This document shows positions 1-36,464 of a DNA stretch of 36,464 nucleotides, piece after piece. The notes below the pieces were generated by a model. It saw nothing but the letters and a program-made list of their open reading frames with translations, searched no databases and was not told the origin of the DNA. Each line of letters opens with the position of its first letter. The stretch's first letter is position 1. The DNA is from Armatimonadota bacterium. GTDB lineage: Bacteria; Armatimonadota; Armatimonadia; Armatimonadales; Armatimonadaceae. The translations under genes and the position numbers were made by a program. Location: assembly GCA_043754515.1 (NCBI GenBank), contig JAYUUO010000153.1, positions 1-36,464 on the forward strand, written 5' to 3'.

Positions 1-404
1 CCGCTACCTGGGTCGTCGGCAAGCAGGAACCGCAGCGGCTGGCGCGGGAGCATTTCCTCGTAGACCGCCGTGATCTGGTGCGGCAACGGGATGATCTGCG
101 ACGAGTGAACCGCGAGCATCGGATCGAACAGGTGTGCTAAGCGAATACGCAACGCCTCGAAGACAAGCCGAAACCGCTCCCCGTCCGCGGTGAACGACAG
201 GAGCGTCCCCGCCTCGACGACTTCGAGGTCCGCCTCCTGGTCGCGGTAGACCAGCTCCGTCCCCGTCCGCCCCGCGCTGTCTTTGTAGACGACCTCGCAG
301 ATGTCGTCGGCGTGCCGCTTCACGTCCACGACGGTGATCGCCTCGTTGGGGAGGATGCCTCGAACACGGGCACCCTTCGTTATATCTCCAAGTTTTGCAG
401 CCAT
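1..404 (-). CDS. SNF2-family helicase, N-terminal part (runs off the left edge of the window)
   Basis: Own translation from ATG 404 (SD GGAGGT upstream): [31 protein letters not shown]...[58 protein letters not shown]. It has the PLPHQ Q-motif and the start of the LLADDPGxGKT Walker A. Not in the ORF track because the stop is outside the window. Confidence 0.9.
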   Translation of the reverse strand, partial: [134 protein letters not shown]

Positions 405-628
405 GATGTATGACCTCCGATCGGTAATGTCTGGCTGTCGGAATACAGATTCGTTCGGGCCAGCTTTGTAGACTGCTCGCGCGGTGCGACATACGGAAAG
501 GGGGATTGCAGTTATTGTACTAAAAAACGAGCGCGTTCGGCAAACGGTTGGTTACACGCCAGGACGCGCCGTGTGCCAGTGCGAAGGCAACTTTGTCACC
601 CCGATGGTGCGGGGGGCACTCAACTACC

Positions 629-1477
629 ATGAACGTTGCCCACACCTTCGCCGCCGCCACGGGCGGTCACAAGACCGTGCCCGCCGACTGGGCGTCCGCC
701 ACCGCCCTCTGCCCTCCGCTTCAAGACGACCCGTGTCTCGTCTGGCTTAAACTGCATGGGGACGCCCACAGGTTCGAGAAAGACGCCTCCCCCTATTCCT
801 TCCTCGATTTCATTGGCGACATAGGTAGCCGCTTTGAGGCGAAATGGATACGCGAGGTCACGCCCGAAGCCCTCGCCGCGAACGCCGCAGACCATGACGT
901 GCGCGGGGCAGACTCTCTGCGTCGGACCCTCGACCTGATGCGGCAGGAGGTGCCAGCAATAGCGAAGGCCGCGCTCTGGTGGTCTCCGTTCTCATCGTAC
1001 GGCACTGCCGACCTCATCGCCCGCACCTCGTGGGTCCGCAAGCAGTTCCCCTGCCTTGTTGAGCATATAGCAGACGGTCCAGGCCACTACTGCATTCTCG
1101 ACTGAAAGTTTCAGACCGACTTGGACAAACCGCGCAAAGGGCGAGCTTTACAACTCGATGCAATGCAAGTTCATCTTTACAGCGTGATGCTAGTCTTTAC
1201 AGCGTGATACTCTGCTTTACAGCGCGATGCTCGGCTCTTTACAGGGTGTCATTCAGCAGGCGGCGTTCCTCGTAACGCGCGACCACCCATTTAACCCGCT
1301 TCCCATCGCGGTGGATCACGAACTTGGAGGGCCGCTCGACCCCGAAACTGCGGACCTTATCAAAAACTACCAATGGATCGCGCGGAATGGTGGTCGCGTG
1401 ACCCCGTGGTCGTGCCCGCTCGTTCGCCCCAACTTCGCCAATCACGAAGACGCGCCCTGGTTAACAGCACGGCGAGT
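629..1477 (+). pseudogene. RecB-like / TM0106-type PD-(D/E)xK nuclease pseudogene
   Basis: Joining ORFs 548-1105 and 1227-1577 gives DPCLVWL...GSRFE...YGTADLI...HYCILD*KF...QVHLYSAMLGSLQG. There is an in-frame TGA at 1103-1105, a 40-bp duplication frameshift at 1175-1214, and 3' truncation near 1477. Confidence 0.65.
1175..1243 (+). repeat. Tandem ~20-bp repeat, core CTTTACAGCGyGAT (3 close copies plus a degenerate copy)
   Basis: ctttacagcgtgatgctagt (1175-1194), ctttacagcgtgatactctg (1195-1214), ctttacagcgcgatgctcggct (1215-1236), ctttacagggtg (from 1237). CTTTACA also occurs at 1146. Confidence 0.9.
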
Positions 1478-1684
1478 CAGTAGAGTGGGCAGAAGCAGGT
1501 TTGGGAGCGTTTTTTGCGTTTTTCACGAGGAGAAGAACGGGGCAGGGAGTACAGACTCAAAGACCCGACAAAACTGACCAATTGAAACTCTCAAGCCCTT
1601 ACACACTGATTTCAGGATGATAATACAGTCATAGACTGAAACCACACTCTGAGCACTCCATAGACACACGAAAACGCTGAATGT

Positions 1685-2095
1685 CTATGGCGACAAATTG
1701 GCTTCCCCGCTTGCTGATACACGACAGCGGGGGAACCTTTTCCTCTTACACATCGGGTTAAGAGTCGCATCATCAGGCAAACCATTCAGCGATTCAGCAA
1801 CATCCAAGCAGGTTTTATATTGGAGATGATCTGCCTGCGCCTTCACCGCACACTGGAGCCGCTCCGTCCACGGTTGTGTGTCTTCGTGCTTGTTAGGAAC
1901 GAACGAGAACCCATCATGTTGCCAGAGCATGATGTCGAATCCTGACGATCTGCCCTCCCATTCAACGGCAAGATCAATAACAGGAGCGAGCAGTTTCATC
2001 TCCGCTGCCTGAGCGCATTGCGCGAGGATCGACCTGACGCCCTTTTCGGGGGCACAATCGGGTGGGAACGGAATCCAGGTTCCATAGACGTTCAT
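1685..2095 (-). CDS. Hypothetical protein
   Basis: ORF from ATG 2095 (MNVYGTWIPF...) with a purine-rich upstream region. No recognised motif. Confidence 0.4.
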   Translation of the reverse strand: MNVYGTWIPFPPDCAPEKGVRSILAQCAQAAEMKLLAPVIDLAVEWEGRSSGFDIMLWQHDGFSFVPNKHEDTQPWTERLQCAVKAQADHLQYKTCLDVAESLNGLPDDATLNPMCKRKRFPRCRVSASGEANLSP

Positions 2096-2185
2096 TGCCC
2101 CGCCTGCCTCTATGACCTCGACTATCGCGTAGCAGTATCGTCGTAAAAGATACAAAGATCGGTTGAGGACTGTGAATAGTCAAGA

Positions 2186-2221
2186 GTGTACGCCGACGTG
2201 TCTCAGTGGTAGAGCAGCTGT
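2186..2221 (+). repeat. Inverted copy of the tRNA-Thr 5' half (6 nt of leader plus tRNA nt 1-30)
   Basis: gtgtacgccgacgtgtctcagtggtagagcagctgt matches the reverse complement of 5872-5907 at 35 of 36 positions. Confidence 0.9.
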
Positions 2222-3050
2222 ACCAATCCAGGAAGGCGACTAAATACACCCATCCACCGATAAGGCGTATATGGGTAATATCCGCCGGCAAGAACTGCGT
2301 TCTGCCTGACCCCATGCCTGGTTCGGACGGGCGATGATCAATCCACGCAACAGGTAAGGAAATACTCGATGCTCAGGGTTGTCCGACGGCTTCGATAGAT
2401 CAGGCTTAGCGAAGAGGGTCTCAATGCCCATCTCCCGCCGATAACGGCGGATGCGCGCAAATGGCCGCCATTTCGCTGAGTACGCCGCCCCGCCGTCAGT
2501 CCTTCATCAGCCAACATCCGCGTGATCTTGCGCGACCCCAAGAAGGGATGCTCGGTGTACCCAGCGAAACGGCGGAGCCATCTACGCACACTCGTCCAGG
2601 ACAGGCAGAACGAAGTTCTTGCCGGGGTGCTTGACGGCAACCTCCTGATCCTGAGCAGATCGCGGTTGATAGTATAGACTGCCCCGCGAGACGGAGAGTA
2701 ACTCCGCTTGCCAGAGGAGCGGCAGACCCGCCGCCGCGTCGCGCTCCACCAGTGCCCGCCGCGCTTCAAGCGTCAGGTTGTAGACAGAGAAATCCCCTCG
2801 GGGGATTTTCTTGACCGGATTTTTTTCCAGCCAGTTGACCTGGATGGTTAATTTCCCGATCTCTTGGTATAGCTCGGCGATCTTGGCTTCTTGAGTCTCA
2901 ACTTTTTCGTCCTTGACGGCACCACGTTCAAAAAGCGTGGGTAACTCGGTGGTCGCGATCTGCTTCCATTTGGTGATCAGATTCGGGTGTAACTAATGCT
3001 CCATCGCTAATTCGGACACAGTCTTGGCCTCCCCGAACACATACATAGCC
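2216..3050 (-). mobile_element. Degenerate IS3-family element (orfA and 5' part of orfB), pseudogenised
   Basis: OrfA-like: KTVSELAMEH*LHPNLITKWKQ...IAELYQEIGKLTIQVNWLEK, with an A7 tract at 2820-2826. OrfB-like: LSVSRGSLYY, YTEHPFLGSRKI, REMGIETLFAKPDLSK, FPYLLRGLII.RPNQAW, DITHIRL..GWVYLVAFLDWYS (first D of DDE). Contains stops, insertions and truncation. Confidence 0.88.
2286..2815. repeat. Five 23-30-nt palindromic micro-insertions (two families twice each, one singleton)
   Basis: A: cggcaagaactgcgttctgcctg (2286-2308) and the inverted caggcagaacgaagttcttgccg (2602-2624). B: gcgcgcaaatggccgccatttcgctg (2453-2478) and the inverted cagcgaaacggcggagccatctacgcac (2562-2589). C: agagaaatcccctcgggggattttctt (2786-2812), flanked by gac on both sides. 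Confidence 0.75.
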
Positions 3051-3057
3051 GTGCGTA

Positions 3058-3360
3058 CTACCCCGCTTCACTCGGCGCGGTCGCGCCATCTTCCCCTAAG
3101 AGCCAAGCGGCAGAACAATTGAGTGCTCTGGCCAGGTGAAGGAGCTCTATGTCGAGAATGCCACGGCGACCAGACTCTACGCGCAGAACCTCCTGAGCGG
3201 CTGGATTCCATATCCCACTGCTTACATAAGCTACCTTGGCTGTTAACTCCTGCTGGGTCATCCCCAGGGCTAGCCGCCGCTCCTTGACTCTGATGCCCGC
3301 GACATTCGCGCGGACTCCTTCTTCATCGGTCGCGCGCGGTCGGGCTGGCCCTCTCGGCAT
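3058..3360 (-). CDS. XRE/Cro-CI-family helix-turn-helix regulator
   Basis: GIRVKERRLALGMTQQELTAKV...VLRVESGRR...ELLHLARALNCSAAWLLG is an HTH_3 pattern. It is divergent from xis-int. Confidence 0.85.
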   Translation of the reverse strand: MPRGPARPRATDEEGVRANVAGIRVKERRLALGMTQQELTAKVAYVSSGIWNPAAQEVLRVESGRRGILDIELLHLARALNCSAAWLLGEDGATAPSEAG

Positions 3361-4245
3361 ATCTCTATCCTGACTGTCCTAATTCTCCAGCATGATAACA
3401 CCTCCAAGAAAAATACTTATGCCAAAGTTGGCATATTCTGTGATTAGGGCTTATAATGACGCGAAGATACTCAATCGTCAAGCCCGTAGCCACAACGCTG
3501 ACGTGCGGCAAGCGCGCATTCATGCGACAAGTATCACTGGTGAAAATGCGATTATAGCAACTCTAGCAGGGATAAGGGAGGAGAATGAGGAACATACATC
3601 GCCCGAATAGCAGCGGACTTGTGTACGGAACCATACTGATCGAGACCGACGAGGATGGTACAGAAACGGTTGTATCGCACGAGTTGGTTTGTCGCGCGAG
3701 ATCAACGACACTCAAGGACGGCACCTTGCGATGGTTACGGACGACGAGGGCAAACGCCTGAAAGAGATACTAACGGGTGCCTGCGATGAGACAACGGACG
3801 TATCTGCCGCCCTCATTGTTGCCAGTGACGAGGGCTACGAGAGTGTCTCTACGATCTACGTGACACCCGACGCAGGATTTCTGGATCATCACGTCTTGTA
3901 TTGAGGATGATACTCACATTCTCCGCTTGAAAGGCCCGACTGACATCGAACTAGCACGTAACCACAGTACACTCTGTTTGGATGACGATGGATACCACAC
4001 CCAGGTCCGTCTATATCGCTCAGTGCTGTGGCAGTGACGGACAACGGTGAATTGAACCAGGACTGCCTGAGACGCAATTGGAGAGAGCAGATACAAGGCG
4101 CATAGAAAGCCTACTATCCCAGTACCCTCGGGGTGGGATGTGCATCCCAACCCGCAATTTTACTTGTTTTTCGCGTTTATGTTCGATTTAAGGTTTTAAT
4201 GGCAGGACTACACCTCCGTCGCATATCGCGATAGGAGAAAGCCGA

Positions 4246-4449
4246 ATGAACCAACAACCAATCCTGCTTCGCGTCGGCGAAGCAGCTAAACTACTGAGTG
4301 TGAGTCGCTCCCGCGCCTATGAGCTTATCCATCAAGGGAAAATCCCATCCCTCGATCTTGGTGGCACGATTCGCGTCCCCTATGACGCACTCCAGGCGAT
4401 TGTGCGCGACTCACTCCAACCGAAAGAAGGCAAATATGCCGTGCGCTAA
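4246..4449 (+). CDS. xis: Excisionase / HTH_17 DNA-binding protein
   Basis: LLRVGEAAKLLSVSRSRAYELIHQGKIPSLDLGGTIRVP. SD AGGAG upstream. Overlaps the integrase start. Confidence 0.88.
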   Translation: MNQQPILLRVGEAAKLLSVSRSRAYELIHQGKIPSLDLGGTIRVPYDALQAIVRDSLQPKEGKYAVR

Positions 4450-5626
4450 AAAAGAACAGGAAGAGCAACAGAGCACGCGTCGCGGATACGGGGAGGGTCA
4501 ACTGTACCAAAATGAAGACCGCGGCTCGTGGTACGGGCGCGTTTCCTTAGGCCACGGTCCAGATGGGAAGAGAGTTCGGAAACTTTTTACGGGCAAAACT
4601 CAAGCTGAAGTTAGGAGGCATATACGGGAGGCATTGCAGTCACGTGACAAGGGACTCCCTGTGGCCGACGAAAAGCTGACAGTGAGGAAGTTCATGTATG
4701 ACTGGCTGGACATCCAGCTGAAGTCTGAACTGGCCCCTCGCACTAAAACGAGCTACGAACAGATTGTTCGCTGCCATATCGTGATAGGTCTCGGCGGATA
4801 CAAGCTGACCGAATTAGACGCTATGACGATAGATCGTTTCCTTAACGAGAAGCGCCAAGAAGTATCGGCGCAAACGGTCATCTACATCCGCCGCGTCCTG
4901 CACAACGCGATGAACTACGCACTAAAATGTGACAAGGTGGCACGTAATGTCGTGGCCCTGACAGAGAGACGAAAGCGTGCCGAAGCCGATAAGAAAGTAT
5001 TTTCGGAAGAGCTGGCGCGGCAACTGTTCGTGGCCTTCGCCGAACATCGCTACGGTGCGCTCTACGCGACTCTTCTCGGTCTCGGGTTGCGTCTGGGAGA
5101 GGGCCTCGGTTTACGGTGGTCTGACCTGGAACTGGACTGTGAAAGTCCGTTTGTCCGAGTTCAGGTTCAGCTCCAATTTCTTGGCGGCGAGTACAAACTC
5201 ACACAACCTAAGAGCAAATTAAGTCGCCGAACACTCTATTTGCCCACGAAAGTCGCGCAGGTTTTGCGCGAGCATCGGATACAACAGGAAACCGTTGTGA
5301 AGCCACTGGCAGGCGCGCAGTGGACGAACAAATTCGGCTTGGTTTTCGCGAATACTTTGGGCGGCCCACTCGACCATGCGAGGGTCAGGCAGCGTTATAA
5401 GGAGCTACTTAACAGGCACTGCATCGACGCTGTGCCCCGCCTCCATGACCTTCGGCATATGTTTGGTAGCTTGCTAATCTCTCGAAATATACACGCGAGG
5501 GTCGTCCAGGAAATGCTCGGTCATTCCACGTGTGTACTCACACTCGACCGATATTCCCATATAAACCCCAGGGACATCGCGAGTGCCGCAGCGGCCCTGG
5601 ATCGTGCATTTGGGTACGACGAATGA
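4436..5626 (+). CDS. int: Tyrosine recombinase / phage-ICE integrase
   Basis: N-terminal RRGYGEG..Y...W.GRV arm-binding segment. Catalytic motifs GLRLGE (R), PKS (K), LHDLRH (HxxR), MLGHS (H), TLDRYSH (Y). ATG 4436 is more plausible than the ORF-track start at 4319. Confidence 0.95.
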   Translation: MPCAKKEQEEQQSTRRGYGEGQLYQNEDRGSWYGRVSLGHGPDGKRVRKLFTGKTQAEVRRHIREALQSRDKGLPVADEKLTVRKFMYDWLDIQLKSELAPRTKTSYEQIVRCHIVIGLGGYKLTELDAMTIDRFLNEKRQEVSAQTVIYIRRVLHNAMNYALKCDKVARNVVALTERRKRAEADKKVFSEELARQLFVAFAEHRYGALYATLLGLGLRLGEGLGLRWSDLELDCESPFVRVQVQLQFLGGEYKLTQPKSKLSRRTLYLPTKVAQVLREHRIQQETVVKPLAGAQWTNKFGLVFANTLGGPLDHARVRQRYKELLNRHCIDAVPRLHDLRHMFGSLLISRNIHARVVQEMLGHSTCVLTLDRYSHINPRDIASAAAALDRAFGYDE

Positions 5627-5649
5627 CCGATCGCAGGCCCAGACAACTC

Positions 5650-5690
5650 AGCCGAGGCTCCCAAAGGGAGGCTCGGCTATTTCTTGTTAT
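5650..5690 (+). terminator. Probable intrinsic terminator downstream of int
   Basis: Hairpin agccgag-gctccc-aaa-gggagg-ctcggct followed by atttcttgtt. Confidence 0.6.
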
Positions 5691-5739
5691 CTTGTTATCG
5701 GCCGTCCACGCCGAGCGGTTTAGACACTTTCAAATCCGA

Positions 5740-5761
5740 TGGACACAAAATGGACACAAAA
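5740..5761 (+). repeat. Tandem 11-bp direct repeat TGGACACAAAA x2, likely integrase arm-type sites
   Basis: Exact copies at 5740-5750 and 5751-5761, and a degenerate tagacacttt at 5721-5730. Located between the int stop and the tRNA 3' end. Confidence 0.6.
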
Positions 5762-5829
5762 GAAAAAACGGCACCCAGTTAGGTACCGTTGTTGTGGACT
5801 TATGACTGTTTTTGATAGCTGTTGGTAAG

Positions 5830-5901
5830 GGCCGACGAGGGGATTCGAACCCCTGACCTGCTGTTTACGAAACAGCTGCTCTACCACTGAGCCACGTCGG
5901 C
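5830..5901 (-). tRNA. tRNA-Thr (anticodon CGT)
   Basis: GCCGACG-TG-GCTCAGTGGTAGAGC-A-GCTGT-TTCGTAA-ACAGC-AGGTC-AGGGG-TTCGAAT-CCCCT-CGTCGGC-C folds as a full cloverleaf. CCA is not encoded directly after the discriminator. Confidence 0.96.
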
Positions 5902-5923
5902 GTACACACACAAAGCACGCGAA

Positions 5924-5952
5924 AGTGTACCACCCGATTAATGCCTTGTCAA
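5924..5952 (-). promoter_or_regulatory. Sigma70-type promoter of tRNA-Thr
   Basis: TTGACA (5952-5947), 17 nt, TACACT (5929-5924), with TG upstream of the -10. Confidence 0.8.
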
Positions 5953-6028
5953 CGGCGACGGCACGCTGTTTTGCCCCACGTTCCCTCTTGGTCCGGGGTG
6001 CTCCGATGAGCGGTGACGACACCACGAC

Positions 6029-6057
6029 TTGACATCCGACCGCCGCGCGGGTATTCT
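6029..6057 (+). promoter_or_regulatory. Sigma70-type promoter of the riboswitch-eriC transcript
   Basis: TTGACA (6029-6034), 17 nt, TATTCT (6052-6057). Predicted start near 6063. Confidence 0.75.
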
Positions 6058-6062
6058 GAAGC

Positions 6063-6150
6063 GGGCATAGATTTCGCCCCGCGCGGTGACCGCCGCCGAA
6101 CCGCCTCTCGCAACGACCCGACTCACCGCGCAACAGCTGATGATTTCTAC
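6063..6150 (+). ncRNA. Candidate fluoride (crcB-motif) riboswitch
   Basis: 5' hairpin GGGC-ATAGATTTC-GCCC, AACCGC (6099-6104) and GCTGATGATTTCTAC (6136-6150) resemble crcB-motif landmarks. It begins at the predicted TSS upstream of a CLC-F gene. P1 is atypical. Confidence 0.65.
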
Positions 6151-6264
6151 GGTAACTCGCCGCGATCGCGCGGCACACACGCCGTAGGTGTCGCGCGTTC
6201 CTCTACGGCATACGTCCGAGGTACGCGCGCAGGAAACCGCGCACGCCCGAAAGGAAATCCGCCC

Positions 6265-7569
6265 GTGCCGTTCCGATTCGACGCCCGCGAACAACGCGCC
6301 CTTGCCACCGCCGCTCTGAAATGGGGACTGCTCGGCTCCTTAGTCGGTATCTTTTGTGGCACGGCTTCCGCGTCGTTTTTGTATGCCCTCGACGCCGCGA
6401 CTGCACTCCGAGAGACGTATGGATGGCTCCTGTTTCTGCTACCGGTCGGCGGGCTGATCGTCGCGTTTGCCTATGACCGCTTCGGCGAGTCCGTCGCGGC
6501 GGGCAACAACCTGCTGATTGACGTCATCCACGCCGAGAGTGACACCGTGACGCCGATCCCGCTACGCATGGCACCGCTGATCCTGTTCGGCACCGTGGTC
6601 ACTCATCTCTTCGGCGGCTCGGCGGGGCGCGAAGGGACGGCGGTGCAGATGGGCGGGTCGCTCGCCTCTGCCCTCGCGAAACCACTGGGCCTGGACCACC
6701 GCGACCACCGGATCCTGCTCATGGCGGGCATCGGCGGGGGTTTCAGCTCCGTTTTCGGGACTCCGCTCGCGGGCACCGTGTTCGCGCTCGAAGTCCTGTC
6801 CATCGGCACGCTACGCTACGAGGCACTCGCGGCGTGCTTCGCGGCCGCTACCGTGGGTGACATCACCTGCCGCGCGCTCGGCATCGTCCACCACGTCTAT
6901 ACGGTCGGTAGTGTCCCCGCGTTGACGCCTCTTATGTGGGCACTGATCCTGTTCGCCGGGGTGCTGTTCGCGGTGGCAGCGGTGGCGTTCGGCGAACTCA
7001 CCGAGGCGGTCGCGCATGTCGCGCGGGAGCACGTCAAGAACCCGCTTGCGCGCCCTGCCCTCGGCGGCATCGTCGTCATCGCGCTGACCTACCTGGTGCA
7101 ATCGCGGGAATACCTGGGCCTGTCGCTCCCGCTGATTGAACGCTCGTTCACGCCGGGCGGGGTCGTATTCTGGGCGTTCGCGCTTAAACTCCTGTTCACG
7201 AGCGTGACGCTCGGCACCGGTTTCAAGGGCGGCGAAGTGACGCCACTGTTTGGCATCGGGGCGACGCTCGGGTCGGCGTTCGCCCGCTTAACGCACCAGC
7301 CGACCGGCTTCTTCGCCGCGCTCGGTTTCGCCGCCGTGTTCGCGGGCGCGGCGAACACGCCGCTCGCGTGCGTCCTGATGGGGATCGAACTGTTCGGGGC
7401 GGGGATGGCGGTGCCGCTCATGACGGTGTGTCTACTCGCGTACCTCCTGTCCGGGCACCGGGGCATTTACGGCTCGCAACGCATCGGGGTTTCCAAAACG
7501 GACGGGATTGCTATATCGGATCGCGCGGTGGTACGCGGTTTCCAGGCGGTCGGGGCGGAGAAGGAATAG
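6265..7569 (+). CDS. eriC: CLC-F subfamily fluoride/H+ antiporter (voltage-gated chloride channel family)
   Basis: CLC-F signature motifs GNNLL, GREGT and GEVTP. GTG 6265 has SD AAGGA. The ORF-track extension to 6013 runs through the promoter and riboswitch. Confidence 0.9.
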   Translation: MPFRFDAREQRALATAALKWGLLGSLVGIFCGTASASFLYALDAATALRETYGWLLFLLPVGGLIVAFAYDRFGESVAAGNNLLIDVIHAESDTVTPIPLRMAPLILFGTVVTHLFGGSAGREGTAVQMGGSLASALAKPLGLDHRDHRILLMAGIGGGFSSVFGTPLAGTVFALEVLSIGTLRYEALAACFAAATVGDITCRALGIVHHVYTVGSVPALTPLMWALILFAGVLFAVAAVAFGELTEAVAHVAREHVKNPLARPALGGIVVIALTYLVQSREYLGLSLPLIERSFTPGGVVFWAFALKLLFTSVTLGTGFKGGEVTPLFGIGATLGSAFARLTHQPTGFFAALGFAAVFAGAANTPLACVLMGIELFGAGMAVPLMTVCLLAYLLSGHRGIYGSQRIGVSKTDGIAISDRAVVRGFQAVGAEKE

Positions 7570-7573
7570 GGCC

Positions 7574-8191
7574 GTGAACGAACCAATCGCGAACACCGAG
7601 CAGGGCGAGTCGCGCCGCGCCGCTCTGCTCCGGCGCGGAATATTGCTGGAACGGCTGACGCTCGCCTGGAATGTCGTCGGCTTCGGGGTCGTGTTCTGGG
7701 CGGCGTGGCGGGCGCGGTCCGTCGCGCTCGCCGGGTTCGGCCTCGACTCGCTGATCGAAATCGGCGCGTCCGCCGTGGTGCTCTGGGAACTGTCCAGTAC
7801 GGGTAAGGGGTGCGAGAAGCGGGCGTTGCGACTGATAGGCGGGGCGTTCATGGCACTCGCCGCATACATCCTAGCGCAGTCGGTGTTCGCCCTGCTCGCG
7901 CGAATACGTCCCGACACCTCGCCGGCCGGGATTGTCTGGCTCGCGTTCACGGTGGTTGCAATGCTAGCACTGGCGTGGGGCAAGGCGGTCACGGGCGCGG
8001 AACTTGGCAACCCGGTGCTACAGACCGAAGGGCGCGTCACACTGATAGACGCGCTCCTCGCGGCGGCGGTTCTCGTTAGCCTGCTCCTGAACACGTGCCT
8101 CGGTTGGTGGTGGGCGGACCCGGTCGCGAGTCTGGTGATCGTGTTCTACGGGGTCAAGGAAGGCATCCACTCGTGGAGGGAGGGGGCATGA
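7574..8191 (+). CDS. Cation efflux (CDF-like) membrane protein lacking the cytoplasmic C-terminal domain
   Basis: About 6 TM segments. LAWNVV, SVALAGFGLDSLIE, WWWADPVASLVI motifs. GTG 4 nt after the eriC stop, with SD AAGGA. Confidence 0.78.
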   Translation: MNEPIANTEQGESRRAALLRRGILLERLTLAWNVVGFGVVFWAAWRARSVALAGFGLDSLIEIGASAVVLWELSSTGKGCEKRALRLIGGAFMALAAYILAQSVFALLARIRPDTSPAGIVWLAFTVVAMLALAWGKAVTGAELGNPVLQTEGRVTLIDALLAAAVLVSLLLNTCLGWWWADPVASLVIVFYGVKEGIHSWREGA

Positions 8192-8196
8192 GCAGG

Positions 8197-8784
8197 CTAC
8201 ATCGGCGCGGGCGGTGCTTCCGAGACGCGGTTCTGGTACGCCACGGCGACGCGCCAGAGCGGGAACAGCGCGGCGGTCGCGGCGACGAGCAGGAGCAATA
8301 TCTTCTCCGTCTCGCGCCACTCAAAACCCTCGCCCTCTTTAAACTCGCCGGATATGAACAGGCCGTGCGCGAGACCCAGCACGAACACGGCGTAGGTGAG
8401 GTAGTGCAACCCGCGCCACACGCCGCGTTTCACCGTTTTGATCCGCAGTGAGGAGACCGTAACCACGATCAGGGCGTAGGCGGCGAGGATGCCGAGTCCG
8501 ATAAGCAAGTTCTGCTTCGGCGCGGTGAACGGCACGAGCACTTGAAGAACACCCATACCGGTCTTGTCACGTGCCAGCACCATCGGGATCGGGTGCAAGA
8601 GGAACAGCCCCGCGCCGATGAGCGAAATCGTCCGGTGGTACGTGAACGTCTTCCCGCGCAGCCACTTGATTTTTTGCGCGGTACGTGAAGCCAGAAGCGT
8701 ACCGCCGATACCCGATAGCACCAGCAATCCAACGCCGAGTAGCCCGATCACGCGGGCTATCTTGAGGAGAAGATCGCTGTCCAT
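8197..8784 (-). CDS. Ferric-reductase-like transmembrane (heme b) domain protein, MsrQ-like
   Basis: TM helices with paired His: YHRTISL...LLH and WRGLHYLTY...LAHG. Confidence 0.75.
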   Translation of the reverse strand: MDSDLLLKIARVIGLLGVGLLVLSGIGGTLLASRTAQKIKWLRGKTFTYHRTISLIGAGLFLLHPIPMVLARDKTGMGVLQVLVPFTAPKQNLLIGLGILAAYALIVVTVSSLRIKTVKRGVWRGLHYLTYAVFVLGLAHGLFISGEFKEGEGFEWRETEKILLLLVAATAALFPLWRVAVAYQNRVSEAPPAPM

Positions 8785-8811
8785 GGTTCGCGCTTCCTGT
8801 TGTCTAATCGG

Positions 8812-9453
8812 CTAATCGTCGGCGTCTTTCTTGCCGTTGCCCTTGATCCACTTGGCGTGTCCGTCGAAAAACAGAATCTGCGCACCCCCGCTATGGCGGA
8901 ACGTCGGCACGATCTCCTGCTGATTGATGTCCTTCTCCGCCTCGTACAGAAGGGTCGTGGTCGCGCTTCTCGTGACCGCATTGGTATACGGGTCGAGCCA
9001 GCCGCAACTGATCGGCTTGCCCTGGTAGAGTGTTGCCATGCGGTACGTGCCCGCACGCGCTTCCTTCTCGCGGTCGAAGTCGTCGGGGCAAGCGAATATC
9101 GCGCCGCTTTTCGTGTACGGGGCGCAGTCTACGATTAGCCCCGCGAATGAGCCGCCGTCGGGCGGGGTGTCGCCGTCGAAGTCGCTCGCGTACATCTGCG
9201 TCGCCAGCGCGATCTGGTGGTAGTTCGACAGGCACGCGGTCGCCCGCGCCTTCTCCCGCGACCGGGCGAACACGGGAAACAGTATCGCTGCGATGACGGC
9301 GATGATCGCGATGACGACGAGTAGCTCAATGATGGTGAAACCGCGCCCTCGACAAAAGCGGCTCAGCGAGACGCCGCGTCTTCTCGATTTGTCTGTCGCG
9401 GTTTGTGCCGGGGTGAAACCGGCGGAATAGTTACGGGGCAATTTTTTCTCCAA
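8812..9453 (-). CDS. DUF1559 prepilin-type N-terminal cleavage / H-X9-DG protein
   Basis: GFTIIELLVVIAIIAVIAAILFPVFARSREKARATACLSN and C-terminal RHSGGAQILFFDGHAKW. Start codon uncertain. Confidence 0.9.
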   Translation of the reverse strand: MEKKLPRNYSAGFTPAQTATDKSRRRGVSLSRFCRGRGFTIIELLVVIAIIAVIAAILFPVFARSREKARATACLSNYHQIALATQMYASDFDGDTPPDGGSFAGLIVDCAPYTKSGAIFACPDDFDREKEARAGTYRMATLYQGKPISCGWLDPYTNAVTRSATTTLLYEAEKDINQQEIVPTFRHSGGAQILFFDGHAKWIKGNGKKDADD

Positions 9454-9647
9454 GCGGATATGCCGCTCGGGTCGGGCGGCACCGCATATTCTACCCCACG
9501 TGCTTTGCTTTGCAAAGTATTTGGCAACGGATTCCGGTTAAGAGTTCTCTTAAAGAGGCGGGCGATCAGCGAAAGCGATTCGGGTTGGTGTCCTCCTGTG
9601 GTATTCATAATAACTGCATCAAAGCGATAAAGCGTCGCGAGACGTGA

Positions 9648-10388
9648 CTATTTGGCGTTCCCTGTCATCAGCATCTCAACAATTAACAGCGCGGTAAAGC
9701 CGACAAAGAAAATGGCACTGAGCGCGGGGCTGTCGGGTTCCTCATGCGCTTCGACCAGTAGCTCCTCGGTCACAAGATAAAGAAGTGCCGCCGCGCCGAA
9801 CGTCAGCACCACATCGAGCCAGAAACCGGTCAGCCCGGGAAGGAGTCCCGCCCCGACACCCGCCCCGATCAGCAGTGCCAGCGCGAGGGCGGCGACGGTG
9901 AGCAGAGCGCGCCCGCGCGGCACGCCCGCTTTCGTCAGGGCAACGGCGGCGGACATCCCGAGGAACAGCACTTCGCCCGCGAGCGCGACCGTGAGCAGTA
10001 GCCCCTGCTTCGCTCCCGCCGCGAACCCGACCCCGATGAGCAGTCCGTCAATCGAGACGTCCACGCCGAGTGCGATCAGCAAGGTGTTCGGAGATTCCGA
10101 TTTACTTTCCTTTTCGTCCGGCTTGCTCTCCGCGAGCCGTTTAACACCGAACACGGTTCCTACGCCAAGTGCCATACCGAGCACGGTGGCGATAGGCGAA
10201 TGGTCGTGCAGAATCTCCGGGAGTAGTTCTACCGCGACGGCGGCGAACACGATGCCCGCCGCCAAATGTTGTGTCGCGCTTCGCACCTTCGCGCCGGGGG
10301 GACGCACAAGAGCGATTGCGCCACCGAGCAGAATAGCGGCGGTGGGTATCAGGGCGTAGAGCAAGACGTTCACGATGGGGCTTGTCAT
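9648..10388 (-). CDS. ZIP-family divalent metal transporter (ZupT-like)
   Basis: HLAAGIVFAAVAVELLPE, DVSIDGLLIGVGF, FGAAALLYLVTEELLVEAH. About 8 TM segments. Confidence 0.85.
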   Translation of the reverse strand: MTSPIVNVLLYALIPTAAILLGGAIALVRPPGAKVRSATQHLAAGIVFAAVAVELLPEILHDHSPIATVLGMALGVGTVFGVKRLAESKPDEKESKSESPNTLLIALGVDVSIDGLLIGVGFAAGAKQGLLLTVALAGEVLFLGMSAAVALTKAGVPRGRALLTVAALALALLIGAGVGAGLLPGLTGFWLDVVLTFGAAALLYLVTEELLVEAHEEPDSPALSAIFFVGFTALLIVEMLMTGNAK

Positions 10389-10618
10389 GAGCTGTCTTTC
10401 ATCAAGAGCGACTGACCGGCGCGTATACTTTCGGCAAGTTCCACCGGAATAACAAACACGCCACCGTCACCTGTATTACCCGTGTGAGCGCATTCTTTAA
10501 TTTTGGCGACGACCGCATCTACCATGGCGTCCGGTACCATGGTTCCGAGTTTTGCCTTGACGCTGATTGCTCGCGCCTCGGATACGGTGACACCGGGCAG
10601 ATTCTCTACACGAAAAAG
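10385..10618 (-). pseudogene. 5'-truncated P-II-family protein remnant
   Basis: Own translation: VENLPGVTVSEARAISVKAKLGTMVPDAMVDAVVAKIKECAHTGNTGDGGVFVIPVELAESIRAGQ, with the P-II TG..GDG..FV.PV....IR.G motif. In-frame TAA at 10621-10619 and no proper N-terminus. Its stop overlaps the ZIP start (ATGA). Confidence 0.75.
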
Positions 10619-10694
10619 TTATTTTCTTGAGGTAGGTTCTTCGCTGTCAAGAGGAGTTTCCTTCTTTAATCGGAGGGACGAAAGTTCCAACGGG

Positions 10695-10747
10695 AGAAAA
10701 GAACAGTCCTCTGTCAAAACTTTTAGTTCGGACAGAGGACTGTTCTT
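10695..10747 (-). terminator. Intrinsic terminator after the ArsR operon
   Basis: 17-bp perfect stem aagaacagtcctctgtc (10699-10715) / gacagaggactgttctt (10731-10747), with a short U-rich tail on the minus strand. Confidence 0.7.
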
Positions 10748-10774
10748 CTTTGCCTGATATTCACTCGACGCGGA

Positions 10775-11032
10775 CTACGGGCAGTCATCACACGGCGGGC
10801 AGACCGGGCAGTTCGGAGTCGGGGGGCAATCTCCCTTCTTAGCCGCTTGCGCGGCGCATTGCGTGGCCTTCGGAGCGGCTTTCGCGCCTTTAGGTTCGCA
10901 GTTCGTTGTCGGACACGTCACGCACGATTTAACCTTCGGGGCATTGCCCGTTTGGGTTTTCGTTGCGGCATTGGCGATGCCGATAGCGGCGCACAGGCCG
11001 ACGAACGCCGTTGCCATGAGTAGATTTTTCAT
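10775..11032 (-). CDS. Small exported Cys-rich protein (metallothionein-like candidate)
   Basis: Signal peptide MKNLLMATAFVGLCAAIGIANA, and 9 Cys in the mature part (CVTC...CPPTPNCPVCPPCDDCP). Strong SD GGAGGT. Confidence 0.75.
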   Translation of the reverse strand: MKNLLMATAFVGLCAAIGIANAATKTQTGNAPKVKSCVTCPTTNCEPKGAKAAPKATQCAAQAAKKGDCPPTPNCPVCPPCDDCP

Positions 11033-11049
11033 TGTTTTTCACCTCCTTC

Positions 11050-11424
11050 CTATGTTTCGTTCAACTGGCCGGCGCCAAGGATGCAACACCCTTCAACCCG
11101 GAGTCGTAGCCGTTCACGCACCCCGTCCGCGTCTCGTCTCAAGCGTTTGTCACGAGAAAGCGCGGACTCATGAGCGCAAAAGATGGTGTCAAGAAGTGGC
11201 GCGGTGGTGGCTTCCAACCCGTAATAAATCCACTTACCGTCCTTGCGCGTGTTGACCAAACCCGCTTGCCGCACGGTTTGCAGGTGGGTGGATAATGTGG
11301 ACTGACTCATTTCCAGTGAGTCGCTGAGTTCACATACACACAGTTCGCTTTGGCGAAGGGCGGCGAGAATGCGGATTCGGGTGGGATCGGCAAGGGCTTT
11401 GCCCAAGAGGACTAAATCATTCAT
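11050..11424 (-). CDS. ArsR/SmtB-family metalloregulator
   Basis: KALADPTRIRIL..L...ELCVCEL...MSQSTLSTHL..VRQAGLV..RKDGKWIYY, plus a C-terminal CC. Confidence 0.93.
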   Translation of the reverse strand: MNDLVLLGKALADPTRIRILAALRQSELCVCELSDSLEMSQSTLSTHLQTVRQAGLVNTRKDGKWIYYGLEATTAPLLDTIFCAHESALSRDKRLRRDADGVRERLRLRVEGCCILGAGQLNET

Positions 11425-11434
11425 AACGTATCTT

Positions 11435-11482
11435 CATATCGGGAATTAACGATATGTTATAGGCAATGGAGACGGATGTCAA
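11435..11482 (-). promoter_or_regulatory. arsR promoter with overlapping palindromic operator
   Basis: TTGACA (11482-11477), 17 nt, TAACAT (11459-11454). Inverted repeat CATATCG-N8-CGATATG at 11435-11456. Confidence 0.75.
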
Positions 11483-11624
11483 GCCCGTAACAGAAAAACT
11501 TCCTTCGGTTGTCCTTCACCGCTTTTGCCGTAGGCTAATAGCTTGCTCTTGCAGGAGAGTCCGGTCTCATTCCTATTGTTGTGGAACACGCGGCGGGGCA
11601 AAAATCGCCCCGCCCTCCCCCGTA

Positions 11625-14600
11625 TCAAACACTATGTGGCTGTCGCCCGTCCACTTCCTGCGACTCGTCCTTCATGAACGATGCGTACAGCATGGGCAAC
11701 ACCACGAGAGTCAGGATGGTAGACGACACGATACCGCCGATGACGACTGTGGCGAGGGGGCGCTGGACTTCCGCGCCGATTCCCGTGTTAAGGGCCATCG
11801 GCATAAAACCAATCGCGGCGACGAGCGCGGTCATCAGCACCGGGCGCAGACGGGCGTTCGCGCCTTCCCATACCGCGTCTTTCACTGTTCTGCCTTCCGC
11901 CCGGAGCGCGTTGATCGCCGAAACCATCACCACGCCGTTCAGCACCGCCACGCCGGACAGGGCGATAAAGCCGATGCCCGCCGAAATCGAGAGCGGCAAG
12001 CCCCGCGAGACCAGCCCGAACACGCCGCCCGTAACCGCGAGTGGAACCCCGGTAAAGATAAGTAGCGACTGTTTCAGGTCGCCGAACGACAGGAACAGGA
12101 GCGCGAAGATCAGCCCCAGCGCGAGCGGCACGACAAGTGCGAGCCGCGCCGCCGCCCTTTGCAGGTTCTCGAACTGCCCGCTCCACTCGACGTAATAGCC
12201 GGTCGGCAGTTTCACGTCGCGCTTGATTCTCGCCCGCGCCTCGTTCACGAACCCGCCGAGGTCGCGCCCGCGCACGTTCGCCAGCACCACCGCGAACCGC
12301 TTGCCCTGCTCGCGGGTCACTTGCGGCGGCGCGCCTGTCATCTGAATCGTCGCCACGCTGTCGAGGCGCACCGCGCCGCCGCCCGGCGTCGTGATTGGCA
12401 GGGCGCGGAGCGCGTTCACGTCGGTGCGGTCAGACTCCGGCAGGCGAACGGTCATATCGAACCGCTTGTCGCCCTCGATAATTTGACCCACGGAGCGGCC
12501 GGCAAGGGCGGTGGCGACCCATTCCTGCGCATCGCTGATGTTCACGCCGACACGGGCGAGAGTGTTTCTATCCATCGTGATCTGCAAAACAGGGATCGAA
12601 TCCAGCGCGGGCGACGTGACGTCGGCGGCCCCCGGAACCATTTTCAGCACGGCGGCGATACGTGCCGCCTGTTTATTCAGTTCGTCCAGGTCCTCGCCGA
12701 ACACTTTGATACCGATGTTCGCCTTCACGCCAGAGGTCAATTCGTCGAAACGCATCTGAATCGGCTGGGTGAAGCCGTACCCCTGCCCCGGCACGACTTT
12801 GAGTTTTTCCTCTATCTCTTCGATGAGCTTGACTTTGGTGACTCCTTTGCGCCACTGATTTCGCGGCTTGAGCATGACATATGTATCCGTGAGGCTCATC
12901 GGCATGGGGTCTGTGGCGACCTCGCCCGTGCCACTCCGCGAAAACACGGTGGTGACTTCGGGAATCGCTTTGAGAACCCGTTCCGCCTCTTCCACCAATT
13001 TGAGAGTCTCTTTTTCGCCCACCGTTCGCAGACGCACCGGCTGCACCAGTACATCGCCCTCGTCGAGTTGTGGAATAAACTCCGTGCCGAGCCGCGACGC
13101 CAGCACACCGGCGAGGACGAGGATGCCGACCGCGCCCGCCGCGACCGCGAAGCGCGAACGGAGCGACCACGAAAGCACCGGACGGTACACGGCGGAAAAG
13201 AACGCCATCACGGGATTCTTGCCCTCGCGCGTGTCGCCGGACAGGAACATCGCGCAGAGCGTCGGAATCAGAGTCATCGTCAGCATCAACGCGCCGACCA
13301 GCGCAAACACGACCGTCAGTGCCATCGGGCGGAACATCTTGCCTTCCGTGCCTTCCAGGGTCAGGATCGGCAGGTAGACCACGGTAATAATCGTGACCGC
13401 GAACGCGACCGGGGTTGCCACTTGCGCGGATGAGCGGTACACCTGCTCGCGCACTTCGGCACGGGTCAAAGTACGCCCGACCTTTTCGCGCCGGTGCGAG
13501 AGTTCCGCGACCGCGTGTTCCACCATCACCACCGCGCCGTCCACGATCAGGCCGAAGTCAATCGCGCCGAGGCTCATCAGGTTGCCCGACACGCCGAATC
13601 GGTTCATCAGGGTCACGGCGAATAGCATGGAGAGCGGGATGGCGAGCGCGACGATCACTGCCCCGCGCCAGTTGCCAAGAAGCGCGAGCAGGATAACGAC
13701 GACCAGTATGCCGCCTTCGAGCAGGCTCCACTCCACCGTCTCTACCGCGTGGCCGACCAACTCCGAGCGGTTGTAAACCGGGCTAAGTAACACATTCGGG
13801 GGCAGTTGCTCCTGAATCGCCTTCAGTCGCTCCTCGGCGGCGAGGGCGACCGTGCGGCCGTTCGCGCCTTTGAGCATCATCACGACCCCTAGAACGACTT
13901 CCCTGCCGTCCTTCGTGGCGACGCCGGTGCGGAGCGGCGTTCCGATCACGATGTCGGCGACGTCGCGCAGCAAGATCGGCGTACCGTGCTCGGCTTCCAC
14001 CACGATGTTTCCGATGTCGTCCGCGCCGGTCGCCATGCCGATACTCCGCACGATGGTCTGCTCGCCCTTTCGCTCGATAAAGCCGCCGCCCGCGTTCTGG
14101 TTGTTCTTCTGCGCGGCTTCGATGACCTGGGCGAGCGACACGCCCCGCGAGCGCATCCGCTGTGGGTCAATGCGGATTTCGTACTGCTTTTCGTAGCCGC
14201 CCTGACTGTTGACCTCGGCGACGCCGGGGACGGTGCGCAGTCGCGGGCGGATCGTCCAGTCCATCAGCGTCCGTAGTTCCATCGGGGTTTGTGTGTCGCT
14301 TTCGACAACGAACTGAAACACCTCGCCAAGCCCGGTGGAAACCGGCCCCATGGCGGGGGCGTTCACGGCAGGCGGCAGCTGCTCACGCACGGTCTGGAGC
14401 CGTTCATTAACGAGTTGGCGGGCGAAGTAGATGTCCACGTCCTCTTTGAAAGTCACTGTGACTTGCGACAAGCCGTACTGCGACAGGGAGCGCACCTGCG
14501 TCACGCCCGGAACGCCGCCGAGTGTGGTCTCAATCGGAAACGTGACCAACTTCTCGACTTCGGCAGGAGCCATCCCCGGCGTGCGCGTGTTGATTTGCAC

Positions 14601-14738
14601 CTGATTCGGGGTAATGTCCGGCACGGCATCGAGTGTCAGGCTGTTCCACGACACGACTCCGATACCGACGAGGAGCAAGGTAGCGACAACTACGAGGAAG
14701 CGTTGCGCGATACTCCACTGCAAAATGCGTTGTAACAT
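11625..14738 (-). CDS. czcA: CzcA/CusA-family heavy-metal efflux RND permease
   Basis: 1037 aa. DAVPDIT, NLMSLGAIDFGLIVDGAVVMVE (HME TM4 motif), EGKMFRPMA, RLRPVLMTA, GAEVQRPLATVVIGG. Confidence 0.95.
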   Translation of the reverse strand: MLQRILQWSIAQRFLVVVATLLLVGIGVVSWNSLTLDAVPDITPNQVQINTRTPGMAPAEVEKLVTFPIETTLGGVPGVTQVRSLSQYGLSQVTVTFKEDVDIYFARQLVNERLQTVREQLPPAVNAPAMGPVSTGLGEVFQFVVESDTQTPMELRTLMDWTIRPRLRTVPGVAEVNSQGGYEKQYEIRIDPQRMRSRGVSLAQVIEAAQKNNQNAGGGFIERKGEQTIVRSIGMATGADDIGNIVVEAEHGTPILLRDVADIVIGTPLRTGVATKDGREVVLGVVMMLKGANGRTVALAAEERLKAIQEQLPPNVLLSPVYNRSELVGHAVETVEWSLLEGGILVVVILLALLGNWRGAVIVALAIPLSMLFAVTLMNRFGVSGNLMSLGAIDFGLIVDGAVVMVEHAVAELSHRREKVGRTLTRAEVREQVYRSSAQVATPVAFAVTIITVVYLPILTLEGTEGKMFRPMALTVVFALVGALMLTMTLIPTLCAMFLSGDTREGKNPVMAFFSAVYRPVLSWSLRSRFAVAAGAVGILVLAGVLASRLGTEFIPQLDEGDVLVQPVRLRTVGEKETLKLVEEAERVLKAIPEVTTVFSRSGTGEVATDPMPMSLTDTYVMLKPRNQWRKGVTKVKLIEEIEEKLKVVPGQGYGFTQPIQMRFDELTSGVKANIGIKVFGEDLDELNKQAARIAAVLKMVPGAADVTSPALDSIPVLQITMDRNTLARVGVNISDAQEWVATALAGRSVGQIIEGDKRFDMTVRLPESDRTDVNALRALPITTPGGGAVRLDSVATIQMTGAPPQVTREQGKRFAVVLANVRGRDLGGFVNEARARIKRDVKLPTGYYVEWSGQFENLQRAAARLALVVPLALGLIFALLFLSFGDLKQSLLIFTGVPLAVTGGVFGLVSRGLPLSISAGIGFIALSGVAVLNGVVMVSAINALRAEGRTVKDAVWEGANARLRPVLMTALVAAIGFMPMALNTGIGAEVQRPLATVVIGGIVSSTILTLVVLPMLYASFMKDESQEVDGRQPHSV

Positions 14739-14741
14739 AGT

Positions 14742-16391
14742 TTAATCGTCTCCCTTTAGTTTGTTTTTCTTGCTTTCGCTTTTGACCACGAACATCCCGT
14801 CCATGACAACCCGTTCACCCGCTTTCACGCCGGAAGCGATCTCGACCATGCCGCCGACCGTCTTCCCGGTTATGACTTTTCGCTTCTCGAAACCTCCCTC
14901 TACGGCGACATAGACGAACCGATCCTCGCCGTCTTCGTCCACCGCCGCGTCCGGCACGGCAATACTCGAACGTGTTGCCCCGGTTTCGAGCGACACGCGG
15001 GCGAACATCTCCGGCTTCAGTGCCCCCTGGGGATTACGAACGAGGCAACGCACCGGCAAAGCGCGGGTTTTCTCATCCACCGCGCTACCGACGCTTTGCA
15101 CGACGCCCGTGAACACGGTCCTGGGGTATGCCGCGACGGTCACTGTGACCGGGGCATTCGGGCGAACCTTCGCCGCGTCCGCTTCGGGGACGCTGGCGAC
15201 GACGGTCACTAGCGACAGGTTTTGCACCGTGAAGAGGACGCTCGCCCGTTCCACCGCCTGTCCGAGGGTGACGCGGCGTTCGGCGATAGTTCCTGCGATG
15301 GGGGCGTGCAGGGCGATGCGCCCCGCCCCACCCGACGCGTGACCGCTTCCTTCCAGGGCACGCAAATTGGCAAGGGCCGCGCGCTCCGTGACGATTGTCC
15401 CCGAGAGCGCGGTGCGGGCCGACTGCGCTTGCTTTTGTGACTGCCGTACCTCGCCTTGCGCGGCGGCGAGTTCCGCCGCCGCCCCTTGCACTGCCTGCCG
15501 GTTCAAAAGACCGCTGCCGTACACGCGCCGCTCACGGGCTAGCGCGGTTTGCGCGATGGCGACTTGTTGCTTTGCCCGTTCGCTTTGCGCCTCTGCCTGC
15601 GCGACGGCGGCCTGAGCCTGTTCGAGTTCGGCACGGGGCGCGATCTGGGCATCGAACAGCCTTTGGGCGCGGGTGGCAACGGAACGGGCGAGCGCGAGGG
15701 ACGTATCCGCCGCCTTCCGTGCTGCCTGGGCTTCGGACAAGGCGTTTTGAGCCGCTTGCAGGGACGGCTGGGCGAGTTGCCCGGAAGCGGCGAGTTCCTT
15801 CTGGCGCGACAGGGCCGACTGTGCGCTTGCGGCTTTCGTTCGCGTCTGCTCGACGCCCGCCTCGGCGGACTGTACCGCGGACCGCGCTTCGGCGATTTTT
15901 GCCTCCGCCTCCCGCACGGCGGCGTGTGCCTGCGCTACTTCGGGGCTATCGAGAAGCGCAAGCCGTTGCCCCGCTTTCACCGTATCGCCAGGCTGTGCAA
16001 ATAGTTCGATCAGGGTGCCAGAAACGGGCGGGGTCACGGTCGCGCCCCGGTCGGGCGCTACCGTGACGATGCCGGGGGCGGACAGTGTCTGCGCGAGGGG
16101 CAACAGTTTTACGGTAACTGTTTGAATCCCCGCGGTTTTCCCCGCATCGGGCGAGAGGGTAATCAGTCCACTCGTCGCGGCATCAGCGGGTTTTGTTCCC
16201 TCGGACTTCGCCTCCCGCGTGGCGGCGGGGGGAGGCGTGGGAGACGCCCCCCGCCCGACGAAATAGGCGATACCGGACGCGACCAACACGAGCGGCAGTA
16301 GGGCGACAACGGGAATCCCGCCGCGCCGTGGCGCGGGCGGTGTTATGGTCTGGGTCGTTTCGTTTTCTTTGGTTTCAACAGTCGTATACAT
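14742..16391 (-). CDS. czcB: RND periplasmic adaptor (CzcB-like) with long coiled-coil hairpin
   Basis: N-terminal TM, lipoyl halves (PVSG..PGDTVKAGQ; APIAGTI), DEKTRALPVR, LKPEMFARV. Lies between TolC and czcA. Confidence 0.9.
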   Translation of the reverse strand: MYTTVETKENETTQTITPPAPRRGGIPVVALLPLVLVASGIAYFVGRGASPTPPPAATREAKSEGTKPADAATSGLITLSPDAGKTAGIQTVTVKLLPLAQTLSAPGIVTVAPDRGATVTPPVSGTLIELFAQPGDTVKAGQRLALLDSPEVAQAHAAVREAEAKIAEARSAVQSAEAGVEQTRTKAASAQSALSRQKELAASGQLAQPSLQAAQNALSEAQAARKAADTSLALARSVATRAQRLFDAQIAPRAELEQAQAAVAQAEAQSERAKQQVAIAQTALARERRVYGSGLLNRQAVQGAAAELAAAQGEVRQSQKQAQSARTALSGTIVTERAALANLRALEGSGHASGGAGRIALHAPIAGTIAERRVTLGQAVERASVLFTVQNLSLVTVVASVPEADAAKVRPNAPVTVTVAAYPRTVFTGVVQSVGSAVDEKTRALPVRCLVRNPQGALKPEMFARVSLETGATRSSIAVPDAAVDEDGEDRFVYVAVEGGFEKRKVITGKTVGGMVEIASGVKAGERVVMDGMFVVKSESKKNKLKGDD

Positions 16392-16405
16392 AAAGAATCG
16401 TTCCT

Positions 16406-17821
16406 CTACGGGGTCGGTAAAAAGGTCTCGGGAACCGCGCCAGAGGCACGTTCTAGCGCGGCGCGGGCGATGGCAAGGGTGGTGAGCGCGTCGGCATACT
16501 CGTTCTGGATGCCGATGTAGGAGCGTTGGGCTTCAAGGAGCGCGACCACGGACACGCGTCCCTCTCGGAAGCCGAGCTGACTGGCGTCAAGGAGTCGTTT
16601 CGCCTGCTCCAGGACGCCGCCGCGATAGCTCGTCCGCACCGTTTCGGCGCCGGCGAACCGCATTTGCGCCTGCGCGATCTCCTGCCGGATGTCGTTTTGC
16701 GCGGCGACAATGCGCGATTCCTGCGCCTTTGCGCCTTCTTCCGCCTGTCGAATCCGGTTTTTGCGGCTCCCGTGGTCGAAGAAAGGCAGGGTCAGGGCGA
16801 CGCCGATTCCCACGCCCTGTCCTTGACTCGCGGGTTGCAACCCGCGCAAGAAGTTGCCGACGCGCACTTGCGGGGCAATGTCAGGACGCCCTTCGGCACG
16901 GGCGAGCGCGGCTTCGGCGCGAAAACGGTCGCGCAGAGCGACGGCGGACCGGGTCTCCCCGCGGGCGGAGAATGCCCGTGTAGCGAGCGCATCGCCCGCA
17001 TCGGGAACAGTGGGCGGCGTACCGGGCGGCAGGATCATCGGCGCGTTGTCCTGTTGGCGGGAAGCCCCTTGCGGGTGAAAAACTCCTTGCGCGGCGGTCT
17101 CGCCCGACGTTTGCGGGGAAATGAGTCCCGTGCCACCCGCGCCCGATGCTTGCGGATCGGGGGCATCCAGACTGAGTAGCGGAATGCTTTGCGTTACCGA
17201 ACGGGCGAGGAGCGTGTTGAGAACGGCGACGGATTCGGCGGTAGCCCCGTCCGCTAGGGTGACTTCGCGCTGGGAACGCGCCACTTCGATACCGGTCTGC
17301 GCCAGATCAATCCCGGCGCGCGCGCCCGCCTCGACCTGTATCCGGGCGACCCGGTCCGCCTCCCGCGCCACCGCGAGTAGCTCGCGGGCTATCCCCGACC
17401 GTCGCTGTGCCCGCGCCACGGTGTAGTAGGCGACCTTGGTTTGGTAGACGATATCGCGCAGGGTGACGAGCGATCCGGCCCGCGCCCCGCGCAGGTCGGC
17501 GTTCGCGACGGCGGCTCGTGCCTGGCGAACCCCGTTGAGTTCGAGCGGTTGCTGGGCGAGAAACTCCTCGCCCGTGCCGCTAATGCTGGTGATGCCGGGG
17601 GCGAAAAACACGGTGGGATTGGTGAGTGCACGGACAGAGCGCACCCCGGCCGTTGCCGCCCGAACATCGCGGACGGCGGCGTCGAGGCGCGGGTTGCGGG
17701 ACACGGCGAGGCACACGGCGTCGTCTACCGAAAGCGGATCGGTTGCTTGTCCCCAGGCGGGCAAACTCGCTATAAGGGGAACCAGACCACCCAATACAAA
17801 AAGCGCGAAATGTCGCGGCAT
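16406..17821 (-). CDS. czcC: TolC-family outer-membrane efflux protein (CzcC-like)
   Basis: Signal peptide, LSVDDAV..AV.RNP.L, LTLPFFD, GFREGRVSVVALLEAQR. SD CAGGAG. Confidence 0.88.
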   Translation of the reverse strand: MPRHFALFVLGGLVPLIASLPAWGQATDPLSVDDAVCLAVSRNPRLDAAVRDVRAATAGVRSVRALTNPTVFFAPGITSISGTGEEFLAQQPLELNGVRQARAAVANADLRGARAGSLVTLRDIVYQTKVAYYTVARAQRRSGIARELLAVAREADRVARIQVEAGARAGIDLAQTGIEVARSQREVTLADGATAESVAVLNTLLARSVTQSIPLLSLDAPDPQASGAGGTGLISPQTSGETAAQGVFHPQGASRQQDNAPMILPPGTPPTVPDAGDALATRAFSARGETRSAVALRDRFRAEAALARAEGRPDIAPQVRVGNFLRGLQPASQGQGVGIGVALTLPFFDHGSRKNRIRQAEEGAKAQESRIVAAQNDIRQEIAQAQMRFAGAETVRTSYRGGVLEQAKRLLDASQLGFREGRVSVVALLEAQRSYIGIQNEYADALTTLAIARAALERASGAVPETFLPTP

Positions 17822-17946
17822 AAGAAGAACTCCTGACTGAAACGGCGGAGTGTCGTCCCCAAACGGGGGCGGGGAACCGGTGCGTCAGGAGGCGCGGCGC
17901 GGGAAACTAAAAGCGCGGCGACATCCCGACACATCCGGCTCGCGAA

Positions 17947-18435
17947 TTAAGCGAGTCGTGTCAGGAGATGAGGTGGGGCGCGGGGGGAGAGGGCTGACGG
18001 AAGATAAAGGGCGGGGGGAGGCCCACGATATCCGGGGGCATGGACGACAAGGTACTTCACCACGCGAACCGTATCAACTCGGGTCGGGGAGTCGAGGACC
18101 GCGAGCGGTGGGAATGCCATCGCCTTATTCGCTACACTAAGGCTGACGACCACGGACGACCCAGCCGTCTCAATCCCCATTTTGCAGTCGCACCCCGCCC
18201 CGCGCATCATGTCCGAACTCACCGGGGGCGTGGAACGCGCGGAGGGAAACACCACGGCGCATTGCGAGTCACAACGGGCGACGTTTTCGGCCTTGCAACA
18301 GCAACTTCCCATCACCAAGCCGCAGACGCGGCCTTCGCAGTACCAGGCGAACATGTTCCCCGCGATCATCCGCGGCAAGAGCAGCAAAATCGCCATAATC
18401 AGAGGATGGATATATAATCGCCGGGTGTTCAACAC
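17947..18435 (-). CDS. Cys-rich exported leader protein with RGPP/RAPP C-terminus (CzcI/DUF2946-like arrest-peptide candidate)
   Basis: Hydrophobic N-terminus, 9 Cys (CCC, CxxxC, CxC), C-terminus ...YRGPPPALYLPSALSPRAPPHLLTRLA. Directly upstream of czcC. Confidence 0.72.
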   Translation of the reverse strand: MLNTRRLYIHPLIMAILLLLPRMIAGNMFAWYCEGRVCGLVMGSCCCKAENVARCDSQCAVVFPSARSTPPVSSDMMRGAGCDCKMGIETAGSSVVVSLSVANKAMAFPPLAVLDSPTRVDTVRVVKYLVVHAPGYRGPPPALYLPSALSPRAPPHLLTRLA

Positions 18436-18439
18436 GCCG

Positions 18440-18448
18440 AGTATACCA
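18440..18448 (-). promoter_or_regulatory. Extended -10 element (TGgTATACT) for a probably leaderless leader-ORF transcript
   Basis: TATACT at 18445-18440, 4 nt before GTG 18435 and 7 nt before TTG 18432. No SD visible. Confidence 0.55.
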
Positions 18449-18477
18449 TGAGCCCGTGGTCCATTCGTAATACCGTA

Positions 18478-21400
18478 CTAGCGACTGAGCGCACGTTCGT
18501 ACCTCTCGCCGGTCGCGGCCCGCAGCTGCGCGCGGGCGATCACCCGCTCCGCCTGAGCGCGGGCGAGCGCGGTGATCGCACGGGTGTAGGCCGCTAGCGC
18601 GTCGAGCCGTTCCGCCGTGACCGACTTGCCCGCGTCGTAGCGGAGGCTTGCGAGTTCATACGCCTGCTTCGCGGCGGCAACACCAACCTGCGCGACGCCA
18701 ATCCGCGCGTTCGCGGAGGCGTTCGCGAGCCACGCGGACGCCGCCTCCCGCGCGACACTTTGCCGCGCCCGATCCCCGTCGGCGGTGGCGCGGTCCAGCC
18801 TTGCCCGCGCCGCTTCGTTATCCGCACGCCGCTGCCCCCCGTCGAGGAGCGGCAGACTTGCGGTCAGGGCGAGGGTGTAGCCCGCGCGGCTTCCGCCGTC
18901 CCGACTTGCGGTGCCGTCCGCCATCGCCACGCCGTACACCTGCGGCGCATAGGCTCCTCTGGCGGCGGCGACCCCGGCCCGCGCGGCCGACACCTGACGC
19001 AGAGCGGTGACCAGTTCCGGACGGTTCGCCGCCGCCCGTTCCACCGCCGCTTCTTGGGTGGCGGGGATGCTACCGCCGTCCGCTATCGCTATCAGAGCGT
19101 CCAGCGTGTCGCCCGGCACGAAGGGCGATGACTGCGGAACGCCCATCGCCGCTTTGAGTTCGACCAGTGCGACCGCCGCGGCGTTCCGCGCCTCCAACAC
19201 CGCCTGTTCCGCCTCCGCCTGTTCCGCCTCCTCGCGCGACAGATCCACCGGCGCGAGCCGTCCCGCCGCGACGCGTAGCCGGGTGACGCGCACCTGTTCG
19301 TCCTCGGCGCGGAGCCGCGCCTCCGCCGCATTAATCAGTTCCCGCCCTAGCACCGCGCGGGTGTATGTTTCGGTGACGGACTCTTCGGCAAGTAGTCGCG
19401 CCGCCGTGACCGCCGCGCCCATCGCCTCGCTCTGCCGGTTCGCGCTCCCGAGATTCGCTTCGAGCCGCCCGCCCGTCGTCAGAGGCACCATCAGCATCAG
19501 GTTCTGATCCGCGAATGGGCGCGGCGAGACGGCGAAAACGTTCTGCGGCATGACGCCCGGCGCGGACGTCAAAATGTTGGACGAGTCACCTGTCGCCAGG
19601 TACGTCGTGGTCGAAAGGGTCGGGCGGCGGGCCGCTACCGCCGAACCGACGCCCGCGTTCGCCGCGCGGTAGTCGGCTTCCGCCGCGCGGATAGCAGGGC
19701 TGTCGTGTAGCGCGAGCCGCACCGCGTCCGTCAGCGACAATGTTTGTGTCACGGGCGGGGCGGGATCGGGCGGGCCTGCGGGCGACGCGGCGGAAACGCC
19801 CGCCGCGCGTGCCGAACCGATTGGCCCCGCGACGAACGCGGCGAGCAGAAGGCAAATGACTACGGCGGCTTCCGACCCCCGACCGGATGAGCCGTGCGCA
19901 TCGTTTTCGCCGGGTGCGTTCTTGCCCCGCGCCCGCCTGAACAGGTTATTCAGGTCGTCAACTAGGGCGTGCATGACGGGAATCACCAGGAGTGAGAGTA
20001 GCGTGCCAATGGTCAGCCCCGCGACGATCACCGTGCCGAGCGGCTGGTACGCGTCAATGCCCATACGCGGCGCGAGCGCAACGGGGAGCATGGTCACGAT
20101 GGTGATCAGCGAGGTCATTACGATGGGCCGGAGGCGGTCGCGACAGGCCAGCGCGATTGCCTCGTCGCGCGGCAACTGCCCTTCCGCCCGCCGCCGCTGT
20201 ATCTGATCAATTAGCAGAATAGCGGTGGTGATGTCCATCCCGGTCAGCACGATCACCGCCATGATGGACACAGTCGAGAATGCCTGATGCGCGAGCCACA
20301 GCCCTAAAAAAACGCCCGACAGTTCGAGCGGGATTGAGAGCACCATCTGGAGCGGCGCGAGTAGCCCCCCGAACTGCGCGATCAACACCAAGAAGATCAG
20401 CAACACGGCTAGTTCCAGCCCGCGCAAGAGGCGGGCGAAGCTGTCCATCATCTGCGTCATGTCACCGCGCATCTCCAGAGAATAGCCGGGCGGGAAGTTG
20501 ATCTCCGCCGACGCTCTCGTGATGATGGACATAGCGAGGTCCATTGAGGGCGGACCATCTTTCCGATAGTATGCCAGCACCGAGATAGTTCTGCGCAACC
20601 CGTCGTGCTCGATAATGGTCGGTGCTAGCTCGGGCGTCGCCGTCGCCAGCGTCTTGAGCGGGATCTGTTCACCGCTCGGGGCGGTGATTGGCATCTGGAG
20701 CAGATCGTAAATGCTCTGCCGTTGCCCTTCCTGATACCGGATGTTGATAGTGTCCTGCCGGATGTTCGGGAGCCGATAAAACTCGCTGGCGAGCGCGCCG
20801 CCCATGGCGTAGTAGGCTTGATCGGCGATTTCGGACGGCGTGAGGCCGACCTCGGCGGCGCGGCGGCTGTCTACATCAAGGCGGTACGACGGCTTCTCGG
20901 TCGCCCAGGAGGTCGAGACCTGTAGTGCGCCGGGCGTTTTTCGCGCGACATCCGCGACCTGCGCGGCGAGTTTCGACAGGATATTCAGATCCTTCCCCGT
21001 GACCAGGATCGTGACGGGTGCCTCGGACGACGCCATGACGTCCGACCCCATCTCCTTGATCTGGAGGCGGCGGATGTTCGGGATCGAGCGCATTGCCTCG
21101 TCCTGAACCGCGTCAATTACTTGCCACACGGTCTGCTTCCGCTCGTCCTTGTCCGACAACGTGATCATCAGGGTGGCCGTATTTACCTCGCCCATCGCGT
21201 AGCCGGTGAAGTACGTCCCGCCCGGTTCCTCGCCGATTTCGGTAGAAACGCGGCGAATTTCGGGGTGCTTCAGGATGATCCGCTCCAGTGCCGTGGTCGC
21301 AGCCTTCGTTTCGGCATAGCTCGCGCCGGGGCGCATCTCCAGCACACCGTACGCCTGCCCGACGTCGGCGAGTGGCATCATCTCCGAGCCGATGAACCGG

Positions 21401-23139
21401 TAGAAACCAAGCCCGGCGATCACCGTGGCGAGAGCGACGGCGACGACCGAGAAACGATTACGGAGGAGCACCAGCACCAGCCGCTGATACCAGGCGTCAG
21501 CCCGATCCAGGCGCGACTGGAGCGGCGCGAGCACTCCCCGCGCGAACCAGGAGCGGCGTGTCTCATCGCCCGCCGTATGCGGCTTGAGCAGGTACGCCGA
21601 AAGGAGCGCGGTCAGTGTCAGCGAAACGAAAAACGAGGCGATCAGCCCGAAAATGATCGGATAGACCAACCCGACGAACATGATCTGCGTAATGCCGCCG
21701 CAGAACAGGAGCGGCGACAGCGCGAGTACCAGCATGATCGTGGACGCGGCGACGGCGAGCCGCACTTCGGTGATTCCGTCCACGGTCGCGGTCTTCGGGT
21801 CCTTGCCCATCGCCAGGTGCCGCTCGACGGCGTGGATGTCAATCAGGGAATCGTCCACGAGCCGCCCGATGGAGACGAGAAGCCCGATCAGCGTGGACGA
21901 GTTCAGCGAGAACCCGAACGGCACCATGAGCAGAATCGCCATCGCCATGGATACCGGGATCGTCACCAGCGAGATCAGCGTGCCGCGCCCGCTCCCGAGG
22001 AAGAAGAGCACGGCGATCCCGCAGAGTGCGACCGCCGTTAGTAGCTCCTCGCCGGTGTTTTTGAACAGGATGTTGACGAATCGCGCGTTGTCATAGGCGA
22101 CTTTGAAGTGTAATCCGGGATGATCCTCCTCCAGCGTCGCGATCTGCTTTCGGACTGACGCGATCACGGGCACGGAACCGACGGCGGGGTTCTGGATCAC
22201 TGCCATCTCGACGGCACCGTTATCCGCGCCCTCGATTTGTTTGCGCGCCCCGTCCACGAAGTGGTAACCGCTCCGCTGTTCGCGGAAGTCATCGGAAACG
22301 CTGGCCACATCCTTGATCGAAATGATAGCCCCGTTCTTCGCGCCGAGCGGATAGTTCGCGACCGACTGCGCATCCTGGGCAAGCCCCGAAACGCGCACGA
22401 TAGTCTCGTTCAATCCGCTCGTGATCACGCCGGCTGGTTTCGCCGCGCTGTGTTTGTCCACCGCGTCGCGGACGTCCAGTATCGAGTAGCCGTAGGCGGC
22501 CAATTTGTCGCGATTCACCGTGACGCGCAGCTGCCGCTTCCGCCCACCGTAGACCGAAACGGACTGAACGTCTCCGATCTGTTTAAGGGCGCGGACGCCC
22601 TCGTTCTCGGCGAACTCGCGGAGCGAAAGCGGCGTCCACCCTTTATCCGCGTCACCCGTCACCGACAGCGAAAGTACCGGCAGGTTCAGCGGGTCAATCG
22701 GTAGCACCCAGGACGGCTTCCCGTTCGCGCCGGTCGGTGGCAGGTCGGCCTGCACCGCACTCATCAGCGATTGGACGTCCGTGGTCGCCTTCTTCATATC
22801 CGTGCCGTAAGGAAACTCCAGCGACACTATAGACAGACCGTCCTGCGAGGTGGAGCGGATGTACCGCGCCCCGCGAATGTCTGTCATCCGCTCCTCGATA
22901 GGCTTGGAAAGGTACGTCTCCATCTCCTGAGCGGATAGTCCGGGCATCATGGTTACGATGCCGACCAGAGGCGACTCGACGTAAGGCATCATGCGTCGCG
23001 GCATGATCCCGCCGAATACCGTGATCGCCGCCAGCACGATCACGGCGACATAGAACGAGATGACGACCCACGGGTGCTGTATGCTCCACGCCGAGACGTT
23101 GAACCCGCCGGACGCGGTTTCACTTTTAAGTTTAGACAT
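18478..23139 (-). CDS. RND permease fused to a C-terminal TolC/OEP domain (1553 aa)
   Basis: First ~1070 aa are AcrB-like (PGLSAQEMETYLSKPIEE, GRLVDDS, RLRPIVMTSL). Then a hydrophobic segment ending ARA, then OEP repeats (LSLTDAVRLAL, SLPLLDGG, LRYDAGK). Confidence 0.9.
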   Translation of the reverse strand: MSKLKSETASGGFNVSAWSIQHPWVVISFYVAVIVLAAITVFGGIMPRRMMPYVESPLVGIVTMMPGLSAQEMETYLSKPIEERMTDIRGARYIRSTSQDGLSIVSLEFPYGTDMKKATTDVQSLMSAVQADLPPTGANGKPSWVLPIDPLNLPVLSLSVTGDADKGWTPLSLREFAENEGVRALKQIGDVQSVSVYGGRKRQLRVTVNRDKLAAYGYSILDVRDAVDKHSAAKPAGVITSGLNETIVRVSGLAQDAQSVANYPLGAKNGAIISIKDVASVSDDFREQRSGYHFVDGARKQIEGADNGAVEMAVIQNPAVGSVPVIASVRKQIATLEEDHPGLHFKVAYDNARFVNILFKNTGEELLTAVALCGIAVLFFLGSGRGTLISLVTIPVSMAMAILLMVPFGFSLNSSTLIGLLVSIGRLVDDSLIDIHAVERHLAMGKDPKTATVDGITEVRLAVAASTIMLVLALSPLLFCGGITQIMFVGLVYPIIFGLIASFFVSLTLTALLSAYLLKPHTAGDETRRSWFARGVLAPLQSRLDRADAWYQRLVLVLLRNRFSVVAVALATVIAGLGFYRFIGSEMMPLADVGQAYGVLEMRPGASYAETKAATTALERIILKHPEIRRVSTEIGEEPGGTYFTGYAMGEVNTATLMITLSDKDERKQTVWQVIDAVQDEAMRSIPNIRRLQIKEMGSDVMASSEAPVTILVTGKDLNILSKLAAQVADVARKTPGALQVSTSWATEKPSYRLDVDSRRAAEVGLTPSEIADQAYYAMGGALASEFYRLPNIRQDTINIRYQEGQRQSIYDLLQMPITAPSGEQIPLKTLATATPELAPTIIEHDGLRRTISVLAYYRKDGPPSMDLAMSIITRASAEINFPPGYSLEMRGDMTQMMDSFARLLRGLELAVLLIFLVLIAQFGGLLAPLQMVLSIPLELSGVFLGLWLAHQAFSTVSIMAVIVLTGMDITTAILLIDQIQRRRAEGQLPRDEAIALACRDRLRPIVMTSLITIVTMLPVALAPRMGIDAYQPLGTVIVAGLTIGTLLSLLVIPVMHALVDDLNNLFRRARGKNAPGENDAHGSSGRGSEAAVVICLLLAAFVAGPIGSARAAGVSAASPAGPPDPAPPVTQTLSLTDAVRLALHDSPAIRAAEADYRAANAGVGSAVAARRPTLSTTTYLATGDSSNILTSAPGVMPQNVFAVSPRPFADQNLMLMVPLTTGGRLEANLGSANRQSEAMGAAVTAARLLAEESVTETYTRAVLGRELINAAEARLRAEDEQVRVTRLRVAAGRLAPVDLSREEAEQAEAEQAVLEARNAAAVALVELKAAMGVPQSSPFVPGDTLDALIAIADGGSIPATQEAAVERAAANRPELVTALRQVSAARAGVAAARGAYAPQVYGVAMADGTASRDGGSRAGYTLALTASLPLLDGGQRRADNEAARARLDRATADGDRARQSVAREAASAWLANASANARIGVAQVGVAAAKQAYELASLRYDAGKSVTAERLDALAAYTRAITALARAQAERVIARAQLRAATGERYERALSR

Positions 23140-23144
23140 CGCGG

Positions 23145-25022
23145 CTACCGTCCTTCCTGAACCGGCGTGAGTTTTCCGCCGTCCATGGGATCAATGAAGT
23201 GGTGCTTCCGCGCGTCCGCTTCGGAGTAGATCATGTTACAGGTCGCGCAACGGTAGCGGGTGATGCCGCGAGCGGTACCGCCCGCCGCAGTCGGGAGCGT
23301 CTCCGGCCCGCTATCGCCCCAGCGCGTTAGGGCGACCCGTCCTCCTTCGGTTAGCCCCGCCTGGCCGCGTATCACTATCCGGTCGCCCGCGCCGAGCGCG
23401 AGCGTGGATATCACGGACGCGGAGCCATCGCTCGCGCCGAGGGTGACCGCGACGCGCCGTATGGTCAGACCGCTATCGCCGACAGATGCTGTGCCCTCTC
23501 CATCGGATGCCGCGCCCGCCCGCGCGACGGGCGCGAGTTTTCCGCCGTCCATGGGGTCAATGAAGTGGTGCTTCCGCGCGTCCGCCGCCGAATAAATCAT
23601 GTGGCAGACGGCGCATTCGTACCGCGTCGCGTCCGTCCCGGTGCTCTTGCCTGTGACGGACGGACGGACCGACCCGCTCGCGACCCACACGAAGGCGTTC
23701 CCGCCGTCATAAACCACCGCCGCCGTCGGGACGAGCAGCGCGTCGCGCGAGCCTGGTTTCGTCAGATGTACGGTGACGAACGCGCCGGGGAGCAGAGCGT
23801 GACGCGGGTTGTCCAGTACTGTCTCGACCACCGCCGTGCGGCTCGTTTCGTTCGCAGCGGGAAAGACGGATGTGACTGTGCCGACAATTGACTTCGCCGC
23901 GCCGTTCACGCCCGCCTGGGGGACGATTCGCACGGGTGTCCCCGGACGGATGCCGCTCAGGTCGCTGACGGCCACCCGCGCCTGAACCCGAACCCGGTCA
24001 ATTTCGGCGATTTTCAGGAGCACCGTCCCCGGCTGAACCAGCGTGCCGGGCGCGACGGCCCGCTCCGTAACCACGCCAACCGTCGGCGAAACGATACGCG
24101 CGTAGCCCTCGCTGATCGCCGCCTGCCGCGCCGCCGCGCGTGACGCGGTCGCAGTGAATCGCGCCTGCTCCGCCTGCTTTCCGGCGAGCGCGAGATCCGT
24201 CGCTGCCATCCGCCGCGCGGCGCGCGCGGACGCGATCTGCTCCCGCGCCTGGCTCAGTTTCGCGGTCGCCGCGCCGACCATTGCCCCCGCCTGTCGCTCT
24301 TTGGCGAGTGCCGAGGCGAGTGTCGCGTCGGCGACGCGTGCCTGCGCGACCTCGTTCTGGTACTCCTGGCGGGAGGCCGCGCCCGCGTCCGCGAGGCTTT
24401 TCTCGCGGGCCAACTCGACCTTCCAGTAGTCGGCGTTCGCCCGCGCCCCCTGTATAGCGGCGCGGGCGTCACCCGCCCCCGCCTCCGCGGCTTCCACCCC
24501 GGCCAGCGCGTCGCGAACGCCCGCGTCCGCCGCGGCGACCTGCGCGACCGCCTGCGCGAGAACGGCGGGGTGGTGCTCGCGGTCCGTCTGCTCCGCTATC
24601 CGGCGCGTGGCGTCGGTCGCGCCCGCCTCCGCGTTCATCTGCTCCGTTTTAGCCTGGATCTCGGCGGTGTCGAGTTGCGCGAGGAGTTGCCCCGCGCGTA
24701 CCGTATCGCCAGGATACACCGGGAGCGCGAGGATCTGCCCCGTAATCCGCGAGGAGATGTCGCGCGTGTTGTACGCCTGAACCGTGCCGGTGTAAGTCAC
24801 CGTATCGCCCAGTCCGCCGCGCCGAACGGACGCAAGCTCCACCGGCGCATCGCCGACCGGAGGGCGCATCTGTGACATATCCATCGCCTGCGCGGTGATC
24901 ACGTCGAGCTGTCCGGGGCGGTGCCACCGGCGCACGGCTCCGGCGGTCAGCACCGTGACCCCCGTGATCAGGGCGATGCCGATTCCGTATCGCGTGAACC
25001 AGTTCGTTTTTCGAGCGTTCAT
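23145..25022 (-). CDS. RND periplasmic adaptor with two CxxC..HHFIDPMDGGKL domains
   Basis: TM anchor, ISSRITGQI..VYPGDTVRAGQ, SPTVGVVTER, LLPGAFVTV. ATG 25022 preferred because the 25244 start overlaps the upstream gene. Confidence 0.88.
   Translation of the reverse strand: MNARKTNWFTRYGIGIALITGVTVLTAGAVRRWHRPGQLDVITAQAMDMSQMRPPVGDAPVELASVRRGGLGDTVTYTGTVQAYNTRDISSRITGQILALPVYPGDTVRAGQLLAQLDTAEIQAKTEQMNAEAGATDATRRIAEQTDREHHPAVLAQAVAQVAAADAGVRDALAGVEAAEAGAGDARAAIQGARANADYWKVELAREKSLADAGAASRQEYQNEVAQARVADATLASALAKERQAGAMVGAATAKLSQAREQIASARAARRMAATDLALAGKQAEQARFTATASRAAARQAAISEGYARIVSPTVGVVTERAVAPGTLVQPGTVLLKIAEIDRVRVQARVAVSDLSGIRPGTPVRIVPQAGVNGAAKSIVGTVTSVFPAANETSRTAVVETVLDNPRHALLPGAFVTVHLTKPGSRDALLVPTAAVVYDGGNAFVWVASGSVRPSVTGKSTGTDATRYECAVCHMIYSAADARKHHFIDPMDGGKLAPVARAGAASDGEGTASVGDSGLTIRRVAVTLGASDGSASVISTLALGAGDRIVIRGQAGLTEGGRVALTRWGDSGPETLPTAAGGTARGITRYRCATCNMIYSEADARKHHFIDPMDGGKLTPVQEGR
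23169..23585. repeat. Internal ~51-bp near-identical duplication encoding the repeated domain
   Basis: gagttttccgccgtccatgggRtcaatgaagtggtgcttccgcgcgtccgc at 23169-23219 and 23535-23585. A diverged third copy starts at 25163. Confidence 0.85.
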
Positions 25023-25099
25023 GGAAAACTTTCTAAAGGGGGAAGAGGGTAGTGTCCCGACCAGTGAATGATCTTCGGACCGGGGGCATCCCATTTCGG

Positions 25100-25378
25100 C
25101 TATGGCTTCGCGGGCGAGTGGTTCGGCTTCTTCGGGGCGACTACAATGCCCCTGACCGGGGTGAGTTTTCCGCCATCCACGGGATCGGGGAAGTGGTTCT
25201 TCCGTGCGACCGCCGCGACATAGCGCATGTGGCACTTCCGGCACTCGTCGAGCGTGGGGGCGGGCTTCGCCGCTTTTCTCGTCGGCCCCGCTAGGCTAGG
25301 CGCGACGGCACACGCGCCAACCAGAAGTAGGGCGAATCCCGGCGCGAGGGCGGGGGACAAACAAATTTTCTTAAACAT
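25100..25378 (-). CDS. Small exported protein with one CxxCH..HF.DPVDGGKL domain (candidate periplasmic metallochaperone)
   Basis: Signal peptide ending SLA, then DECRKCHMRYVAAVARKNHFPDPVDGGKLTPV. SD AGGAG 7 nt before ATG 25378. Confidence 0.78.
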   Translation of the reverse strand: MFKKICLSPALAPGFALLLVGACAVAPSLAGPTRKAAKPAPTLDECRKCHMRYVAAVARKNHFPDPVDGGKLTPVRGIVVAPKKPNHSPAKP

Positions 25379-25503
25379 GGCCATTCTCCTAAAGGGTCGC
25401 CTGAACGCGCGGATTAATATTCCGGCGCGAGGAGGTAAGTAGTACAGAGGTGATCCGACAACACGAAGGCGTGGCGACGGTCGCCGGGATCGGTTGGGTT
25501 ACA

Positions 25504-25974
25504 TCAGGAGAAAGCAGGGGGTGCGCGTGGAGAGATCAGGTAACGGGGCGGCCCGCGCGGGGAGGTTCCCCGAGTAGAAGAGCAAGCGACTGCTACTGAG
25601 ACAGTAGGAATCGTGATGGCGTGGGCGGGCGGGGCGGGCGGGAGCGCGGCGAACAGGTCGCCCGAGTTGCAGATGAGCGCGGCTGGCAAGGAACCGCCGT
25701 GACGAATCGGCTTGAGGTGGCAACAGGAGCGGTTCGTCAGCGCGACGCGCGATACCGGTCTGCTCCTTAGTTCGGATGGCTCGGGGCAACACGCCATATG
25801 GGGGGGAGCGGCGTGAACTCCGGTCGCTATCCCTGCGACGGTTCGAGCGGCGGACATAGGTAGCCTGGTCACGCGGCAGACGAGTTGGAACGTCGTGGTC
25901 GGGATCGCGCAAGCCGCGAAAACGACACACAACGCCAGTACATATGCCACGACCGTTCTTCTCATCCGTATCAT
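25504..25974 (-). CDS. Second Cys-rich exported leader protein with RGPP/RAPP C-terminus
   Basis: MRR plus hydrophobic N-terminus, 9 Cys including two CC pairs, C-terminus SPRGPPRYLISPRAPPAFS. Extended -10 TGaTATACT at 25994-25986. Confidence 0.75.
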   Translation of the reverse strand: MIRMRRTVVAYVLALCVVFAACAIPTTTFQLVCRVTRLPMSAARTVAGIATGVHAAPPHMACCPEPSELRSRPVSRVALTNRSCCHLKPIRHGGSLPAALICNSGDLFAALPPAPPAHAITIPTVSVAVACSSTRGTSPRGPPRYLISPRAPPAFS

Positions 25975-26025
25975 TTGACGAGTTCAGTATATCACCCGCA
26001 CCCGGTTGGCACTATACATCCAGAT

Positions 26026-26054
26026 GACGTTCCCGGTCGGCGACCGGGAACGTC
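26026..26054. repeat. Perfect 14-bp inverted repeat in the divergent intergenic region
   Basis: GACGTTCCCGGTCG-G-CGACCGGGAACGTC. Confidence 0.85.
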
Positions 26055-26091
26055 CACCCGCGGAACAGCGCATATGATAGCAGAACGTCCT

Positions 26092-29000
26092 ATGTCTAAC
26101 GATACCATCAAGCCGATATTTTACGACCCGTCCGAACGCCGCGCCGGGCGCGTGCAGTATACCGGCATCCTAATCGCCATCCTCGCCGCGACCTTTTTCA
26201 CGCTGTTCTGGGCGAGCATTCTATTCGTGCCGATTTCGCAACGGTTGCGCCTGACGCCGCCCAAGTTCCTGCCCGATATGTCGCTCCACCCTGGCAACGG
26301 CGTCGCCCTCCCTAAGACGACCCCGCGCCGCGACGATCTGCTAGCACGCTCGTCTCGAACAAAGCCGTTCCCGTCTCCTATTTCGGGCAAAGCTCAGGGC
26401 GTCGTGGGCGGTTTCTACGTCAGTTGGGATCAAGCCTCGCTCGCCTCGCTCCGGGAGCACGCGGGCGAGATGACGCACATTTTCCCCGGCTGGCTTCACA
26501 TCAATCAGAGCGGCGACGGGCTGATCATTCGCGACACCGACCCGACCGACGCCGAAGCGAAGCGCATCGCTACCGCCGCCCATTTACAGGTCGTGCCACT
26601 CGTGAATAACTTCTCGACCGCCATCAACGACTTCGACGAGAAGTGCCTCCATGTGCTACTCGCGTCGCCGACGAACCGGGCCGCGTTCGCGAATCGTCTT
26701 TTCGACTACATCCGCGCGAACGGGTACGCGGGCATCAACCTCGACTTCGAGACCGAGGACGATGACGATCGCGCCGCCATCGCCGATTTTGCCGCCGAAC
26801 TGTCCACGCGCTTTCATCCGAGCGGCCTACTGGTGACGGCGTGTACTCAGGTGGACGGGGACCAGACGCAGACGAAGCGCATAGCGGACGCCTGCGACTT
26901 CATCGTGCCGATGGTCTACGACCTGCACTGGTCAGGCGGCACCGCCGGGCCGATCGCGCCCCGCTCTTGGGCCGAGGAGCAGATCACAGCACTACTGAAC
27001 AAGGTTCCGGCGGATAAAGTCGTGCTGGCGGTCGGGAACTACGCCTACGACTGGGTTGAGGGCAAAGCGGGTGGCAAGTCCCTCACCTTCGGCGAGGCGA
27101 TGGTCACGGCGCAGGAGTCGCTCGACGCGGAAGGCGGCTCCGACGCCGGCGTCGTGCGCTGGGACGTGGCAAGCCAGAACCCCCACTTCACCTATGAGGA
27201 GGACGGTACGCGGCACGATATCTGGGCGATGGACGCCGCGACGGCGTTCAACGTCATGCGCTACGCCGAGTCGAAGGGCATCAGTGGGCGCGCCCTCTGG
27301 TACGTTGGGAGCGAGGACCCATCCCTCTGGTCGTTCTTCGGCAGGGGAAAAAAGGCGGTCGCGACCGACCCGCTCCGCACGGTGCGCTACGGCTTCGAAC
27401 TGGGATTCGAGGGCGAGGGCGAGGCACTCGATGTAACCACGCTCCCGCAGGTCGGGCAGCGCAAGCTTACCACGGACACGGGCGGCTACATCACGAACCA
27501 GACGTTTACGAGTTACCCGACCGCCTGTGTCGTGCGCCGCTCTGGTAAGCGCGACAAGCAGATCGCGCTGACGTTCGACGACGGGCCGGACCCGCGCTGG
27601 ACCCCGGCGGTGCTGGACGCGCTGGCGAAGGCACACGCCCCTGCGACGTTCTTCGTGATCGGCGTCAACGCGCAGAGCGACGCCGGGCTCCTGCGCCGCG
27701 AGTGGCAGGAGGGGCATCTAATCGGCAACCACTCGTTCTATCACCCGAACCTAGCACTCGTGTCGAAAGAGCGTGTCCGGCTGGAGATTGACGCCACCAA
27801 GCGGGCCATTCAAGCGGCGACGCTCCACTCCACGACCCTATTCCGCCCTCCCTATGGGATTGACACCGAGCCGAGCACGACGCAGGAAATCATCCCGCTG
27901 CTCGCCGCGAAGAAACTCGGCTACGTCACTATCGGCGAGGGGATAGACCCGCGCGACTGGGAAAGCGGCGCGCAAAAACAGACGGCGGAGCAGATCACGG
28001 CCCACGTGCTCGCGGACGCCGAAGCGGGTGCCGGAAATATTGTCCTGCTCCATGACAGCGGGGGAGACCGCTCCGAGACGATCCGCGCGATCCCGCTGAT
28101 CGTCTCCGAACTCCGCGCCCGCGGCTATAAGATAGTCGGCGTGAACGACCTGATCGGTGCCCCGCGCTCGAAAGTCATGCCTGAGATCACCGGGCGTCAG
28201 CGGTATATCGCGCTGTTCGACCGGGCGATTTTCACCGTCTCCTCACAGTCGGGCAACTTCTTCGCCGCCGTGTTCGTGGTATCGCTGGTGGCGGGAACGA
28301 TCCGGCTCCTGGGCACCGCTATTCTGGCGCTGATCCACGCGGGGCGCGAGAAGGGCGATCAGCGCGAGCCGATCACGCTCGCGGACGCGCCGACGGTGTC
28401 GGTGGTGATCGCCGCCTACAACGAGGAGAAGGTGATCGCGCGTACGATCCGCGCGTTGCTTGACGGTGGCTACCCGCGTCTCGAAGTGATCGTGGTGGAC
28501 GATGGGTCGAAAGATGATACGTCTGGCGTCGTAGCGCGGGAGTTCGGCGGGGAGCGGCGGGTGCATCTTATCACTCAGGCGAACGGCGGCAAGGCGAGCG
28601 CGCTGAATACCGGGATACTCGAATCGTCCGGCTCGATCCTGGTCGGCCTCGACGCCGACACCCTGTTCGCGCCCGACACGTTGCACCGGTTGGCGCGCCA
28701 TTTCACCGATCCGGGCGTTGGTGCCGTCGCCGGGAACATCCTGGTCGGGAACCGGGGGAACTGGCTGACGCGCTGGCAGGCGGTGGAATACACGACGTCG
28801 CAGAACTTCGACCGGCGCGCCTACGACGTGCTGAACGCGATCCTAGTCGTGCCCGGTTGCGTCGGCGCATGGCGCAAAGACGCGGTGGCGGCGGCGGGGA
28901 TGTACCAGCGTGACACACTGGCCGAGGACGCTGACCTGACGTGGCGCGTGCGGAAAGCCGGCTGGCGGATCGTGTGCGATAACTCCGCGCTCGCGTTTAC

Positions 29001-29523
29001 GGAGGCACCGGAGCGAATTCGCGACCTGATGAAACAGCGGTTCCGGTGGACGTTCGGCACCCTGCAAGTGTTGTGGAAACACCGCTCGTTGTTCGGCAAC
29101 CGTAAATACGGCGCGTTCGGGACGGTGGTGATCCCGTGCCTGTGGATATTCCAGATGCTGTTGCCGCTCGCCGCGCCGGCGGCGGACGCTGGGATCGTGG
29201 CGACGATGTTCAGCAAGAATTGGCTCGCGGTGGCGGTCTACGGCATGTTCTTTTTCGCGTCCGAACTCGCGGCTGCGTACCTCGCTTTCGCGCTGGACGG
29301 CGCGAGCCGGGAGCGACGCTCGGACCTGCGCTTGCTTTTTATACAGCGTTTCGTGTACCGTTACGTCATGTTCGCCGTGCTCTTACGGGCGATAGTCGCC
29401 GCGATGCAGGGTGTCAGTACCGGATGGGGGAAACTCGACCGTAGAGGCACCGCGCGCGTGACGCCGCCCGCGGGGGCGAATCCCCCGCGCGGACAGCGGA
29501 CGCCCGAAGCGTCCGCGGAATAG
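26092..29523 (+). CDS. GH18-like hydrolase / CE4 polysaccharide deacetylase / GT2 glycosyltransferase fusion (PgaC/IcaA-like synthase domain)
   Basis: GH18-like YAGINLDFE and MVYDLH. CE4 TFDDGP, HSFYHP, FRPPYG, LLHD. GT2 VDDGSKD, DADT, LAEDAD, QRFRW. Start is 26092 or 26074. Confidence 0.9.
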   Translation: MSNDTIKPIFYDPSERRAGRVQYTGILIAILAATFFTLFWASILFVPISQRLRLTPPKFLPDMSLHPGNGVALPKTTPRRDDLLARSSRTKPFPSPISGKAQGVVGGFYVSWDQASLASLREHAGEMTHIFPGWLHINQSGDGLIIRDTDPTDAEAKRIATAAHLQVVPLVNNFSTAINDFDEKCLHVLLASPTNRAAFANRLFDYIRANGYAGINLDFETEDDDDRAAIADFAAELSTRFHPSGLLVTACTQVDGDQTQTKRIADACDFIVPMVYDLHWSGGTAGPIAPRSWAEEQITALLNKVPADKVVLAVGNYAYDWVEGKAGGKSLTFGEAMVTAQESLDAEGGSDAGVVRWDVASQNPHFTYEEDGTRHDIWAMDAATAFNVMRYAESKGISGRALWYVGSEDPSLWSFFGRGKKAVATDPLRTVRYGFELGFEGEGEALDVTTLPQVGQRKLTTDTGGYITNQTFTSYPTACVVRRSGKRDKQIALTFDDGPDPRWTPAVLDALAKAHAPATFFVIGVNAQSDAGLLRREWQEGHLIGNHSFYHPNLALVSKERVRLEIDATKRAIQAATLHSTTLFRPPYGIDTEPSTTQEIIPLLAAKKLGYVTIGEGIDPRDWESGAQKQTAEQITAHVLADAEAGAGNIVLLHDSGGDRSETIRAIPLIVSELRARGYKIVGVNDLIGAPRSKVMPEITGRQRYIALFDRAIFTVSSQSGNFFAAVFVVSLVAGTIRLLGTAILALIHAGREKGDQREPITLADAPTVSVVIAAYNEEKVIARTIRALLDGGYPRLEVIVVDDGSKDDTSGVVAREFGGERRVHLITQANGGKASALNTGILESSGSILVGLDADTLFAPDTLHRLARHFTDPGVGAVAGNILVGNRGNWLTRWQAVEYTTSQNFDRRAYDVLNAILVVPGCVGAWRKDAVAAAGMYQRDTLAEDADLTWRVRKAGWRIVCDNSALAFTEAPERIRDLMKQRFRWTFGTLQVLWKHRSLFGNRKYGAFGTVVIPCLWIFQMLLPLAAPAADAGIVATMFSKNWLAVAVYGMFFFASELAAAYLAFALDGASRERRSDLRLLFIQRFVYRYVMFAVLLRAIVAAMQGVSTGWGKLDRRGTARVTPPAGANPPRGQRTPEASAE

Positions 29524-29536
29524 GTAGATACCGACG

Positions 29537-29872
29537 ATGAACGACGAAGAAAACGACGACACCCAGGGCGAGGCAGGTGGGAACGACGACGCGACCAGAA
29601 CCGGGGCCGCTACCCCCGACCTGGAGGAGCACCGCGACACGATCACGAACGCGCTCGGCGCGGCGGCGGAACAGAAGGGCATTCCGTTCGCGGCCCTCGC
29701 CTCGCAACTCGGGCTTTCGACCGACGACATGAACGGCTTAAGCCAGGGCGACCTGATGACGGCGGCGAAACATCTGGCGGCGGAACACCCCGAAATGGTG
29801 CAGTCGTTGATCGCCAAACTGCCGATGGGCAACATGCTCGGCGGTTTCGTTACGCAGTTCTTGTCGCGGTAG
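29537..29872 (+). CDS. Hypothetical protein
   Basis: 111 aa with GC3-rich codons, tightly packed between the GT2 fusion gene and rlmH. Confidence 0.7.
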   Translation: MNDEENDDTQGEAGGNDDATRTGAATPDLEEHRDTITNALGAAAEQKGIPFAALASQLGLSTDDMNGLSQGDLMTAAKHLAAEHPEMVQSLIAKLPMGNMLGGFVTQFLSR

Positions 29873-29878
29873 CCGCCA

Positions 29879-30373
29879 GTGAAGTGCCCGATCCGGATCA
29901 TCGCGGTCGGCAAACTGCGCGAGCCGTTCTGGAAAGATGCGGTCGCGGAGTACGCCAAGCGGTTGCAAAGCTTCACAACGCGCCTTGACCTGATTGAGGT
30001 CGCGGACGAGGCGACCCCCGACGACGCCTCGCCCGCCCAAGAAATGAGCGGGCGGGAGCGGGAGGGGGAGCGGATCCTGGCGCGGATCGGCGAGCGGGAC
30101 CACGTGATCGCGCTGGACGGGTCGCGCGGCGAGTCATTCACCTCGCCTGCGTTCGCCGCCCGGCTAGAAAGTCTGCTCGCGGGCGGCACCGCGAGCGGCT
30201 TCGTGTTCGTGATCGGCGGGTCGCTCGGGCTGGCAGGGAGCGTGCTGGCCCGCGCTGACCTGCTACTCTCGTTCGGAACGTTTACCTACCCACACCAGAT
30301 GATGCGCGTGATCTTGCTGGAGCAACTGTTTCGGGCGGGGAAGATAAGCGCGGGGCAGGCGTACCATAAATGA
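29879..30373 (+). CDS. rlmH: 23S rRNA (pseudouridine1915-N3)-methyltransferase RlmH
   Basis: IIAVGKL, EYAKRL, FVIGGSLGL, LSFGTFTYPHQMMRVILLEQLFRA..I..G..YHK. Confidence 0.96.
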   Translation: MKCPIRIIAVGKLREPFWKDAVAEYAKRLQSFTTRLDLIEVADEATPDDASPAQEMSGREREGERILARIGERDHVIALDGSRGESFTSPAFAARLESLLAGGTASGFVFVIGGSLGLAGSVLARADLLLSFGTFTYPHQMMRVILLEQLFRAGKISAGQAYHK

Positions 30374-30435
30374 AGCCTTACCGCGCGACCTCATCGGTTT
30401 TGCTTGCTAATGCCGCACCTCATTGGGCACCGTGT

Positions 30436-31314
30436 CTAGTTCGAGCTAAATACCTTCTCCGCGCTCTTTCGGACGGCACCATGACCGGTAGCGGAAGCGA
30501 TCCGCAGGTCCTCTCGCGCCTCCCTATCAACCCTCGCGTCGCCGCGCACCAACTGGCCGTCGTACCGCTTATGGTTATTGTTGAATGCCCTACGTGTCAT
30601 CGCGCTGTAGTAACGCACCACTGCCAGATCGGGCTTCAGACTCATGGCTTCCGTGCAGTCTTGTAGCGACTGAACTTCCTCTAAACTGCCGGACAGACGT
30701 AAGCGAGCGACCGCGACGCGAGTCACTGCTTTGAGCGTACTTACCCCGTAATCCCGCACTCGAAACCCGTCTTCCGTCCAAGGTCCATTGTGGTTAGGGT
30801 CTTCCTTGTAATAGATACCCCATTTGCTCATCCCGTGTTCGTAGGCGTCGCACGCTTCCCCGAACCGACCCAGGTCCGCCAGCACCTGTGCATAGCGCAG
30901 GTACGTCTCGATGTCGGTCTGATCGCTGGAGTTCATGGTGATGTTGTTGTAGTAAATAGTGGCCTCGAACTCACACGCGGTCTCCGTAGCCTTGCCGGTC
31001 TGGTATAGGCAAAAGGCATGGAATGGACTATTAGGATCCCGCCTGACGATCCCCAACTCCGACTCACGTCGCCGCACCTTCGCGTCAACGGCCATCCAAT
31101 CGCTGTATCTGCCAGCATACCAGGCGTTGCGAAGCTTCTCGAACAATTTCATTAGCAACTCGTCCTCGGGGGGGACAGGTCGGGTTCTGTCGGGTCCCCA
31201 GTAGCCCCGCCCTTTCTCCGGAGCGGACACCTGCGCGGACGCCAGGCTACAGACAATGAGCGCCGCGACCAGTACCCCCGTCAATCGTATATACGTCGTA
31301 CTTAAAGATAACAT
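30436..31314 (-). CDS. Exported TPR-like hypothetical protein
   Basis: Signal peptide (..SLASA), YLRYAQVLADLGRFGEACDAYE and EAMSLKPDLAVVRYY TPR-like helices. SD AGGAG. Confidence 0.7.
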   Translation of the reverse strand: MLSLSTTYIRLTGVLVAALIVCSLASAQVSAPEKGRGYWGPDRTRPVPPEDELLMKLFEKLRNAWYAGRYSDWMAVDAKVRRRESELGIVRRDPNSPFHAFCLYQTGKATETACEFEATIYYNNITMNSSDQTDIETYLRYAQVLADLGRFGEACDAYEHGMSKWGIYYKEDPNHNGPWTEDGFRVRDYGVSTLKAVTRVAVARLRLSGSLEEVQSLQDCTEAMSLKPDLAVVRYYSAMTRRAFNNNHKRYDGQLVRGDARVDREAREDLRIASATGHGAVRKSAEKVFSSN

Positions 31315-31342
31315 ATTAGACTCCTTTCGTTACTAATCACGG

Positions 31343-31615
31343 TCAGTTGACCGTTCCGCTCGCGTTGTTCTGTGACCAAACAGGGTGATCCGATGCTGGC
31401 GAGTACGTCGGCCCCGACTTGCTCTTGCTGGTGACCGACCATTTACCACTTTGCTTGGTGGCTGTCCCACTCCATCCCCAGTCTATCGCTCCTACAGGAA
31501 CCCATTTGCTGTCGTTGTTCGGGGGTGGGGGTGGTAAGAACATGAGGTACGTCTTGAGCGCGTCGGAAGCAACAGCCTTGGTCGCCCAGCCAGGCAATGA
31601 CATGCTGGGGCTGTC
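31343..31615 (-). pseudogene. 3' remnant of a beta-rich, probably secreted protein gene
   Basis: DSPSMSLPGW...LKTYLMFLPP...KWVPVGAIDWGWSGTATKQSGKWSV...HPVWSQN* ends 28 nt before the TPR gene. Its 5' end is replaced by an IS fragment. Confidence 0.5.
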
Positions 31616-31798
31616 TTCGGCGAACGCTGTCAGTCTGTCGCTGGCATCTCTGTGCCTCGTAAGCCGGCCGGAACTCGGCAAGCAACTGATCGAATTGGGC
31701 GACACTCAACCCGGTAAGCGAGTGCAAGTGCCGGGGGTGGCGGCGTAACTTGGAAAGGTAGAGCATGACCCAGTCTACACTAATTCCGCATCAGGTCT
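31608..31798 (-). mobile_element. 5' fragment of an IS5-like transposase (HTH_Tnp_4 N-terminus) with probable left end
   Basis: MLYLSKLRRHPRHLHSLTGLSVAQFDQLL...RRRQP. Upstream AGACCTGATGCGGAATTA resembles IS5-type ends. No DDE domain present. Confidence 0.65.
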
Positions 31799-32239
31799 TT
31801 ACGGCATAGGTTCCTCGAAAGTGATTTCTGGCAGATCACCCGGTTGCGAGTACCTTTTCGTCGACACCACCACGTTCTTACCGAAGTGGCGATCGTAGTC
31901 GAATGATCGAGCGACGGCAGATATACCGTCTTATCGGGTGTCTGCATCAATGTGCGCCGATTCAAGAAGGCGAGTTGCCTCGGGAGCGAGTACAACGCCA
32001 CTGATGAAGGAGTAGGATTCGGCAACAAATGTCAACCCCGTTTTTGCGGTGAGCAATCCGAAGACGTCAGAAAACTCTTGCCCATCTTTCTGCTTTTCCA
32101 CTTCAAGTGTTCCTCTATGATCGAGCCACCTCAAACTGTACCAGAGTTCTACCTCCTCCCACGAACGATCCGACCTCGAGCCACGCACTGTAAGCACCTC
32201 GCCGCCGACGTGCGGTATCATAGACCACACGCAACACTC

Positions 32240-33370
32240 ATGACAACCGACAGAATCACAATCGCCTGTGTGCTGGGCACGCGCCCCGACGCCGTGAAGA
32301 TGGCCCCCGTAATAAAGGAGTTCGCCCGTTTCCCCGACCAGGTGCGGCAGGTCGTGATCTCGACCGGGCAACACCGGGAAATGCTGGAACAGGTCTTTTC
32401 GGTGTTCGAGATGCGCCCCGACCATGATCTCGGCTTGATGCAGCCGCGCCAGACGCTCCCCGATTTGACCGCGCGGGCGATTACGGCTCTAACTCCCGTG
32501 TTGGAAGCTGAAAAGCCTGACCTCGTCATCGCGCAAGGGGACACGACCACGACGTTCGCCGCGTCCCTCGCGGCGTTCTACGCGCGGACGAAGTTCGGGC
32601 ACGTCGAAGCCGGTCTGCGCACCGACGATAAATGGGACCCGTTCCCCGAAGAAATGAACCGGCGCATGACAACGCGCCTCGCCGACCTGCACTTCGCGCC
32701 CACCGATCTCGCCGCGAAGAACCTGCTCCGGGAAGGCGTCCCGGTGGACACGGTGCGCGTGACCGGGAACACGGTGGTGGACGCGCTCCTGTCCGTCGCG
32801 GCGCGTGACCACCAGTTCGACGACCCCGCGCTGGCAGGAGCGGTCGCGAAGCCGGGGCGTCTCCTGCTGGTGACCGCGCACCGCCGCGAAAACTGGGGCG
32901 AGCCGATGGCGAACATCTGCCGCGCCGTGCTACGGATTCTGGACGCGTTCCCCGATACTCATGTGGTGCTACCGATGCACAAGAACCCCGTGGTGCGCGA
33001 GGTGATCGTCCCGCTACTCGGGAATCACCCGCGCGTACTACTCACCGAACCGCAGGAATATGTGCCGTTCGTCCACCTGATGAAGGCGTCGTACTTGGTG
33101 CTGACCGACTCGGGCGGGGCACAGGAAGAGGCACCCGGACTCGGCAAGCCTGTCCTCGTGCTCAGGAAAACCACCGAGCGTCCCGAAGGCGTGGACGCGG
33201 GCACCGCTATGCTGGTCGGTACCGACCCCGGTATGATTTTCGCCGAAGCGGGGAAACTACTCGCCGACGACGCGGCGTATAAAAAGATGGCGCGGGCCGT
33301 TTCTCCCTACGGCGACGGCGACGCGGCGCGGCGTATACGGGAGTGGGTCTTCGATCTATGGCATTTATAA
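32240..33370 (+). CDS. wecB: UDP-N-acetylglucosamine 2-epimerase (non-hydrolysing)
   Basis: GTRP..VKMAP, TGQHREML, QGDTTT, HVEAGLRT, PFPEEMNR, VTGNT, TDSGG.QEEAP, PYGDG. Real start is ATG 32240. Confidence 0.96.
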   Translation: MTTDRITIACVLGTRPDAVKMAPVIKEFARFPDQVRQVVISTGQHREMLEQVFSVFEMRPDHDLGLMQPRQTLPDLTARAITALTPVLEAEKPDLVIAQGDTTTTFAASLAAFYARTKFGHVEAGLRTDDKWDPFPEEMNRRMTTRLADLHFAPTDLAAKNLLREGVPVDTVRVTGNTVVDALLSVAARDHQFDDPALAGAVAKPGRLLLVTAHRRENWGEPMANICRAVLRILDAFPDTHVVLPMHKNPVVREVIVPLLGNHPRVLLTEPQEYVPFVHLMKASYLVLTDSGGAQEEAPGLGKPVLVLRKTTERPEGVDAGTAMLVGTDPGMIFAEAGKLLADDAAYKKMARAVSPYGDGDAARRIREWVFDLWHL

Positions 33371-34719
33371 ACGGCGAGTACGAACAGCGGGATCAACAAA
33401 CGGCGCTGACCGGCGCGGTTGTCGCGGCGGTCGTGGAGCGGCAACGGGTCGTGTCGGAAACGCGCTGGCGCGTGATCGGTGGGATGGTGTTGCGTCTCGC
33501 ATTGCTCGCGCTCTGCGGCTATGTCCTGTGGCGCGTTCGCACTATTGTAACGACCCTGATCATCGCGGGGGTGTTCGCAAGCGCAGCGAGCGCGCTCGTC
33601 GAACCGCTCACCCGGTTTCGCATCCGCTTCCTGACACCGAAAACCCAGCGGATCGCGGCGACCGGGCTCGTCTTCGTCGCGCTGTTCGGCGGGCTGTTCC
33701 TGACCATAAGCGTGATGATACACCCCTTCCAGGTCGAGTGGGTGCAACTCAAAGCGAACTGGCCGCACTACCAGACGTCACTACAAACGTGGGCGGTGGC
33801 GGCGAAAGTCTGGTATCAGGGCCTCTCGCCCGACATCAAGAATCTCGCGTCTAGCGTGCGCGACAAGCAGGCTCTGCCGTCACCGACCGCGTGGCTCGGC
33901 AACATCTTGACGGCGACGATTTCGTGGGCATCGCACGTCGTGGAACTGATCCTGGTGCCGGTGCTGGCGTTCTACTTCACTGTGGACGGCCGCGCCCTGC
34001 GCTCGGAACTCCTGTTCTTCCTGCCGAAGGGGCGGCTACGCTCCACGATGGCGATCATGAACGAGTCGGGGCAGATCATGCGCTCCTACATCGTGGCGCA
34101 ATTCTGGCTGGCGATGATCGCGGGGGTCACTGTGGGTGTCGGGCTTGCGCTTCTCGGCATGCCCTACGCTCTGATTCTAGGCATCTTCGCTGGTGTGACG
34201 CGGGTGATCCCGATCATCGGGCCGCTGGTGGGCGGGATACCGGTCGTCGGGTTGTCGTTCCTGTACGGCACGCAACAGGGGAACCCATACCTCTGGGTCG
34301 GCGTGTTGATTTTCTTCGTCGTACTCCATCTGCTCGAAAGCAAGATTGTCATGCCGCATTTGCTCGGCAAGCACCTGCACCTGCACGCGGTGGTGATACT
34401 CGTCGCGCTCCTGATCGGGGGCGAGTTCTTCGGATTGATGGGTATGTTCCTCGCCGCGCCGTTCGCCGCGCTGACACGGGTTCTGATCATGCACTTCTTC
34501 GTGATCCCGCGCCGACACCAGGAGCAACTGGTTAGGGATTCGAAGGAGGCAACATTAGAAACGGCGACGCCGAACGGGGACCAGCAACCCCCTCTTCGTC
34601 TGACGACGGTCGAGGCCCCGAGCAACGGCTCCGGCAACGGGCGCGGCATGCTCCGATTGGAACGCGCCCTGCGCGCCGACCGGGAGTCGAGGCGCGGGGC
34701 ATCCGGCGACGCCGCGTGA
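33358..34719 (+). CDS. AI-2E family transporter
   Basis: Multiple TM segments, LAFYF..DG, IPIIGP, ESKIVMPHLLG..LHLH, GEFFGLMGMFLAAP. Confidence 0.88.
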   Translation: MAFINGEYEQRDQQTALTGAVVAAVVERQRVVSETRWRVIGGMVLRLALLALCGYVLWRVRTIVTTLIIAGVFASAASALVEPLTRFRIRFLTPKTQRIAATGLVFVALFGGLFLTISVMIHPFQVEWVQLKANWPHYQTSLQTWAVAAKVWYQGLSPDIKNLASSVRDKQALPSPTAWLGNILTATISWASHVVELILVPVLAFYFTVDGRALRSELLFFLPKGRLRSTMAIMNESGQIMRSYIVAQFWLAMIAGVTVGVGLALLGMPYALILGIFAGVTRVIPIIGPLVGGIPVVGLSFLYGTQQGNPYLWVGVLIFFVVLHLLESKIVMPHLLGKHLHLHAVVILVALLIGGEFFGLMGMFLAAPFAALTRVLIMHFFVIPRRHQEQLVRDSKEATLETATPNGDQQPPLRLTTVEAPSNGSGNGRGMLRLERALRADRESRRGASGDAA

Positions 34720-34848
34720 ACGCGGGTTTTCGATAACGCGTCCGAGCGTCTCCGGTGCGCACGCGTCGTCGTGTGATAGGATGATCGTCGGACAGGCCCC
34801 GATCCTCTGGCGTGTTATTGCCGGAGGCTCCGAAAAGGAACAAACGAT

Positions 34849-35826
34849 TTGCCACCGGAACCGCTCAGTTATCTTCAATCCATCGCGTTGGGCTTTTTAC
34901 AAGGCTTGACCGAATTCCTGCCGGTTAGTAGCACCGCGCACATGGCCATCGTGCCGCAACTTTTCGGCATGGGCGATCCCGGGGCTACCTTCTCCGCCAT
35001 CGTGCAACTGGGCCCTATCTTCGCCATCATCACCTACTTCCGCCACGATCTGGTACGCTATGTGCGCGGCATGATACGCAACCCGAACCCCGTCGCGCTG
35101 TTCGCACACCCGAAAGAGGGCGGGGGTGACGTGGACGCGCGCCTCGGCTGGTTCACGATCCTCGGAACCCTCCCGCTCCTGCTCTTCGGCGTGTTACTCG
35201 AAAAGCGCATTGACCGTGACTTCCGCAACCTGTACGTCGTCGCCGCGAGCCTGATTTTGCTGGCCCTCGTCCTCCTATGGGCGGAACGTACCGCGAAACA
35301 GAACACCTCGCTCAAAGAGATAACGCTCAAGGAGAGCATGACCATCGGCTTCGCGCAGGTACTCGCGCTCATTCCGGGCACGTCGCGCTCGGGCGTGACG
35401 ATCACCGCTGGTCTGTTGCAGGGGCTGGATCGCGAGAGTGCCGCCCGCTTCAGTTTCCTGCTCTCGATCCCGGCGATCACGGCTGCGGGCCTGTACAAGC
35501 TTTTTAAAGTACTCAAAACGACGCACCTGGCGGGCGAAACCGGCCCCTACCTCGTCGGCATGGTGGTCGCGGGCCTCGTCGCGTACGTCGTGATCCGCTG
35601 GTTCCTCGGCTACATGAAAGAGCACAACACGCAGATATTCATCTGGTACCGGATTGCGCTCGGCATTCTGGTGCTCATCCTACTCCAGACGCGCTTCCTG
35701 CATAGCAAAACGCCGGAAGCGGACGCGCCCGCCGCGACGACCGCACGTGTGACACGATTGGTGCCGACGACAGTGGGTGTGACGCGGGGGCACACCGCCG
35801 CCGCATACCCGTCGCGCCGGATATAA
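34849..35826 (+). CDS. uppP: Undecaprenyl-diphosphate phosphatase
   Basis: QGLTEFLPVSSTAH, QLG, LIPGTSRSGVTI, AARFSFLLSIP. TTG start with SD AAGGA. Confidence 0.95.
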   Translation: MPPEPLSYLQSIALGFLQGLTEFLPVSSTAHMAIVPQLFGMGDPGATFSAIVQLGPIFAIITYFRHDLVRYVRGMIRNPNPVALFAHPKEGGGDVDARLGWFTILGTLPLLLFGVLLEKRIDRDFRNLYVVAASLILLALVLLWAERTAKQNTSLKEITLKESMTIGFAQVLALIPGTSRSGVTITAGLLQGLDRESAARFSFLLSIPAITAAGLYKLFKVLKTTHLAGETGPYLVGMVVAGLVAYVVIRWFLGYMKEHNTQIFIWYRIALGILVLILLQTRFLHSKTPEADAPAATTARVTRLVPTTVGVTRGHTAAAYPSRRI

Positions 35827-35832
35827 CAACCC

Positions 35833-36464
35833 GTGCCGATCCTGCCGCATCTGCTCTGGTGGCAATGGCTATTAGCGGTGCTGGGTGCCTGTCTCGTCGG
35901 GGTCAGCAAGACCGGCATCGCGGGCGTCGGCATCATCGCGGTCGCGCTGTTCCCGCTCGTGTGGGGCAGTAAAGCGGCCGGGATCGCGCTCCTGATCCTG
36001 ATCCCCGCCGACTGCGTCGCCATCGCCGCCTATCCGCCGAAAAACGTTCGCTGGGACATCTGGCGCGGCATGTTCCCGTGGGCCGTGTCGGGCGTCGTGA
36101 TCGGCGCGGGCGTCATGCGCTATGTCAGCGACGCCAGCGCGATTAAGCGCATCATCGGCGGCATCCTGCTTCTCATTGTCGCCCTGCAACTGTTGTCGCG
36201 GGCGATGCGGTCGCGGAAGGTGTCGCCCCCGCACGCGGCGGATGTCGGGGTTCCGGAGGAAGCCGGCCTGTACGTTACCGCACTTGCCGGGATCGTCACG
36301 GGCTTCGCGACCATGATCGCGAACGCGGCGGGCCCGGTGATGATCCTGTATCTGTTGCCACGCCGACTGCCGAAACTCCAGTTCATCGCCACCACGGCGT
36401 GGTTTTTCTTCGCGCTAAATCTGCTCAAGGTGCCGTTCTCGGTCGGAGCGGGGATGATGAACGC
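35833..36464 (+). CDS. TauE/SafE-family (sulfite exporter) membrane protein, partial
   Basis: Own translation from GTG 35833: ...LVGVSKTGIAGVG...GFATMIANAAGPVMILYLL..RLPKLQFIATTAWFFFALNLLKVPF. Runs off the right edge and is not in the ORF track. Confidence 0.87.
   Translation, partial: MPILPHLLWWQWLLAVLGACLVGVSKTGIAGVGIIAVALFPLVWGSKAAGIALLILIPADCVAIAAYPPKNVRWDIWRGMFPWAVSGVVIGAGVMRYVSDASAIKRIIGGILLLIVALQLLSRAMRSRKVSPPHAADVGVPEEAGLYVTALAGIVTGFATMIANAAGPVMILYLLPRRLPKLQFIATTAWFFFALNLLKVPFSVGAGMMN

Follow-up and report, generated by a model that had tools for sequence, protein, structure and literature searches.

In Rhodobacter capsulatus, ribosome stalling on the CutF leader opens a hairpin around a Shine-Dalgarno (SD) sequence, and detoxification genes are switched on (PMC9973294; 10.1101/2025.02.05.636593). 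Outer-membrane efflux proteins (OEP/CusC/CzcC) are the commonest neighbors of the CutF-like class (Ozturk 2023; PMC9973294/10.1101/2022.11.11.516240). In Bordetella pertussis, CruR (Bp2923, DUF2946/PF11162) controls an importer, which copper turns off via Rho-dependent termination (PMC9426467), and arrest and toeprint data for CruR are available (PMC12992588). In the source data of the 2025 survey, RAPP upstream open reading frames (uORFs) show an enrichment of RND adaptor, TolC, and CusA/CzcA genes downstream (Fujiwara 2025; PMC12992588). Leaders of the RAPP/RGPP type are widespread, and the same survey asks how one arrest chemistry can give metal-off control in CruR and metal-on control in CutF (PMC12992588). 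Here, we analyzed two leaders from an Armatimonadota genome that each carry two such motifs, and compared them with these systems.

Results

Two Leaders with Doubled C-Terminal Motifs

The window, that is, the whole stretch of 36,464 nucleotides that was analyzed (contig JAYUUO010000153.1), contains two leader ORFs; all features described here lie on its minus strand. Leader B (25504..25974) encodes 156 aa with a putative export signal, a C..CC..CC core, a spacer, and the ending RGPP-x6-RAPP-AFS-stop. Leader A (17947..18435) has a GTG start and encodes 162 aa with a putative signal, a WxCxGxxC..CCC..C..CxC core, a spacer, and RGPP-x11-RAPP. A first-pass annotation of this DNA had described a shared design with little sequence in common, and both observations were confirmed: each leader has 9 Cys, begins with a hydrophobic stretch, and carries RGPP...RAPP near the stop as well as a spacer rich in Pro/Ala/Val, and the leader end lies 125 nt from the next gene start at both loci (starts 25378 and 17821), yet the two belong to different families that could be aligned in the tail only. 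Motif 1 (RGPP) occupies 25546..25557 in leader B and 18016..18027 in leader A, where it lies 53 residues past the last Cys, and motif 2 (RAPP) occupies 25516..25527 and 17971..17982, respectively. The R-to-R distance is 10 codons in leader B and 15 codons in leader A, and 3 and 7 residues, respectively, separate RAPP from the stop. The predicted structure placed a hydrophobic N-terminal helix at residues 9-24, and an AxA-like site was seen by eye in homologues. AlphaFold2, run on 110 sequences (pLDDT 69, pTM 0.40), predicted hardly any structure past the signal helix other than a small sheet, and a Foldseek search with this model returned no match at E<=0.001. A leader with 9 or more Cys might equally report disulfide formation.

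Among 47,277 six-frame stop-to-stop segments of the genome of at least 60 aa, R[AG]PP fell within the last 16 residues of 64, and two, precisely leaders A and B, had two motifs within the last 40; thus, the doubled tail is not due to chance, and chance ORFs were ruled out. Family A was found in 36 of 401 genomes of the phylum and in 189 representatives at E<=0.001, and family B homologues occurred in 18 of the 401, 3 of them weak, with 18 doubled loci. Of 63 homologue segments, 59 were kept after two frameshifted pieces (L058), a leader that an internal TAG interrupts (L054), and a leader cut by a contig end (L036) had been dropped, and eight downstream gene starts in the homologue loci were assigned by hand. 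The doubled leaders compared below number 49, from 31 family A and 18 family B loci.

Pfam and NCBIfam profile searches gave no family for either leader. The relation to DUF2946 and CzcI that had been put forward for checking did not emerge: none of 110 family A and 3 family B members matched PF11162 at E<=1, and no CzcI-named match was present among the Pfam/NCBIfam matches of the 110 family A members at E<=1, in libraries that may lack a CzcI model. A separate single-motif CxxC leader of the same genome scored 12.4 bits against PF11162, below the cut-off of 23.7. The nearest ESM Atlas clusters were unnamed secreted proteins of Bacteroidota, and for leader B a cluster with 23% DUF2946 members gave a weak lead. 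Rfam returned no riboswitch or known RNA in either intergenic region. No part of the family A alignment was conserved well enough to be back-translated for a locus search; when named genomes were scanned with a fixed-spacing DNA pattern, six plausible real leaders stood among the matches listed (at least 120), five from Armatimonadota family A and one from Novosphingobium.

Conservation of the Motifs and Their Spacing

The motifs singled out by the first-pass annotation recur in homologues. Both are present in 118 of 150 distant family A homologues (representatives), being 15 codons apart in 106 of these 118 with RGPP first in 113, and in the 18 doubled family B loci, where they are 10-11 codons apart. 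Both were also found in 92 of the 115 family A representatives whose Cys domain by itself scored E<0.001. At least one R[AG]PP motif was retained in 141 of the 150, and the nine without mostly end early. Motif 1 was missing or degenerate in 23 of the 141 homologues keeping motif 2; 10 of the 23 had a near-variant and 9 had PPP. About eight changes account for the 10 degenerate cases on a quick, weakly supported tree (4 of 137 branches starred). The motifs are invariant at the protein level while synonymous codons vary freely, which ruled out an RNA-level origin of RGPP/RAPP. The spacer varies in sequence, but the Cys-to-motif distance is kept: the last Cys lies a median of 50 residues (48-53) from motif 1 in family A representatives and 48-58 overall, and at the genome loci 51.5 (family A) and 54 (family B) residues from motif 1 and 66 and 64, respectively, from motif 2.

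Genes behind the Leaders

Behind leader B, the operon runs from an exported protein of 92 aa (25100..25378) through an RND periplasmic adaptor, 625 aa from its likely start (23145..25022; HlyD_D23, TIGR01730), to a 1553-aa RND permease that carries a fused outer-membrane efflux domain (18478..23139; ACR_tran + OEP). The 92-aa protein matched no Pfam family above cut-off; it carries one CxxCxMxY..HFxDPxDGGxLxP repeat, whose Cys, His, and Met suggest putative metal binding, and the adaptor holds two copies of the same repeat. Behind leader A lie genes for a CzcC-like outer-membrane efflux protein (16406..17821; OEP), a CzcB-like periplasmic adaptor (14742..16391; HlyD_D23, TIGR01730), and a CusA/CzcA-family heavy-metal RND pump (11625..14738). 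This second pump is CzcA-like, with 1319 bits against TIGR00914 (cut-off 701) and ZneA as the nearest solved chain. The first pump reached 345 bits, with MdtB as its nearest solved chain, and its profile score would not class it as a heavy-metal RND pump. The description of each leader as heading an RND operon held, with the refinement that the first operon starts with the 92-aa exported protein and that its pump stays below the TIGR00914 cut-off. Among the 31 doubled family A loci, 29 head czcC/czcB-type (OEP or adaptor) genes and the other two are cut by contig ends; doubled family B loci mostly precede metallothionein-like or YtkA-like genes, not RND pumps.

Each leader had also been assigned its own promoter. 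Extended -10-like boxes are indeed present, TGATATACT at 25986..25994, 11 nt before the leader B start, and TGGTATACT at 18440..18448, 4 nt before the GTG at 18435 and 7 nt before an in-frame TTG at 18432, with a consensus match as the evidence for each. Because TGATATACT ends 11 nt before the start, its position implies, as read from the sequence, that the leader B mRNA is leaderless or has a very short 5' UTR, and the leader A start is likely leaderless. Comparable boxes lie 3-15 nt upstream of an in-frame start in at least 26 of the 49 doubled leaders, against 202 of the genome's 1957 long ORFs, the former being a lower bound because the script missed boxes visible by eye, including that of the window's leader B.

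Pairing of Leader Ends with the Next SD

Leader B ends in an anti-SD, TTCTCCTGA (25504..25512), which is made up of its final codons and stop and pairs in both the MFE and centroid folds with 25392-25384, the SD region TTAGGAGAA (25384..25392) assigned from sequence and fold to the first operon gene. An ATG at 25384 overlaps this SD; the start of the 92-aa gene is at 25378. The whole-fragment z of this fold is just -0.58, that is, not stabler than shuffles overall. For leader A, with a z of -3.89, the anti-SD TCTCCTGAC (17960..17968), read as H-L-L-T, pairs in the MFE and centroid folds with 17837-17830, the SD GTCAGGAG (17830..17837) of the czcC-like gene, likewise assigned from sequence and fold, and a second SD-complementary stretch, CCTCCTGAC (17884..17892), within the intergenic hairpin, is placed in a separate stem by the fold. 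In most homologues the letters of TCTCCTGAC encode Ser/Ala-stop; the window's leader A keeps the anti-SD in another reading frame.

An anti-SD/SD duplex of -12 kcal/mol or lower was predicted for 42 of the 49 doubled leaders; in ordinary gene pairs from this genome, 7 of 63 reached that value. In both families the leader's own SD beat shuffled partners (0 of 10,000 permutations, kin not being independent), and compensatory anti-SD/SD pairs, for example TAA/TTA and TTTCC/GGAAA, occur among homologues. The own SD was the single best partner in just 7 of 31 family A and 1 of 18 family B leaders because all SDs are alike. We then modeled the energy required to open the SD. For leader B this was 9.5 kcal/mol with no ribosome, 10.3 with a ribosome at motif 1, and 5.9 with a ribosome at motif 2; for leader A it was 11.1 kcal/mol at motif 1 (shut) and 7.4 at motif 2; and the medians were 12.2, 12.2, and 7.4 kcal/mol with no ribosome, at motif 1, and at motif 2, respectively. 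In the model, the step in opening energy falls between +3 and +15 relative to the P-site codon of motif 2, and the drop was below 2 kcal/mol in 8 of the 49 leaders. These models suggest that a ribosome at motif 2 would free the SD of the next gene and that a ribosome at motif 1 would not. This arrangement, in which the bases directly past motif 2 are predicted to pair with the next SD and only motif 2 appears placed to uncover it, is what is new here.

Discussion

Taken together, we propose, with a probability of roughly 0.7, that the leaders are exported arrest peptides acting as translational on-switches of the CutF kind, with a further stall upstream. In the free mRNA, the bases just past motif 2 would pair with the next SD and keep the gene shut, as the folds and the covariation suggest. 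A ribosome stalled at motif 2, modeled with Pro3 in the P site as in ApdA/ApdP/CruR, would cover the anti-SD and leave the SD free. Motif 1, 10 or 15 codons earlier, would be a second stall site at which the hairpin stays closed, and most likely a checkpoint where the Cys domain samples the periplasm, because the last Cys would then be about 50-55 residues from the peptidyl-transferase center and the chain would just clear SecYEG; a published estimate has about 50 residues spanning this center to the periplasm. Metal on the Cys domain would shift ribosome occupancy to motif 2 and turn on the efflux or metal-binding genes. The ligand is probably Zn/Cd/Co for family A, because the downstream pump is CzcA-type, and in family B probably a thiophilic metal, for example Cu/Cd. 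For motif 1 itself, both a timer and a force-released gate were considered. Of the earlier view that these are nascent-chain regulators of efflux, the part that stands is a conserved set of probably exported, Cys-rich leaders of probable arrest type that would control the genes behind them, judging from the invariant motifs, the Cys spacing, and the anti-SD under the motif-2 footprint; efflux targets were already published, and family B is mostly non-RND.

It is possible, as a tentative extension, that the two motifs invert the sign of the response. Without metal, a ribosome on a strong motif 1 would block traffic and keep the pump off; metal-driven folding would pull it free, as has been proposed for CruR, and it would land on motif 2, where the chain is slack and bears no force, turning the pump on. 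Serial arrest motifs would then be a mechanical logic inverter that turns the force release of CruR to exporter-on, with family A sensing Zn/Cd/Co rather than Cu and two unrelated families having converged, a combination we also regard as tentative. RGPP, the strongest arrest core, does come first in nearly all doubled representatives, and motif 1 stands at a CruR-like distance from the Cys (50 vs. 45 intervening residues), although folding force may peak closer to 70 residues: in LepB the main folding force falls at about 70 residues, closer to motif 2 than to motif 1. The single-motif CxxC leaders of the phylum place their motif at Cys+44-47 in 13 of 13 cases; the downstream gene is visible for 11 of them, and in 9 of these it is exbB (6) or encodes a carboxypeptidase-regulatory-like-domain protein, probably a TonB-dependent receptor (3); however, one such leader (L222) and five single-motif family A leaders head OEP genes. 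In a by-eye tally of 85 doubled leaders from the source data of PMC12992588, where kin are not independent, RGPP-then-RAPP at least 10 apart occurred in 6 of 9 leaders before efflux genes versus 4 of 76 others, yet doubled motifs are common there ahead of importers and secD, and CutF, as described, achieves metal-on control with one stall.

Somewhat doubtful is the reading that motif 1 serves motif 2, either as a tunnel contact or backup that strengthens its arrest or as a spacer against collision with a trailing ribosome. Repeated decay of motif 1 beside an invariant motif 2 (about eight changes for 10 degenerate cases, weakly resolved tree) fits such a role, but site 1 keeps an exact R[AG]PP (PPP in one clade) instead of variable residues. 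One ribosome footprint is about 10 codons, close to the family B spacing; the spacing nevertheless differs between the families (10 vs. 15), unlike that of a fixed tunnel contact. RAPP arrest does require upstream residues, the motif alone being insufficient for arrest without upstream context (PMC12992588).

We consider it unlikely that the leaders sense disulfide formation or Sec translocation, with oxidative folding or translocation force freeing the stall and metals acting only indirectly. Every downstream product is exported, disulfide-driven periplasmic folding has been reported to pull arrest peptides, and the published CutF model invokes disulfides in the metal-free state; the downstream genes, however, encode CzcCBA-like pumps and secreted metallothionein-like and YtkA-like proteins, not sec or dsb functions. 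That the leaders are ordinary secreted metal-binding accessory proteins, with ribosome passage and termination over the hairpin as the sole coupling to downstream translation, is very improbable, because, although stop codon and anti-SD overlap in most homologues and any terminating ribosome would thus melt the pairing briefly, RGPP and RAPP, reported to be strongly avoided in proteomes, are both fixed here, the Cys-to-motif distance is kept despite a changing spacer, and the model shows little structure outside the signal helix and small sheet.

Comparison with Known Systems

CzcI of Cupriavidus metallidurans is likewise a small exported gene product encoded directly upstream of czcCBA and a suggested metal-sensing regulator, but the account in PMC9973294 describes it without a C-terminal proline motif. 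The uORFs of Fujiwara 2025 (PMC12992588) and ApdA/ApdP (PMC10951233) resemble our leaders as small secreted uORFs with a C-terminal RAPP/RGPP; leaders A and B combine a conserved C-terminal R[AG]PP with a small, probably exported uORF, the arrest itself being predicted. Among about 8,400 rows of the RAPP uORF list of PMC12992588, there were at least 188 RGPP matches, at least about 2% of rows were doubled, and at least one row is a family A leader; many doubled leaders precede TonB-dependent receptors, PepSY proteins, and secD. The idea that the doubled motif is special to this lineage was therefore abandoned, and doubling specific to efflux was ruled out by the same rows before importers and secD; efflux control as a novelty was ruled out by the CutF-like neighbors (PMC9973294) and the source data of PMC12992588. 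The main text of PMC12992588 treats single motifs, and neither doubled motifs, their geometry relative to an anti-SD, nor the word "tandem" was found in it; no discussion of a doubled stall motif was found in the literature searched, which took in supplementary tables in part, where a mention is possible.

With CruR, as described, the leaders share a conserved spacing between RAPP and a Cys metal site, which in the leaders is putative, and a long intergenic region. CruR differs in having one motif, an importer target, and no need for an export signal, and the leaders here have no DUF2946 match; in place of its single CxxC about 45 residues before RAPP, they carry CxGxxC..CCC..C..CxC (A) and C..CC..CC (B).

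A close likeness is to CutF: a Cys-containing leader, here probably exported, a C-terminal proline-rich stall, predicted here, and a downstream SD in a stem-loop, known here in silico. Both leaders have PP within the last 15 residues, a same-strand gene within 1,000 nt downstream, and an SD-shielding stem-loop in the predicted folds. Their lengths (156 and 162 aa) exceed the <150 aa used for the CutF-like class, which is a filter artefact and not a biological difference because many homologues have 136-150 aa. Two R[AG]PP motifs at fixed distances from the Cys domain make both families a clean natural test of the sign question, in which single Arg-to-Ala changes would separate the models because just one stall site overlaps the anti-SD, and, given the share of doubled rows in the survey list, the answer would reach past this phylum. 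CutF, as described, carries a single CxxxC and a single PPP stall that is sensitive to EF-P, whereas the families here have 8-15 Cys in two unrelated domains and two motifs; in addition, the anti-SD here lies in the last leader codons, and family A heads a CzcA/ZneA-type pump, which would bring a divalent-metal pump of the CzcA type under nascent-chain sensing as well.

Doubled Leaders and Their Operons

Leader B (25974-25504, minus strand; 156 aa) and leader A (18435-17947, minus strand; 162 aa) both showed the design proposed in the first-pass annotation: a hydrophobic N-terminus, nine cysteines, a low-complexity spacer, and RGPP (motif 1) followed by RAPP (motif 2) near the stop. Six-frame translation of the genome gave 47,277 stop-to-stop segments of 60 aa or longer; R[AG]PP occurred within the final 16 residues of 64 of them, and two motifs within the final 40 residues of just two, leaders A and B. 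Extended -10-like boxes lay 11 nt upstream of the leader B start and 4 nt upstream of the leader A start. An RND operon had been noted about 125 nt behind each leader. The distance from leader end to next start was indeed 125 nt for both. Leader A heads genes for an OEP, an adaptor, and a CusA/CzcA-family pump, for which ZneA was the nearest solved chain; leader B first meets a 92-aa exported protein, and only then an adaptor and an RND-OEP fusion. Because this fusion scored below the heavy-metal RND cut-off, we can only infer its substrate.

Several other features were observed in the window. The RND chain at 18478-23139 joins permease and outer-membrane efflux domain in 1553 aa. A CxxCxMxY-x8-HFxDPxDGGxLxP repeat, present once in the small exported protein (25100-25378) and twice in the RND adaptor (23145-25022), matched no Pfam family above cut-off and is a candidate metal-binding domain. 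Downstream of czcA (11050-11482, 9488-10650) lie an ArsR-family gene, a ZIP transporter, and a pilin-like/ferric-reductase pair; the genes after czcA are each preceded by a canonical TTGACA sigma-70-like site, whereas the leaders have extended -10 boxes instead. A CLC channel gene occupies 6013-7569. The tyrosine integrase beside a tRNA (4319-5901; tRNA 5830-5901, minus strand) and the IS-like remnants at about 1970-2770 suggest the border of an integrated element left of the metal cluster. Elsewhere in the genome, a third leader (L062:1102-1455; G000:C167:4601-4954, plus strand), His-rich with CxxC and a single RGPP at Cys+47, heads exbB-exbD-tonB and has a weak DUF2946 score (12.4 bits); five other genomes hold single-motif homologues heading exbB.

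Conservation of the Two Leader Families

The two leaders had been described as sharing little sequence, and families A and B could be aligned over 22 tail columns only. The proposed comparison with the DUF2946 profile was run and neither family matched it, nor did either match any named family. Doubled family A leaders were present in 14 of 20 regions upstream of the best czcA homologues (three were ended by contig ends and three held none), and of 401 genomes of the phylum searched by profile, 36 held family A and 18 held family B (three weak matches in the latter). A search of 1.84 billion representatives found 189 family A proteins. Conservation of the motifs in homologues had been named as a test, and the motifs were kept: 118 of the 150 listed representatives had two, 23 had one, and nine, mostly ending early, had none. 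Since the search profile includes the motifs, family A was rescored on the Cys domain alone, and 92 of the 115 representatives passing E<0.001 were doubled.

The geometry was also conserved. In the 118 doubled representatives, the motifs were 15 codons apart in 106 and RGPP came first in 113; in family A representatives the median distance from the last Cys was 50 residues to motif 1 and 65 to motif 2. Family B genome loci had a spacing of 10 in 16 of 18, with Cys distances of 54 and 64, respectively. Both motifs showed synonymous codon variation. Where motif 1 was missing (n = 23, family A), a near-variant was kept in 10 and PPP in nine, eight of the latter in one weakly supported clade. We concluded that the doubled leaders are real and conserved.

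In four genomes, including that of the window, a family B leader precedes family A on one contig and in the same orientation, and in two relatives a Cys-rich ArsR-like regulator (L002:1885-2197 and L015:4947-5774) lies between the two modules. One family A leader (L054; G098:C109:9846-10277, minus strand) has an in-frame TAG about 20 codons ahead of RGPP, with PPP, RGPP, the anti-SD, and the downstream Shine-Dalgarno (SD) all intact, and represents a broken gene, an assembly error, or amber read-through. Another (L058; G270:C52) is broken across two frames close to a run of short repeats, probably by a frameshift or assembly error. Outside Armatimonadota, an exported leader without Cys in Novosphingobium chloroacetimidivorans (L189) ends RGPP-x11-RGPP-x2-stop, with CCTGA complementary to TTCAGGA downstream, which matches the doubled design and its spacing of 15 codons.

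The first gene after the doubled family A leaders (31 loci) was OEP in 27 and an adaptor in two, with two cut short. After the 18 doubled family B leaders it was YtkA-like in six (one fused to an adaptor), another exported protein in two, including that of the window, and, by eye, a short secreted Cys-rich protein in 10, which we take to be metallothionein-like. Efflux control had been proposed for both leaders; efflux-type genes came first at 29 of 31 loci of family A, whereas behind family B leaders other kinds of gene predominate. Short secreted proteins with CC repeats after family B leaders (L002:1473-1745, L065, L068-L073, L075, and L076) had no Pfam family and look like periplasmic metallothioneins. 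TTG was the start codon in 26 of 40 genes downstream of family A leaders.

A Shine-Dalgarno Sequence Predicted to Be Hidden

A putative SD-masking RNA switch is an addition to the first-pass annotation. The bases directly 3' of motif 2 (anti-SD, typically CTCCTGA) are complementary to the SD of the next gene (TCAGGAG), and both window loci formed the helix in their minimum-energy as well as their centroid folds (z = -3.89 for leader A and -0.58 for leader B). Pairing at -12 kcal/mol or better was found in 42 of 49 doubled leaders; ordinary gene pairs from the genome reached it in 7 of 63 cases. Mean pairing was stronger with the own than with foreign partners (-17.8 versus -13.3 in family A; -14.3 versus -11.9 in family B), and none of 10,000 permutations was as low, with kin not independent; the single best partner was the own SD in just 7 of 31 (A) and 1 of 18 (B). 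Compensatory pairs included TAA/TTA and TTTCC/GGAAA. The anti-SD letters of leader A in the window are read in a different frame, which points to selection at the RNA level.

A ribosome covers mRNA to about +15 from its P site. When RAPP peptides stall, the P site holds their first Pro (PMC12992588; PMC10951233). When the mRNA under the ribosome was removed in the 49 doubled leaders, the modeled median SD opening energy was 7.4 kcal/mol with the ribosome at motif 2, compared with 12.2 both without a ribosome and at motif 1, and fell by >2 kcal/mol in 41 leaders; the boundary scan stepped at +3 to +15 from the motif-2 P-site codon and was flat before. A -10-like box lay 3-15 nt before an in-frame leader start at no fewer than 26 of 49 loci, versus 202 of 1957 long ORFs, and the leader transcripts may therefore be leaderless or near-leaderless.

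Proposed Mechanism

In silico, the doubled motifs and Cys distances were conserved and the SD-masking helix was opened from motif 2 only. In the CutF system, CutO is turned on when a stalled ribosome melts an SD hairpin (PMC9973294; 10.1101/2022.11.11.516240; 10.1101/2025.02.05.636593), and RGPP gives the most robust arrest (PMC12992588). The distance between the peptidyl-transferase centre and the periplasm is reported to be spanned by about 50 extended residues, and arrest peptides are reported to be pulled on by folding or disulfide formation in the periplasm. Thus, we proposed, with a probability of roughly 0.7, that motif 2 would be the on-position, that motif 1 would be an off-position checkpoint reached just when the Cys domain clears SecYEG, and that metal would move ribosome occupancy to motif 2.

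The boldest form, an inverter whose motif 1 would be released by metal-driven folding, is doubtful. In its favor, the CxxC leaders of the phylum were single-motif in 13 of 13, at Cys+44-47, and of the 11 whose neighbor could be seen, 9 head exbB or probable TonB-dependent receptors; moreover, by eye in the PMC12992588 data, RGPP preceded RAPP at a spacing of at least 10 in 6 of 9 efflux-linked versus 4 of 76 other doubled leaders. Against it, one stall suffices for CutF, single-motif leaders also precede OEP genes (L222 and five family A loci), and LepB was reported to fold at about 70 residues. It is unlikely that motif 1 is a helper or anti-collision element, a reading that overlaps the checkpoint model, and redox or Sec sensing by the leaders is improbable.

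Comparison with Known Systems

OEP genes are the commonest neighbors of CutF-like proteins (Ozturk et al., PMC9973294), and in source data published by Fujiwara et al. (PMC12992588), RND adaptor (620 vs. 148), TolC (530 vs. 380), and CusA/CzcA (50 vs. 7) are enriched behind RAPP uORFs over AAPP. The RAPP uORF list of that study contains at least 188 RGPP occurrences; most of 86 rows inspected by eye were doubled leaders before TonB-dependent receptors, secD, PepSY, DUF1775, YcnI, and PCu(A)C genes, nine preceded efflux genes, and the leader in row 8240, followed by a TolC gene, belongs to family A. By eye, RAPP-x9-RGPP closes many of the listed Streptomyces leaders that head secD, and the DUF2946 leaders of acetic acid bacteria finish in RAPP-x9/10-RGPP, their second motif lying at about CxxC+47. 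The words "tandem," "efflux," and "Armatimonad" are absent from its main text, and we found no literature on doubled RAPP/RGPP motifs, of which supplements may hold mentions. The doubled motif had been thought perhaps undescribed: no paper on the doubling was found, but doubled leaders are rows in the published list. We found no earlier description of either sensor family, of the fixed arrangement of two stalls, or of its geometry relative to the anti-SD; the leader class and the efflux target are already known. Leaders A and B are not members of DUF2946, and they would probably work in the same way as CutF.
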